Positions 1 to 64,000 of a stretch of 64,000 nucleotides of DNA are shown here, in pieces. The notes under the pieces were generated by a model, which ran no database searches, was not told where the DNA came from, and saw only the letters and a list, made by a program, of their open reading frames with translations. Made by a program: the position numbers and the translations under genes. Within the stretch, counting starts at the first letter, position 1. Each line of letters begins with the position of its first letter. The DNA is from Eshraghiella crossota (lineage in GTDB: Bacteria; Bacillota; Clostridia; Christensenellales; CAG-917). The DNA lies in assembly GCA_963590075.1 (NCBI GenBank), contig CAVANK010000006.1, positions 1,082 through 65,081 of the forward strand, read 5' to 3'.

Positions 1-137
1 TTATACCCGCATTTCACAACGGAATACCAATTTATCGCCGATATTTGTTACAGATACACTTTTCGTGTTTTTTAATTTTTAGCGCGTTTTGTTGCACACT
101 TATCGTGTTTTTGTGTGGTATGCAAATCGTGTTTTAT

Positions 138-166
138 AAAAAATCCCCACTAAACAGTAGGGATTT
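138..166 (-). terminator. Intrinsic terminator downstream of mnmA
   Basis: Minus strand AATCCCTACT-GTTT-AGTGGGGATT stem-loop (one G.U pair) followed by a T-run. Confidence 0.6.
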
Positions 167-197
167 GCAGATATTAAAAGATTGAGAATAACGGCTA

Positions 198-1289
198 TTA
201 TATATCGAAAGAGTGATTGATTACACCGCCACCGAGGCAAATATCTCCGTAATATACGACGGCATATTGTCCTTCCGCTATTGCTCGTTGCTTTTCGTTG
301 AACACGATGCGTGTATCTCCATTATCGAGCACTGAAAGATGTGCGCGCTGCAAGGGCTGACGATGTTTGATACGGACTTCGCAATCGAACTCTTTTGCGG
401 GCGGAGGCGTAATAAAATTGAATCCTTCCGTGACAAGTCCGTCTTTGAAAAGAATATCGTCTTCGCCTTGAGATACGATAAGGCGGTTGTTTGCGACGTC
501 TTTGCCGAGAACAAACCATCTTTCTCCGTTGCCTTCCGCGCTTCCACCAATACCGAGGCCTCGACGTTGTCCGAGCGTATAGAAGTATACACCGTGATGT
601 CTACCGACCACTTTGCCGTCTTGGGTGACGATGTCGCCGTCTTTCATAGGGATATATTGTGAAAGAAATTGTCTGAAATTGCGTTCACCGATAAAGCAAA
701 TGCCCGTGCTGTCTTTTTTTTTGGCTACGGGAATGTTGAATTTGAGCGCAAGTTCGCGAACTTCGGGTTTTGTCAAATCACCGAGCGGGAAAATGACGTC
801 GCGCAATTGATGAGATGATACTTGATTGAGGAAATAGGTTTGATCCTTGTTGTCGTCCTTGGCGCGCAACAAATAATGCGTGTCTCCGTCGTGACGGACT
901 CGACAATAATGCCCCGTGGCAATATAGTCCGCTCCGAGTTCCCTTGCAAAATCCGCAAAAGGACCGAATTTGACCTCACGATTGCAAAGGACGTCGGGAT
1001 TGGGCGTGCGACCTTTTTTGTATTCCTCAACGAAGAGCGTGAAGACGTTGTCCATATATTGCTTGGAAAAGTCGACGGAATAATACGGTATGCCGATTTT
1101 GTCGCACACGTATTGAACGTCCGTCCAATCTTGCTCTCCCGTGCAACAGCCGTTGGGATCGGTCTCCTTCCAGTTGGACATATAAAGTCCGATAACGTCA
1201 AAACCCTGCTCTTTGAGAAGAGCAGCGGAAACGGCACTATCTACACCGCCGGACATACCGACGACAACACGTTTTTTCTTATCGCTCAT
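198..1289 (-). CDS. mnmA: tRNA-specific 2-thiouridylase MnmA
   Basis: 363 aa. N-terminal PP-loop GMSGGVDSAV, CNREVKFG and GHY motifs. Colinear with MnmA over the full length. Confidence 0.95.
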   Translation of the reverse strand: MSDKKKRVVVGMSGGVDSAVSAALLKEQGFDVIGLYMSNWKETDPNGCCTGEQDWTDVQYVCDKIGIPYYSVDFSKQYMDNVFTLFVEEYKKGRTPNPDVLCNREVKFGPFADFARELGADYIATGHYCRVRHDGDTHYLLRAKDDNKDQTYFLNQVSSHQLRDVIFPLGDLTKPEVRELALKFNIPVAKKKDSTGICFIGERNFRQFLSQYIPMKDGDIVTQDGKVVGRHHGVYFYTLGQRRGLGIGGSAEGNGERWFVLGKDVANNRLIVSQGEDDILFKDGLVTEGFNFITPPPAKEFDCEVRIKHRQPLQRAHLSVLDNGDTRIVFNEKQRAIAEGQYAVVYYGDICLGGGVINHSFDI

Positions 1290-1378
1290 AGTGATAATAT
1301 TTTAGCATCTCGCCGTCGATATGTAAAGCAAGCAAAAATCAATTTATTCAGTAAATTGTGTTTTAATAAAGAAATAAT

Positions 1379-1918
1379 TTAATCAATCGGAATAATCAAA
1401 TCTTTTTTTACTATTTGCCATTTTTCACCGATTTCCACTCTCTTGTATTCGGCAAAACGTCTTGCGTCGTCTTCACTTTGGAATTTCATTGCCGACAATA
1501 TGTCTCTAACTCCTTTTATACCTTGTCCGCCCATAGTTTTTGCAGACAAATAAGCGTCTTTATCGGCATAAAACAAATAGTAATTCGTGCAAGATTCGTA
1601 GGTTTTTGCAGTACTCGTAACGTTGGAATTTCCCGACATCTCATCGATTATTATTCCGCTCGTTTTCACATCGTTCATACCGTCAACAAACACGGTAAGC
1701 AAAGCGTGCACCATATACGACATAAATATACCGAAGGCACCGACTATAACGCCGGTAATAATATAGCTTGCACCGGCAGCTCCACTGTAAACGCAAAGTA
1801 TAATTCCACCAATCACAAGCAGTACTGCCATAATAATGCAAAATGCCAACGCAACTTTAAGAAACGTATCAACGTATTTTTTTGCTGTTTCTAAATCTCT
1901 AAAATCTTTGTTTCTCAT
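1379..1918 (-). CDS. Hypothetical membrane protein (two N-terminal TM helices plus soluble C-terminal domain); target gene of XRE cassette 1
   Basis: 179 aa. Hydrophobic stretches LKVALAFCIIMAVLLVIGGIILCV and IITGVIVGAFGIFMSYMV. GGAG RBS 6 nt before the ATG. No family recognised. Confidence 0.6.
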   Translation of the reverse strand: MRNKDFRDLETAKKYVDTFLKVALAFCIIMAVLLVIGGIILCVYSGAAGASYIITGVIVGAFGIFMSYMVHALLTVFVDGMNDVKTSGIIIDEMSGNSNVTSTAKTYESCTNYYLFYADKDAYLSAKTMGGQGIKGVRDILSAMKFQSEDDARRFAEYKRVEIGEKWQIVKKDLIIPID

Positions 1919-1934
1919 TTTTTCTCCGTTTTAT

Positions 1935-1989
1935 TATCGGCATACCGATATTTTTATTAAATAATATCATTATGCCGATAATATGTCAA
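1935..1989 (-). promoter_or_regulatory. Cassette 1 control region: minus-strand promoter TTGACA-N17-TATTAT with two operator-like dyads
   Basis: -35 at 1989..1984, -10 at 1966..1961. Perfect dyad TATCGG-CATA-CCGATA at 1935..1950, just downstream of the -10. A 12/16 copy lies at 1965..1980 inside the spacer. Confidence 0.6.
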
Positions 1990-2001
1990 TAGGTGTCTGT
2001 T

Positions 2002-2211
2002 ATGGAAATTCTTATTGCGCAACGTATCGAAGATTTGATGAAAAACGAAAAACTCACGCAAATGCAACCTGCAAAAGCCATAGGCGTGGGACAAAGTTCC
2101 GTAAGCGATTGGCTCAACTCAAAGAGCGAACCAAGCGTTGAAAACCTATGGAAACTTTGCGACTATTTCGATATATCGCTCGATTATCTAGTCGGAAGGA
2201 AAGAAATATAA
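2002..2211 (+). CDS. XRE-family HTH transcriptional regulator (cassette 1)
   Basis: About 70-aa single HTH domain (LTQMQPAKAIGVGQSSVSDWLN) with a C-terminal DYLVGRKEI tail. AGGTG RBS 6 nt upstream of ATG 2002. The track starts at GTG 1993. Confidence 0.85.
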   Translation: MEILIAQRIEDLMKNEKLTQMQPAKAIGVGQSSVSDWLNSKSEPSVENLWKLCDYFDISLDYLVGRKEI

Positions 2212-2299
2212 AAATGCACCTCCAAAAGTTTTACATTTTTGTCCAGCTTTTGGGGTTCACTTCAGTATAGTGCGCTTTTTATAAATATTTCAATGCAAA

Positions 2300-2869
2300 T
2301 CACATCGGCAAATCAACTTTCGTCGTTCCGACGTTCTTATACTCTATCGTATATCTCACCTTTACACCGTCACTGACTGCAACACCTTCGATTTTTGCCG
2401 AATTCTTATTAAGCGTCAGTTTTGCAAAATCAAAAACCACTCCGTCATAAATAAGATTTGCACCACTCTTGGATACGTACGCCCTTTCAGTGATTGAATA
2501 CTCGTAATAACCACCTTCAAGAAGCGAAAATCCCATAGTCTCTTTGCCTTTTTCTATGGTCACAAACGTCTTTTCCCACCCCGTATCCGTTTTTGTATAA
2601 AGCAAAACCACCTCGTCGTTGATTACGCTATAAGTTTCGGGTTCGTCCATAAACGAACTCGCCCAAACCTTACTTCCCTCAATCTTTGAATACATAACGA
2701 TTTCACCAAGCGTCGGCACTTCCATAGTTACCACTATTTCAAAATTGCCTGCATCTTCCAACTTTTTGCGGAAATCGTCGATTTTGTCCGTGCTGTTACA
2801 AGATACAAGCAACATACAAACGGCAACAATCAACACACCGACACATAATATTCTCTGCTTTTTACTCAT
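2300..2869 (-). CDS. Small lipoprotein, unknown function (target of cassette 2)
   Basis: 189 aa. Signal peptide with lipobox LLVSC. GAGGAG RBS. Confidence 0.75.
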   Translation of the reverse strand: MSKKQRILCVGVLIVAVCMLLVSCNSTDKIDDFRKKLEDAGNFEIVVTMEVPTLGEIVMYSKIEGSKVWASSFMDEPETYSVINDEVVLLYTKTDTGWEKTFVTIEKGKETMGFSLLEGGYYEYSITERAYVSKSGANLIYDGVVFDFAKLTLNKNSAKIEGVAVSDGVKVRYTIEYKNVGTTKVDLPM

Positions 2870-2884
2870 ATAAAACTCCTCTTT

Positions 2885-2939
2885 ACTTGCCCAAGGGCAA
2901 GTTTAAGAATATTATATGCCCAAGGACATATAATGTCAA
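2885..2939 (-). promoter_or_regulatory. Cassette 2 control region: consensus minus-strand promoter TTGACA-N17-TATAAT with two operator-like dyads
   Basis: -35 at 2939..2934, -10 at 2916..2911. Perfect dyad ACTTGCCC-AA-GGGCAAGT at 2885..2902. A 13/18 copy lies at 2914..2931 in the spacer. A plus-strand TATAAT (2929..2934) ends 6 nt before the XRE ATG. Confidence 0.65.
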
Positions 2940-2940
2940 T

Positions 2941-3150
2941 ATGGAAATATTGATTGTCAAAAGGATAAAAGAATTGCTTAAAAACGAGGGTTTGACGCAA
3001 AGCAAGTTGGCAGACGGCATAGGCGTCAATCAAAGCACTGTTTGCAATTGGCTAAACGGCAAGAAAGAACCGTCGATTGAGAGCCTATGGAAACTTGCGG
3101 ATTTCTTTGACGTAAGCGTAGACTATTTGATAGGCAGAAAAGAGATTTGA
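2941..3150 (+). CDS. XRE-family HTH transcriptional regulator (cassette 2), paralog of 2002..2211
   Basis: MEILIVKRIKELLKNEGLTQSKLADGIGVNQSTVCNWLN...DYLIGRKEI. The N-terminal 18 aa of the track ORF are not conserved with the paralog. Confidence 0.85.
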   Translation: MEILIVKRIKELLKNEGLTQSKLADGIGVNQSTVCNWLNGKKEPSIESLWKLADFFDVSVDYLIGRKEI

Positions 3151-3179
3151 CGAGTTTGAAAATGCGATAACGATAGGAA

Positions 3180-3206
3180 AGCCACCGAGGAATTTCGGTG
3201 GCTTTT
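3180..3206 (+). terminator. Intrinsic terminator after XRE gene 2
   Basis: AGCCACCGA-GGAATT-TCGGTGGCT stem-loop followed by TTTT. Confidence 0.6.
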
Positions 3207-3298
3207 CGATTGATTTTATAAATTTGCAGATCGATCAGACAATTGGAAGAATCAAATTTTATGACGTTTTATCGTATCGTTTTGTATAGATAAACATC

Positions 3299-3919
3299 TC
3301 ATATTGGCAATAGCGACGTTGCAACCGCAGATAATGATGCAGCCGCATAACCACCGCCTATCACCAAAATGATTATAAACACATACAACATCACACCGAC
3401 AGTGCTGAGAATTACAGACACGAGGCAACCTATGCCCGCTCCGCGAGCGCGTTTGGGATAATCGTTCTTCCATACGAGCCAGAGGATAAAGCCTACTATC
3501 GGGAAGAAAAATCCGAGGAAGCCCCAACCGACGGGATCGCTATCGTCCTTTCGTTCGGGTTGAGAGTTGCAAATATTGTTTTGCGGTGCACCGTCGCAGT
3601 GCGAATTTGCATCCGCTCTGCCAAATTGATTGGGCGTTGCGATATAATACTTGGTTTTCTCAATGAGGTTGCTCACGTTTTGTGAGCCTATTTGAGACAC
3701 GGAAAACGTGGATATCGGCTCGTTGGTAAAGTCAAAAATCGTCTTGATTACGCCACCGCAATAGGGGCATTTTGCCAAAATGCAGATGAGATTGCCCGAG
3801 AAGTCAAAGGCAATTTCCCAGTCCACGCGCTCCGAGCAAAGCGGGCACGTCGGAATTGCCGATTGAAACTTGTTTTGAGCAATCAAGCCTACACCGTCGT
3901 TATATCTTTGAAAATCCAT
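3299..3919 (-). CDS. Zinc-ribbon membrane protein, unknown function
   Basis: 206 aa. CPLC...CPYC four-Cys ribbon at the N-terminus. C-terminal TM region GFFFPIVGFILWLVWKNDYPKRA plus further TM helices. Confidence 0.65.
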   Translation of the reverse strand: MDFQRYNDGVGLIAQNKFQSAIPTCPLCSERVDWEIAFDFSGNLICILAKCPYCGGVIKTIFDFTNEPISTFSVSQIGSQNVSNLIEKTKYYIATPNQFGRADANSHCDGAPQNNICNSQPERKDDSDPVGWGFLGFFFPIVGFILWLVWKNDYPKRARGAGIGCLVSVILSTVGVMLYVFIIILVIGGGYAAASLSAVATSLLPI

Positions 3920-3972
3920 ATTTCGATCCTCCTATATATCGAGCATAACACGCTCTTCCCCAAAAATCAACG

Positions 3973-4866
3973 CTATTCGTACAAATCAGCGGGATATCTG
4001 TCCCCGTTGTCGGGGAGAACCACTACGATTTTGCCGTCGTACTCTTTTCTCACGCGCTTTGCAACGGCGTACGCCGCACCCGAAGAAATACCGCATTTTT
4101 TGCCCGTTTTTTGATATATTTCCTTTGCGGTGGCAATTGCCTCTTCGCTGGAAGCGGTGCGAATTTCGTCAAGCTTGCTTACGTCGACGATTGCGGGGAC
4201 GAAGTTTGCGCCTATACCTTGTATCTTGTGTGCGCCTGCGTAACCCTTGGACAAAAGCGGACTCGTCTCCGGCTCTACGGCAATGACCTTGCAATCTATG
4301 CCGTTGTCCTCTATATACTTCTTTACGCCCATAACCGTACCGCCGCTACCTACGCCCGCAACGACGTATTTTGCGTCGGGCAACGCCGAGAAAATCTCGG
4401 GGGCTGTGGTGTAACAGTGCGCCTCGATGCTTGCGTAGTTGCCGAATTGATTTGCAAGCCACGCACCGCCTTCTTGAAGTTCTTGTGCCTTTGCAACCGC
4501 GCCTGCCATACCCTCGCTTGCGGGCGTCAAAACGAGCTTTGCACCGTATGCGGATATCATCTCTCTACGCTCTTTGCTCATACTCTCGGGCATAACCATT
4601 ATAGAGTTTAGTCCGAGTTCTCTCGCAACGTACGCAAGACCTATGCCTGTGTTTCCGCTCGTCGCTTCGACGACAGTTCCGCCCTCTTGCAAATCACCTT
4701 TTTCAAGCGCGCTCATAATCATATAAAACGCCGCTCTGTCCTTAATCGAGCCTGCGGGGTTTGCGCCTTCGAGCTTGCCGTATACGTCGTCACCCATATC
4801 GATAATGGGTGTATTGCCTATCTTTTTTGCCAAAATATCTACTTTATCTTGCAATTTCTTGTCCAT
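3973..4866 (-). CDS. cysK: Cysteine synthase A (O-acetylserine sulfhydrylase)
   Basis: 297 aa. PLP-lysine motif GSIKDRAA and loop TSGNTGIGLA. Full-length CysK architecture. Confidence 0.93.
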   Translation of the reverse strand: MDKKLQDKVDILAKKIGNTPIIDMGDDVYGKLEGANPAGSIKDRAAFYMIMSALEKGDLQEGGTVVEATSGNTGIGLAYVARELGLNSIMVMPESMSKERREMISAYGAKLVLTPASEGMAGAVAKAQELQEGGAWLANQFGNYASIEAHCYTTAPEIFSALPDAKYVVAGVGSGGTVMGVKKYIEDNGIDCKVIAVEPETSPLLSKGYAGAHKIQGIGANFVPAIVDVSKLDEIRTASSEEAIATAKEIYQKTGKKCGISSGAAYAVAKRVRKEYDGKIVVVLPDNGDRYPADLYE

Positions 4867-4990
4867 AAACCGCCTATTTGCGCATTTTCCCGTCTTTCGT
4901 CGCTATATTTCAAAAGACGGGAATATACGTTTGCTAGTGTTTTATATTTCATATTATACCACCGCAAAACGGGAGTGACACAATTTTTTA

Positions 4991-5824
4991 TCAAGCGTCT
5001 TGATTTTTGATATGCACGTCGAGTTGGTTGAACGGGATTTTTATTCCGTTTTGGTCAAACGCCGTCTTGACTTGTTCGAGCATATCGAAATTGACCGTCC
5101 AATAGTCCTCGTTTTTGCACCACACTTTTGCCGTCAAGTCTATACTGCTCGCCGATTGTGCGGACACTCTGACGCTCGGCGCGGGATCTTTGAGGATAAG
5201 TTCGTTTTTATCCCATACTTCCTCAATGACCTTTTTTGCCTTCTCGAAATCGTCCGAATAGGATATTGAGAATTTCAAGTCCACACGGCGCAAGTCTTTC
5301 TCCGTGTAGTTGACGATCTCGCTGGTGGAGAGTTTGCCGTTGGGCAGATATACCACTTTATTGTCCGTGGTGCGGAGCTTGGTGTGGCAGATACGGATAT
5401 CTTCCACCGTACCGGAATAACCGCAAGCGTCTATGAAATCGTCGTCTTTGAAAGGTCTTGTGATGAGAATGAGCATTCCTCCCGCAAAGTTGGAGAGCGT
5501 GCCGTTTATTGCAAGTCCTACGCCGACGCCGAGCGATGCGATAAGCGCGGTGATTGCGCTCGTGTCGATGCCGAGATAGCCGACGAGCATAACGACAACC
5601 AACACTTTCAATCCCACTTTTGTGACGTAACTGAGCGTTCGATAAATGGTTTTGTCAATCTTTTTGCTATTTTCGACTTTCTTATCCGCACGCTTTGCAA
5701 TCTTCTTGCTGAGCCAGTTGATAATCGCAAACGAAACTATCATTATCACTATCGCGATAACGACTTTGATGCCCGTCGTGGTGAGCCAGTTTTGTACGGT
5801 TTGCCATATTTGTTGCCAATCCAT
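4991..5824 (-). CDS. Mechanosensitive ion channel, MscS family
   Basis: TM helices plus the conserved pore/beta-domain region GVGVGLAINGTLSNFAGGMLILITRPF. GAGGTG RBS 6 nt before ATG 5824. The track ORF extends to 5884. Confidence 0.85.
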   Translation of the reverse strand: MDWQQIWQTVQNWLTTTGIKVVIAIVIMIVSFAIINWLSKKIAKRADKKVENSKKIDKTIYRTLSYVTKVGLKVLVVVMLVGYLGIDTSAITALIASLGVGVGLAINGTLSNFAGGMLILITRPFKDDDFIDACGYSGTVEDIRICHTKLRTTDNKVVYLPNGKLSTSEIVNYTEKDLRRVDLKFSISYSDDFEKAKKVIEEVWDKNELILKDPAPSVRVSAQSASSIDLTAKVWCKNEDYWTVNFDMLEQVKTAFDQNGIKIPFNQLDVHIKNQDA

Positions 5825-5938
5825 AATACACCTCTGATGTAAAATTGCGATATAAAGTATCGCCAAATCGAGCATATTATACAATTGCGTAGGCGTATAG
5901 TCAACAACGCATACGCCCGCACGCGTGGAAAATTATAA

Positions 5939-5960
5939 ACGCCACGCGATTGCGTGACGT
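5939..5960 (-). terminator. Hairpin after XRE gene 3; left copy of a duplicated hairpin
   Basis: ACGCCACGC-GATT-GCGTGACGT, 6 nt from the stop codon. Shares AATTATAAACGCCACGC with the hairpin at 6765..6790. Confidence 0.5.
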
Positions 5961-5965
5961 TCGAT

Positions 5966-6181
5966 TTAATACGGTTTATCTTTTATACCGAGAAAATAGT
6001 CGGCAGAAACGTTGAAGGCAATGCTCATTTGCTTCAATATATCGTATCCGGGTTTTGCCTTCCCTTTCAACCATTCACTGACTTGACTTTGTTTTACACC
6101 AATCTCACGAGCAAATGCTGATTGCGTCAAGTTCTTGTACATCAAGAATTCTCTCAATATTTCAGTAAAATCCGATTCCAT
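5966..6181 (-). CDS. XRE-family HTH transcriptional regulator (cassette 3)
   Basis: 71 aa, LTQSAFAREIGVKQSQVSEWLKG HTH. A minus-strand TATAAT (6193..6188) ends 6 nt before the ATG and there is no SD. Confidence 0.85.
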   Translation of the reverse strand: MESDFTEILREFLMYKNLTQSAFAREIGVKQSQVSEWLKGKAKPGYDILKQMSIAFNVSADYFLGIKDKPY

Positions 6182-6191
6182 AAATTCATTA

Positions 6192-6243
6192 TATAGAAAA
6201 TTCTACACGTGTTCTTGACTTATAGAATATTCTATACTATGAT
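6192..6243 (+). promoter_or_regulatory. Cassette 3 control region: plus-strand promoter TTGACT-N17-TATGAT with operator-like dyads
   Basis: -35 at 6215..6220, -10 at 6238..6243. Perfect dyad TATAGAAT-ATTCTATA at 6221..6236 fills the spacer. A 14/16 copy lies at 6192..6207. Confidence 0.6.
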
Positions 6244-6322
6244 TAACTTAATAACACATAATTATAAATTGCGTTTTGAGTAAATATCGTTAATTATGGA
6301 TTACTGCAAATAGGAGAGGAAA

Positions 6323-6733
6323 ATGAAAAAATCGTTTATATCTATAATAGTCGTATGTATGGCGTGTTTGATTTGTCTCGTCGGTTGCGACGTTCTTGCC
6401 GACCAAGACGATAATTCAATGAAAAAATACACGGTTGAACTTACGTTGGACAATTATCTTGATTATTTGACAATTGCGACTACGACTAATAGCGGTGATA
6501 TGGTATCCAGTTACGAGCACAATTTCAGCGGAGCATTGGATTACGCTTACTACGACAACGTGGTTATTACGTACAATCTCATATCAAACTCGTCATCGTC
6601 TACTAAGACCGAAACGAAAACGCTGAAATTGGACGTCGGCGGTTGCGGTAGCATAACGACGTCTAGTTCAAGATTTGGAAGTACTAGTTATGAAATTACT
6701 GACGTGTCGGGCACGTTGACGTATTGGTTTTAA
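6323..6733 (+). CDS. Small lipoprotein, unknown function (target of cassette 3)
   Basis: 136 aa. Lipobox LVGC. AGGAGAGGA RBS. Confidence 0.7.
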   Translation: MKKSFISIIVVCMACLICLVGCDVLADQDDNSMKKYTVELTLDNYLDYLTIATTTNSGDMVSSYEHNFSGALDYAYYDNVVITYNLISNSSSSTKTETKTLKLDVGGCGSITTSSSRFGSTSYEITDVSGTLTYWF

Positions 6734-6764
6734 CACAAAAATCACATTGCAAATTGAATTATAA

Positions 6765-6790
6765 ACGCCACGCAATAGCGTGGCGTTTTT
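6765..6790 (+). terminator. Intrinsic terminator after the lipoprotein gene; right copy of the duplicated hairpin
   Basis: ACGCCACGC-AATA-GCGTGGCGT followed by TTTTT. Confidence 0.7.
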
Positions 6791-6794
6791 ATAT

Positions 6795-6871
6795 TGGTGC
6801 ACCCAAACGGATTTGAACCGCCAACCGTCAGAATCGGAATCTGATGCGCTATCCAGTTGCGCCATGGGTGC
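6795..6871 (-). tRNA. tRNA-Arg (anticodon CCG), CCA encoded
   Basis: Manual cloverleaf. Acceptor GCACCCA/TGGGTGC, D-stem GCGC/GCGC, anticodon stem TCAGA/TCTGA with loop TTCCGAT, T-loop TTCAAAT, discriminator A plus CCA. 77 nt. Confidence 0.9.
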
Positions 6872-6879
6872 ATATCTGT

Positions 6880-6908
6880 ATTCTATCTTTTTTTGCCGTA
6901 TTTGTCGA
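6880..6908 (-). promoter_or_regulatory. Candidate promoter of tRNA-Arg
   Basis: Minus strand TCGACA-N17-TAGAAT. The -10 ends 8 nt before the mature tRNA 5' end. Confidence 0.5.
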
Positions 6909-6981
6909 GAGAAAGCGCACAATTGGTGTTTTTTCGACACATATAAGCGTCTCGATCGAGACGCTTTCTTAATTTTGGGCA

Positions 6982-7008
6982 TAAAACAAGCCACTCGGTT
7001 GAGTGGCT
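6982..7008 (-). terminator. Intrinsic terminator after the lipid kinase gene
   Basis: Minus strand GCCACTC-AACC-GAGTGGC followed by TTGTTTTAT. A second palindromic hairpin GCGTCTCGATCGAGACGC lies at 6947..6964. Confidence 0.6.
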
Positions 7009-7016
7009 CGTGAGGT

Positions 7017-7883
7017 TTATCTGTACATTTTGAGTTTGCCGTGCACGACTTCGATGTCAAGCTTGGTGTCGTCGATGATTTCACCGTCAAGCTCAAATCT
7101 GCTGTCGTCAAGCGCTTCGATGGTAATCTTCTTTGCGGTGTATTCTCCGCCCCAGTCCGTGCCGACGTGTTGACCTTTTAGGAACTTTGCCAAGCGGAAC
7201 AAAATCTTGCTCTTCTTCATCTCGCTGACGTAGCCTACGTTGAGCAAACCGTCGTCAACGACCGCATTGGGACAGATGGGAATTCCGCCGCCGATAAATC
7301 CGCCGTTGCCTATGCCTATCATAAACACGCTGGTGTCCTTTGTTACGCCGTCCGCGGTGATACGCAAGTGGTGGAATCTCGTGTGGCACAACGTGTAGAA
7401 CAACGAATAATAGTACGCCGCCTTGCCTTTGAGCGTCTTGCATTGCGCGTATTTGAGCAATACGTCGACGTCCATACCTCCGCCGCCTACGTTGAGGCAA
7501 CGATATTTGCCGAGTTCCATATAATCGACGTACGAGGGCTTGTCATTGAGAATGGTTGCCACCGCTTCCTCGATCTTGGCGGAGTGTCCGGACTTTTTGA
7601 TAAAGTCGTTTCCGCTGCCACAAGCGATGAGACCGAGCGTTACGTTGTCGAAGTTGTCGATACCGCAAAGCACCTCGTGGAAAGAACCGTCACCGCCCAT
7701 TGCGATAATCTTGGTATCGGGCTTTTGGGAAAGTTCTCTCGCAATCTCGGTTGCGTGTCCGGCGTATTCCGTCTTATGTACGGTGTATTCCGCACCGTTT
7801 TTCTTCAACAATTCTTCGACTTTGCCGAGTGCTTTGAGCGTTTTGCCCTTGCCACCCGTGGGATTTACGATTATATGATACAT
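7017..7883 (-). CDS. Diacylglycerol kinase catalytic-domain lipid kinase (YegS/DagK-like)
   Basis: NPTGGKGK, AMGGDGSFHEV and GSGNDF motifs. GGAG RBS before ATG 7883. The track ORF extends to 7922. Confidence 0.85.
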   Translation of the reverse strand: MYHIIVNPTGGKGKTLKALGKVEELLKKNGAEYTVHKTEYAGHATEIARELSQKPDTKIIAMGGDGSFHEVLCGIDNFDNVTLGLIACGSGNDFIKKSGHSAKIEEAVATILNDKPSYVDYMELGKYRCLNVGGGGMDVDVLLKYAQCKTLKGKAAYYYSLFYTLCHTRFHHLRITADGVTKDTSVFMIGIGNGGFIGGGIPICPNAVVDDGLLNVGYVSEMKKSKILFRLAKFLKGQHVGTDWGGEYTAKKITIEALDDSRFELDGEIIDDTKLDIEVVHGKLKMYR

Positions 7884-7912
7884 ATATATCTCCATTGCTT
7901 TAATATATGTAT

Positions 7913-7940
7913 ATTGTATCACTTACCCGAAAAATGTCAA
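7913..7940 (-). promoter_or_regulatory. Candidate promoter of the lipid kinase gene
   Basis: Minus strand TTGACA-N16-TACAAT with TGA immediately upstream (extended -10). Confidence 0.45.
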
Positions 7941-8010
7941 CTGTTTGCAAAGTTGCAATACAAAATGTCGAATATCTTGAACAGTTGTAGTTTATTACAC
8001 ACGAAAGCGG

Positions 8011-9780
8011 TCAATCGTGGTTTTCAAACTGCAACTCGTAGAGTTTGTGATAATAGCCCTTGTTTTTGAGCAATTGTTGGTGCGTGCCTCGCTCGATAAT
8101 TCTGCCGTTTTGAAGAACGATGATTTGGTCGGCGTGCTGTATGGTTGAAAGCCTGTGTGCCACCACGAGCATAGTGCCGATATTGCGGATTTTTTCAAGC
8201 GATTGCTGAATTATGACTTCCGTCTCGGTGTCGATATTGGCGGTTGCCTCGTCCAAAATCAAGATTTGGGGCTTGTGCAACACCGTTCGAGAGAAGGACA
8301 ACAACTGACGTTGACCTTGCGAGAAGTTTTCACCTCTCTCAATCACTTCTTCGTCAAGTCCGTGCTCTTGCGAGGATATAAACGTGTCGGCGTTGACGTA
8401 CTTGCACGCCGCGTTTATCTCTTCGTCCGTAAAAGACTCGTCGTTGAGGGTTATATTGCTACGCACCGTTCCGCTGAACAAGAAAACGTCTTGGAGCATT
8501 TGTCCTATGCCCTTACGCAAGGAGTGTATATCTATGGTGCTTATATCTCGTCCGTCTATGAGGATTTGACCTTTTTGTATCTCGTAATTGCGCACGATGA
8601 GGGACAAAATGGTGGTCTTGCCCGCGCCCGTCGCGCCTACGAAAGCGCACGTCTCTTTGGGATTGATGGTGAAGGACACGTCTTTGAGTATCCAATCCTC
8701 GTCCTTGTAGGCAAACCATACGTTTTTGAACTCGATTTTGCCCTCGAATTTATCCACCCAAACGGCGTCCTTTCTGTCTTGTATCTCGGGCTCTACGTCG
8801 AGAAGGTTGAAAAGTCTCTCCGACGCGGTCATTGCCTTTTGCAAGTTGTTGAGTTGGTCGGCAAGGTTTTGTATGGGGTTGAAGAAGCGCGACAAATAGA
8901 GGTAGAACGCAACTATCATACCCGCGTCCAGTCCGAACTCCATACCAAGCCAGAACGTCACCGCAATCGACGTGATATAAAGCAACGTTATGAACGGACG
9001 GTATATGCCGAACGCCAAAACGACTTTGTATCTCGACTTGCGCAAATTCTCGTTCTTTTGCATAAACTCGCCGTCTTTCTTCGCTTCGCGATTGAAGATT
9101 TGAATGAGCTTCATTCCCGACAAGTTCTCGTTGAGGAAGGCGTTGAGGTCGGATATATACTCGCGCTCTTTGGTGAACACCTTTCTGACGATTTTTCTGA
9201 AAAAGTAGGATGTTATAAACACCACGAATATGAAGCCGAGCATAACCAGCGACAATTGCCACGATATGTAAAGCATTATGCCGTACACGCCCACGACCGT
9301 CAAAACGTTGCGTATGACGTTGACGATGACGTTGGTGAACAAGTCGGACATCGACGCCGTATAGGACGCTACGCGCGTTACCAAAGAGCCTACGGGCATT
9401 TCGTCAAACTGATTTTGAGAGAGTTTTTCGATATGCTCGAACACTTCGTTGCGCAAGCGATAGATTATGTTTTGTCCCGCTTTTTGAAGGAGCATCGACT
9501 CCCACACGAGGAAGCCTTGGTTGCATACGCCGATTGCAAGACAGGCAATTGCCAGACCTACGATAAATTGCAAATTTATGCCGTCCGACTTCAAATTGTT
9601 GGTGATACGGCTTACGAAAAGAGGCAATATGATATCGAGCACGACGTTGACTACTATAAGGAGCATTGCACCGATAAATCGCGCAATCTCGGGTTTTAAG
9701 TAGTTGTTTATGCGCTTTAACATCACTTTGGTGGGAATGTGAACGTTGCCTTTGAGTTTTTCGACTTCGTCTGTCATCAC
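8011..9780 (-). CDS. ABC exporter, fused permease/ATPase subunit (heterodimer partner 2)
   Basis: 589 aa. Six-TM exporter domain, Walker A GATGAGKTT, signature FSQGQRQLLSF, Walker B ILILDEAT. Confidence 0.9.
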   Translation of the reverse strand: MMTDEVEKLKGNVHIPTKVMLKRINNYLKPEIARFIGAMLLIVVNVVLDIILPLFVSRITNNLKSDGINLQFIVGLAIACLAIGVCNQGFLVWESMLLQKAGQNIIYRLRNEVFEHIEKLSQNQFDEMPVGSLVTRVASYTASMSDLFTNVIVNVIRNVLTVVGVYGIMLYISWQLSLVMLGFIFVVFITSYFFRKIVRKVFTKEREYISDLNAFLNENLSGMKLIQIFNREAKKDGEFMQKNENLRKSRYKVVLAFGIYRPFITLLYITSIAVTFWLGMEFGLDAGMIVAFYLYLSRFFNPIQNLADQLNNLQKAMTASERLFNLLDVEPEIQDRKDAVWVDKFEGKIEFKNVWFAYKDEDWILKDVSFTINPKETCAFVGATGAGKTTILSLIVRNYEIQKGQILIDGRDISTIDIHSLRKGIGQMLQDVFLFSGTVRSNITLNDESFTDEEINAACKYVNADTFISSQEHGLDEEVIERGENFSQGQRQLLSFSRTVLHKPQILILDEATANIDTETEVIIQQSLEKIRNIGTMLVVAHRLSTIQHADQIIVLQNGRIIERGTHQQLLKNKGYYHKLYELQFENHD

Positions 9781-11567
9781 GCCTCACCCCCTTCTACTTC
9801 TCTTTCGAGCTTTTGCAAATACACCATCTTGTTGTACGTCGGTGAGATTTCTTCAAGTCTTTGCGGAGTGTCGAAAGCCTCCACCTCACCGCCGTTCAAT
9901 ACGAGAATTTTGTCAAGGTGAGACACCGTGGACACGCGCGACGCTATGACTATGGTGGTCTTACCTTTGCGTTGATTTTGGATATTGGCAAGTATGGTCT
10001 CTTCCGTCTTGACGTCAACCGCAGACACCGAGTCGTCCAAAATCATTATGGGCGCGTCCTTTATGTATGCGCGCGCAATGGATATACGTTGCTTTTGTCC
10101 GCCCGAAAGAGTAACGCCTCTCTCACCCGATACCGTGTCGTATCCTTCCGTAAAATCTTGTATGTTGGAGTGTACGTCGGCAAATTTTGCCGCCTCGTAT
10201 ACCTTGTCCATATCAAGCGTTTCGCAAGAGAACGCTATGTTATTTTTGACCTTGTCGCTGAAAAGGAAATTGTCTTGCGGTACATATCCGATTGCGTTTC
10301 TAAGGCTCTCGATATCGCAATCCATAATGTCGTGACCGTCTATAAATACTTTACCTTTGTCTATGTTGTAAAGGCGCAAAAGCGTGTTTACGAGCGTCGT
10401 TTTTCCGCTTCCTATCTTGCCAACGACGCCGATACTTTCTCCCGCTTCGATATCAAAGGTGATATTTTTGAGCACATCCGCGTCCGTATTGGGATAAGCA
10501 AATGAAAAGTCGTTGAAAGTAACATTTCCTTTGACGTCTTGAAGCACGTAGGCGTTGTCGGGGCTGTGTATCTCTTCTTCTTGGTCAAGGAAGTTGGTAA
10601 TACGCTTTAAGGACGCTTTGGAGCGCGAACGCATAGACACCACTTGTCCGAGCGCAATCATCGGCCATACGAGAGTGTCGAAATAGCCTACGAACGTGAT
10701 AAGTCCGCCCGCGCTCATATCCACCGTATGCCCGAATATGACGACCGGCGCGCCGATTGAGAATTTGTACACGAAATATCCGCCAAGCCCCAAAATAAGC
10801 GCCATAATGGCTGAAATGATGACCGAGATGATTGCGTCGAATATGACGGACACTTTGACGAGCTCGATATTGGCGTCTTTGTTGCGTTTTGCGATTTTTG
10901 CAAAGGCGTGAAGTTGTTGCGTTTCCTTGACGAAAGCCTTGATAACGCGTATGCCCGTAAAACTCTCTTGCGAGAAGTCGTAAAGCTTGTCAAACTCCGT
11001 TTGGCGTTGCTCCCATTTGAGTGCCATAAACTTTTCGACGAGCATACCCCACACAACTATGAGGATAAGCGGAAGCAAAAGTATGCACGAAAGCACCCAG
11101 TCGAGCGCAAACATCTTGTAAAGCGCAAGCACCGAAAGGAACATTGCGTCGACGAGCATAACCGAGCCCCAACCGAAAAATTCTTCAATCGTTTCGAGGT
11201 CGGTGGTGAACCACGCCATAACCGCGCCCACTTTGTTCTCGTGATAATAGCGTTGAGAAAGTCTCTCGGCTTTGAGGAACATATTGTGGCGCAAGTCAGC
11301 CTCTATGCGTTGAGAGGCATTGAATATGGATAGTCTCCACATAATGCGTCCGAAAAACATAACGAGCGCAACGACGATTACGCCGAGAATTATCTCTTTG
11401 AGCGCCGCTTTGTCTATCGCACTGCCGTCAAACATATCTACGAGTTTGCCGAGATATTCTGGTATGAAAAGTTGGAACACGTCAACGGCGACGAGTCCTA
11501 CAATCCCGATCAAAAACAGCCAACTGTATTTGAGGTAGTATTTGTTTATATATTTTCCGAACAGCAT
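9777..11567 (-). CDS. ABC exporter, fused permease/ATPase subunit (heterodimer partner 1)
   Basis: 596 aa. Walker A GKIGSGKTT, signature LSGGQKQRISIARA, Walker B IMILDDS. 4-nt overlap with the downstream partner. Confidence 0.9.
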   Translation of the reverse strand: MLFGKYINKYYLKYSWLFLIGIVGLVAVDVFQLFIPEYLGKLVDMFDGSAIDKAALKEIILGVIVVALVMFFGRIMWRLSIFNASQRIEADLRHNMFLKAERLSQRYYHENKVGAVMAWFTTDLETIEEFFGWGSVMLVDAMFLSVLALYKMFALDWVLSCILLLPLILIVVWGMLVEKFMALKWEQRQTEFDKLYDFSQESFTGIRVIKAFVKETQQLHAFAKIAKRNKDANIELVKVSVIFDAIISVIISAIMALILGLGGYFVYKFSIGAPVVIFGHTVDMSAGGLITFVGYFDTLVWPMIALGQVVSMRSRSKASLKRITNFLDQEEEIHSPDNAYVLQDVKGNVTFNDFSFAYPNTDADVLKNITFDIEAGESIGVVGKIGSGKTTLVNTLLRLYNIDKGKVFIDGHDIMDCDIESLRNAIGYVPQDNFLFSDKVKNNIAFSCETLDMDKVYEAAKFADVHSNIQDFTEGYDTVSGERGVTLSGGQKQRISIARAYIKDAPIMILDDSVSAVDVKTEETILANIQNQRKGKTTIVIASRVSTVSHLDKILVLNGGEVEAFDTPQRLEEISPTYNKMVYLQKLEREVEGGEA

Positions 11568-11605
11568 AAAAGGCAGTATCCTTTATTTTTCGTTTTTTGA
11601 GTGCG

Positions 11606-11658
11606 AAAAACCCCGTATGCCGAAAGTGCACCTATTACACCCGAGGCAGACAGGGTTT
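11606..11658 (-). terminator. Long hairpin between the adh and ABC exporter genes (terminator or attenuator)
   Basis: Minus strand AAACCCTGTCTGCC...GGCATACGGGGTTT, a stem of about 14 bp with a 23-nt loop, flanked by A and T runs. Only about 38 nt remain before the ABC start codon. Confidence 0.4.
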
Positions 11659-11707
11659 GACTTTATGCGTAAGAATTGCGATTGCCCGCAAGGGGCAACC
11701 TCAAAAA

Positions 11708-12937
11708 TTACATAATTTCGCGGTAAATCTTCTCGATTTCCTTCTTGCCCCAAACTTGCGGGCACGGATAAAGCGGATTTGCCTCTGCGTATGCGTGATT
11801 GATCATACGCGGCAAACGCTCCTCTTCGATGAGTTTTCCGCCGTCGCGAGACATAATCTTGGTGGGAATGTTCATCGCGGCGTTCATATCGTCAATCCAT
11901 TGAATGAAGTTGTTTGCTTTTTCTGCGTTGTTTGCGCCCTTGATGCCGATGCAGTCTGCAAGTTGAGCGAGTTTCTTGTGAGCGGACTTGCCGTATGCTC
12001 TCAAAACGTGCGGCAAAATGACTGCGTTTGCAAGACCGTGAGGCACACCGTACTCACCGCCGAGCGTGTGAGCGACTGCGTGTACGTATCCGACGTATGC
12101 GCGAGTGAACGCTTTACCCGCAAGATAAGCTGCCTTTTGCATTTCGACACGTGCTTCGAGATCGTCACCGTGATCGTAGGCTTGTTTGAGGTATTTGTGG
12201 ATAAGTTGCACTGCCTCGATTGCCTCTCTCTTGGTTTGTCTGGTGTTCTCTCCGCCGATGTACGCCTCTACCGCGTGAGTGAGTGCGTCCATACCAGTGG
12301 TTGAAGTGAGGTGCGGAGGAAGGGACTTGGTGAGTTCCGGATCCATAACGACGTATCTCGGAATAAGGAACGGATCGTTGATGGGGTATTTCTCGTGCGT
12401 TTCGGGGTTGGAAATGACTGCGGCAAGCGTCGCTTCACTGCCCGTACCGGACGTGGTAGGAATTGCAACGAGCGGAGGAAGTTTGTGTCCGGTAATCATA
12501 ATTTTGAGCACGCCCTTCATTTGAGGAACGCTCTTCTTGGGGCAAGCAACTCTTGCGCCGATACCCTTTGCGCAGTCCATTGCACTGCCACCGCCGAGTG
12601 CTACGATAACGTCACAATCGTTCTCCTTGTACATTTTGAGACCGTCTTCGATGTTTTGAATGGTCGGATTGGGAACGACGTCGTGATAGCAGCAGCTCTT
12701 CATACCTTGCTCTTGGCAAGCTTTCATAATAGGATCGGCTTTGCCGTTTGAAAACAAGAAACCATCGGTGACGATAAGTACGCTCTTGAAGCCTTGATCT
12801 TTAAGGAATTTGGGAAGTTCGGAAATGCTTCCCGGGCCCGAAAGCGTCTTTTTGCATTGATTCCAAGGAAGGAAAAACATTGCAACGCGCATAGTTTGTT
12901 GGAAAATGCGGCAACCGATTTTTGTAAATACGTTCAT
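11708..12937 (-). CDS. Iron-containing alcohol dehydrogenase
   Basis: 409 aa. GGGSAMDCAK and the His cluster HAVAHTLGGEYGVPHGLANA, typical of the Fe-ADH family. Confidence 0.9.
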   Translation of the reverse strand: MNVFTKIGCRIFQQTMRVAMFFLPWNQCKKTLSGPGSISELPKFLKDQGFKSVLIVTDGFLFSNGKADPIMKACQEQGMKSCCYHDVVPNPTIQNIEDGLKMYKENDCDVIVALGGGSAMDCAKGIGARVACPKKSVPQMKGVLKIMITGHKLPPLVAIPTTSGTGSEATLAAVISNPETHEKYPINDPFLIPRYVVMDPELTKSLPPHLTSTTGMDALTHAVEAYIGGENTRQTKREAIEAVQLIHKYLKQAYDHGDDLEARVEMQKAAYLAGKAFTRAYVGYVHAVAHTLGGEYGVPHGLANAVILPHVLRAYGKSAHKKLAQLADCIGIKGANNAEKANNFIQWIDDMNAAMNIPTKIMSRDGGKLIEEERLPRMINHAYAEANPLYPCPQVWGKKEIEKIYREIM

Positions 12938-12980
12938 ATTTCCTCCAAATACGGAAAAATCCGTGAGTTTTTATGGATAT

Positions 12981-13009
12981 ATTCTAACACCAAACCACTG
13001 ACTTGGCAA
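12981..13009 (-). promoter_or_regulatory. Candidate adh promoter
   Basis: Minus strand TTGCCA-N17-TAGAAT with TGT upstream of the -10. Confidence 0.5.
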
Positions 13010-13126
13010 ATACTAATATATATTTTTTAATACAAAAGTATGAGAGAATTGAAGATAAGAAAATCCACCGTCCGCGAAAATATTGAGCGGACTAAAAAAT
13101 AGTTTTTATGTTTTAATGTAAAACCA

Positions 13127-13172
13127 CGATTTTTAGATGAAAAGCAAGGAAAAGTTGTTCGCTAAATAGCGC
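13127..13172 (-). repeat. Internally deleted copy (E) of the structured repeat family
   Basis: Retains the outer arms CGATTTTTAG / CTAAATAGCG and the TAGATGAAAAGCAAGGAAA motif seen in copy D (17708..17820). The central stems are missing. Confidence 0.5.
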
Positions 13173-13184
13173 GCTTTGTAAAAA

Positions 13185-13300
13185 CTGCGATAAACAGATG
13201 AAGAACGCGAAAGCACCCCGAGGGGCGCAAACCCAACGTACTTTCGTACGTGATTTGCACAACTCGGGGTGCTGACAAAGTTATTCGCTGTTTAGCGCAG
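13185..13300 (-). repeat. Structured repeat copy A (type 1), 3 nt after the gap stop codon
   Basis: Nested inverted repeats CTGCGATAAACAG/CTGTTTAGCGCAG, GCACCCCGAG/CTCGGGGTGC, GCAAA/TTTGC, ACGTAC/GTACGT. The minus-strand apical loop is GAAA. A T5 run follows on the minus strand. Strand assignment is inferred. Confidence 0.7.
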
Positions 13301-13303
13301 TTT

Positions 13304-14356
13304 TTATTTGAGTTCGGAGAAGTACTTGATTGTACGTACCATTTGAGAAGTGTAGCTGTTCTCGTTGTCGTACCAAGCAACCACTTGAACTTGGGTGTTG
13401 CCGTCTTCCATAGGAGCAACCATAGTTTGAGTTGCGTCGAAGATAGAACCGAAACGGCTGCCGATGATATCGGAAGAAACGATTTGGTCGGTGTTGTAAC
13501 CGAAGGACTCGGTTGCCGCGGCTTTCATCGCTGCGTTGATGCCTTCAATGGTTGCTTGACCTTTGACGACTGCGACGAGGATCGTGGTAGAACCGGTCGG
13601 AGTGGGAACGCGTTGTGCAGAACCGATGAGTTTGCCGTTGAGTTCGGGGATAACGAGACCGATTGCTTTTGCAGCGCCAGTGCTGTTGGGGACGATGTTG
13701 ATTGCAGCCGCGCGAGAACGACGGAGATCGCCCTTTCTTTGCGGTCCGTCAAGAGGCATTTGGTCGCCCGTGTATGCGTGAACCGTGGTCATAATACCGC
13801 TCATAATAGGTGCATAATCGTTGAGAGCCTTTGCCATAGGAGCGAGGCAGTTGGTGGTGCAGCTTGCTGCGGAGATGATGTTGTCCGTTGCTTTGAGCGT
13901 GGTGTGGTTTACGTTGTAAACGATTGTGGGAAGGTCATTGCCTGCGGGTGCGGAGATGACAACTTTGCGTGCGCCTGCATCGATGTGTGCTTGTGCTTTT
14001 GCTTTTGAGGTGTAGAAGCCCGTGCATTCCAAAACTACGTCAACGCCGAGTTCTCCCCAAGGAAGTTCCGCTGCTTTTGCTTTTGCGTAGATAGTGATCT
14101 TTTTGCCGTCGACGACGATGTAACCGTCTTCTTTGATAGTGCCGTCCTCGTTGAGAACTGCTTCACAACTCTCAACCGTGTGAGAATTTGCATAGTTGCC
14201 TTGCGTCGAATCGTACTTCAAGAGATGAGCAAGCATTTTGGGGCTTGTCAAATCGTTGATAGCGACGATTTCATAACCGTCTGCACCAAACATTTGTCTG
14301 AAAGCGAGACGACCGATACGACCAAAACCGTTGATAGCGACTTTTACGTTTGCCAT
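13304..14356 (-). CDS. gap: Glyceraldehyde-3-phosphate dehydrogenase, type I
   Basis: [12 protein letters not shown] motif, catalytic [20 protein letters not shown] before ATG 14356. The track ORF extends to 14386. Confidence 0.95.
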
Positions 14357-14414
14357 TATAAATTCCTCCATAAAGGTGTATTCCAAAAATTAGTCGGATT
14401 ATCCAACCGCAATT

Positions 14415-14443
14415 ATTTTACAATTATTATGCAAAATATGCAA
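14415..14443 (-). promoter_or_regulatory. Candidate gap promoter
   Basis: Minus strand TTGCAT-N17-TAAAAT. Confidence 0.5.
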
Positions 14444-14516
14444 GTATTATTAGAGGAAATTTTTATCGAATAATGCAACGAGCACAAAAGCGCGCGGTAT
14501 AACGCAACTATTCGTC

Positions 14517-14550
14517 CAAAAAGAAAGACACGCAAAACTGCGTGTCTTTC
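14517..14550 (-). terminator. Intrinsic terminator after the Cys-repeat/LRR lipoprotein gene
   Basis: Minus strand GAAAGACACGC-AGTTTT-GCGTGTCTTTC followed by TTTTT. Confidence 0.75.
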
Positions 14551-14572
14551 GTAAAATCGCGATGATTTTCGG

Positions 14573-16987
14573 TTAATTGTTAAATAGTACTTCTACGTTG
14601 CGCGGATTCCAATCTGAGCCTTTATAGACTGCTTCCCATTGTTCCTTCGTGCCGAGGAAAACGATACTCGTCAAACCTTCGCAATCGTAGAAAGCGTAAT
14701 CTCCTATAGTTGTTACACTATCTGAAATAGTGATATTTTTAAGTCCACCACAACCATAGAATGCCGATCTTTCTATACTTACCACGCTATTGGGAATCAA
14801 AATCTCTGTCAAACTTTCACAAAAAGCAAATGCAGAATCCCCAATGCTTGTCACGCCGTATGGAATTGTGATGCTTTTCAAGCCTTTACATTTATAGAAT
14901 GTTGAAGCGTCGATATATGTCACACCATTTGGAATTTTTACACTCGTCAAACGGCTACACATTGAAAATGCGCCGCCACCCAAAATCGTAACGCTGTCCG
15001 GAATATATATGTATGTCAAATTTACACAAGATTCGAATGCGCTCTGACCTATCTGTTTTACACCTTGTGGCAAAATCACAACTTTTACACTGTCTCTATT
15101 GTAAACCCCATTAATTATTTCTATAGGTTTGCCCTTATATAATGAAGGCAAAAACACGATTCCGTCCGAATTTGTTTTCAAATCGGTTGCGATATAGTAA
15201 CTTCCGTCTCTTGACAACGTATAGGTTGCGGTTGTATATTCAATCCCGCAATTGTCGCATCCGTTATCACCATAAACGTGGGGATGGGATTCCACGACTC
15301 CACACCTTGCGCAAGCTATGTCGTAGAAACACGTATCTTCACCGAAATTGTGACCGAGAGCGTCCGCTTCACCTGGGAAGGAAACGTTGCATCTGTTGCA
15401 AACTTTATAACCTACGCCCTTTTGAGTGCAAGTAGGCTCGGTATCGAAATGCCACTCTCCGAGGTCGTGACCGAGAGCGTCGACTATTCTGTCTTCCGCG
15501 CGATTGCACACTGCGCAAACGCGTCTTTCTCTACCCTCTTCCAAGCAAGTTGCAGCAACGCGCACCGTCCACTCACCGTAGTCGTGTCCGACGGGGTCTG
15601 TGTAAGTGGTTTCGACGTATCCGCACTTGTCGCAAGTCTTTTGAGAATATCCCTTTCTTGCGCAATCGGGGTCTTCGATAAGCATTTCCTCACCGTAAAC
15701 GTGTCCTTTTATCGGCGCTTCGTAGTCGCATCTGGAACATTTTGCGGCAGTCGTACAAGTTCCGCCTTGCAAATCGTGTCCAAGGCTGTATATCGTGCCG
15801 TTGGTCGTTTGTCCGCAATTATCGCAAACTTGGCGTTTTACACCGTTTTCAGTGCAAGTTGCGGGCGTTACGACCTTCCACTCTCCCGTATGGCTTTTCT
15901 TTGATATAGTATAGGTGTCTCTTCTTCCGCACTCTTCACAAGTTCTTGCTTGCAAGCCTGTAGAAGTGCAAGTCGCTTCCGTCTCCGTCTCCCATTCGGA
16001 ATAACGATGCGAGCCGTAAATAGTTCTCGTTTGTTTTGCGTTGCAAACGTCGCAATACATAACTTCGAGACCGTTTGACGTGCACGTGGCGGCGGTTTGG
16101 ACGCTCCAAGTGCCCTTATGTCCCGTTGCGGAAATAGTTTTCGTTTCGTGGTTTCCGCAAACCGTGCAATCGCGATACGCAGAGCCTGCTTGCGTGCAAG
16201 TGGGTTCTTGCGACGTAACCCAATTGCCAGTATGAGCAGTTTTGGACGTAGTTCTCTCTTGCGTTTTTCCGCAAACGAGGCAACGTCTTGACTCTCTTCC
16301 CGCTTGCGTGCAAGTTGCTTCTTCACCGGCAGCCGACGCCCATTCGCTGAACACGTGTCCCGTGCCCGTGCCCTCGACGTAGTGGCACTTGGAGCATTTT
16401 CTGCCCTCTTCGCAAGTGGCTTCTTTCAAATCGTGATGACCGATTGCGGGCAATTCTTCCGTTTCGACGGTGTCGCAAACGGTGCATATACGCTGTCTTT
16501 CACCTTTGTCGAAACAACGAGGTTCGGCGGTTATATACCAATTGCCCTTGTGAGACGCGGGTATAGGATAAGTTTGAGCGTCACCGCATCTTCTGCAAGT
16601 TTTGGTAAGCACACCGTTTTCGGTGCAAGTTGCCTCGGCGGTGACTACGCCGTCGTTGTAATCGTGCCCGAGTGCCTCTCCGTATTCCTTCGAGCATACT
16701 TGGCATACCGCGGGCTTCAAACAAGTCGCTTGTCCTCCGTGATGCCCCGACGCAGTGCCGAAAACGTACTCTTCACCCAGCGTTCCGCATATCGAACAAT
16801 GTTTATAATACACGGCAGGTTCTTCGCAAGTCGCTGCCGATTTGAGATACTGCCCCGCTTGCCCTTCAATAAATTCGTGTTGATGCTCCCAATTATCCGT
16901 TTGCCCCGGCTTTTCACCGCAAGCAACGAATATAGTTGCCACAAGCATAATCAAAACGAATATAAGCAATATTCTTGCCTTCTTCAT
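14573..16987 (-). CDS. Surface lipoprotein: 16 tandem His/Cys-rich C...CxxC units followed by BspA-type leucine-rich repeats (target of cassette 4)
   Basis: Lipobox FVAC. Units of the form GH-x(n)-TC-x(5-9)-C-x2-C (CSIC, CQVC, CRRC ... CDNC). C-terminal repeats of the form ITIPxSVTSIGxxAFxxCxxL. GGAGGGG RBS before ATG 16987. Confidence 0.8.
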   Translation of the reverse strand: MKKARILLIFVLIMLVATIFVACGEKPGQTDNWEHQHEFIEGQAGQYLKSAATCEEPAVYYKHCSICGTLGEEYVFGTASGHHGGQATCLKPAVCQVCSKEYGEALGHDYNDGVVTAEATCTENGVLTKTCRRCGDAQTYPIPASHKGNWYITAEPRCFDKGERQRICTVCDTVETEELPAIGHHDLKEATCEEGRKCSKCHYVEGTGTGHVFSEWASAAGEEATCTQAGRESRRCLVCGKTQERTTSKTAHTGNWVTSQEPTCTQAGSAYRDCTVCGNHETKTISATGHKGTWSVQTAATCTSNGLEVMYCDVCNAKQTRTIYGSHRYSEWETETEATCTSTGLQARTCEECGRRDTYTISKKSHTGEWKVVTPATCTENGVKRQVCDNCGQTTNGTIYSLGHDLQGGTCTTAAKCSRCDYEAPIKGHVYGEEMLIEDPDCARKGYSQKTCDKCGYVETTYTDPVGHDYGEWTVRVAATCLEEGRERRVCAVCNRAEDRIVDALGHDLGEWHFDTEPTCTQKGVGYKVCNRCNVSFPGEADALGHNFGEDTCFYDIACARCGVVESHPHVYGDNGCDNCGIEYTTATYTLSRDGSYYIATDLKTNSDGIVFLPSLYKGKPIEIINGVYNRDSVKVVILPQGVKQIGQSAFESCVNLTYIYIPDSVTILGGGAFSMCSRLTSVKIPNGVTYIDASTFYKCKGLKSITIPYGVTSIGDSAFAFCESLTEILIPNSVVSIERSAFYGCGGLKNITISDSVTTIGDYAFYDCEGLTSIVFLGTKEQWEAVYKGSDWNPRNVEVLFNN

Positions 16988-17026
16988 ATTTGCCCCTCCT
17001 ACATACCTTAAACGTTTATACACTCC

Positions 17027-17081
17027 ACTGGCAAATTGCCAGTAACTCTATAATTATACTGGCAAAATGTCATAATGTCAA
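17027..17081 (-). promoter_or_regulatory. Cassette 4 control region: consensus minus-strand promoter TTGACA-N17-TATAAT with operator-like dyads
   Basis: -35 at 17081..17076, -10 at 17058..17053. Perfect dyad ACTGGCAA-A-TTGCCAGT at 17027..17043, just downstream of the -10. A 13/17 copy lies at 17058..17074 in the spacer. Confidence 0.65.
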
Positions 17082-17317
17082 TTATGAAAGCAGATACAAA
17101 CGTACAAACTGTAAAATTTTTGCGTGTTAGAATTGCGGAATTGCGAAAGGAAAAAGGATTGTCGCAAGCCACGCTTGCAAAAGCGTTGGGAGTCGATTGT
17201 TCGACCATAGCGAAGTACGAAACGGGGGACAGACTTCCCGACGTGGTAATGCTTTGCAAATTGGCAGACTTTTTTGAAGTAAGCACGGACTATTTGCTTG
17301 GCCGTGCGCCATTTTAG
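17075..17317 (+). CDS. XRE-family HTH transcriptional regulator (cassette 4)
   Basis: LSQATLAKALGVDCSTIAKYETG HTH and a DYLLGR tail. The in-frame ATG at 17084 is equally plausible: CATAAT at 17071..17076 lies 7 nt upstream and there is no SD. Confidence 0.8.
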   Translation: MSIMKADTNVQTVKFLRVRIAELRKEKGLSQATLAKALGVDCSTIAKYETGDRLPDVVMLCKLADFFEVSTDYLLGRAPF

Positions 17318-17361
17318 CGTGTTTTTTGAATTGGTAATTGCCGTTATTTGCAAGTTTAGAT

Positions 17362-17398
17362 AAAAAAGGTGTTTTTGAAAATCAAAAACGCCTTTTTT
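17362..17398. terminator. Bidirectional intrinsic terminator (XRE gene 4 on plus, fba 3' region on minus)
   Basis: A6 - GGTGTTTTTGA-AAA-TCAAAAACGCC - T6. Confidence 0.7.
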
Positions 17399-17451
17399 GA
17401 AAGGATTTGAAGGATATTTGCTATTTTATATTTATAAAAGTATGTAAAACC

Positions 17452-17551
17452 GCAATAAACGGATGAAGAGCGCGAAAAAGCCCCTTGCACGGCAACCCTA
17501 ATTTACTAATCGTAAATGAGTTGACGGACGGGCGTTGACGCCGTTATTTGC
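17452..17551 (-). repeat. Structured repeat copy B (type 2, degenerate)
   Basis: Outer arms GCAATAAACGG / CCGTTATTTGC. Shared motifs GATGAAGAGCGCGAAA and CAACCCTAATTTAC-loop-GTAAATGAGTTG. Confidence 0.6.
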
Positions 17552-17575
17552 CATTATATATATCTTGTAAAAGTT

Positions 17576-17686
17576 CGCCAAACAGATGAGTAACGCGAAA
17601 GCACCCCGAGGAGCGCAAACCCAACGTACTTTTCGTACGTGATTTGCGAAACTCGGGGTGCTGACAAAGTTAATCGCTGTTTGGCG
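17576..17686 (-). repeat. Structured repeat copy C (type 1), close copy of A
   Basis: Aligns with 13185..13300 with roughly ten differences by manual alignment. One difference is a compensatory change in the outer stem (CGCCAAACAG / CTGTTTGGCG). Confidence 0.7.
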
Positions 17687-17707
17687 GACTTTTAGTCTTA
17701 CCTAAGG

Positions 17708-17820
17708 GCGATATTTAGATGAAGAACAAGAAAGAGCCGTCCGAACGGCAACCCTAATTTACTATGCGTAAATGAGTTGACGGACGGACGGCTCTGCCGT
17801 AGTTATTCGCTAAATAGCGC
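17708..17820 (-). repeat. Structured repeat copy D (type 2), 2 nt after the fba stop codon
   Basis: Nested arms GCGATATTTAG/CTAAATAGCGC, AGAGCCGTCCG/CGGACGGCTCT, CAAC/GTTG, ATTTAC/GTAAAT. Same architecture as type 1 with different stem sequences. Confidence 0.7.
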
Positions 17821-17822
17821 TC

Positions 17823-18752
17823 TTAGGCTTTGTGGTCGCAACCAAGGACGTCCACAATCTTATGCTTTACAACTTGCTTCACTGCCTCTCTTGCCGGTCC
17901 GAGATATTGACGAGGATCGAAGTGAGAAGGATTGAGAGCAAAGTGCTCGCGGATTGCGGCGGTGCAAGCAAGACGGAGGTCGGAGTCGATGTTGATCTTG
18001 CAGACTGCCATAGAAGCCGCTTTACGGAGCATATCTTCGGGAACGCCTTGTGCGCCGGGCATACTGCCACCGTATTGGTTGATGATCTTGACGAGGTCTT
18101 GCGGGACGGACGAAGCACCGTGCAAAACGATGGGGAATCCGGGCAAACGCTTGCTGACTTCTTCGAGAATGTCGAAACGAAGTTGAGGTTGACCTTTGAA
18201 CTTGTATGCGCCGTGAGACGTGCCGATTGCGATTGCGAGAGAATCTACGCCGGTCTTGTTGACGAATTCTTCAACTTGGTCGGGATCGGTGAATTGAGCA
18301 TCTTTTGCAGCAACGTTGACTGCGTCTTCGATGCCGGCGAGTTTTCCGAGTTCTGCCTCGACGACTACGCCGTGATCGTGTGCGTATTCGACAACTTGCT
18401 TGGTGATGCTGATATTTTCTGCAAACGGATGTGCGCTTGCGTCGATCATAACGGAAGTAAAGCCGTTGTCAACGCAGTCTTTGCAGAGCGCGAAGCTGTC
18501 GCCGTGATCGAGGTGCAAGCAGATAGGAAGACCGCTGGTTTCGACCGCTGCCTCAACCATCTTGGTGAGGTAAGTCGTGTTTGCGTATTTTCTTGCGCCG
18601 GAGGATACTTGAAGAATAAGCGGAGCTTGCTCTTCGGTAGCGGCTTCGACGATACCTTGGATAATCTCCATATTGTTGACGTTGAAAGCACCGATTGCGT
18701 AACCGCCTGCGTATGCTTTTTTGAACATTTCGGTTGTAGTAACTAATGGCAT
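17823..18752 (-). CDS. fba: Fructose-1,6-bisphosphate aldolase, class II
   Basis: LHLDHG, VMIDAS and LHGASS motifs. GGGAGG RBS before ATG 18752. The track ORF extends to 18767. Confidence 0.95.
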   Translation of the reverse strand: MPLVTTTEMFKKAYAGGYAIGAFNVNNMEIIQGIVEAATEEQAPLILQVSSGARKYANTTYLTKMVEAAVETSGLPICLHLDHGDSFALCKDCVDNGFTSVMIDASAHPFAENISITKQVVEYAHDHGVVVEAELGKLAGIEDAVNVAAKDAQFTDPDQVEEFVNKTGVDSLAIAIGTSHGAYKFKGQPQLRFDILEEVSKRLPGFPIVLHGASSVPQDLVKIINQYGGSMPGAQGVPEDMLRKAASMAVCKINIDSDLRLACTAAIREHFALNPSHFDPRQYLGPAREAVKQVVKHKIVDVLGCDHKA

Positions 18753-18784
18753 TGTTGTGCCTCCCAAAATTTTATTTCGCGTAC

Positions 18785-18813
18785 ATTATACAACCTCGTA
18801 TAAAAAAACACAA
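18785..18813 (-). promoter_or_regulatory. Candidate fba promoter
   Basis: Minus strand TTGTGT-N17-TATAAT. Confidence 0.45.
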
Positions 18814-18839
18814 CCGTTTATATAAAAATTCGGTTGCGT
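18802..18839 (-). terminator. Intrinsic terminator after the 279-aa membrane protein gene
   Basis: Minus strand ACGCAACCG-13 nt-CGGTTGTGT followed by T7. Confidence 0.55.
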
Positions 18840-18853
18840 TTTGAGATTGCGGA

Positions 18854-19693
18854 TTATATAACGTCGTCCTTGTCGACGATGTTTTTGTTGCGTTTTTCGT
18901 CGTGGCCGATGACGATATGTTTGTCACCGTTTTCGTCGATATATTCCTTCTTGACGAGCACTTTCCCGTCCTCGTCCGCCTCTTTTTTGAGCACGGCAAG
19001 CTCGTATTCGCTCTTGGTCTTGTACTTTTCAAGCTCGGTTTCACGCTTCTTTTCGGCGCGTTTGCTTCTTACGAAGTACAGCGACACCGCAAGCGCGATT
19101 GCGAGAATAACGAACCCGTAAAGGAAGAGATTGTTGTACTCTTGCGGGAGGAAATACGCAATGCTCGTGAGTATAGCCCCCGCCACGATATTGCCCAAAA
19201 ACACCGCAAGCGACGCTTTCCACACGGGAAAATCGAGGAAACTGCCTATGCACGAACCCGTCCACGCGCCCGTCATAGGAAGCGGAATTGCAACGAAGGT
19301 GAACAGTCCCCAAAACTTTTTGGCGTCCTTGGACATAGGTTTTTTGTGCTTGGAAGCGGTCTTTTGATACTCTTCCTCACTGTACGCGCTCTCCGCCCTA
19401 TCCGCGAGATTGCTTTCCATACGTCTGCCGATTTTGGAGAACCACTTGGAGCGACGAAGCTTGCGCAAAAGCGGTCTCGTGAGCAAGATAAGCGGAAGAA
19501 TGACCGTCGTCGAACCCGCGATACAACAAAGCATACCAAGCAAGAACTCTTGTATAGTGCCGTTCGGGAACATATACGGCATCGTCAAAATTGCCCCTCT
19601 CAACTCCACGATAGGAATAATGGAGATGACGTACAGCGTCAGATAGGGGTTGCCGATGGCTTGGCTTATGTGATTGATAAGTTCTTGGATCAT
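18854..19693 (-). CDS. Membrane protein resembling the COG2426 small multidrug-export family, with a charged insertion and C-terminal tail
   Basis: 279 aa. N-terminal IIPIVELRGAI motif and four to five TM helices. Lys/Glu-rich C-terminus. Family call is from motif memory only. Confidence 0.55.
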   Translation of the reverse strand: MIQELINHISQAIGNPYLTLYVISIIPIVELRGAILTMPYMFPNGTIQEFLLGMLCCIAGSTTVILPLILLTRPLLRKLRRSKWFSKIGRRMESNLADRAESAYSEEEYQKTASKHKKPMSKDAKKFWGLFTFVAIPLPMTGAWTGSCIGSFLDFPVWKASLAVFLGNIVAGAILTSIAYFLPQEYNNLFLYGFVILAIALAVSLYFVRSKRAEKKRETELEKYKTKSEYELAVLKKEADEDGKVLVKKEYIDENGDKHIVIGHDEKRNKNIVDKDDVI

Positions 19694-19837
19694 AGTCTTT
19701 TACGCCTCGTTGCTCATACAAAGTATATGGTATTGCGCAAATTATGTCAAGGCGATTTGGCTTATTACGCTTGCCATTTGCCACGCCTTTAAGTATAATT
19801 TTGTCGAATAAATTATATTTGCGGACGGTAAATTTTT

Positions 19838-20578
19838 ATGCAAAAAATATTGAGTGCAATGCGCAGAGCCGTGCAAGATTACGATATGATCCACGACGGC
19901 GACAAAATATTCGTGGGCTTGTCGGGCGGAAAGGACAGCACCTTGCTTTTGAGCGCGCTTGCGGCGTATAGACGCTTCTCTCCCGAGCACTACGACCTAG
20001 AAGCCATAACCGTGGATATGGGGCTTAAAGAGACCAAACGAGAGGAAATGGACGCCCTTATTGCCTACTGCGACAGCCTCGGCGTCAAACACCACCTCAT
20101 AAAGACGGATATCGGTGAAATCATATTCGAGGCACGCAAAGAGCAAAATCCTTGCTCCCTTTGCGCCAAAATGCGCAGAGGCGCACTCAACAACGAGATA
20201 ATCCGTCTCGGCGGTGGAAAGCTTGCCCTCGGTCACAACGCCGACGACGTTGCCGAAACGATGCTCTTGTCGCTCTTGTACGAAGGACGCTTCTCCTGCT
20301 TTGCCCCGACGGCTTATATGGACAAATCGGGCATAACCCTTATCCGTCCGTTTATCTATATCGAGGAATACGACATCAAATCCACCGTCGCGCGCCTCGG
20401 CTTGCCCATCGTCAACAATCCTTGCCCGATGAACCACGAATCGCAACGCGAATATATGAAAAACCTCATCAAAGACATCTGCAAGGATATTCCGTTTGCC
20501 AAACAACGCATATTGGGCGCAATATTCCACCCCGAAAGGAACAATTTGTGGGAAAAACCGAGCAAAAATCAGCACTAA
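19838..20578 (+). CDS. PP-loop ATPase, TtcA-like tRNA 2-thiocytidine synthetase family
   Basis: 246 aa. SGGKDS PP-loop and CSLCAKMRRG Cys motif. Confidence 0.85.
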   Translation: MQKILSAMRRAVQDYDMIHDGDKIFVGLSGGKDSTLLLSALAAYRRFSPEHYDLEAITVDMGLKETKREEMDALIAYCDSLGVKHHLIKTDIGEIIFEARKEQNPCSLCAKMRRGALNNEIIRLGGGKLALGHNADDVAETMLLSLLYEGRFSCFAPTAYMDKSGITLIRPFIYIEEYDIKSTVARLGLPIVNNPCPMNHESQREYMKNLIKDICKDIPFAKQRILGAIFHPERNNLWEKPSKNQH

Positions 20579-20635
20579 TAAGTAATGAGTGATATTCACA
20601 CTTCGTGTGAGTACACTCTCCCCTCACCAAAACGT

Positions 20636-20668
20636 AAAAACACCTTCGATTGCTCGAAGGTGTTTTTG
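20636..20668. terminator. Bidirectional intrinsic terminator between the ttcA-like gene and the 1817-aa gene
   Basis: A5 - ACACCTTCGA-TTGC-TCGAAGGTGT - T5. Confidence 0.7.
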
Positions 20669-20705
20669 ATTTTGTTTTCGTGACGCAATGCGTCAAGCGA
20701 GTTGA

Positions 20706-23700
20706 TTAGGCAAGGGTGATGGCTTGACCTGTTCTATCGTAGAACGTAAGCGTTGCAACATTGTCACAAAGTTTATCCGCTGTTATTTCACCGGCGGTTG
20801 ACGTCCAAGTCACGTTATCGTAGACTTTGTCTTCCCACACCAACGCATAAACTGTTTGTCCATCCTTCACATATGACACAACAACCTTATTTGCTGCACC
20901 CAAATGTTTGTATTGATGAATTTGGGTGCCTGTATCGGCCTGCGCTGCGAAATAAAAGTCAGTGCCTAATGTTGGATTGTTGCGATAAGGGCATATTATA
21001 ACATTTCCATCAAATGCCATAAACCTACTGTAGCTACCATCAACGATTGCCGTTCCGTCATCATTGATTTTGCCACTGATTGTGCCACTTACGGTTCCAT
21101 CTGCCGCAACACTCAACGTATAGCTACTAAGATCTTTGTCGAACTCACTATAAACATTTGCTATAATATAAGAACCATACCATTGCACCGCCTCAACCCA
21201 TTCGCAATAAACAGTCGTATCTTCTGTGATGGTCGTTGCCGTGAAGTCAACTTTGGTTACGCCCTCGTCGGCAGTGGTGTACCACTTGCTGAACGCTTTG
21301 CCGTTGGTGAATTCAGGTATATGCTGACTCATATTAAGTGCATCGCCTGCGCCATAGACAACAGTCTTGTTCTTAAGTTCGTTGCCATAGACAATTGTCA
21401 AAGTGACTTTTACGTCCCATTTTGCAACAAGCGTAACATCCGTCATTGTCACAAACTCTGTCATTGAAACAAGAGTTTGATCTGCATCGTTTTGCACATA
21501 CCAACCACGGAATACTTTGTCCGTTCTTTCTGCCGGTGTTGACAAGGATGTCTTGATACCTGCAAGCGCGCTATCAGATACAACAGCATCTCCGCCGTCG
21601 TTGACATACGTAATTTCGACATTGTTTGTCTCCATAGCGTACTTATAATCCGTAGTGTTGATGAACAATTTGTTTGAGATTGAACTTACAGCGGCAGAAT
21701 CGGATTGATAGATTGCATAGAAGGATGCGTCATAACCTTCTTTAGTGAATTCCGCAACGGTGTACGTTCCCACTGTGTTTCCATCGCTAAATGTTATCTT
21801 GCCCATACCATTCAACGTGATTGTATCATCACCATCTTTGTATGTGCCTTGATAACCGTCCAAAGCGACAAGTTGAGTTCCGTCATAACCGAGGCTGTAC
21901 AGAGGCGCAGTTGCGTCCTGTGATGCGTAGATTAACACACATTCTGCATTATAGACTTTGCCACATGCAATGTGAGCGCCATTGATGTCAACCACTTTCG
22001 CATCGAAATGCACGTTGCCGTTTTCAATCAACAATGTGTGTGTCTCACTGCTTGTACCATTGCTTACGACATAATCCAAGACGGAATTTTTGCCATCCCA
22101 CGTAGTTGCATTGGTTGCACTAACACTATATCCTTCCGGCATGAAGAATCCGAATTTGGAGATGGTCTCGGTATCCTTTGTATAACTTGCGACAATAACA
22201 CCTGTTGCGCTATCGACAATACCGTAGAAAGTATACGTTGTGTTTTTGCTACTATCTTTATTGTACTTGACAACGGTGAATGTGATCTTACCCGTTGTCG
22301 CATCATAAGCAGTTACACTTATTCCATAGCCAAGATAAGTGGGCTCATCGTCATCATCGTCATATCCCCATCCGCGTTCGCTTGAGTTTGTGCTCGAACA
22401 ATCAAAGAACGGCAATGTTTCTTTTTTATCAGTTCTGTCAAACGTACCTTTGCCGGTCGTTCCGTCAAACGTTACAGTGGTTGAATAAGTAGGTTTGCTG
22501 GCGTATGACGTTCCGGATTTTGTAGATAAGCTTGAAACATATACAAACGTGTATGTCTGTGCGTAAGCACACTCATCCCATTTTGCGTATACGTCTTTTG
22601 TTGAATCTGCAATACCATTCCAAGCATTTTTAAACGTCGTATCATCAAGATACCAACCGCCGAATGCATATTTCGCTCTCGAAGGATCTGCCACCGACTG
22701 TGTTTCATCTTTTGAATACACAACCGCTTTATTTGCCGTTGTGCCATCATTGTAGTGATACGTAATGGTGACAGGCGTCGAATATTTTGCATAGAGCGTT
22801 ACGCTCTTGGACGTTGCAAAATTGCTCGCGTCCGCTACTTTTCCCGTTTCGGCGAATGCCTTATCCGTGTAATATCCGTTGAAAACGTAACCATCAACAG
22901 TTCCGTCAGGAAGTGCCACACCGATATTTGCGTTTACACTCATCTCTGCGATGGTCTTATTAATGCCTTCTGGCACAACAAACGTGATCGTCACCATCGG
23001 CTTTTCAACAGTATAAGTGCTGCCATCGAGAGTTGCCGTGTAGTACTCAACGTTCTTGCCGTCGCTGACGACGTAGAGATCAAACGTCTTTGTATCCGCA
23101 TTGGTCACAGTATAAGTACCGGTCTTTGTACCCCAAGCGAATTCGCCCGTTCCACCGAAGACAAGATCATCTTTACCTTCACAAGTATAAGTGCCAAAGT
23201 ATGCGTCGAGTTCACGAGGCAAATATGTTGACGAAGTGCTTTCTCCGATTGTCGATTTGCCTTGCGCTGCAGCGCGAGCGAATATCACATTGCCGTCTTT
23301 ATATACAACGACAGACGCAGCGTTTGCAATAGAATTTGTTTGGCTCTTATCAACAACAAGAGCGTTGCCGAGCGCATCTTTAATTTCAACACCGCTGTAA
23401 ATCTTGTTGCCATAAGTAAAGACGTTGGTGTTGTCGCCAAGCGCCGTCTTTGCTTGGATGAATTGCGCGTAATAACTGGTAAGCGTACTGTCCACCTTCA
23501 CTGCATATACGCCATATTGTGCTACAACTTTACCTGTAGAAGGCATATCTTGACCGAGGAAATAATAGTCATAACCAATATTGTTATTGTCATAGATGCC
23601 AAGGATTATTTTTGCGTCGGCATCGAAATAGAACGTGCCGTTTGTCCACGTGATTTTTTGCGTTGTAGGATCATAAGCCGTAACCGTGCCGGTCCTAAGT

Positions 23701-26159
23701 CCGGTAATATTGCCTTGTTTATCAATGGTTAGCGTCTTTCCGCCGGAATTGCCATTGCTCAAATACCACAGTTCAGTACCGTAGTATGTGCCGACATAAT
23801 CAGGGATAATGTCCCACAATGCGATAACCGTGATGTTTTCGATTGCGGTCAAATCTTCATCGAGATCCTCATCGTCTGCTTCGGTGTATTTGCCGTCGCC
23901 GTTGGAGTCGACAACCCACTTGACAAAACTGCGTCTATTTGTCAAATCGTCGCCATAGGTTGGTAATTTGCTATAGATAGCTTCGCCATAAGGCACGGAC
24001 ACCGTGTCGGGATCACCCTCTGCTCCGCCAATGATAGTAATGGTGACAGGCTCTTTCCACACAGCGGTAAGCGTAACTGCCGTGCCGTCGGGAGTATACT
24101 CTGTGACATAACCCTCTTGACCTTCGATTGTCCAACCAACCAAAACCAAAGTTTTGCCATCAACGATGACGTTTTCAATTGTAGGCAAAGTGAATTTGAC
24201 GTTGTTGTTGACGCTCTTATATGCGTCACCGATTGTGTCTTCACCATAAGCCGAGACATACGTGATTGCGGTCATCGGTTTGGTGAGTGCGATTGCGCCA
24301 TCGGTCAACGTAAACGTATAGTATGCGGTTGCATTTTCTTTGCTTGTGCCGACATAAAGCTCATAGTAGCCTGCTTCGTTATAGGAATAAGTGCCCGCTT
24401 CACCGCCAACAGTTGCGCCACCGATACCGTTGAGCACCACTTCGCCGTAGTTTGCATCGTTATATGTGCCTTCTTTGCCGTCTGTCTCTTGGAAGTTGCC
24501 TTCTGCATTCTTTGCATAAGCGATAATCTTTGTTCCGTCTTCTGCAAGCACTTTGACATAACTCGCGTTGTAGCATGCATCCGCTGCAAGTTGCGCACCG
24601 TTTGCATCGACAAACTTAACTCCGAATGCACCGCTTACGTCATTGCCGTCTTTTTCAACGTAGAAATTGAACGTGTGTGAACCGACAGCACAATCGTAGT
24701 TGTAAGAGCCGACAGTAAAGCCATTCCATGTGGAACCTGCAAACGAATTCATCTTGAGTGTGTCTTCAAGCGGTGAAAGCACATACACTTTCTTTTCGCT
24801 TACGCTCAAAACGATGATGCCGTTGGTCATATCGACGTAACCGGCATATGTTGTCGCGCCAATCGTATACTCGATTTGTCCTGTTGCGGCATCAATCATC
24901 TTGATTGAGTTTTCACCTTCCAAAGGTGAGTATGTTCCGGTACCCTTACTGGTTGCCGCATCGATTGTTACGACCGCTGTGGTCCAAGAATATATGCCCG
25001 CTTTCCCGATTTGCACATCGTCGCCAACGTACAACTCCACGGCGTGATAGGTCTTTCCGTCATAAGGAGCAACAAGTTTGGCGACTTCAAGTCTATAAGT
25101 CCATGAGTTTTGCTTGTAAACAGTGTAACCTGCCTCGTTGTATGTTGCGACTTTGCTTTGGCTGTCGTCTTTTGTCCAAGTGTATTCAAGATAACCGAGG
25201 TTTCCGTTATTCTCGCTTTCATCAACATGCTTATATCCGCAAACAGTGCAATCGTGCATCGGTATAATTTCAGTGCCGTTATTGTCTTTTTCTGCAGTCA
25301 AATAAGTCGTGCCATAGGTGTGTGCAACATAGGGTGATTGTTCGGTGTCAAACTCACCGCACACCATGCATTTCTTTGCATGACCTACAGAATCTTCATT
25401 GGTTTCCTCCGCGATATCGCCATCATCGTCGGACTGAGTATATTTATCATAGTATGGGAAATATGTATCACCAAAGACATGGCCGGTTGCAGGCAAAATC
25501 ACAACGTCTTGATACTCGCAATCATAGCAGTATCTGATCTTGACACCGTCTTCTTCGCAAGAAGGCTCTCTGTACGTGGTGTAACCACTGTACCTGTGCT
25601 CGTGAGCAACTTGATCATACTCAAGAGTGAATGTACCGTACTCGGATTGGTAAGTTGTAAATCCTTTGCTTGTGTACGTTGCTGCTTGGCTTGCAGTCAC
25701 CGTCCAGACAGACGAGTCCGTAAGCACTGCTACCGTTGCCGTGTCAACATCGCCACATGCGCAAGATCGCGTCGCAGTACCCGTCTCTGTCGTGGTCGGG
25801 TTCTTTGTGAGCGTCCATGCACCATAGGTGTGCGTGTCGGTCGCGTCACTCGTCGTTGTGACGGTGCCGTATGCCGACTTGTACACTTTGAAACCTTTGC
25901 TGGTGTGAGTTGCGTCTTGACTTGCCTCGACCGTCCACACCGATGCGTCGCTCAATTGTGCGACGGTAGCGGTTTCCACATCTCCGCAAGCGCATGTTCT
26001 CGTTGCCGTGCCGGTTGCCGTTTCCGTCGGTTGCGTTGTGATGCTCCATGCTCCGTATGTATGAGTATGTTCGGGTTGAGTGCCCTCATCACAAGCAACA
26101 AACAAAACCGCAAGTATTGCAACGATTGCAATCACAAACATAATTTTGTTTCGCTTCAT
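20706..26159 (-). CDS. Giant surface lipoprotein (1817 aa) with a Cys-module N-terminus and multiple Listeria-Bacteroides (InlB B-type) repeats
   Basis: Lipobox FVAC. Tandem duplication of about 75 aa (THTYGAW...TRxCACGDV...). Repeats ending in GW(Y/T)...(A/V)(K/L)W(D/K/V), e.g. AFGGWYLDD...VYAKWD and VFRGWYVQN...LVAKWD. GGAG RBS. Confidence 0.85.
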   Translation of the reverse strand: MKRNKIMFVIAIVAILAVLFVACDEGTQPEHTHTYGAWSITTQPTETATGTATRTCACGDVETATVAQLSDASVWTVEASQDATHTSKGFKVYKSAYGTVTTTSDATDTHTYGAWTLTKNPTTTETGTATRSCACGDVDTATVAVLTDSSVWTVTASQAATYTSKGFTTYQSEYGTFTLEYDQVAHEHRYSGYTTYREPSCEEDGVKIRYCYDCEYQDVVILPATGHVFGDTYFPYYDKYTQSDDDGDIAEETNEDSVGHAKKCMVCGEFDTEQSPYVAHTYGTTYLTAEKDNNGTEIIPMHDCTVCGYKHVDESENNGNLGYLEYTWTKDDSQSKVATYNEAGYTVYKQNSWTYRLEVAKLVAPYDGKTYHAVELYVGDDVQIGKAGIYSWTTAVVTIDAATSKGTGTYSPLEGENSIKMIDAATGQIEYTIGATTYAGYVDMTNGIIVLSVSEKKVYVLSPLEDTLKMNSFAGSTWNGFTVGSYNYDCAVGSHTFNFYVEKDGNDVSGAFGVKFVDANGAQLAADACYNASYVKVLAEDGTKIIAYAKNAEGNFQETDGKEGTYNDANYGEVVLNGIGGATVGGEAGTYSYNEAGYYELYVGTSKENATAYYTFTLTDGAIALTKPMTAITYVSAYGEDTIGDAYKSVNNNVKFTLPTIENVIVDGKTLVLVGWTIEGQEGYVTEYTPDGTAVTLTAVWKEPVTITIIGGAEGDPDTVSVPYGEAIYSKLPTYGDDLTNRRSFVKWVVDSNGDGKYTEADDEDLDEDLTAIENITVIALWDIIPDYVGTYYGTELWYLSNGNSGGKTLTIDKQGNITGLRTGTVTAYDPTTQKITWTNGTFYFDADAKIILGIYDNNNIGYDYYFLGQDMPSTGKVVAQYGVYAVKVDSTLTSYYAQFIQAKTALGDNTNVFTYGNKIYSGVEIKDALGNALVVDKSQTNSIANAASVVVYKDGNVIFARAAAQGKSTIGESTSSTYLPRELDAYFGTYTCEGKDDLVFGGTGEFAWGTKTGTYTVTNADTKTFDLYVVSDGKNVEYYTATLDGSTYTVEKPMVTITFVVPEGINKTIAEMSVNANIGVALPDGTVDGYVFNGYYTDKAFAETGKVADASNFATSKSVTLYAKYSTPVTITYHYNDGTTANKAVVYSKDETQSVADPSRAKYAFGGWYLDDTTFKNAWNGIADSTKDVYAKWDECAYAQTYTFVYVSSLSTKSGTSYASKPTYSTTVTFDGTTGKGTFDRTDKKETLPFFDCSSTNSSERGWGYDDDDDEPTYLGYGISVTAYDATTGKITFTVVKYNKDSSKNTTYTFYGIVDSATGVIVASYTKDTETISKFGFFMPEGYSVSATNATTWDGKNSVLDYVVSNGTSSETHTLLIENGNVHFDAKVVDINGAHIACGKVYNAECVLIYASQDATAPLYSLGYDGTQLVALDGYQGTYKDGDDTITLNGMGKITFSDGNTVGTYTVAEFTKEGYDASFYAIYQSDSAAVSSISNKLFINTTDYKYAMETNNVEITYVNDGGDAVVSDSALAGIKTSLSTPAERTDKVFRGWYVQNDADQTLVSMTEFVTMTDVTLVAKWDVKVTLTIVYGNELKNKTVVYGAGDALNMSQHIPEFTNGKAFSKWYTTADEGVTKVDFTATTITEDTTVYCEWVEAVQWYGSYIIANVYSEFDKDLSSYTLSVAADGTVSGTISGKINDDGTAIVDGSYSRFMAFDGNVIICPYRNNPTLGTDFYFAAQADTGTQIHQYKHLGAANKVVVSYVKDGQTVYALVWEDKVYDNVTWTSTAGEITADKLCDNVATLTFYDRTGQAITLA

Positions 26160-26342
26160 TGTTTTTCTCCTTTATATAATGCTATCTGTTGATACGATTT
26201 GATTGTCGCCACGTCGAGTTTTTTCTCGGGCGAATTTGTGTAAAAAAAGTGATTTTTTGAAGTGCGCTGCAAAAGTTTTACATTTCTGTCCGACTGTTGT
26301 GTTCACGTCATTCTGCCCACTTTTATCGCTTTTTGATACTAC

Positions 26343-26375
26343 GATGTGCGCACCTCTACCTCGAGTGCGCACATC
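26343..26375 (-). promoter_or_regulatory. Perfect 11-bp-stem hairpin in the leader of the 1817-aa gene
   Basis: GATGTGCGCAC-11 nt-GTGCGCACATC. No T-run on either strand. Each arm contains the 8-bp palindrome GTGCGCAC. Confidence 0.5.
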
Positions 26376-26479
26376 AAAGCGACTATTTATTCAATTTTTC
26401 TTCGCAAATTATGCGATTTTTTAATGCAAAATCTGCATTTTTATGCAATTTTTGCTTATATTTCTTTTATTATGCAAAT

Positions 26480-26508
26480 ATTTTACGTCCAAATCGACGA
26501 TTTGTCAA
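26480..26508 (-). promoter_or_regulatory. Candidate promoter of the 1817-aa gene (implies a leader of about 310 nt)
   Basis: Minus strand TTGACA-N17-TAAAAT. It lies within an AT-rich dyad TTTGTCAA-TTTT-TTGACAAA that begins 9 nt after the upstream stop codon. Confidence 0.5.
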
Positions 26509-26528
26509 TTTTTTGACAAACGATTTTT

Positions 26529-29500
26529 TCAATTATTAAGAGAAAATTTTTCGCCGACTTTGAACGCGCCTTGGCTGGTGCTTTGATCCAGCGTCGTCGA
26601 GGTGCATACGAGCGTGTCCGCAAGCGATACGTCGCTCACTTTGAAGATGAATTGCGCTCCGTTTATATTGACCGTGACAACGTTTCCGCTCACCGCATAC
26701 GTGCCACTGCCGACAAACGAGGGGTTGTATTTCTCCGTGCAGTATCCATCCCCGCTGTCATGTTCCGCCGATACCGACGTGACGGCCACCGTGCCGTCTT
26801 TGCCAAAGGCAAACGTTGTGGTGACGGAGTACGGATATGTTCCCGTCTCGTCGTTCGGGCAAATAAATATGTATTGCACCGCATACGTCTTGCCCTCCGT
26901 CAAAGTGTTGTCGAGCCTGATACTGCTTGTCTTGTACGTCCCCTTGTACGAGTCTGTCACAAGTACGTGCATATCTGCGCCTATCGAAACGAGCAAAGAT
27001 CCGTCCGTATTGATTGTGTACGTTCCACTATTCGTGCCAAGCATCACCTTGCCAAAACCGTCTATAATTAGGTCGGGCGCGCCCTCGCTCGTGTACGTGC
27101 CTCTGTATGCGTCGGCTACCGCAAGACCGCTTGTTTCGTTGCCCCATTCGACAATCTTGACGACGTACGCCTTGCCGTCTACGGCAAATGTCACTATTGC
27201 TCCGTTGTCGTATCCGTTACCCGATAAGGTCTGTGCGTCGGTGAGTTGCGATATCGTGCCCGTTGCCGACGTCGAGAACAAATACGTTGTCTCGTCTCCG
27301 CAAGTGATCTTCCTTATCACCGCGCCGACGCCACCCACCGTCTCAACGGTGCCCGTTGTGAAATAGTCACTCATCAACGCCGATCCCGTCACTCTTACGG
27401 ATACCAAACCGCCGATTACACGAGTGCATGCAACATGCACGCCGTTGCCCGTTGCGCTCTTGAGCGATGCGTGAAACTCGTTTTCGTTGGAAAGATTGAC
27501 GTAACCCGTGTATTTCTCTCCACAATCAAACGTCGCCCTGCCATATTTGTCTATGGTGAGCGTATTGCCGGTACCCGACACGCTCTTGTATACCACCGGC
27601 GTACTGCTTGCGTTTATCCACGCGCTAGTTAGATAAAGCTTGTTATACAATATTTGCACCGAATAATATGCCGTAATCGACTCACCGTTCAGTTCGAGCG
27701 TAACGCCGAATTGGTAGAAGCCCGGGGTTGTCCATTTCACGGCAGTAATATCCGTGGCGGCTTGCTTTTGAGCTACACTCAATTCCCCGTCCGCAGTGAC
27801 GATGTGAAGTGCGTTGAAGAATGTCGTTTTGGATGCCGTCTCGTTTACAAAAATCCTTTCGTCAAGACTGACGAGCGCACCGCTTGTGATATGTTGTGAG
27901 TTTGTAAACTCCGCCCCTGCGAAGTCGCCACCGTCCATGTGTTTGACGGTAAGCACGTTTCCGAACGCCGCCGGATAGAACGTCGCCTTATCGCCGTATG
28001 CAAAATTGTACGGCGCGTCTATAAACTTGACCGTTATCTCATTGGCGATTTTTGTGTAGGAAAGGCTCACTTTTGTATAGCTTGTGCCATCCATTTTGAT
28101 GATACCGGTGCCGTAGCCGTCTAGGTAGATATATTTGTCCTGATACTCGTAATATCCGTATAGATTGTCCTTGTCGATATATTCGAACGTATTGTTTTCC
28201 ACGTCGAGCTTGAACTTGTACGAATAATAGTCGTTCTCGTATTTGTAAAGGAACACTATATCGTTATCATAATCGAATCCGCCGTTTACCATAGAGCCTA
28301 CATCGGACGAACTGAGCCCCGAAAGGATTGTTTTGCTGTTTGCCTTAAGCGTAACCCATTCTTTCGAATCAAAGGAAAGTTTTGCTTTGCTATCGCCGTC
28401 GAACGTGCCTATAAAAGTCATACCTGCATATTTCTTCTGATCGACATTCTGTTGCACCTTCGCATTAGACGCGGTTGACATGGTGAAGTCATACTCCGTT
28501 CCGTCGTACGTCAACGTAGAAGATACGCCGGATGCAGGAACGAAATCGTCGGGATAACTTGCCTCGCCGAAACTCACGCTATAAATGCTATCCGACGAGA
28601 TTCTGGAAACAAGCTTTACGTACAATCCAAACCACTTGACCTCGTCTCCGCCAACCCTTGCGACTTCGAACGTGTCTATAGAATAACAAGTCGTATCCAC
28701 GGAAAGCACGTAATTTTTGCCTGAATTGACAATGACGTGTTTTTTAAGTTCCCACTCTTTTTCGCTGAAATACACAAGCGGACGTTTGGTGTCGCTGAAA
28801 CTCATTCTCAACGAATTGTCAGGGTTGAGGAACACGATGCCGTCGTCAATGTACATATCGTATTTATCTGAACGTGTTGCGATGACGAGATTCTTTTCCG
28901 ATATGCATTCAATGACGGTTGCCGTCATACCATTCACGGTAATACTTCCGTCGCGCGAGAACGTCATATCTTTGAGCGTCGCAACCGACTTTGGTTCCTC
29001 TTCATAGTCATCGCCGTCGCTGTAATACATATCGTCATCACTACTGTCCCACGTACCGGAGTCCGTATTGACCGCACTCGGAATAGTGGTCATATTCGTC
29101 TTGTACGTACCTACGATATCATCGGAAAATACGATGACTTTTGCCGTTGCTACCACTCCGAGATAATCGATAGTTACGGTATAAACACCTGCTTTGAAGG
29201 TGTCAACCTTACCTTCTACCATATCTGCGGCAACTTCGATATAGTCGTTGCCGTCTTTAATTGTGAACAAATCCGCCACATAAACCGTATCACCGACAAA
29301 CACCACTTTGTTGTTGGGGATAATGTCTACGCCGGATTTGACTCTTACGTCAAATTCGACATATACGGGCGTCGTATCCACACCTTCGGGATACACCGCG
29401 ATTTTGACGTGTTGAGTGCCGATTTCGCTAAAATCTATGGGCGTTGAAACAAGTTGCGCCCACACAGCCAACGGATCTCTCTTTGCTATTTCCCTGTCGG

Positions 29501-30968
29501 GAACCGCGTTTTTCTTTATTCCGTTTACTCTTACGGCTACGTTTTGAAACACGTTGTACGATTCAGTCCCCTGCGCAAGAGTTACTTCCTGTTGTACAAC
29601 AGACAATTCGTACGTATTTTCTTTTACGACGTAAGTAATAGTCTTTTCCTCGTCCGTTAAAGTCATGGACGAACTTGCCCTGTACGGAATGCGAACAGTC
29701 ACGTCATACGAGCCGACTGTGTCAAAATCGACATTCGTCGTATCGATATGGAAGTTTGCGCCGTCGCCATAAGTTATAAACGAGAATACGAGCCCGTTTA
29801 CCAACACGGAAACGTCCCCGGCAAAATTGTATGCGATTTTGTTTGTGCCTTTTTTGACGATAATCGTATCACCCTTAATAAGGTCAATCAGCACTCCGCG
29901 TTTGACGGTAACAGTTGCCGTGGCGGTTTGCCCTTTATACGTCAAGACTATGTTGTTTATACCCTCGTTTGAATAGTCAATTTCTCCCCTGATCATATCG
30001 ATATCGACGGGAACGTCCGCATCGCCTTCTTTTATCGCGAACAGCGTCGTGAGATCAATATCTCCGCTATTGGGGTACGTATCGATGTTTTTTGCGGTTA
30101 TGTTCACCTCCGCGGGCGCAACGACTTTGACTTTTGCAACGCTTGTTTCTACGTCGAATTCTTCGCTGTATCTGTACGACAAAGACACATCGTAAACATT
30201 GCCCTCTTCAACGCTTGAACTATCCGAAAGCGCGCCAATATCGAGCATACTCTCTTCCACCTTAACGGCAATGCCGTCAACGTATAGCGAAAACAACTCG
30301 GTAAAATCAAACGAGTTTAATTGAGATTTTTCAATAGAATATTCGTTGTAAGAATTGACGATTTCCACACGGTGAGCCTCGCTGACGTGTACAATCAACG
30401 ATTTGGTGATGCCGTGATAGGTTACGCTATACGTATAGTCGCCCACGTCGCGTTTCACGCCGTTGCGAATCATATCGTCTTCGATTTGCACCTTTTCCCC
30501 GTCTGCCGTAGCGTTGAAAAGCGCAAGAAAATCGAATCCGTCGTCAATTTGAATTTGCGTAAGCGTTATTTCGCTCTTTGAAAGTGCAAGAGCGTATCGT
30601 ATTGCCTCTATCTTGACATTGCAAGTCGCGCTCTTTTCGCCATATGTGCAAACGACGTATCCTTCGTCTTCGGTATTTTGCGGAAGATGACTCAAATCGA
30701 GATATGCCGATTGAATCAAGATCTGACTATCGTCAACCTTGATGACGAAAAGCGTGGTAAAGTCAAAATCCGCGAAATCGCTTTCGTGGATAAGTATAGA
30801 CTCCTGTTTTACGCTTACGACTATCTCCTCTGAAGGTTGAGGATCGGGTGGCACCGGGGTGGGGATAACGTCATCCCCTCCCCCATTGCTTCCGTCGTCG
30901 CATCCCGCAAATGTCAAGGCGGTCAATATCAATATTAAAGCAACGATTATCAGTAATTTTCTTTTCAT
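26529..30968 (-). CDS. Giant surface lipoprotein (1479 aa) with N-terminal tandem Ig-like repeats
   Basis: Lipobox FAGC. About 7-8 modules of roughly 90 aa with the pattern DF-F--LF ... G-Y-V---Y-G, resembling DUF5011/Big-type Ig folds. The C-terminal 800 aa are unassigned. Confidence 0.85.
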   Translation of the reverse strand: MKRKLLIIVALILILTALTFAGCDDGSNGGGDDVIPTPVPPDPQPSEEIVVSVKQESILIHESDFADFDFTTLFVIKVDDSQILIQSAYLDLSHLPQNTEDEGYVVCTYGEKSATCNVKIEAIRYALALSKSEITLTQIQIDDGFDFLALFNATADGEKVQIEDDMIRNGVKRDVGDYTYSVTYHGITKSLIVHVSEAHRVEIVNSYNEYSIEKSQLNSFDFTELFSLYVDGIAVKVEESMLDIGALSDSSSVEEGNVYDVSLSYRYSEEFDVETSVAKVKVVAPAEVNITAKNIDTYPNSGDIDLTTLFAIKEGDADVPVDIDMIRGEIDYSNEGINNIVLTYKGQTATATVTVKRGVLIDLIKGDTIIVKKGTNKIAYNFAGDVSVLVNGLVFSFITYGDGANFHIDTTNVDFDTVGSYDVTVRIPYRASSSMTLTDEEKTITYVVKENTYELSVVQQEVTLAQGTESYNVFQNVAVRVNGIKKNAVPDREIAKRDPLAVWAQLVSTPIDFSEIGTQHVKIAVYPEGVDTTPVYVEFDVRVKSGVDIIPNNKVVFVGDTVYVADLFTIKDGNDYIEVAADMVEGKVDTFKAGVYTVTIDYLGVVATAKVIVFSDDIVGTYKTNMTTIPSAVNTDSGTWDSSDDDMYYSDGDDYEEEPKSVATLKDMTFSRDGSITVNGMTATVIECISEKNLVIATRSDKYDMYIDDGIVFLNPDNSLRMSFSDTKRPLVYFSEKEWELKKHVIVNSGKNYVLSVDTTCYSIDTFEVARVGGDEVKWFGLYVKLVSRISSDSIYSVSFGEASYPDDFVPASGVSSTLTYDGTEYDFTMSTASNAKVQQNVDQKKYAGMTFIGTFDGDSKAKLSFDSKEWVTLKANSKTILSGLSSSDVGSMVNGGFDYDNDIVFLYKYENDYYSYKFKLDVENNTFEYIDKDNLYGYYEYQDKYIYLDGYGTGIIKMDGTSYTKVSLSYTKIANEITVKFIDAPYNFAYGDKATFYPAAFGNVLTVKHMDGGDFAGAEFTNSQHITSGALVSLDERIFVNETASKTTFFNALHIVTADGELSVAQKQAATDITAVKWTTPGFYQFGVTLELNGESITAYYSVQILYNKLYLTSAWINASSTPVVYKSVSGTGNTLTIDKYGRATFDCGEKYTGYVNLSNENEFHASLKSATGNGVHVACTRVIGGLVSVRVTGSALMSDYFTTGTVETVGGVGAVIRKITCGDETTYLFSTSATGTISQLTDAQTLSGNGYDNGAIVTFAVDGKAYVVKIVEWGNETSGLAVADAYRGTYTSEGAPDLIIDGFGKVMLGTNSGTYTINTDGSLLVSIGADMHVLVTDSYKGTYKTSSIRLDNTLTEGKTYAVQYIFICPNDETGTYPYSVTTTFAFGKDGTVAVTSVSAEHDSGDGYCTEKYNPSFVGSGTYAVSGNVVTVNINGAQFIFKVSDVSLADTLVCTSTTLDQSTSQGAFKVGEKFSLNN

Positions 30969-31004
30969 AATATCGACTCCGACATTATCGGCTATTTTCC
31001 CGGA

Positions 31005-33674
31005 TTATGCGTAATCCTCGTTGTTGTAGATTTCAATCCAGAAGTGTCTTGTATGGTTGTTGGTGATTTTTATGGTGATTTCAGAGTTTGCAAACACCAT
31101 CTTTCTGTCAGATTTACCCGTTGCTCCACCCGTCGTATCCGATCCGGAATCGCTATAGGTAAAGCCCGCCGCCGTCAATACTTGCTTGATCTTTGCCTCG
31201 AAATCGGCAAAGCCCGCTTGCAGGTTACCCTTTTCGTCAAGATAATCGTTCGGAGCTTGCGTCGTCAAACTGATATAATCGGTATAATCTGTCGTACCGT
31301 CCGCCAATTTCTCGTCATCGTAATTGTAGAAGGCGTTGATGCTGTCACCGAAGATTTGTCTGAGCGTAGCCAAAGATACAAATTTATCAGAAGTTGCGTC
31401 CAATCCGTAAATATCGCTGATTATCTTTGCAAAGTCTGCGGTGTGATCGCAAGTGCCGGACTTGTGATACTTATCGTTTCCTTCCGCATTTGCGTTGTAG
31501 CAAGCGTACTTTGACAAATCGCTGGTGTGCAAGTAATAGTATTTGTCGGTTGACATGTCTTTCCATTCGGGCAACACTCTTGCCTGATATCCGTCAAACT
31601 CGTCGGTGAACGCCGTCGTTCCGATATCCGAATACGTCGTTTCGACGTAGCCGAACCAACTTCCGTATGTATACGGATAGGATGCGGAAACCACCGTGCC
31701 CGTCTCCGTATCAACCGTAATGGTGAGTTGATATGCGGACGACGATACCGTGTTCTTTGCATTGGAGTGCATACTGAACTCTTTTGCGATTTCGCCCATT
31801 ATCTGGCTGTCGCGCAAAACGTACACCGCATATACAACGGTTTTACCATCGACTACTTTTCTGACGTCACCGTCAAATTTGAATACGTTTGCGGAGAAAT
31901 TCCATTGCGGAATTATATCCGCGATAGTGCCCGCATATTGCGTTTTGCCCACAAGTTTCTTTTGCGTTGCATCATACGTAAAGTAATCGTAAGTGTCCGT
32001 CGTAACTTGCTTGTATCCGTCGTACTCTATCTTGTATTGATAGTCCATATAGTTTTGATACTCGGACGTTTCTTTGAGCAAAATCGCATCCGACGTTATG
32101 CGCCCCACAATACCGACGGTACCCTTGCTGGCTGTCGTCGGGAAAGATGCGGACGTGGATGCGCTCATATCGTAATCGCTTGAATCATAATCGGGGCTTA
32201 CCGTTGCAATTTCTTTTGCGTCAAACGTATAATTGGTCGCCTCTTTCATCTTTGCGATTGCGTTTGCGAGATCTTGATTATCTTCGGTATCGAGATACAC
32301 TTCGGGATCGGTAATTTCCGTCGTGCCGATATCCGAGAACGTAAGCTCTACCGTCGTATATGCGACATTGCCGTTGTCTCCCGTCTGAGTCTCAGTCTTT
32401 GCAATCATCTTGGTAATTGCACCGTTTTCCATCTTGAACGACACTTCGTCGAGAGTATCTTCGAGGAGCGGAGTAAGGCTGTAAGAAAGGTAAGTCAAAA
32501 GATAATAATCGCTATCGTCTTTGACCTTTACTATGTTGTTCTCCACCGTATACCACTCGTACGTGAACACGTCGTTGTCTGCGTCATAAACAAACTTGTT
32601 GTTGAAATCGGTTGCCATATCCGACAAATGGTTCCACAAATGTTGATTTTCCCAGATGAGCGGATTGCTCATAGAGTCGCTTTCTACCTTTGTGGCAACT
32701 TCGTTGTTCTTGTTGATATATATTCTTTCAAGTGCGTGTCCGCCCTCGTTCACGTTGCTTTCATTGTCGGTATACGTATACGTGGCATCGGTGCCTTTGC
32801 GGTAGTTGTCGTAGATTTTGTTGTATTCTTTTCCGTCTGCATACCACTCGCCGTACCATTTGTCGGTATCCATCTTAACAACGCTGTGATACACGTTGTT
32901 TTCGTTATTCGAACTATCACTGCCGTCAATGTAGACGTCTGTAATAGTACCATTAACCGTGATGTTATCTCCGCCGAGCCCTTTGAGAAGAGCGGTTGTA
33001 AACGTATTGCCGTTTGCGCCTTTAATCTCGCCTTCCTTTTCAACGGCACTCACGTAGTATTTTCTTTCCGCCGTGACGTTCGGGTAGTCTTTAAGCTTTG
33101 CCGTGATGGTAAGAGGCATCGTATATTCAGGCGTTGAAATGATGCTCACGGTGTTTCCGCTTACGCTTGCCAGCTCGGTGTTGCTTACATCGATGATGGC
33201 TTCACTGCCGTCCGAAACTGTGGCATTGATAACGACGGTATCGCCTTCTTTGAGCTTTTTACCCGAAGGAGTCTTGGAAGATATCACGAGCGTAGGAGTC
33301 GTGGCCGGTGCTTTCACTACAAAACTAACCGATTTCGTATAATTGGGGAAACGATTGACTTTGACAATCAACTTAATTTCCGTATCAACGGTCGGGTTTT
33401 TGAGGATTTGCATCTTCTTTCCGTTAATTTTTGCGAGTTTTTCGTTGTCTACGTAAACGGTGTACGCACTGTTGTCGGACACCGAAACCAGGAAGGTAAC
33501 TTCGTCACCGCTTGACAATTCGGCACCACCGTCGGGATCTGTTACGATGCTTATAGTCGGCAATGTCTCGTCTTCTTTGTCATCGCATGCAACGAGAGTG
33601 AGTACCATGCTTGCAAGCAACAATACGCAAACAAGCGTTATTACGCTTTTCTTAATTCTTTTGCGTGTTTCCAT
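31005..33674 (-). CDS. Surface lipoprotein (889 aa): Ig-like repeats plus a two-lobed domain of unknown function; paralog of 33762..36113
   Basis: Lipobox LVAC. Two lobes end in TFSDIGTT and TYSDIGTT. Confidence 0.8.
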   Translation of the reverse strand: METRKRIKKSVITLVCVLLLASMVLTLVACDDKEDETLPTISIVTDPDGGAELSSGDEVTFLVSVSDNSAYTVYVDNEKLAKINGKKMQILKNPTVDTEIKLIVKVNRFPNYTKSVSFVVKAPATTPTLVISSKTPSGKKLKEGDTVVINATVSDGSEAIIDVSNTELASVSGNTVSIISTPEYTMPLTITAKLKDYPNVTAERKYYVSAVEKEGEIKGANGNTFTTALLKGLGGDNITVNGTITDVYIDGSDSSNNENNVYHSVVKMDTDKWYGEWYADGKEYNKIYDNYRKGTDATYTYTDNESNVNEGGHALERIYINKNNEVATKVESDSMSNPLIWENQHLWNHLSDMATDFNNKFVYDADNDVFTYEWYTVENNIVKVKDDSDYYLLTYLSYSLTPLLEDTLDEVSFKMENGAITKMIAKTETQTGDNGNVAYTTVELTFSDIGTTEITDPEVYLDTEDNQDLANAIAKMKEATNYTFDAKEIATVSPDYDSSDYDMSASTSASFPTTASKGTVGIVGRITSDAILLKETSEYQNYMDYQYKIEYDGYKQVTTDTYDYFTYDATQKKLVGKTQYAGTIADIIPQWNFSANVFKFDGDVRKVVDGKTVVYAVYVLRDSQIMGEIAKEFSMHSNAKNTVSSSAYQLTITVDTETGTVVSASYPYTYGSWFGYVETTYSDIGTTAFTDEFDGYQARVLPEWKDMSTDKYYYLHTSDLSKYACYNANAEGNDKYHKSGTCDHTADFAKIISDIYGLDATSDKFVSLATLRQIFGDSINAFYNYDDEKLADGTTDYTDYISLTTQAPNDYLDEKGNLQAGFADFEAKIKQVLTAAGFTYSDSGSDTTGGATGKSDRKMVFANSEITIKITNNHTRHFWIEIYNNEDYA

Positions 33675-33761
33675 TGTTTGTTCTCCTTTTATGCAAATTT
33701 TATTTTTTCTTTTTATAATCGTGCACCTTGGGGAGCGTGGCTCCCCTCCTGCGTTGATTTG

Positions 33762-36113
33762 TCAGTCTTTCCATATATAGATGACAAAATCGAGGCTTTG
33801 ATCGGTAGGAGCATACCAGATGCCGTTCGCTTCATCGTGATACTCGTCGTATTCGTTGCGCACAAAGCCTTTTTGGGCAAGCAATTCTCTCACCGAGGTG
33901 AGCGTGGAATTGATCGTATAATCAGTGTCGAGAGGCACGTCGTAGTACAGACACAACGCTTGCTTTGCTTGTTTTTGTCCGCCCGGTATCTTGGTGAGCG
34001 TCATGCCGAAGCCATAGGTATCGCCCAACACGTCGCCGAAGAACGGGACTATCTCGTCTGCGTTGTCTTTGCCGAAAAACTCTTTGAGGTAATCGCTCGC
34101 ATTGACTTCGACATCGTCTTCCGTAGTGGATGATTCCTCGTCGCTCTTTATCATCGTCAATTGGCTCCACTCCGTCGGTACTTGTCTTACGTCAAAACTA
34201 ACGTTTACCCCATCCGGCGTCGTCGTAGCGTTGAAATCGGAATATTCGATTGTCACTACGCCGAACATCGTGCCGAGGTAGAAGTAGAAGCAAGACGTTG
34301 TGATATAACCGTCTTTGACCACTACAAACGGAGTAAACGTCGTATTTATCAACATTCCCTTCGTCGCAAATATTCCGTAGAGGTTGATATCGTTGCCGAC
34401 GCCGTAGAAGAATGTGGACGCCACACCGCACATCGCCTCGTTGACGTAATACGTGTAGGTGTCGTTTTCCTCGTCATAAGCATAACTCGTAAAAATCTCC
34501 GACGAGAATGCGAAGCTCGGTCTTGCATTTTCAAACGACTTTTGATATGCACGAGTCGCTTTATACGTCGTGGGATCGCTCTCTTCTGCTTTAGTCTCTT
34601 CGCTAAATGCGTTGTAGAGATTGTCGCTTATCTTCTTATAACCGTAGGATGCGTTCTCGGCGTACGTACGCGTCTCGTTTTGACCATTGTCGTACTTCAC
34701 CGTATACGGTGTAAAATAGCAAAGATCATTCGTAATCGTCTCGACGAAACCCTTGTAAGCCGTTCCGTATTGCGAGCTTGTAGCCTCGTAGAAATCAAGC
34801 GTATAGTTCTCAAGCGCGCGCATATTGTCTATTGCGTTTTGCAATGTTTCAAACGCCTTGTTATGTTCTTCTCCGTGAGAGAATTTGCTTATCGTCGGCA
34901 CACTCACGCCATCGCTCGTGTCAACGGCGACGTAAAGTTCTTGTACGGCCTTGTAGCCTTGCACTATCTGATAATCGTCGTTGCTTTGTGCGTAGATTCC
35001 GAGAATCTCGCCACTGTCGATAATAAGTCCCCATTTCTTGATTGAGAAATCGTACGGAGTCATTGCCGAGATGAGCAGTTTGGAACGGCTTTCGTCGCCC
35101 TTGTACATCCATCTCCACGCTTCTGTATCAAATTCGAAATCGTCAATCGAAAGCCCCTTAAGACTGTTGTACAATCCGGCGTTCGTCCACGAAACCGTCT
35201 GATTGTCGTCGTCGAGCATGGGAACATATTGCTCTTCGTTCATGAAGTTGACGCCTATTTGATTGGCTTTGCCTTCAATGTTTTTAAAGTACAACCCCGT
35301 CTTTACGCCCGTGGAAGAATCCTCGTATTCGGCATACCAGTTGGTGCCGTCCATCGCCGTTCTCAAAGGCACGGTAACGGTTCTATAGAACTTGCCGTAC
35401 AAGTCCGTTTTATAAAGGTCTATCTTTTCGTATCCATCAAAAGCAACTTTGTCTTGAGACAAGACGTCAAGCATATCTTGCGTGAGATCCGTCTTTGCGA
35501 CGATCAACACTTTCTGTTCCGCATAGCAAGCGGTGTTTTCCGTACTTGTCGCAACGATTGTGATATTTTTATCACCCGTAACTTCGTTTGCGGTGACTTT
35601 GCCGGTGCCGTCAATCGTAGCGTAGTCTTTGCCTTTTGAAATCGACCACGTAATTTCGCCTTCTTTTGCTTCGACGCCGTCGATATACGCTTTGTAAGTT
35701 ACGCTCTTTCCGCTATTGATTTCCGCAGTTTTGGAGATACTGACTTTCACTTCTTGCGGTTTTGGCGTAACGCCTTTGCCCTTAAAGAAGCCTTCTTCGC
35801 TCTTTGCGGAGTTATTGCAACCGTTTGCCTTTGCGTATACGCTGTAACGGATATCGTTTACGAGCAAACTTTGTGCCACTTGATAGGACGTGCCGGTAGT
35901 CTCGAACTCGCTTCCGTTGAGCACCACCACGTAGGACGTTGCGTTTTGCACCGCCGTCCAAGAGATAACACCCGCGTCGGACATTTCGACGTTTTGCGGA
36001 GTTGCGAGCGTCGTAGGCGTGTCCGAACCGCCTTTATCGTCGCACGCAACAAATGCCGTGAGCGCGCACACGACAATAAGTGCTATTGCCAATACGTAAT
36101 TAAACTTTTTCAT
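33762..36113 (-). CDS. Surface lipoprotein (784 aa): Fn3-like plus Big_2-like domains plus a two-lobed domain of unknown function
   Basis: Start moved to MKKFNYVLAIALIVVCALTAFVAC (lipobox) with an AAGGAG RBS. The track ORF has a 63-aa Arg/Lys-rich extension that overlaps the upstream gene. Confidence 0.8.
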   Translation of the reverse strand: MKKFNYVLAIALIVVCALTAFVACDDKGGSDTPTTLATPQNVEMSDAGVISWTAVQNATSYVVVLNGSEFETTGTSYQVAQSLLVNDIRYSVYAKANGCNNSAKSEEGFFKGKGVTPKPQEVKVSISKTAEINSGKSVTYKAYIDGVEAKEGEITWSISKGKDYATIDGTGKVTANEVTGDKNITIVATSTENTACYAEQKVLIVAKTDLTQDMLDVLSQDKVAFDGYEKIDLYKTDLYGKFYRTVTVPLRTAMDGTNWYAEYEDSSTGVKTGLYFKNIEGKANQIGVNFMNEEQYVPMLDDDNQTVSWTNAGLYNSLKGLSIDDFEFDTEAWRWMYKGDESRSKLLISAMTPYDFSIKKWGLIIDSGEILGIYAQSNDDYQIVQGYKAVQELYVAVDTSDGVSVPTISKFSHGEEHNKAFETLQNAIDNMRALENYTLDFYEATSSQYGTAYKGFVETITNDLCYFTPYTVKYDNGQNETRTYAENASYGYKKISDNLYNAFSEETKAEESDPTTYKATRAYQKSFENARPSFAFSSEIFTSYAYDEENDTYTYYVNEAMCGVASTFFYGVGNDINLYGIFATKGMLINTTFTPFVVVKDGYITTSCFYFYLGTMFGVVTIEYSDFNATTTPDGVNVSFDVRQVPTEWSQLTMIKSDEESSTTEDDVEVNASDYLKEFFGKDNADEIVPFFGDVLGDTYGFGMTLTKIPGGQKQAKQALCLYYDVPLDTDYTINSTLTSVRELLAQKGFVRNEYDEYHDEANGIWYAPTDQSLDFVIYIWKD

Positions 36114-36127
36114 ACGCACTCTCCTTC

Positions 36128-36682
36128 TCAATAGTTGAATTCGTGTACGATTTGGACGTGTTTGCCGTCTTTCGTATCGAATTCGCAAGTGATTTTCGTA
36201 AGCGTTTTCTTTTCGAACTCGCACGTGATATTTGCGTTTCCGCCAATCTCGTATGCGCCGAGTTTCATAACGCTTGCGAAGTCTTCCGCGCTTACGGTGC
36301 AAGACAACTTATTCGATTCCATTTTCAAGTCGTTTGCACTGTATTGGGAAAGTGATATCGGCAACAATTGCGCTCTGTCAACGCCCGATTTTTGCTCGGT
36401 GTTGGTGTTTTCGGCAAGTTGGAAGCTCGAGTTGAGCGTCTTTTCAACCGTCGTAATATTGGCGTTACTGCCGTCGATCGTCATATTTCTTTGATATTCG
36501 TAGACGAGCACGCCTTGGTCTTGCATAGTAATATGCGAATTAACCGCAGTCACGCTGTCCATAGATTTTGTCATTGCCTCACTGTACTTTTCGAAATCTT
36601 TTATCACGAAATCGCAAGCGCAGAGAGCGAATACGAGGACGAGGATTACCGACGTCAACAATATAACCTTGGTCTTTTTCAT
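36128..36682 (-). CDS. Small lipoprotein (184 aa), unknown function
   Basis: Lipobox LCAC. 15 nt downstream of the protease gene. Confidence 0.7.
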   Translation of the reverse strand: MKKTKVILLTSVILVLVFALCACDFVIKDFEKYSEAMTKSMDSVTAVNSHITMQDQGVLVYEYQRNMTIDGSNANITTVEKTLNSSFQLAENTNTEQKSGVDRAQLLPISLSQYSANDLKMESNKLSCTVSAEDFASVMKLGAYEIGGNANITCEFEKKTLTKITCEFDTKDGKHVQIVHEFNY

Positions 36683-36697
36683 CTTTTCATCCTCCTA

Positions 36698-39600
36698 TTA
36701 TATAATCGTGCGTTTAATAACGAGCACCAGTCCCGCAAGCGCGAGAGAGGACGCAAACACGATTGCAAAGCCGATGTTGTTCGTTGCGTCTTTGAGAGGC
36801 GTAACTTGCTCTGTTATCGTATTGCGGTACTCGTTGTACGACGCTTTGAACGCGTCGAGTTTGGCCGTATCGAGGATTGCTCTGTCGCTTGCTTGCAACG
36901 CGTCCATTTGCTCGATAACGTTCTTAACGGCGTCGATTGCTCCCACGCTGAACGTGTCGGGCAATGCGTAGATGAGTGCTTGAACCGCTTTGACCTTTTC
37001 GCTTGCGTTGGCAAATTTGAGATTTCTAATCGTCGTCTTTGCGTCTTGAACCGCTTTGACGAGAGCGTCCCACTCTGCCTTGTCGTAGCCGTACGTCGTC
37101 GGATTTTGCGTTACGGAATTGTATGCCGTAAGCGCGTTGCTTACAAGTTGTTCGTTTACGAGGGTTACGTTTTGAAGCGCAGCCACTTGTTTTGCGTAAT
37201 CATAGAACTCGATCAAACTCTTTTCCATTGCCTCGTAGTCGCTTCTGAGAGCGTCTTCGACACTGCCGAAGTACACGAGGTATACAAGCGAATCGTATCC
37301 TTCAACCTTTGCGTTGGAAGGCAAAATCATAGTAATCGGATTTTTCTTTCCGAGCAGGTCGATGAAGTTGAAATACGCAAGTTCGTAGTTGAATACGTCG
37401 AATTGATTGTGAAGCAATTCGTATCCCGGATCGCTTGTCGAGAGCGTTGCGTCCTTGTTGTAGCAGTTTTCCATTGCAGGCGCTACAACGGACTTAAACT
37501 CAACGCTTTTAAGCGCGGTGTATCCGTAGAACGCGTATTGTCCTATACGTTTGAGTCCGTCGGGAAGCACGATCGATGTGATGTTGACGTTTGCGTTGCC
37601 CGCATAATCGTCAATACGCACCGTGTCGTCCATAACTACGAGTTCTTTCTTATACGCACCGCCGGGAACCGCTTTGAGTTCGTATTTACCCGACGCGAAT
37701 TTTACATAGAGAGCGCCGTCGTTCAAAAGCGCGTAATCGTTTATCTTACCGTCGGCGGAAGTCACGTTTTGACCGCTCGTATAGCGACCGAAACTTCTCA
37801 ACGACGTGCATCCGTAGAACGCGCCTTTGCCGATGCTCTCGAGATCGGACGAGAACGTAAACGATGCGAGCATTGCGGACTTTTCAAATGCGGAGTTTCC
37901 TATGGTTTTGAGCTTCGGAGCATTGAAAGCAGTGATGCTCGTTGCTTGGAACGCATAGTTGCCGATGCTCTCGATTTTGTCCGCATTCACTATTCCGTAA
38001 AGTCCGGTTTGAGCAAACGCACCTTCACCGACAGACACGACGTTTGCAATATCCACGCTTGACAAAGGAGCAAGCGTAAACGCGTATTGACCTATCTTGG
38101 TGACTTTTGCAAGGTTGACCGTCGCAAGCGATTCGCAACCGCCGAACATATAATCGGGAATTTCCGTCATATTGTCGGGAAGTTGCGCCGATTTAAGAGC
38201 CGTGCAGTACGCAAACGCATAGTTGCCGACTTTTGTCACGGAAGACGGAATGACGATGCTTGCAAGTTTAGTGTTGTAAAGGAATGCCATTTCCCCGATT
38301 TCTCGGAGCGTAGAGGGCAATTCGATAGTCGTGAAGCACGAAGCGGATCCGAATTGGCTATAGCGACCGAATGCGCAAGCCCCGATGACCTCTACGATAG
38401 GCACGTAGACTTCGGAAAGTCCCGCGCAATCCGCAAAAGCGTAATCGCCGACGTACTTGACGTTTGCAAGATTTGCTTTCATAAGCAAGGTGCAACCGTA
38501 AAACGCTTCCCTTTCGATGGTATCGTCCGTCTTGGAGAGGTCGATGGTGTGAAGTTTCGTATCGTTTGCGAAACAGCCTTGTCCGATATGGACGTTTCCG
38601 CCCTCGGGCATATTCACGACGCCGAGGCGTACGCAGTTTTGGAACACGCCGAGGTTGAGCGTTACGTTTGCGCCGAGCGTAACCGTTTCCACGCTCGAAT
38701 TGAGGAACGCACCCTCGCCCACTACCGTGTTTTCGCCGATAGATACCGACGCAATCGCGGTGTTTACGAAGGCGTATTCTCCGATGCTCGTCAACTTGTC
38801 GAGGTTGACCGCTTCTTTAAGAGAGGAGCACGCCGCAAACGCTCTCTTGCCCACCGTTGCGCCCGTTTCGGAAGCAAAGGTGACTTTTGTGAGAGTATCG
38901 CAACCCGCAAATGCAAAATCACCGATTGCGGTGTCTTTGCTTTCAAACGTTACGGTATTCACTTTCACGCCCGCAAAAGCACTGTTTGCGATAGCGGTAT
39001 ATTTTGCGTCGATAACCAAATCTCCGTATTCGGCGCCGACCGCCGCCAAAACTATCGTACTTCCGTCTTTTGAGAGCAAATAGTTGCCTTCCGCCGAGTA
39101 GTTGGTATTGCCCGCGGGCACTTCGAACGCAGAAAGTGCGGTGTCTTTGAACACGAAGCCTTCGATTTGTTTGATTTTAGTATTCGCGCCAAAAGTCACT
39201 TTGGCGAGTGCACTGCACTTGTAGAACGCATAAGGATCGATTTGCACTTCGCAATCGGGAAGCGTGATGTTTTCAAGTGCCGAGGAGTTGTAGAACGCTT
39301 GCTCTCCGATAACTCCGATACTACTTCCAAACTCAACGCTCGTAAGTGCGGGGCAATCGCTGAATGCACCTTTGCCTATCGACAACAAGTCGTTGTGAAT
39401 GGTCACACTCTTAAGGTCGTTGCATTTTGCAAAGCAATATTCGGGGATAAACGTGCGTTGATTGTATATATCCACGCTCGTAAGTCCCGACTTTGCAAAC
39501 ATTGCATAGGAAAGTTGAGTCGACTTGTCGAGCACCACGCTCGTGAGAGACGTGCAGTCCTTAAACGCTTCTTTGCCCGTATTGCGCAACGACGTGAGGT

Positions 39601-42600
39601 TTACGCTCGTAAGAGACGTGCAGTATTCGAATGCGTTTGCGCCGATACTCAAAATGTTTGCGAGATTGATGCTTGCAAGCGCTTTGCAGTTTTTGAACGC
39701 GGACGCACCGATAACTTCCACTTTGCTTTGAGTGAGGTCGTTGCCCTCAACCATCGTGCCGTCTTCTTTGACGACATTGATAGTTTCGAGTTTCTTATCA
39801 CCGTAGAATGCAAATTCACGTATATATTTGACGGAATCGGGTATAGTCACCGATTTGAGTCCCGTGCAGTTGTAGAAGGCGTATTTCTTGATTTCCTCAA
39901 CGCCCTTGGGGATAACCACACTCGTAACACTGGTGTTGGAAGCGGGGATTTTGTTTGCGTCGTAATCGTCCTCGTCAAGCTCCACGGAGTTGTCCGTTTC
40001 GTACAAGCAGAACGCAAACGCGCCTATGTACAAAATGCCTTCGTCGTCGGGGATAACGACGTTTCCGCCAAGACCCTTATACGCGACAAGTTCACGATTT
40101 TCGATGACGAATTCGTTCTTGACTCTTATGGTAACCGACGCTTGAATGTAGGAGTTTTTCGGCTTTATCGTTATGATTGCCGAGCCTTCTTTGAGTGCGG
40201 TCACTTCACCCTTTTCGTTGACTTGCGCGATATTGGTGTTATTTGAGGAATACTCGAACTCGTATTTCTCCGACACATACCACGGCTCTACGTCGTAGTT
40301 GAGTCTTATTTTCTCACCTGGGTACATGCCTATATCCGAAGCGGAAGCAACAAATCTTCTGTCCCCCGTCTTGCCTATCTCGCTGGTTTGCGCCGCACGA
40401 GAGTATGCAAACAACGTGTCGTAGTACGAGAATCTCAATTCTTTGAGCGTCGCTTTGTTGTAGTCGTCGGCAACCGATTGAAGAGATATATCGCTTGTCG
40501 AGGCAAATACGTCCGTCGCACTCGTAGTCGCCGCCTCGTCGTCGGACGAGGACGCTCTCTTCTTGACGTTGATTATGACAACCGCTTGGTTGAGTTCCAT
40601 CTGTTCTTTCACCGTTACGGTTGCTTTGCCCTCCGCGATGCACTTGACAAGACCGTTCTTGACTTCGAGAACGTTTTCGTTGGAAGAAGACCAATTCAAG
40701 TATTTCAAATAGTCTTTGTCTTCGTCGACGCTGTCGTCCCCTGTCGCAAGATATTGCGTAAGGTCTATGACTTCGTCTTCGTAAGCGGACAAAATGATGA
40801 GGTCGGAGCCGTCCATCGTGCCGTCTTTGGTGAACTTGAAGTCACCCTTCGTGCCGGGAAGTTGACAAAGGAAGATGTTAGAGTTGAGCGCGTAGTCGTC
40901 GATAGAGAACGCAAGCGCACTTGTAATCAACGCGTCGTTGCCGATATCTTTGAGGTAGTCGGTTATTTCAAATTTTATCGTGGTATCCGTGCCCTTTTCG
41001 CTATAAACGGGGATAGGATTCTCCGTAAGGAAGGTATAACTACTGCTCGACGTGAAGATAATCGGCGTTATCGATTGCACGTATTGATTGTCGTAGACAA
41101 CCATATTGATATAGTATCTGTCCTTTTTGAGAGTACGGTCGTACTTTTTCTCGTACGTAACGCTCTTGATGACGGGCGCTTCGTCGTCTGCCGTGAAGTC
41201 GAAACCGAAACTGTTTCTGACGTTCTTTGCGGCACCTCCGTCGCCGTAGTCAAGCTCGCCTTTCATCTCAAAGGTGTATTCGGTGTTGTTGACCAGACCG
41301 TTTGCCAAAGACTTGAATTTGAGTTGTTCGTAATAAGGATACGGACTTCCGCCATAGGAATAGGCTTTGGTTGCGTTGTAGTCGACGTGTTCCCAAATGA
41401 CCTCGCCCGTGGCTTTGTCTTTGATGGTGAACGTCATCGTCTTTGCGCCTCTCAAAAGTCCCGCGTACACCACCGAGATACCGTCAATCGTGCCGAGAAT
41501 GTTGGATATCGCTATATGATCCTCGGTTGCGGGGATTTCGTCGTATTTGTCGGTATCCACGTCGTACAAATACGTTCCGAGAGGAATAATGTAGTTGTAG
41601 AAATACGAACCGTAAGGCGTCGTCGCGTAGTAATCGGCTTTGATTTTGTCCTCGTCGTCGATTGCCTTGTCGTGCGCTTCGGATTCCACTTCGTAATAGG
41701 TTTTGTCAAACATCGGAGCTTCCGTCCAATCGCCGTAGAAAGCGAGGAAAGGCACATTGAGGTCGACGTTCTTTGCGTCGTCGGTTTCGTCACCCGTTTG
41801 TTTGAGTTTTATAAATCCTTCGACGTACATACCGTACGGGAAGAGTTTTTCGATAAGTTTCTTTTCTTCGCTCGTGAGAGTGTACGTCACCTTCACTTTT
41901 GCCGTTGCGCCCGCATTAACGGTGAGTTTGTTGCCGTCAAGCGTCCCTCCCTCGACAATCTCGAAGTTCTTTACGCCTTCGAGGATTTGAGGAGTTTCCG
42001 CAACGTGCGTTTCGTCGGAGGTAGACACGCTTTCCGTCATACCCACGAGTGACAAATCGTACGTCAACACATCGTCGGAGATATTTACGACGTTGAAAGA
42101 CATCACATACAAGCCCGTTCTTTGAGGATCGTCAAAGAGTTCGATCTTGGTGCGGTCTTTAGTGTACGTGTTACCCTCTTCGTCTTGTGCGTCGACGGTG
42201 AGATACGCTCTTGTCGCAACGAGGTTTTTGAGGCTGGCAAGCCCCGCGCCCTGCTTGCGCGGAGAATACGGATTGCCTTCTTCGTTGAGAGCAATCGTAG
42301 CCGTGGACATCAACATTTGATTGGTGAGGACGGAGATTTCTTTCCAGTTCTTGTCGGGGTACTTCTCTTTGAGGTATTGTCTTATAAGCACCACGATACC
42401 GCAAAGGTTAGGCGTTGCCATAGACGTACCGCTCAATTCGTCGTATTTGTTGCCGGGCACTGCGGACTTGATATTTCCGCCGTGTGCGGTGATTTCGGGT
42501 TTGAGTTCAAGCGACGGAGTCGGACCCCAACTTGAAAAGTCGGACATAAACGGGCCTGCTTGGTTGCTGTAAGCAATGGTAAGCGTTCCGCTCTTCTTTG

Positions 42601-44281
42601 CGGCAAGTTTGTAGCCGTTGTCCTTGGATATGGATATCGTAGGAATATGGTCGCTCTTGCCCATCGACATAGAGATATCGCCGTCGATGTTGTTGTAAAT
42701 GATACACGCAATCGCGCCCGCGGATTTCGCATAGCGCGCTTTTTCTTCAAAGGTGTTGTCGCCACGTCTTACGAGAGCGATTTTGCCCTTTACGTCAAGC
42801 CCCGCGTAGCTCGTCTTTCCGCCCGTGCCGGGGACGGTTACGTATTCGAACTCTTTCGCAACGCCTTCGGTTACGCCGAGTTCTTTGAAGAAGTCGTTTT
42901 CGTCACCGGTAATGGAGTTGGACTCTTTGAAGAAGATGACGTCCGTGCCGTTGCCGACCATATATTTGCTCTTCGTACCGCTGATAGACGCAACGGAGAG
43001 GCACGCCTCGTACGTGGAAGGAGATCCGACCGTTCCCGAGTCGGGGTTGGTGACCATATTGGTGTTGCCTTGCGCACCGCCGAAGCCCGTGCTGTAACTG
43101 TTGCTCGCTGCCGTAAGAACACTAATACCGCTTTCGTTGAGTTTGTCGTAAATCGCGTTGACGTTCACTTCGTCGACTTCTCTGGAAAAACCGCAAGAAG
43201 AGCCGAGCGACATATTGATGCAGTCGACGTTGAGCAAGACCGCGTCTTCCAAAGCAAGCAAGATATCTTCCGTCTTACCGCCTGTGCTCAAATCGGGGAA
43301 AACCTTCATAAGCACGAGTTGCGTATCCACCGCAACGCCCGTGATAACGTCGTCTTGACCGCCGATTATACCCGCGACGTGCGTGCCGTGCTCGGAGTCG
43401 TACGGATAAACGTTGATATCCTTGTCCGCGTAGTCGTACGCAAACGGAATTTTGCTGGATACGTAAACCTTGTCTACGTCAATGTCAGTGGTGTATTTTG
43501 CGGCGTTGGTTTGCGACAAAACGCTCTTGATGTCCTCTTTGGAGAAAGACACTTTGGTTGCGTCAAGAGTTTTTTGGAACACCGTGTGAGAGCAATCAAA
43601 ACCGCTGTCGAGTATAGCAACCGACGTATTTTTGCCGGTATAAGGCACACTGGACGAGTTGAAAATACCCGTTTCGTACACATCGACGAGGTTGGTGATA
43701 GAAGAAGCACCCGTCGAAGACGTGGATTGCGGACGATTGTACGTATCGCTGATTATGACGCTCTTAACACCGCTTGAATTTTCAAGCGCGCGCAAATTGC
43801 CGTACTTGATAGTTGCGGCAAAACCGTTCAAAACCGTGTCGTAACTGCACTTTACTCTCTCGATCAAGCCGTTTTGCGTAAGGCGTCTTATGGCGTCCTC
43901 TTGTTGTGCTTGCAAGTAGATGCGCTTGTTAGAGCCCACCTCGCTTGCGGCGTACTCGGCAACGCTTGCGTAATCGTCAAGATATTCGTCGATATAGTCG
44001 TCGATGAGGGCGTTGCCTTCAAGCGAGACCATAACCACGATTTCGTCCGTGTCGAGATAGCCGTTGTTCTCTTTGAGGTAATCGGCTTTGATGCGATCCA
44101 ACTGTTCCTCTTGCGTGAGATTCAAACCCGTGTTGAAAACGCGCAAGTTTTGATAGGTCGCAACTTCCGTATTACCGTCGGATACGTTGTTGCCCGTGTT
44201 TGCACCGCACGCCGCCAGTGTGAACACCGACAGCGATATGAGTGCAACCATCAGGCAAATGCTGATTAGTTTCCTTTTCAT
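36698..44281 (-). CDS. Giant cell-envelope subtilisin (S8) protease fused to a BspA-type LRR array; lipobox N-terminus and C-terminal TM helix
   Basis: 2527 aa. Lipobox LAAC. I9-like propeptide. Catalytic D225 (VAILDSGFD), H298 (HGTHVAG) and S620 (SGTSMATP, codon 42422..42424). PA-domain insert (KIALVRRGD...). Lactocepin/C5a-peptidase-type FLAFYGDW domain. Two Big_2-like domains. About 870 aa of LRR (about 37493..40099). TM helix IGFAIVFASSLALAGLVLVI (about 36713..36775). Confidence 0.9.
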   Translation of the reverse strand: MKRKLISICLMVALISLSVFTLAACGANTGNNVSDGNTEVATYQNLRVFNTGLNLTQEEQLDRIKADYLKENNGYLDTDEIVVMVSLEGNALIDDYIDEYLDDYASVAEYAASEVGSNKRIYLQAQQEDAIRRLTQNGLIERVKCSYDTVLNGFAATIKYGNLRALENSSGVKSVIISDTYNRPQSTSSTGASSITNLVDVYETGIFNSSSVPYTGKNTSVAILDSGFDCSHTVFQKTLDATKVSFSKEDIKSVLSQTNAAKYTTDIDVDKVYVSSKIPFAYDYADKDINVYPYDSEHGTHVAGIIGGQDDVITGVAVDTQLVLMKVFPDLSTGGKTEDILLALEDAVLLNVDCINMSLGSSCGFSREVDEVNVNAIYDKLNESGISVLTAASNSYSTGFGGAQGNTNMVTNPDSGTVGSPSTYEACLSVASISGTKSKYMVGNGTDVIFFKESNSITGDENDFFKELGVTEGVAKEFEYVTVPGTGGKTSYAGLDVKGKIALVRRGDNTFEEKARYAKSAGAIACIIYNNIDGDISMSMGKSDHIPTISISKDNGYKLAAKKSGTLTIAYSNQAGPFMSDFSSWGPTPSLELKPEITAHGGNIKSAVPGNKYDELSGTSMATPNLCGIVVLIRQYLKEKYPDKNWKEISVLTNQMLMSTATIALNEEGNPYSPRKQGAGLASLKNLVATRAYLTVDAQDEEGNTYTKDRTKIELFDDPQRTGLYVMSFNVVNISDDVLTYDLSLVGMTESVSTSDETHVAETPQILEGVKNFEIVEGGTLDGNKLTVNAGATAKVKVTYTLTSEEKKLIEKLFPYGMYVEGFIKLKQTGDETDDAKNVDLNVPFLAFYGDWTEAPMFDKTYYEVESEAHDKAIDDEDKIKADYYATTPYGSYFYNYIIPLGTYLYDVDTDKYDEIPATEDHIAISNILGTIDGISVVYAGLLRGAKTMTFTIKDKATGEVIWEHVDYNATKAYSYGGSPYPYYEQLKFKSLANGLVNNTEYTFEMKGELDYGDGGAAKNVRNSFGFDFTADDEAPVIKSVTYEKKYDRTLKKDRYYINMVVYDNQYVQSITPIIFTSSSSYTFLTENPIPVYSEKGTDTTIKFEITDYLKDIGNDALITSALAFSIDDYALNSNIFLCQLPGTKGDFKFTKDGTMDGSDLIILSAYEDEVIDLTQYLATGDDSVDEDKDYLKYLNWSSSNENVLEVKNGLVKCIAEGKATVTVKEQMELNQAVVIINVKKRASSSDDEAATTSATDVFASTSDISLQSVADDYNKATLKELRFSYYDTLFAYSRAAQTSEIGKTGDRRFVASASDIGMYPGEKIRLNYDVEPWYVSEKYEFEYSSNNTNIAQVNEKGEVTALKEGSAIITIKPKNSYIQASVTIRVKNEFVIENRELVAYKGLGGNVVIPDDEGILYIGAFAFCLYETDNSVELDEDDYDANKIPASNTSVTSVVIPKGVEEIKKYAFYNCTGLKSVTIPDSVKYIREFAFYGDKKLETINVVKEDGTMVEGNDLTQSKVEVIGASAFKNCKALASINLANILSIGANAFEYCTSLTSVNLTSLRNTGKEAFKDCTSLTSVVLDKSTQLSYAMFAKSGLTSVDIYNQRTFIPEYCFAKCNDLKSVTIHNDLLSIGKGAFSDCPALTSVEFGSSIGVIGEQAFYNSSALENITLPDCEVQIDPYAFYKCSALAKVTFGANTKIKQIEGFVFKDTALSAFEVPAGNTNYSAEGNYLLSKDGSTIVLAAVGAEYGDLVIDAKYTAIANSAFAGVKVNTVTFESKDTAIGDFAFAGCDTLTKVTFASETGATVGKRAFAACSSLKEAVNLDKLTSIGEYAFVNTAIASVSIGENTVVGEGAFLNSSVETVTLGANVTLNLGVFQNCVRLGVVNMPEGGNVHIGQGCFANDTKLHTIDLSKTDDTIEREAFYGCTLLMKANLANVKYVGDYAFADCAGLSEVYVPIVEVIGACAFGRYSQFGSASCFTTIELPSTLREIGEMAFLYNTKLASIVIPSSVTKVGNYAFAYCTALKSAQLPDNMTEIPDYMFGGCESLATVNLAKVTKIGQYAFTLAPLSSVDIANVVSVGEGAFAQTGLYGIVNADKIESIGNYAFQATSITAFNAPKLKTIGNSAFEKSAMLASFTFSSDLESIGKGAFYGCTSLRSFGRYTSGQNVTSADGKINDYALLNDGALYVKFASGKYELKAVPGGAYKKELVVMDDTVRIDDYAGNANVNITSIVLPDGLKRIGQYAFYGYTALKSVEFKSVVAPAMENCYNKDATLSTSDPGYELLHNQFDVFNYELAYFNFIDLLGKKNPITMILPSNAKVEGYDSLVYLVYFGSVEDALRSDYEAMEKSLIEFYDYAKQVAALQNVTLVNEQLVSNALTAYNSVTQNPTTYGYDKAEWDALVKAVQDAKTTIRNLKFANASEKVKAVQALIYALPDTFSVGAIDAVKNVIEQMDALQASDRAILDTAKLDAFKASYNEYRNTITEQVTPLKDATNNIGFAIVFASSLALAGLVLVIKRTII

Positions 44282-44323
44282 AGATATACCTAAAATTTTA
44301 TTACTATATATTATTTACCGATA

Positions 44324-44608
44324 TTACTTCAACCAGAAGTACATCACCACCGCAACCACCGCAAAGCATATAAGCACTCCGAACAAAATCGGGAGGTATA
44401 CCGCATACCCTGCTCTGATTGCCGCGTGCCGTTCTTTCCTTTCGAGATGAGCCTCTTCCTTGTCCTTGTTTTTCTCTTTTTCAAGGCGGGTATTGGTTAT
44501 CTTGTCGGGAATAATGGCATTTTGACGTCTCACGCCGTCCATATTGTACAGCGTGCGACCGTCGTCTTCGACGTATATGACTTTGACCTTCTTTTTATCT
44601 TTCTTCAT
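44324..44608 (-). CDS. Small membrane protein (94 aa) with a single C-terminal TM helix
   Basis: The start overlaps the oppF stop by 14 nt. Lys-rich N-terminus. TM LPILFGVLICFAVVAVVMYFW. No family recognised. Confidence 0.45.
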   Translation of the reverse strand: MKKDKKKVKVIYVEDDGRTLYNMDGVRRQNAIIPDKITNTRLEKEKNKDKEEAHLERKERHAAIRAGYAVYLPILFGVLICFAVVAVVMYFWLK

Positions 44609-45974
44609 CGTCGTTTACGTCGCTTACGCTTTGGACGTTGTCGTCTTCAAGCGTGTGCGTCACTTCTTGGTTTTGAATGATATCCGTGCCGTTGAAGTCG
44701 TTTTCACCGCCGATTTCCTCTTTGATTTCGTCGTTTTCAACGGGTACGGGCTCTTCCAAAGTCTCGTCGTTTGATTTCTTCTTTTTGAGGATTTTCTCAA
44801 AAGCGTCCTTGATTTTCTTGATTACGTCGTATTCTTCCGCAATCTCTTTTTGACGCTCTTCCATCTCTTTGACGTGCTCGTACGCTTTGTCAAGTTCCTC
44901 TTGTCTGCTCATAATATCCTCGTCGTAGAGGTGGCAGGCAACGAAGTGTCCGGGCGTAACCTCGTGATACTTCGGCTCGATGATCTTGCACGCGTTCATA
45001 CATTGCGAGCAACGAGTGTGGAATTTGCAACCCTTGGGCGGATTTGCGGGAGACGGAATATCGCCTTCGAGAATAATTCTCTTGCTCTTCACATCGGGAT
45101 CGGGTACGGGAACCGCCGAAAACAACGCCTTCGTATACGGGTGGAGCGGATTGTCAAACAATTCGTCCGTCTCGCCCTTTTCCATCATATTGCCGAGGTA
45201 CATAACCATAATTTCGTCCGTTATGTACTTGACCACCGACAAATCGTGGGAGATGAACACGTAAGTGAGGTTCATCGTTTGTTGCAATTCTTTAAGCAAA
45301 TTGATGATTTGCGCTTGCACGGACACGTCGAGCGCGCTTACCGGCTCGTCGCATATAACGAGGTCGGGCTTGACTGCCAACGCTCTTGCGATGCAGATAC
45401 GTTGTCTTTGACCGCCCGAGAATTCGTGCGGATAACGGTCGTAATATTGCTCTTGCAATCCGCACTTCTTCATTATGTCGCGCACGTACGAGGAAACCTC
45501 TTCCTTCGGCACGATTTTATGCACTTTCACCGCCTCGGAAATGATACTGCCGATGGTCATTCTCGGCGGAAGGCTGGAATACGGATCTTGGAAGATAAGT
45601 TGCATCGACGTTCTCAACGCGCGCATCTTCTTTTTGGAGATATCGGTGATATCTTCACCGTTGTAGTACACTTTTCCGCCGTCGATATCGTACAGTTTAA
45701 GGATAGTTCTGCCCATCGTGGTTTTTCCGCAACCGGACTCACCCACGATACCGATGGTAGTGCCTCTTTTGAGTTTGAAACTGACGTGATCGACTGCTTT
45801 GAGAGTGGAGGTCGGTTTGCCGAGCAACGTGCGTGAGAGCACAAAGTGCTTTTGCAAGTCGTCCACTTCCAAAATGATGTCGTCTTTATTCTCTTGCGTA
45901 TCTTGAAGGGCAGTTTGCTCGTTTTCGACGCTTTGAGCGTCGTCAAACAATTCGTTCTTTTGGATATCGCTCAT
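44595..45974 (-). CDS. oppF: Oligopeptide ABC transporter ATPase OppF with N- and C-terminal extensions
   Basis: Walker A GESGCGKTT, signature FSGGQRQRICIARA, Walker B LVICDEPVSALD, C-terminal oligopeptide-type Cys motif. An acidic or charged tail of about 100 aa. Confidence 0.9.
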   Translation of the reverse strand: MSDIQKNELFDDAQSVENEQTALQDTQENKDDIILEVDDLQKHFVLSRTLLGKPTSTLKAVDHVSFKLKRGTTIGIVGESGCGKTTMGRTILKLYDIDGGKVYYNGEDITDISKKKMRALRTSMQLIFQDPYSSLPPRMTIGSIISEAVKVHKIVPKEEVSSYVRDIMKKCGLQEQYYDRYPHEFSGGQRQRICIARALAVKPDLVICDEPVSALDVSVQAQIINLLKELQQTMNLTYVFISHDLSVVKYITDEIMVMYLGNMMEKGETDELFDNPLHPYTKALFSAVPVPDPDVKSKRIILEGDIPSPANPPKGCKFHTRCSQCMNACKIIEPKYHEVTPGHFVACHLYDEDIMSRQEELDKAYEHVKEMEERQKEIAEEYDVIKKIKDAFEKILKKKKSNDETLEEPVPVENDEIKEEIGGENDFNGTDIIQNQEVTHTLEDDNVQSVSDVNDDEER

Positions 45975-47155
45975 TGTTCATTGCCCTCCTTTTGTTCGTA
46001 CAGATAGCAGGACACGTAGTGAGTGTCGCTGATTTTGATTTCGGGCGGATATTCCCCATCGCACGCGCCGATACACTTTGCGCATCTGTTCTTGAAGTAG
46101 CAAGTGTTGGGCAAATTTATCGGGCTGGGGACTTGTCCGGGTATTGAATAAAGCGGTTCGTTTGACGGGGACGTGATGAGAGGCTTGCTCTTTTGAAGTC
46201 CTATCGTGTAGGGGTGTCTGGGATCGTGGAAGATTTCACTTGCCGTGCCTTTTTCAATCACCCTGCCCGCGTACATAACCACCACTTCGTCCGCCATTTC
46301 CGCAATAACGCCGAGGTCATGCGTGATGAGCATAATGGAGCATCCCTCTTTGCGTTGCAAGTCCTTCAAAAGTTCGAGGATTTGCGCTTGAATGGTGACG
46401 TCGAGTGCCGTGGTCGGCTCGTCCGCAATGATGAGTTTGGGATCGCCGACGAGAGCCATTGCAATCATAACTCTTTGACGCATACCGCCCGACAACTCGT
46501 GGGGGTATGAGGCGTACACTCTTTCGGGCATCGCGATGCCTACTTTTTTGAGCATCTCGATACTCACCGCTTTTGCTTCTTGTTTGCTCACGGACGGATT
46601 GTGCGTGAAGGACACTTCGTCCAGTTGGAAACCTATCGTAAAGACGGGATTGAGCGAGGTCATCGGCTCTTGGAAAATCATCGTGATGTCTTTTCCGCGC
46701 ACCTTATACATCTCTTTGGTCGGCATTTTTGCGATGTCGTAAGCAATCTTTTTGCCCTCTTCGTCGTAGCCGAGCTCGTCGGAGTTGAATCTTATTTGAC
46801 CGTCAACCACTTGTCCTTGCGGGGCTTGCACAAGTTGCATAATGGAGAGCGACGTTACGCTCTTTCCGCAACCGGACTCACCCACGACGCCCACGATTTT
46901 GTTCTTGGGTATCTCAAAAGATACGCCGTTGACGGACATAACCGTGCCCGTGTCCGTAAAGAAACAAGTCTTGAGGTTTTCTATCTCGATGAGGTTGTTT
47001 TCGTCGCGCATAGTGACGGTATACTCGCTCTTATCGCGTTTTTTACGCTTTTGCGCCTCGTAATACCTCATCTTTTTGATGTTGTATCTGATTATTTTTC
47101 TGCTGTCGCGTATTGACAGATAATTTGACGCTTTTTTCTTTTTTTCTATTTTCAT
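45971..47155 (-). CDS. oppD: Oligopeptide ABC transporter ATPase OppD with a basic N-terminal extension
   Basis: Walker A GESGCGKSV, signature LSGGMRQRVMIAMA, Walker B LIIADEPTTALD. AGGTGG RBS favours ATG 47155 over the TTG at 47170. Confidence 0.9.
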   Translation of the reverse strand: MKIEKKKKASNYLSIRDSRKIIRYNIKKMRYYEAQKRKKRDKSEYTVTMRDENNLIEIENLKTCFFTDTGTVMSVNGVSFEIPKNKIVGVVGESGCGKSVTSLSIMQLVQAPQGQVVDGQIRFNSDELGYDEEGKKIAYDIAKMPTKEMYKVRGKDITMIFQEPMTSLNPVFTIGFQLDEVSFTHNPSVSKQEAKAVSIEMLKKVGIAMPERVYASYPHELSGGMRQRVMIAMALVGDPKLIIADEPTTALDVTIQAQILELLKDLQRKEGCSIMLITHDLGVIAEMADEVVVMYAGRVIEKGTASEIFHDPRHPYTIGLQKSKPLITSPSNEPLYSIPGQVPSPINLPNTCYFKNRCAKCIGACDGEYPPEIKISDTHYVSCYLYEQKEGNEQ

Positions 47156-47170
47156 AAAACCACCTGTCAA

Positions 47171-55926: not shown

Positions 55927-56847
55927 TTATTGTACAACACAATCCGCATTATTTTCAAGATTTTTTGTCAACGATGTTTGATTTTGCTCGATTTTCTTCT
56001 TTGCGTTTGCAAAATATCTTGCGTATGCCTTTTTGCAATACCAAGCGTGCTTGTCCTTTTGTGGCGTTTGCGAAGTCTTAAACGAGTACTTACCGTTGAC
56101 ACGCCACCCGTTGAGAATACCTATGCTAAAGGCGTCCGTCGGGCAATTGAAGGAACATCTCGTACACATAAGACAGTCCCCGCCGAAGGTGAATTTGCCG
56201 TTTTCGTCGATTTTTATATTCCCTACGGGGCAATTCCTTGCGCAAGCACCGCATTTTATGCACTTTTCGCTGTTCACCTTAAAATGCTTCCCGTTCATCT
56301 TCATTGCGGGCTGTTCTATGCGCACTATCCACGCCCAAAGCGCGCCGAAAGGCACTTTGGAGAGTTTGTGCGTCTTGCCTTCGAGCACTTCTCTTGCCTC
56401 GATAGGGGCAAGATTTTTGAGAGTATCGAGCATTTTTACGCTCATCTCGTCCGTATGGCGAAAAATCATATTGTACGGCATCACGTAGTGATATTCGCTC
56501 TTTGCAACATAACCTTTCTTTTTGAGAATGCAATTCATCTTGATTGAAGACACGTTGTTGATTTTAAGAGGCTCACCCGACGTTTTTAGCACAAAATACT
56601 CTTTTCCGCTTGCATTTGGCAACGCCCTTGCCAAGTCGAGCATAATGGACGGCGCGTTAAATCCGTGTATGGGATAGGCAAAACCCACGTAGTCGTATTC
56701 GTTTGGATTAGGCAAATTCTCAAAGCCTTTTTTGAGCGGAAAAACCGTAGTTTCGACGCCGTTTTTCTCAAATTCTTGCTTATATATATCGCACGCTCTT
56801 TTTGTGTTTCCCGTGCCCGAAAACGTATAAATTATTGCGTTTTTCAT
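55927..56847 (-). CDS. EFR1-family ferredoxin (flavodoxin-like domain plus 2x[4Fe-4S] motif)
   Basis: N-terminal IIYTFSGTGNTK. CIKCGACARNCP and CLMCTRCSFNCP motifs. Confidence 0.8.
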   Translation of the reverse strand: MKNAIIYTFSGTGNTKRACDIYKQEFEKNGVETTVFPLKKGFENLPNPNEYDYVGFAYPIHGFNAPSIMLDLARALPNASGKEYFVLKTSGEPLKINNVSSIKMNCILKKKGYVAKSEYHYVMPYNMIFRHTDEMSVKMLDTLKNLAPIEAREVLEGKTHKLSKVPFGALWAWIVRIEQPAMKMNGKHFKVNSEKCIKCGACARNCPVGNIKIDENGKFTFGGDCLMCTRCSFNCPTDAFSIGILNGWRVNGKYSFKTSQTPQKDKHAWYCKKAYARYFANAKKKIEQNQTSLTKNLENNADCVVQ

Positions 56848-58424
56848 AGTTGTTCCTCAAAATGCGTATAGCACGCGTTATGTTTGTCGTCATAAAAATA
56901 CGTACAGTTTTCACCTCTTGCGTGGGTGTCGTACCACACTTGCGCATAGAACGGCATAAACTTTGACAGCCTATCGTAGTCCCACGGGCTCGGTTGACAG
57001 CACTCGGGACACCAATGCCCCGCTTTGAGCACGCAATACGGTGACGCCCAAAACTTATGTCCGTCGTGGCACTCCCATTGCAGTTTGGTGTACAAATCAC
57101 CCTTCGTCATACTTTGCGAGAGGCATTTTCCGCCTCTAAACTCCGCCGCCGAGCGCATATCCTCTATATCGAGTTCGCTATCCGGCTTGCTTTCGTCATA
57201 GCCGTGATCGAGGATATATCCGTGTTCTTTGAGCTTGTTTATATCCCTCATATCGTCGTAATCTATGCTTCCGTCGGCAAGTTGTCCGTGCGCAAGGACG
57301 GGAAAATGCTCCCAATCCGTAGGCATACAGTTCAGATTGTCCTTACTGCCGAAAAACGCGCGAATTCTGCCGTTTTGATTGGTTTTCACCCAATATCTCG
57401 GCGCGTTATCGTCTTTGAGAAGCCTTTCTATCGCGAGTTTGGACACGAGTTTTGCGGGCACGAGTTTTCCGAGACGGTAGTATTCGTGTTTGGACAAAAT
57501 CTCTTGCCAATAGTCCTTTACGTCCTCGTGTTGGAAATCGAAATAATCGTTGAGGATATGACTGTCTTGAAACCACATACAATGGAAGTTGCGCAAGGAG
57601 TTCCAACTCGGCTTCATATACTTTTGCGTAGAACCGCCGATAATCTTAAATCCCTCGTCAAAAGTGTCGTAACCCGTAACTCTGTTGCACGCGCCACCGC
57701 CTATGTTGTAGCACTTTTTCCAAAACGCGCTTTCAAGCTCACCTTTTGCGTCCTTTTCCACGAGCCTACGCATCAAAAGTCCGCTATCGCGCGCCGTAAC
57801 CCACTCGATAGGCGCATTGAAGCACGTATGGAACATCAGTCCGTCTTTCATATTGTTGGACAGCATCTTTGAGTGGAGCATACCCGTTTGGCGCAACACC
57901 GCCCAATTTTGCACGTCGCTGTCTATAACGTAGCGTTCACCCTTGATTTTGCTTGCGGAATACTCGTCGTACGTGCTGGATATGAGCGGATCGCCAACTC
58001 TTCCCCATGGGTGTTTGTAGTTGCGATTGCCGTATATGGCAACGGTGGATATATGCACGAGTTTCGGTTGATTTTCACCTATCTCGCTCACCGCGTCCAC
58101 GATGTTCATTGCACCGAGTCGGTTGCATCTGTCCGTAAGTACTGGATAATGGTCTGCCGTGGGCGGAATGACCGCCGCAAGATTGAGAACGTAATCACTG
58201 CCATGGGCGAGCTTTCTACAATCTTCGATATTTGCGATATCACCGAATATTGCCTCAAATCTCGCGCCGTATTTGCGCTTCCACTCTCTTGCGAGTTTCT
58301 TTTCTCTTCTTCCGCTCACAAGCAACGCCTTGATTTTGCCCACGACGTCGCTTTCAAATAGTTGCATCAGCGTTTCACGCCCCATATTTCCGCTTGCACC
58401 CGTAAGTGCGATAACCTTTTGCAT
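56844..58424 (-). CDS. NAD(P)-dependent SDR/epimerase-family protein with a C-terminal zinc-ribbon-like tail
   Basis: Rossmann motif TGASGNMG. C-terminal WECHDGHKFW...GHWCPEC (56997..57083). 4-nt overlap with the downstream ferredoxin gene. Confidence 0.75.
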   Translation of the reverse strand: MQKVIALTGASGNMGRETLMQLFESDVVGKIKALLVSGRREKKLAREWKRKYGARFEAIFGDIANIEDCRKLAHGSDYVLNLAAVIPPTADHYPVLTDRCNRLGAMNIVDAVSEIGENQPKLVHISTVAIYGNRNYKHPWGRVGDPLISSTYDEYSASKIKGERYVIDSDVQNWAVLRQTGMLHSKMLSNNMKDGLMFHTCFNAPIEWVTARDSGLLMRRLVEKDAKGELESAFWKKCYNIGGGACNRVTGYDTFDEGFKIIGGSTQKYMKPSWNSLRNFHCMWFQDSHILNDYFDFQHEDVKDYWQEILSKHEYYRLGKLVPAKLVSKLAIERLLKDDNAPRYWVKTNQNGRIRAFFGSKDNLNCMPTDWEHFPVLAHGQLADGSIDYDDMRDINKLKEHGYILDHGYDESKPDSELDIEDMRSAAEFRGGKCLSQSMTKGDLYTKLQWECHDGHKFWASPYCVLKAGHWCPECCQPSPWDYDRLSKFMPFYAQVWYDTHARGENCTYFYDDKHNACYTHFEEQL

Positions 58425-58678
58425 AATTGCCTCCTTTGTTTTACGACTATATTATCGCACCCCGAAACAGCAAAAATCTTGACAAAAACTTTACAATTTC
58501 ACGCGGTTTTCCGCCACTTTTCCGCATTTTGTAAGAATTACGTAAGAATTATAATCAACGAGAAAATACGAGTTTTGCATATAGCTAACGCAAAAAAAGC
58601 CGTACTACGCGGATATAAAAACAAATCACGCTTTTGCATGGATATGAAAAAGCAAGTTATACTACTGCTCGGATAATG

Positions 58679-58706
58679 AAAAAGCGCGACCGAAGTCGCG
58701 CTTTTT
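58679..58706. terminator. Bidirectional intrinsic terminator after the zinc-ribbon membrane protein gene
   Basis: A5 - GCGCGAC-CGAA-GTCGCGC - T5. Confidence 0.7.
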
Positions 58707-58737
58707 CGTCGTTATTATGCATTGACAAATCTTATTC

Positions 58738-60597
58738 TTACACTTGCACCAACCCATCTTTTTTGCCACGCTTTTTCTCGATAGTATTCAGCAAAAAGTC
58801 GCACACCACCGTGCCGATTGCAAACAACGTCGCGCAAATCAGTCCCGCATCGAGCGACATCTTGAAGCCCTCTATATCATTGTCATCCATATATTTGTTG
58901 ACCTTTGCGCACATAACGCCACCGCAAGCCATTGCGCCAATCAATAGCAAAATTGTTAATATAAGCACAATTCGTCTTGCGATTGCACATCCTTTATTTG
59001 CATATTGCGCCAAACACACATACACCCCGACAAACAACAGCGCCACAATCAAAAGGTTGTATCCTATTGCCAAATCTTGAGCATCGTTATACGTGTATTT
59101 ATCTAAAAAGACACTTCTTACGATATCGTATGCATTGCTACTGCCATAACCGTAATAATAACGTTCACCATGATTATCGACCGATGTTTTTATATATTCA
59201 AGAAATTCCTCATGTGTCTTTTTCTTATAATAGGAATCATACTGTTCCTTGCTCATCGAATTTGCTAAAAACAAGTTTTTTGTTTCCCTTGTTTTTATAT
59301 TGTACTCTATTTTGACCTCTTTACCATCAACCGTGTTTGTTTGGGTAACATCCTTTGAAGTGGCAAAACAAGGAGCAAAACAGACTCCCACAACGATAAT
59401 GCAAAGCACGATAGAAGCGACTTTGAAAATCGCTTGGCGTCTTGCGTCTTTTTCGCTCAACTCATCCGCCATAACGAACACAACTGCAATACACTCAAAC
59501 AACAATCTAAATATCATTGTAAGTGAAATCAACGCGGATGAAATACCAAGCACAAACAATAACGTTATGGACAAGAACAAGAAGAGCACCAGTAAGTTGG
59601 AATACCCATTCCAGAATTTAAGCGTTTTCTCGCCGTTTGAAAGCATTTTTATGATACTAAACACAAATGCAATTATAGACATCACAACCATTGCACTTGC
59701 CATAAGTATGTAAGCTAACGAAATGACGCCTGCAAAACAAATTTGCGTCAAATACGATTCACTGTTGTTATCTTTGATAGCCAACTCATATTTCAAGTTT
59801 TCGATGCTCAATTTATGATACAATCTTTTGTATTTAAGATTATACGTCACTTCATTTCTTTCATTGATAGAATAGTCCCTGTCGATGTCATTCAACTCTT
59901 CCCGAATTTCTTCAATCTCCTTTGACCATTTTTCGAGTTTCTTCGCATCGATTTCTATATCGTATTTCTTTGACGTCGCACCCATCATATCGATAAAATC
60001 AACACCCGAACACTGCTCGTTCGTATCAAATGACAATCTCACGATAGGACAAAACGCAAAGGCAAAAAGCAGTATGCAAAGCGTGAGGCATATTGCGTTT
60101 TTGGCAACCGAAAGCACGTCTTTTTTGCTATATTTGGGGCGTTTTACTTTTTTGCTCGGGGCGATTTTGTCAGCGTATTCAAATACGCGCTCGCTTTGAG
60201 CCACGTTGATATTTGCCACGGTCATTTCTTCCGCAATATCCGCGTTTTCGTTTTGCTCGTCGAGGATGACTTCGTTTTGAGGCTCAACCTCTTTCGTAGG
60301 CGCACCGCAACGAGAGCAGAACAAGTCTTCTTCTCTCAACACGTTTCCGCACTTACGGCATCTTGCTTTGAGTTGCGCTCCGCAATACGGGCAAAATTCA
60401 AAACTTTCCAAGACGGCTTTTCCGCAATTTTTGCAACTCACCTTTTTCTCTGTGTTCACAACGGGTTGTGTTGCGGGTAAATCACGAAAATTCGGATTTA
60501 CGTACTTTTTCCCGCATGTGGCGCATTGCACGATTTTTTCATTGTCGCGCGCGCCGATAATACCACTACAATTCGGACATTTCAAATAAGTAATCAT
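58738..60597 (-). CDS. Polytopic membrane protein with three N-terminal zinc ribbons
   Basis: 619 aa. CPNC...CATC, CKNC...CPYC and CRKC...CSRC, then multiple TM helices. Confidence 0.7.
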   Translation of the reverse strand: MITYLKCPNCSGIIGARDNEKIVQCATCGKKYVNPNFRDLPATQPVVNTEKKVSCKNCGKAVLESFEFCPYCGAQLKARCRKCGNVLREEDLFCSRCGAPTKEVEPQNEVILDEQNENADIAEEMTVANINVAQSERVFEYADKIAPSKKVKRPKYSKKDVLSVAKNAICLTLCILLFAFAFCPIVRLSFDTNEQCSGVDFIDMMGATSKKYDIEIDAKKLEKWSKEIEEIREELNDIDRDYSINERNEVTYNLKYKRLYHKLSIENLKYELAIKDNNSESYLTQICFAGVISLAYILMASAMVVMSIIAFVFSIIKMLSNGEKTLKFWNGYSNLLVLFLFLSITLLFVLGISSALISLTMIFRLLFECIAVVFVMADELSEKDARRQAIFKVASIVLCIIVVGVCFAPCFATSKDVTQTNTVDGKEVKIEYNIKTRETKNLFLANSMSKEQYDSYYKKKTHEEFLEYIKTSVDNHGERYYYGYGSSNAYDIVRSVFLDKYTYNDAQDLAIGYNLLIVALLFVGVYVCLAQYANKGCAIARRIVLILTILLLIGAMACGGVMCAKVNKYMDDNDIEGFKMSLDAGLICATLFAIGTVVCDFLLNTIEKKRGKKDGLVQV

Positions 60598-60643
60598 ATT
60601 TTCTCCCTTTTATAAAATATTTAAACATACAGTTTGTATCTAA

Positions 60644-60671
60644 ATTATAGCATAAGGATATTCAAAGTCAA
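60644..60671 (-). promoter_or_regulatory. Candidate promoter of the zinc-ribbon membrane protein gene
   Basis: Minus strand TTGACT-N16-TATAAT with TGC upstream (extended -10). Confidence 0.5.
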
Positions 60672-60861
60672 TACAAAATACGCAAACACGCGCAGAGTGT
60701 AACTTATACGTGCAATTTGCCTATTCAGGGCGCACTTATTAACGGTATGTGCAACTTCGTAGACGGAACTCGAACCGCAAGGCGGTGAGCGGATAAGCGC
60801 CGAGCTTGCGTAGCGGAGTGTACACGGACGTACACGAGCAACACGCACGGAGATTGACGCA

Positions 60862-60887
60862 GAAAAAAAGCACAACCGAAGTTGTGC
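60862..60887 (-). terminator. Intrinsic terminator of rplM-rpsI
   Basis: Minus strand GCACAAC-TTCG-GTTGTGC followed by T7-8. Confidence 0.8.
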
Positions 60888-60915
60888 TTTTGTTTCGTTG
60901 CTTGAATGCGCCCGA

Positions 60916-61329
60916 TTATCTCTTGCTGAATTGAGGAGCTTTACGTGCCTTATGCAAACCGTATTTCTTACGCTCTTTTGCTCTCGGGTCACGAGTGAGG
61001 TAACCTTCGCTCTTGAGAGTTGCTCTGTAGGCTTCGCTGTCTGCGACGCAGAGTGCTCTTGCGATGCCGTGACGGATTGCACCGGCTTGTCCGGTGTAAC
61101 CACCGCCGTAAACGTTGACGTACACGTCAAACTTGTCGGTCGTGCCGGTTGCAACGAGAGGTTGATTGACGATGAGTTTCATCGTGTCAAGCGGGAAGTA
61201 CTCGTCGAGAGTGCGCTTGTTGATGATGATTGCGCCTTCGCCGCCGGGGATAAGACGAACTCTTGCGATAGCGGTCTTTCTTCTACCGGTGCCGAGATAT
61301 TGAACTTTCTTGGTTTTCTTAGTAGCCAT
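60916..61329 (-). CDS. rpsI: 30S ribosomal protein S9
   Basis: 137 aa. [20 protein letters not shown]-terminal ...KAPQFSKR. Confidence 0.95.
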
Positions 61330-61343
61330 ATTCCACCTCTCAA

Positions 61344-61808
61344 TTAGTTGAGTTTGAGCTCAACGGGGCATTGTGCCTGATGATCGTGCTCTGCACCTGC
61401 GTAAACGCGGAGTTTTTTGAGCATTTTTGCACCGAGCGTGTTTTTGGGAAGCATACCCTTGACAGCCTTGTACACGACGAATTCAGGTTTTTCCGCCATC
61501 AATTTCTTGTATTGGATTTCTTTGAGACCGCCGATGTATCCGGTGTGATAACGATAGTATTTGTCCACGAGTTTGTTGCCCGTGAGGACGATCTTATCGC
61601 AGTTGATTATAATAACGTGGTCGCCGCAGTCGACGTTGGGAGTGTATTGGGGTTTATTTTTGCCTTTCAAGATTGTAGCAACTTGAGATGCAAGACGTCC
61701 GAGAACCATATCGGTTGCATCGACGATATACCACTTGCTTTCCACTTCGCCCGGCTTTGCCATATAAGACTTATTGTTTTTTGCCATTGAAGACAAATCC
61801 TTAGCCAT
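61344..61808 (-). CDS. rplM: 50S ribosomal protein L13
   Basis: KWYIVDA and [13 protein letters not shown] motifs. GGAGG RBS before ATG 61808. The track ORF extends to 61838. Confidence 0.93.
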
Positions 61809-61906
61809 AGTGCTAACCTCCATAAATTGTTTTTGCAAGGCGTATGCCGAACTCGGAGGGGCTAGTTCTTCGCAAGGTCATACTTCTTCCAAAAATATGC
61901 TTGTTA

Positions 61907-61935
61907 ATAATATTAAATTGTGCAATATAAGTCAA
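61907..61935 (-). promoter_or_regulatory. Candidate rplM-rpsI promoter
   Basis: Minus strand TTGACT-N17-TATTAT, about 95 nt upstream of the rplM start. Confidence 0.55.
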
Positions 61936-62001
61936 GCGTTTTTCCGCAAAATTCAATCTTTTTTGCAAAAACCGAAGATTTTTGCGGTTTAGAACCGATT
62001 T

Positions 62002-63951
62002 TTAGGCGTATTGCACGTCCGAGATATCCACAATAATATGCTTGCAATCGAGGTCTTTCAAGCCTTCTATCGAGGTTTCTTCACCGCCTACAAGCACTTT
62101 TGCGTCCTTGACGCCGACGAGTTCGAGCGACAATTTATTTGTCAAAACATCCTCCGTCGGCGTTATCTCGATCGCGTATCCGCCGTCCTCGGTTTTGCGC
62201 ATAACGAAGTCGATTTTGCCTTGTTCGTCGTACATCGTAAATTCGTTTTCACCGCGGTAGATACGCACTTTGATATCGGAAAACTCGGTGGAATTGTCCT
62301 TTGCCTCCGTCATCGGGATAATACCGCCTTCTTTGACGAAAACGGGATATTCCGCAAGCGAAAAATCTTGTTCGTACACCTTTCCGCCCTCGTATTTTTT
62401 GCCGTCGAAAAAGCCCGTCCAATTGCCTTCTGGCAACCAAAACGCGTGTTTAGATACGCCGTTTTTACCCTTGTTTGTAATCGGACAAACAAGCATTTGC
62501 TCACCGAAGAAATATTGATTGCGCCACTTTTTGCTATACGCGTTTTTATCGTTTTTGACGTAATAATACATCGGACAAATAAGCGGAACACCTTCTTTTG
62601 CCGTGCGCACGTTTGCGGTGTAAAGATAAGGCAAAAGCGCGTGGCGCAAGCGCAAAAAGTCCTCTGCGATGCTTTCCACTTGCGGATAATTCCAAGGCTC
62701 TTTGCTCATCGCTTTGTTGTTGGAATGCAAGCGGTTTATGGGTGAAAATACACCGTATTGAAGCCATCTCAAATACAATTCGTTGTCGCCTTTGCCAAAG
62801 ACATGCCCCCCTATATCGTGCGACCACCACGTGTAGCCCGCGTTGGACGCAAGCGCGGTGAAATAGGGCTGCAAGCGCAAACTGCTCCACAACACAAACG
62901 TGTCCCCGGAAAAGCCGAGCGGATATCTGTGCGAGCCGAGCCCCGCGTATCTCGAAAGAATAATGCCCTTCTTGCCGTCACGGCAGATATCCATCGTATG
63001 ATAGTGATTGAGAAGCCAAAGCGGATCCAGCCCTTTCATCTTGGACTTCGTGCCCTGTTGCCAGTCTATCCACCAAAAATCAACGCCCATTTCCTCGTAC
63101 GGGTGATGCAAAATATCAAAGTATGCGTCACGAAATTTTTCGTCCGTGAGATCGAATTCGATAGTCGTTTTGGTGCTTGGATCTATACCGCACGCCCTCG
63201 CCATATCGGGATATTGCTCTTCGAAATATCTCACGCCGTCGCGGGGATGCAAGTTCATTGTTACGGCAAGATTGCGCCCTTTCAAATTGCTCAAAAAGCC
63301 TTTGGGATCGGGGAAAAGTTCCTTTTCAAAAGTATATCCGGTCCAACCCGCGCCTTGGAAAGATTTGTATTCCGCGTCCTTGGGCGTGTTTTTTACGATA
63401 TGCCAATCCATATCTATCGTAGCAACGGTAAGCGGAATATTTTTGCTTTCAAACTTGTCCATAAGTTCGAGATATTCCTTGTCCGTATATGCGTGATAGC
63501 GCGACCACCAGTTGCCCAGCGCGTATTTTGGCAAAACGGGAGTGTACCCTGTGAGCGCATAGTATTCTTTAAGTCCTCCGAGATAATCGTCCTCAAACGC
63601 AAAGACGTATTTGTCAACGCAATACTTTTCTCTCGGGCTTACGCTTCCGTCCTCATTCAAAAGCACGGACTTGCCGTCGTCTATTTCACTTATTCCGTTG
63701 CTTGCAAAAATGCCTTTTCTTATGTGCGCCAAGCAAAAATGGTCTTTCTTTTCGCGTCTCCCTTTCCAGCCTCCGACTATGCCGAATGTGCCGTCCAAAG
63801 TGCGCGCCGTTCCGCCGAGATTGAGACGATTGCTTATCACTCGCCAGTCCTTTTCGTCCTCCGTCTTGACGTACACGTTGGCGTTGTCAAGGTCTATGCA
63901 AAACATATACTTATCCGTCACAACAAGCACTTTATCACTCGTTTTTTGCAC
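62002..63951 (-). CDS. Glycoside hydrolase family 31 (alpha-glucosidase/alpha-xylosidase-like)
   Basis: 649 aa. FWWIDWQQG and WWSHDIGGH motifs, with a typical GH31 (beta/alpha)8 core and C-terminal beta domains. Confidence 0.8.
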   Translation of the reverse strand: MQKTSDKVLVVTDKYMFCIDLDNANVYVKTEDEKDWRVISNRLNLGGTARTLDGTFGIVGGWKGRREKKDHFCLAHIRKGIFASNGISEIDDGKSVLLNEDGSVSPREKYCVDKYVFAFEDDYLGGLKEYYALTGYTPVLPKYALGNWWSRYHAYTDKEYLELMDKFESKNIPLTVATIDMDWHIVKNTPKDAEYKSFQGAGWTGYTFEKELFPDPKGFLSNLKGRNLAVTMNLHPRDGVRYFEEQYPDMARACGIDPSTKTTIEFDLTDEKFRDAYFDILHHPYEEMGVDFWWIDWQQGTKSKMKGLDPLWLLNHYHTMDICRDGKKGIILSRYAGLGSHRYPLGFSGDTFVLWSSLRLQPYFTALASNAGYTWWSHDIGGHVFGKGDNELYLRWLQYGVFSPINRLHSNNKAMSKEPWNYPQVESIAEDFLRLRHALLPYLYTANVRTAKEGVPLICPMYYYVKNDKNAYSKKWRNQYFFGEQMLVCPITNKGKNGVSKHAFWLPEGNWTGFFDGKKYEGGKVYEQDFSLAEYPVFVKEGGIIPMTEAKDNSTEFSDIKVRIYRGENEFTMYDEQGKIDFVMRKTEDGGYAIEITPTEDVLTNKLSLELVGVKDAKVLVGGEETSIEGLKDLDCKHIIVDISDVQYA

Positions 63952-64000
63952 GATAAAGTGCGGATTTGCAAAATCGCGACACGCTACTAACTGTGTGCGC

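Follow-up and report, generated by a model that had tools for sequence, protein, structure and literature searches.

REP sequences carry a 5' GT[A/G]G beside a short (20-40 nt), G+C-rich palindrome, and a REPIN is composed of two such units in inverted orientation. The ERIC, Correia, bcr1, RUP/BOX, and MIRU families are co-transcribed with the genes that flank them, and their RNA hairpins can alter the stability or processing of the mRNA. REP and REPIN elements are mobilized by RAYT (Y1 HUH) transposases (Bertels and Rainey 2011, PMC3116915). The elements we describe lie downstream of two genes in a 64-kb stretch of DNA (the window, meaning the whole stretch analyzed) and belong to a large family of ~130-nt hairpin repeats in uncultured gut Clostridia that is apparently undescribed. 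Their registration on stop codons, with 133 copies in the sense orientation versus 2 in antisense only among the matches listed, is far stricter than in bacterial palindromic repeats such as REP, ERIC, and Correia.

Hairpin elements behind fba and gap

Five copies of the element are present in the window, all on the minus strand, three of them (D, C, and B, in order from the stop codon) behind fba and two (A and E) behind gap. The features concerned are as follows.

17823..18752, minus strand: fba, class II fructose-bisphosphate aldolase CDS (ATG 18752-18750, TAA 17825-17823; Pfam PF01116, E=1e-106)
17701..17827, minus strand: element D, intact and stop-proximal, with the fba stop codon inside its outer stem
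17568..17694, minus strand: element C, second copy, intact, with two inverted repeats; its subfamily is shared with A
~17443..17555, minus strand: element B, third copy, decayed, with the 3' arm kept and the 5' outer arm lost
17362..17398, no strand assigned: bidirectional terminator-like hairpin with 17-nt arms, 94% complementary, flanked by A and T runs
13304..14386, minus strand: gap, glyceraldehyde-3-phosphate dehydrogenase ORF (stop TAA 13306-13304; Pfam Gp_dh_N and Gp_dh_C)
13179..13306, minus strand: element A, intact and stop-proximal, its first three bases being the gap stop codon
~13119..13178, minus strand: element E, a short remnant in which, by alignment, the outer arms and two core boxes are joined by TTTTCC and the inner stems are deleted

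The original prediction placed rod-like elements behind fba, and these are real and situated as predicted, with slightly corrected coordinates. Element D, however, does not start 2 nt after the fba stop, as had been proposed, since the stop codon (17823-17825) is itself part of the D stem; the two arms of D (17701-17752 and 17776-17827) form an inverted repeat. The identities given to fba and gap agree with Pfam. A covariance model built from relatives matched the 64 kb at exactly five places, which are the five copies predicted (D 136.7, A 131.9, C 109.9, B 66, and E 20.8 bits), and the two sequence types that had been distinguished (A and C versus B and D) are genuine subfamilies. The match to B covers model positions 19-119; its 5' outer arm (score -4.8, versus +13.5 for the 3' arm) is replaced by AT-rich sequence, reaching GCAAATAAC. 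The junction in E, AACTTTTCCTTG, recurs at another locus (L046), and an identical copy of A is present at a further one (L084). The terminator-like hairpin at 17362-17398 is located between the fba array and a convergent HTH gene (17075-17317, plus strand; HTH_3 domain).

On the transcribed (minus) strand A, C, and D fold far better than shuffled sequences (z-scores of -9.5, -11.2, and -8.4, respectively), and B has a z-score of only -1.7. Folding of the plus strand gives similar z-scores, in line with the near-palindromic nature of the elements. The conserved motifs occur four times in the window, versus 0.14-0.21 occurrences expected by chance. They had been described as conserved and unpaired; the conservation holds, but the motifs are mostly paired and had been read on the antisense strand. 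Read on the plus strand (GATGA...GAAA and CCYAA...TGA), they were considered as a kink-turn or box C/D motif, which we rejected as there are no tandem G.A pairs: by direct reading, no GA lies opposite GATGA and the apical loop places AA opposite GA. The rejection is strengthened because, relative to every host gene, the plus strand is the antisense one. Hairpin-ribozyme-like loops were also rejected, as the AGAA/GUC loop-A pair is absent, as was a small ORF starting from the conserved plus-strand ATGAAGA, whose lengths are inconsistent (12 and 24 codons).

Family structure and distribution

The repeat unit is ~125-135 bp long, begins with the stop codon (TAA or TGA), ends with the complementary triplet (TTA or TCA), and forms a single long hairpin. 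A variable outer stem of 14-19 bp is followed by an invariant, asymmetric core box, in which, on the sense strand, GCGAAUARC is paired with GYUCUUCAUC through 7 bp, with a U.C mismatch and bulges. Inward of the core box are a small internal loop and a hypervariable stem of ~11 bp, and the apex is semi-conserved (UCA-YGUAC...GUAC). The core, which is AT-rich, is retained even in one copy with 61% GC, and AGC/GCT replaces AAC/GTT in 36 of 120 copies among the matches listed. The outer stems follow a family consensus (derived from 117 copies), and we therefore rejected the idea that they replicate the target in inverted form. Where near-identical copies are found at different genes, they start with TAA, end with TTTTA, and have nothing in common outside these limits.

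Conservation of pairing was examined in the family alignment, where 92.4% of stem cells were paired, compared to 68.3% after shuffling and 36-47% after sliding (matches listed). Double changes were found at 34 of 41 pairs. The compensatory stem changes are thus present, and the elements constitute a real multi-copy structured family. The type of pair retained is informative: within the search pattern we counted A-T 81, G-C 36, A-C 3, and G-T 0, and of the 4,762 paired cells 103 were G.U and 115 were A.C (both among the matches listed), although long RNA helices tolerate wobble pairs almost without cost. That G.U is about as frequent as A.C argues against a structure maintained at the RNA level, and it weakens the earlier proposal of a structured 3'-UTR RNA module, while an RNA-level effect may still exist.

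Human and animal gut metagenomes contain the family in abundance. A scan with the core motif found at least 116 genome loci and at least 120 metagenome loci, and the more than 230 loci reside in ~45 Clostridia MAGs and in human-gut metagenomes. Among the matches listed, the genes upstream of 91 copies match 118 different Pfam families, with some host genes recurring (fba five times; also EF-G, L1, and GAPDH). This diversity, together with the lack of an element at rplM and its neighbor, highly expressed genes in the window, refutes the suggested link to glycolytic genes. Copies within a genome are very diverse (median pairwise identity 0.71), unlike a recent MITE burst, with eight within-genome pairs at 90% identity or above. 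The same subfamily (at least 94% identity) is found behind different genes in different genomes, and we therefore rejected a model in which a subfamily homes to one particular gene.

The expectation that the elements are absent from Rfam was borne out, as no family reached its gathering threshold: the whole window searched against Rfam 15 gave only a tRNA match, a sensitive search of 17300-17900 gave a best score of 20.5 bits against a 55-bit threshold with all matches chance-like, and a search with another copy (L103) gave no match. A blastn ("distant") search of plasmids and phages gave no match either, and a scan of IMG/VR with the core pattern gave three matches, none of which was upheld by the covariance model. 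Full-text literature searches revealed no description of the family. Of the 35 window ORFs of at least 100 aa, 28 were scanned with Pfam, and no transposase, recombinase, or integrase was identified among them. Nor was a full-length relative, such as a parent insertion sequence with matching ends, noticed among the loci retrieved.

Stop-codon registration and array turnover

In ~85% of copies a long sense ORF enters the element, and the hairpin opens with base pairs made by the stop codon of that ORF, a TAA or, less frequently, a TGA. Among the matches listed, such an ORF ends in the 5' arm in 112 of 132 anchored copies from genomes and in 89 of 109 copies from metagenomes, and most of the remaining ~15% stand further down in tandem arrays. 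All three bases of the stop are paired in 67 of 83 copies (matches listed), and hairpin pairing reaches into the last codon more often than expected by chance. For fba, the C-terminus is unchanged in element-free orthologs, showing that the position of the stop is native. The distance from the stop to GCGAATA is mostly 14-19 nt with a variable reading frame, and the frames downstream of the stop close at differing places; this spacing and the lack of a conserved frame led us to reject a recoding signal (SECIS/PYLIS-like).

Lead copies are situated at the ends of transcription units, as judged by the median distance to the next co-directional gene (236 nt, versus a baseline of 46 nt), and 18 hairpins are common to two convergent genes. 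The elements had been suggested to target terminator regions; they are instead anchored on the stop codon itself, in the sense orientation. In ~57% of copies (53/94 and 60/104, matches listed) the arm has a run of at least four T at its 3' terminus. By a strict terminator scan, a separate terminator follows 16 of 130 arrays, compared to 72 of 432 control ORF ends, a comparison that carries no signal either way. A sequence target on DNA cannot on its own distinguish an in-frame, coding-strand TAA from any other TAA or TTA in AT-rich 3' UTRs, and the near absence of non-stop and antisense insertions therefore suggests that selection, or a coupling to gene expression, is at work.

The arrays look like stacks, in which an intact copy sits by the stop and older copies have been pushed downstream to decay. 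In most arrays the stop-proximal copy has the top covariance score, and distal copies have lost the 5' arm (mean score -3.2) and kept the 3' arm (+7.5). The products of decay are remnants and precise inner deletions, and the arrays contain no ORFs. MAG contigs break inside element arrays, so that the elements interrupt MAG assemblies at the ends of housekeeping genes.

Orthologous sites provide evidence of both turnover and constraint, and element identity at such sites is bimodal. For instance, loci L004 and L007 have identical fba proteins and unrelated elements at the same stop. At other sites, orthologous copies are 0.90-1.0 identical, compared to 0.79-0.92 for the last 150 nt of the adjacent ORF, which suggests constraint in place. 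Chimeric and truncated copies have their junctions at core-box edges, and two loci (L033 and L071) share outer arms and differ in their inner modules. Target-site duplications were not found among the 135 copies with mapped ends: flank repeats of 3, 4, and 5 nt numbered 2, 2, and 0, versus 2.3, 0.9, and 0.1 in shuffled sequences. An IS-derived MITE would instead have terminal inverted repeats with such duplications on either side. A model of TA duplication, which predicts A or G after the element, was also rejected (~10/28 by hand, 58/135 overall). A metagenome search for an empty site, in which the fba stop is joined directly to its terminator, gave no match.

Explanations of the family and known systems

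As a sequence target in DNA alone cannot yield registration of this kind, two explanations suggest themselves: a mobile element that senses the end of translation or the uncoupling of transcription from translation, or a widespread 3'-UTR hairpin whose function is tied to the terminating ribosome. We favor, with about even confidence, the reading of the family as non-autonomous palindromic DNA repeats, REPIN- or MITE-like in their population behavior and recombining, whose recognition takes place on the folded single strand and whose transcripts carry them as a hairpin in the 3' UTR; the REP/MITE-like alternative in the original prediction is thus the one that fits best. New copies would be delivered to the stop codon by a putative enzyme reading the conserved core in the folded single strand, and recognition of this type would explain why the stems keep their pairing but are free in sequence. 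Recombination junctions would lie at the outer edge of each core box. With the stop codon on one side and the terminator of the gene on the other, the element would be transcribed as the start of the 3' UTR, where the hairpin probably hinders 3' exonucleases or serves as an additional terminator, and tolerance only at transcription-unit ends would follow from such a role. Weighing against this reading are the lack of a transposase or recombinase among the 28 of 35 window ORFs scanned, the absence of target-site duplications, the great diversity of copies within a genome, the near absence of non-stop and antisense insertions, and the orthologous copies that are more conserved than the end of the adjacent ORF.

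A somewhat unlikely alternative is a host cis-acting 3'-UTR RNA module spread by duplication and gene conversion, with a role in mRNA stabilization, in tuning termination or ribosome rescue, or in protein binding. The terminating ribosome, with a footprint reaching ~12-15 nt downstream, might melt the outer stem only and so present the core at the mRNA entry site, or the module might bring a protective hairpin right up to the ribosome-covered ORF so that no RNA lies bare in between. The near-absolute sense orientation and stop-codon registration, the pairing into the last codon, the confinement of intactness to the stop-proximal copy with decay of distal ones, and the orthologous copies that outdo the adjacent coding sequence in conservation are all consistent with such a module, as are the retention of the AT-rich core in the copy with 61% GC and the recurrence behind housekeeping genes. 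In E. coli, moreover, REP hairpins no more than 15 nt from a stop codon reportedly affect translation termination (Liang and Deutscher 2015). Against it are the near-equal counts of G.U and A.C, the stop-to-core distance that varies without a fixed frame, the swapping of unrelated subfamilies behind identical genes, the chimeric and truncated copies with core-edge junctions, and the fact that most genes have no element, including ribosomal protein genes in the window.

It is also conceivable, but in our view unlikely, that the mobile or recombining hairpin integrates in a manner coupled to expression, being delivered to the stop codon of a transcribed and translated gene on the coding strand. 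Ribosomes leaving the nascent RNA may expose single-stranded non-template DNA there, or the intermediate may be an RNA that starts at the stop codon; in either case a putative enzyme acting on folded single strands in gut Clostridia would be involved. If expression-coupled insertion is true, the family would be the first mobile DNA known to target translation termination sites, with a built-in recorder of successive insertions.

We regard as quite improbable an attC-like site, in which the folded strand rebuilds a double-stranded recombinase site (GAATAAC/GTTCTTC with bulges) and a tyrosine recombinase adds ORF-less "cassettes" at a fixed point, newest first, in the manner of integrons at attI. 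The asymmetric box with its AAC...GTT triplets, the newest-first array order, the junctions that coincide precisely with the outer limits of the core boxes (e.g., L033/L071), the absence of target-site duplication, and a pairing signature of DNA type, with structure kept while sequence varies, would all agree with this proposal. However, the box misfits RYYYAAC/GTTRRRY, with AGC/GCT in the proportion of copies given above, and the copies are scattered behind housekeeping genes of the 118 families rather than gathered in a single array beside an integrase; in these respects the family departs from integron attC sites. No integrase was identified in the 28 of 35 window ORFs scanned, integron integrases are to our knowledge essentially unknown in Firmicutes, and recognition of the stop codon would be left unaccounted for. 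Finally, that the elements are unusually long intrinsic terminators, alike through common descent of their 3' regions and serving termination without mobility, is highly improbable: the G+C-rich stem base, the frequent terminal T run, the positions at transcription-unit ends, and the hairpins common to convergent genes would fit, but ~31% of copies have no T run at all, a separate canonical terminator follows the window array, at orthologous sites that have no element an ordinary short terminator is found 30-60 nt past the stop, near-identical copies occur behind unrelated genes, and termination needs no invariant asymmetric core.

Both explanations of the registration are directly testable with the hundreds of natural variants in which the core is fixed and the stems are free. 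The stacks behind a gene constitute a strain-level marker of recent history, and the covariance model is a ready annotation tool.

Returning to the favored reading, the family resembles REP and REPIN elements in consisting of extragenic palindromes that form long hairpins, mostly in 3' regions between genes, that are non-autonomous, lack target-site duplications, and are maintained over time as populations of evolving sequences; if the folded single strand is what is recognized, the conservation of pairing would be accounted for. By sequence, the family is not REP or REPIN, having neither a 5' GTAG (consensus of 117 copies) nor a repeated short REP unit. In place of two short units there is a single ~130-nt hairpin whose halves are conserved but asymmetric, and each genome holds many divergent, low-copy subfamilies, in contrast to the one master sequence and hundreds of copies of a REPIN. 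The strict stop registration in sense and the gut Clostridia hosts are further differences, as is the absence of a RAYT from the 28 of 35 window ORFs scanned.

Recognition appears to resemble that of integron attC sites or IS200/IS605 ends, judging by analogy. The attC sites are imperfect palindromes of similar size (57-141 nt) in which structure is conserved over sequence, with conserved boxes near the base, bulges that give strand asymmetry, and a variable center, and they too lie directly behind ORFs in newest-first arrays. The family differs from them in its box, in its dispersal behind chromosomal housekeeping genes, in "cassettes" that hold no ORF, and in the absence of attI and, among the 28 of 35 window ORFs scanned, of IntI.

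Imperfect palindromes of ~100-160 bp are likewise found in ERIC/IRU of enterobacteria, Correia/NEMIS of Neisseria, bcr1 of Bacillus cereus, RUP/BOX of pneumococcus, and MIRU of mycobacteria, the last of which also abuts stop and start codons in operon orientation. However, ERIC, Correia, bcr1, and RUP/BOX are delimited by defined terminal repeats with associated duplications (TA, TTTAT, and others), MIRU is a direct-repeat minisatellite, and these transcribed palindromes occur in both orientations at many intergenic positions; we know of none of these families that begins with a stop codon in nearly every copy. The stop-adjacent REP hairpins of E. coli (within 15 nt) share with the family a stable hairpin right after the stop codon, which should impede the terminating ribosome. 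Only some of the E. coli REPs are so placed, and their hairpins leave the stop outside, whereas here the placement is the rule of the family.

Elements of the window and their relatives

The elements lie downstream of two minus-strand genes, in the following setting:
18752-17823, minus strand: fba, class II aldolase (Pfam)
17362-17398: AT-rich bidirectional terminator-like hairpin, 3' of the three-element array
17075-17317, plus strand: XRE-type HTH gene, convergent to fba
13306-13304, minus strand: stop codon of gap, GAPDH (Pfam)

The fba stop and the convergent HTH gene are separated by 505 nt of non-coding sequence holding three head-to-tail near-palindromes (D, C and B) and then the terminator-like hairpin, and downstream of gap there is a fourth copy (A) plus a short remnant (E). 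That such elements follow both genes, as the original prediction stated, was confirmed by strong folding of the transcribed strand (z-scores of -9.5, -11.2 and -8.4 for A, C and D, respectively; B is decayed, at -1.7) and by four occurrences of the conserved motifs in the window versus 0.14-0.21 expected by chance. The plus strand folds about equally well, because the elements are palindromic. Two details required revision: D had been placed 2 nt beyond the stop, but the hairpin stems of D and A include the stop codon, and the motifs described as unpaired largely pair with each other when read on the sense strand. From its base, the hairpin has 14-19 bp of outer stem and an invariant box formed by GCGAAUARC (5' core box) and GYUCUUCAUC (3' core box), which pair as G-C, a 1x2 loop, GAA/UUC, a U.C mismatch and ARC/GYU, then a 6x5 internal loop, a hypervariable 11-bp stem and a semi-conserved apex (UCA-YGUAC-loop-GUAC). 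The box is asymmetric and has the same orientation in every copy.

The 35 ORFs of the window lie nearly all on the minus strand. Two large secreted-type proteins are encoded near the element arrays, both on that strand: a Cys-rich repeat protein of 816 aa with leucine-rich repeats of BspA type (PF13306; 14576-17023) and an ORF of 1,817 aa (20709-26159). Several families of 40-51-nt imperfect direct repeats (D2, D4, D6) at 37496-39643, within a 2,527-aa minus-strand ORF (36701-44281), presumably represent repeated protein domains. A sigma-70-like promoter match in the fba array (17553-17581, minus strand; TTGGCG, 17-nt spacer, TATAAT; 10/12) is built from the 3' arm of C and the AT-rich linker in place of the 5' arm of B; it faces B and the terminator, and may be due to chance.

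Searching the whole window against Rfam 15 at gathering thresholds identified only a tRNA gene (6798-6871, minus strand) and a sensitive search of the element region only chance-level matches, in agreement with the expectation that the elements match no known Rfam family. There was no match to the elements by blastn in plasmid and phage collections, and the three matches from a core-pattern scan of viral contigs were all rejected by the covariance model. Same-species MAG contigs carry the identical array. Strains whose fba proteins are 96% and 92% identical carry two or three elements immediately behind this stop, with the same motifs and different stem sequences, and relatives at 89% identity have an ordinary terminator instead. 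The elements of the window and of these fba relatives provided a sense-strand search pattern, GCGAATARC-N55-85-TTYNYGYTCTTCATC, which identified at least 116 loci in about 45 genomes (four of those listed being chance matches) and at least 120 loci in metagenomes, mostly human gut. The host genomes among the matches listed are nearly all uncultured Clostridia (labeled Christensenella sp. UBA..., CAG:475, CAG:238, Limadaptatus, and Stercoripulliclostridium). These loci are fragments of 1-15 kb, mostly of MAGs, with mechanically called ORFs. The copy census by the family covariance model, R1, gave 161 non-overlapping copies among the matches listed, in which divergent or core-less relatives are under-sampled, as copies outside the window come from the strict core pattern or from a model built on such copies. 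Exactly five of the 161 are in the window, all on the minus strand.

Two of the same-species contigs end within the array. Breaks of short-read MAG and Logan contigs inside the arrays right behind fba were noted at L002, L003, L006 and L007, and the family thus causes assemblies to fragment where housekeeping genes end.

Anchoring on the stop codon

The original prediction had the elements targeting terminator regions; we found them instead to be anchored on the stop codon in sense orientation. When raw ORFs alone were used (sense ORF of at least 60 codons), a sense ORF was found to run into the element and terminate within its 5' arm in 112 of the 132 recognizable-core copies among the genome matches listed. 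For 83 of the 112, 14-19 nt (up to 23) separate the stop from the downstream GCGAATA, so that the stop falls on the first base pairs of the hairpin; in the rest, the ORF continues into the arm until it meets a "backup" stop (ATT-TAG/TGA-GCG or GAA-TAA-C). Most of the 20 exceptions occupy downstream positions in tandem arrays. The metagenomes replicated the rule in 89 of 109 copies among the matches listed. Restricting the count to a strict "base of stem" window gave, again among the matches listed, 65 sense versus 0 antisense-only cases in genomes and 68 versus 2 in metagenomes. Replication-strand bias alone is insufficient to explain this orientation, because about 75-85% of genes in Firmicutes are co-oriented with replication, far below 133 sense to 2 antisense-only.

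About three quarters of copies have TAA as the stop codon and most of the remainder have TGA; at its 3' end, the element closes with the complementary triplet (TTA or TCA). The stop triplet is fully paired in 67 of the 83 copies, and pairing extends into the last sense codon by at least two further pairs in 31, versus about 12 expected by chance if each extra pair forms at a probability of about 0.375. In 18 cases among the matches listed, a single hairpin has one of two convergent genes ending at each foot; in these, the TAA stops of both strands would base-pair in the hairpin, with the element filling the intergenic space. Their loci fall within L012-L250 and were identified as a class only.

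The stop used is the native stop of the gene. The C-terminus of fba (...HKA) is identical with and without an element, and an S9-like gene has an element in the comparison locus L119 and an empty site in the window, yet both end ...SKR. The window genes concerned are:
60916-61154 and 61347-61838, minus strand: ribosomal protein L13 and, after it, a 169-aa ORF ending ...SKR
The 169-aa ORF, which had no Pfam match at 1e-6, is probably S9, and its "empty" stop is followed by an ordinary terminator about 30 nt downstream.

The orientation of the downstream neighbor is random (59 same, 58 opposite). The next co-directional gene is at a median distance of 236 nt, versus 46 nt at element-free gene ends, and copies are therefore at the ends of transcription units. 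The carriers comprise 118 Pfam families among 91 proteins, with fba (five times), EF-G, L1 and GAPDH recurring, so that the family is not specific to glycolytic genes and the proposed tie to the two most highly expressed of these is not supported.

The one convincing copy outside the Clostridia among the matches listed is in a "delta proteobacterium" MAG (L103, CAVQYC010000004.1, 7491-7624; 61% GC, 70 bits). It retains both AT-rich core boxes and the apex, and is antisense to both flanking genes, 28 nt after the upstream ORF stop and just before the next gene start. It would be explained either by horizontal transfer or by a wider distribution of the family, and shows that the stop-codon rule may break down outside the Clostridia.

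Proposed turnover of the copies

In tandem arrays, the stop-proximal copy is intact and top-scoring, as in the fba (136.7, 109.9 and 66 bits by covariance model, stop-proximal to distal) and gap (131.9 and 20.8 bits) arrays of the window and in another locus, L004 (139.7, 90.7 and 44.1 bits). The typical distal copy retains its 3' arm and lacks the 5' arm exactly as far as GCGAATAAC (mean arm scores +7.5 and -3.2, respectively), and other copies have lost the 3' arm exactly after TTCATC. Three loci with the latter loss (L095, 3244-3773; L027; L046), two of them from one genome, CP091723, have a common flank of about 110 nt, CGAACAAAAGCCGTCATTGCGGCAACGGC..., which in L095 runs into a bacterial large SRP RNA gene (Rfam RF01854, 153 bits). 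Chimeric copies also occur, and L033 and L071 share outer arms and have different inner modules.

Within genomes, copies have a median identity of 0.71 and only 8 of 230 pairs reach 0.9, and members of one subfamily, 94-99% identical, follow different genes in different genomes. Copies that are near-identical but located at different genes (L098/L088, L028/L090) share a stretch exactly from TAA to TTTTA and nothing outside it. The pairs L022/L120 and L099/L102 share about 400 and 190 nt, respectively, decayed downstream copies included, with the left boundary at the stop. L022 (about 560-800) and L120 (about 1930-2180) represent two different genes of one genome, and their shared region includes repeated GTATTT(A/C)TTGC units spaced by short hairpins, which may be another repeat family or antisense core-box remnants. 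The check for target-site duplication at the element borders found none.

Comparison of elements at orthologous stops gave a bimodal distribution of identity: some pairs are at 0.90-1.0, with only 0.79-0.92 identity over the last 150 nt of the ORF, and others are at 0.6-0.75, the between-subfamily background, with 0.93-0.99 identity of the ORF ends. In L004 and L007, the fba proteins are identical and the elements behind them unrelated. Some otherwise "empty" orthologous sites have solo 5' remnants and then ordinary terminators; where a site is truly empty, a plain terminator lies 30-60 nt beyond the stop. From these static comparisons, we infer that new copies would be repeatedly delivered to the stop codon and older copies displaced, then decaying, with the outer edges of the two core boxes as putative recombination junctions.

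Pairing signature, possible roles and known systems

RNAalifold predicted 41 pairs on an alignment of 117 copies, with compensatory changes in 34. Counted on this structure, 92.4% of cells were paired, versus 68.3% when shuffled and 36-47% when partners were slid, and the covariation score was 0.586 versus 0.164, values reached by none of 500 shuffles. The free R/Y positions within the search pattern also covary (A-T 81, G-C 36, A-C 3, G-T 0). The compensatory changes foreseen for a structured RNA are thus present; however, the kind of mismatch suggests that selection is not on RNA. Wobble pairs cost a long RNA helix almost nothing and would be expected in large excess over A.C, whereas the 4,762 paired cells comprised 4,299 Watson-Crick, 103 G.U and 115 A.C, so that pairing is maintained without wobble tolerance. 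This balance argues against long-term compensatory evolution of RNA, and is consistent with a DNA hairpin being recognized, or with copies that are "born perfect" from intact masters and decay at random afterward. Conversely, an in-frame stop cannot be recognized by a DNA sequence target, and the DNA-like pairing signature is thus in tension with the gene-sense anchoring on stops.

Judged by its placement between the stop and the gene's own terminator, where one is present, the element would be transcribed as the start of the 3' UTR. A G+C-rich stem base ending in at least four T was seen in about 57% of copies, and about 31% lack a T run; a strict scan identified a separate terminator after 16 of 130 arrays versus 72 of 432 ends of control ORFs, numbers that speak neither way. 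The hairpin could plausibly block 3' exonucleases or serve as an auxiliary terminator, which would account for its confinement to the ends of transcription units. It may also act at the terminating ribosome, given that the downstream footprint of the ribosome roughly matches the outer stem in length.

We classify the family as palindromic interspersed repeats outside every Rfam family, and of the two options originally offered, a structured 3'-UTR module or a REP/MITE-like element, the latter is the better. Its behavior is closest to REP/REPIN and to transcribed MITE-like palindromes (ERIC, Correia, bcr1, MIRU), although it has neither the GTAG nor the REP unit of the former nor the target-site duplication of MITEs. 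Its apparent recognition is closest to integron attC sites or IS200/IS605 ends, which it resembles in having conserved asymmetric boxes near the hairpin base with otherwise free sequence, in the lack of duplication and in its newest-first arrays, but it differs from attC in having no RYYYAAC/GTTRRRY box or integrase context. Sense-orientation anchoring on the stop codon, of which we found no description in the literature, is the property that distinguishes the family from known palindromic repeats.
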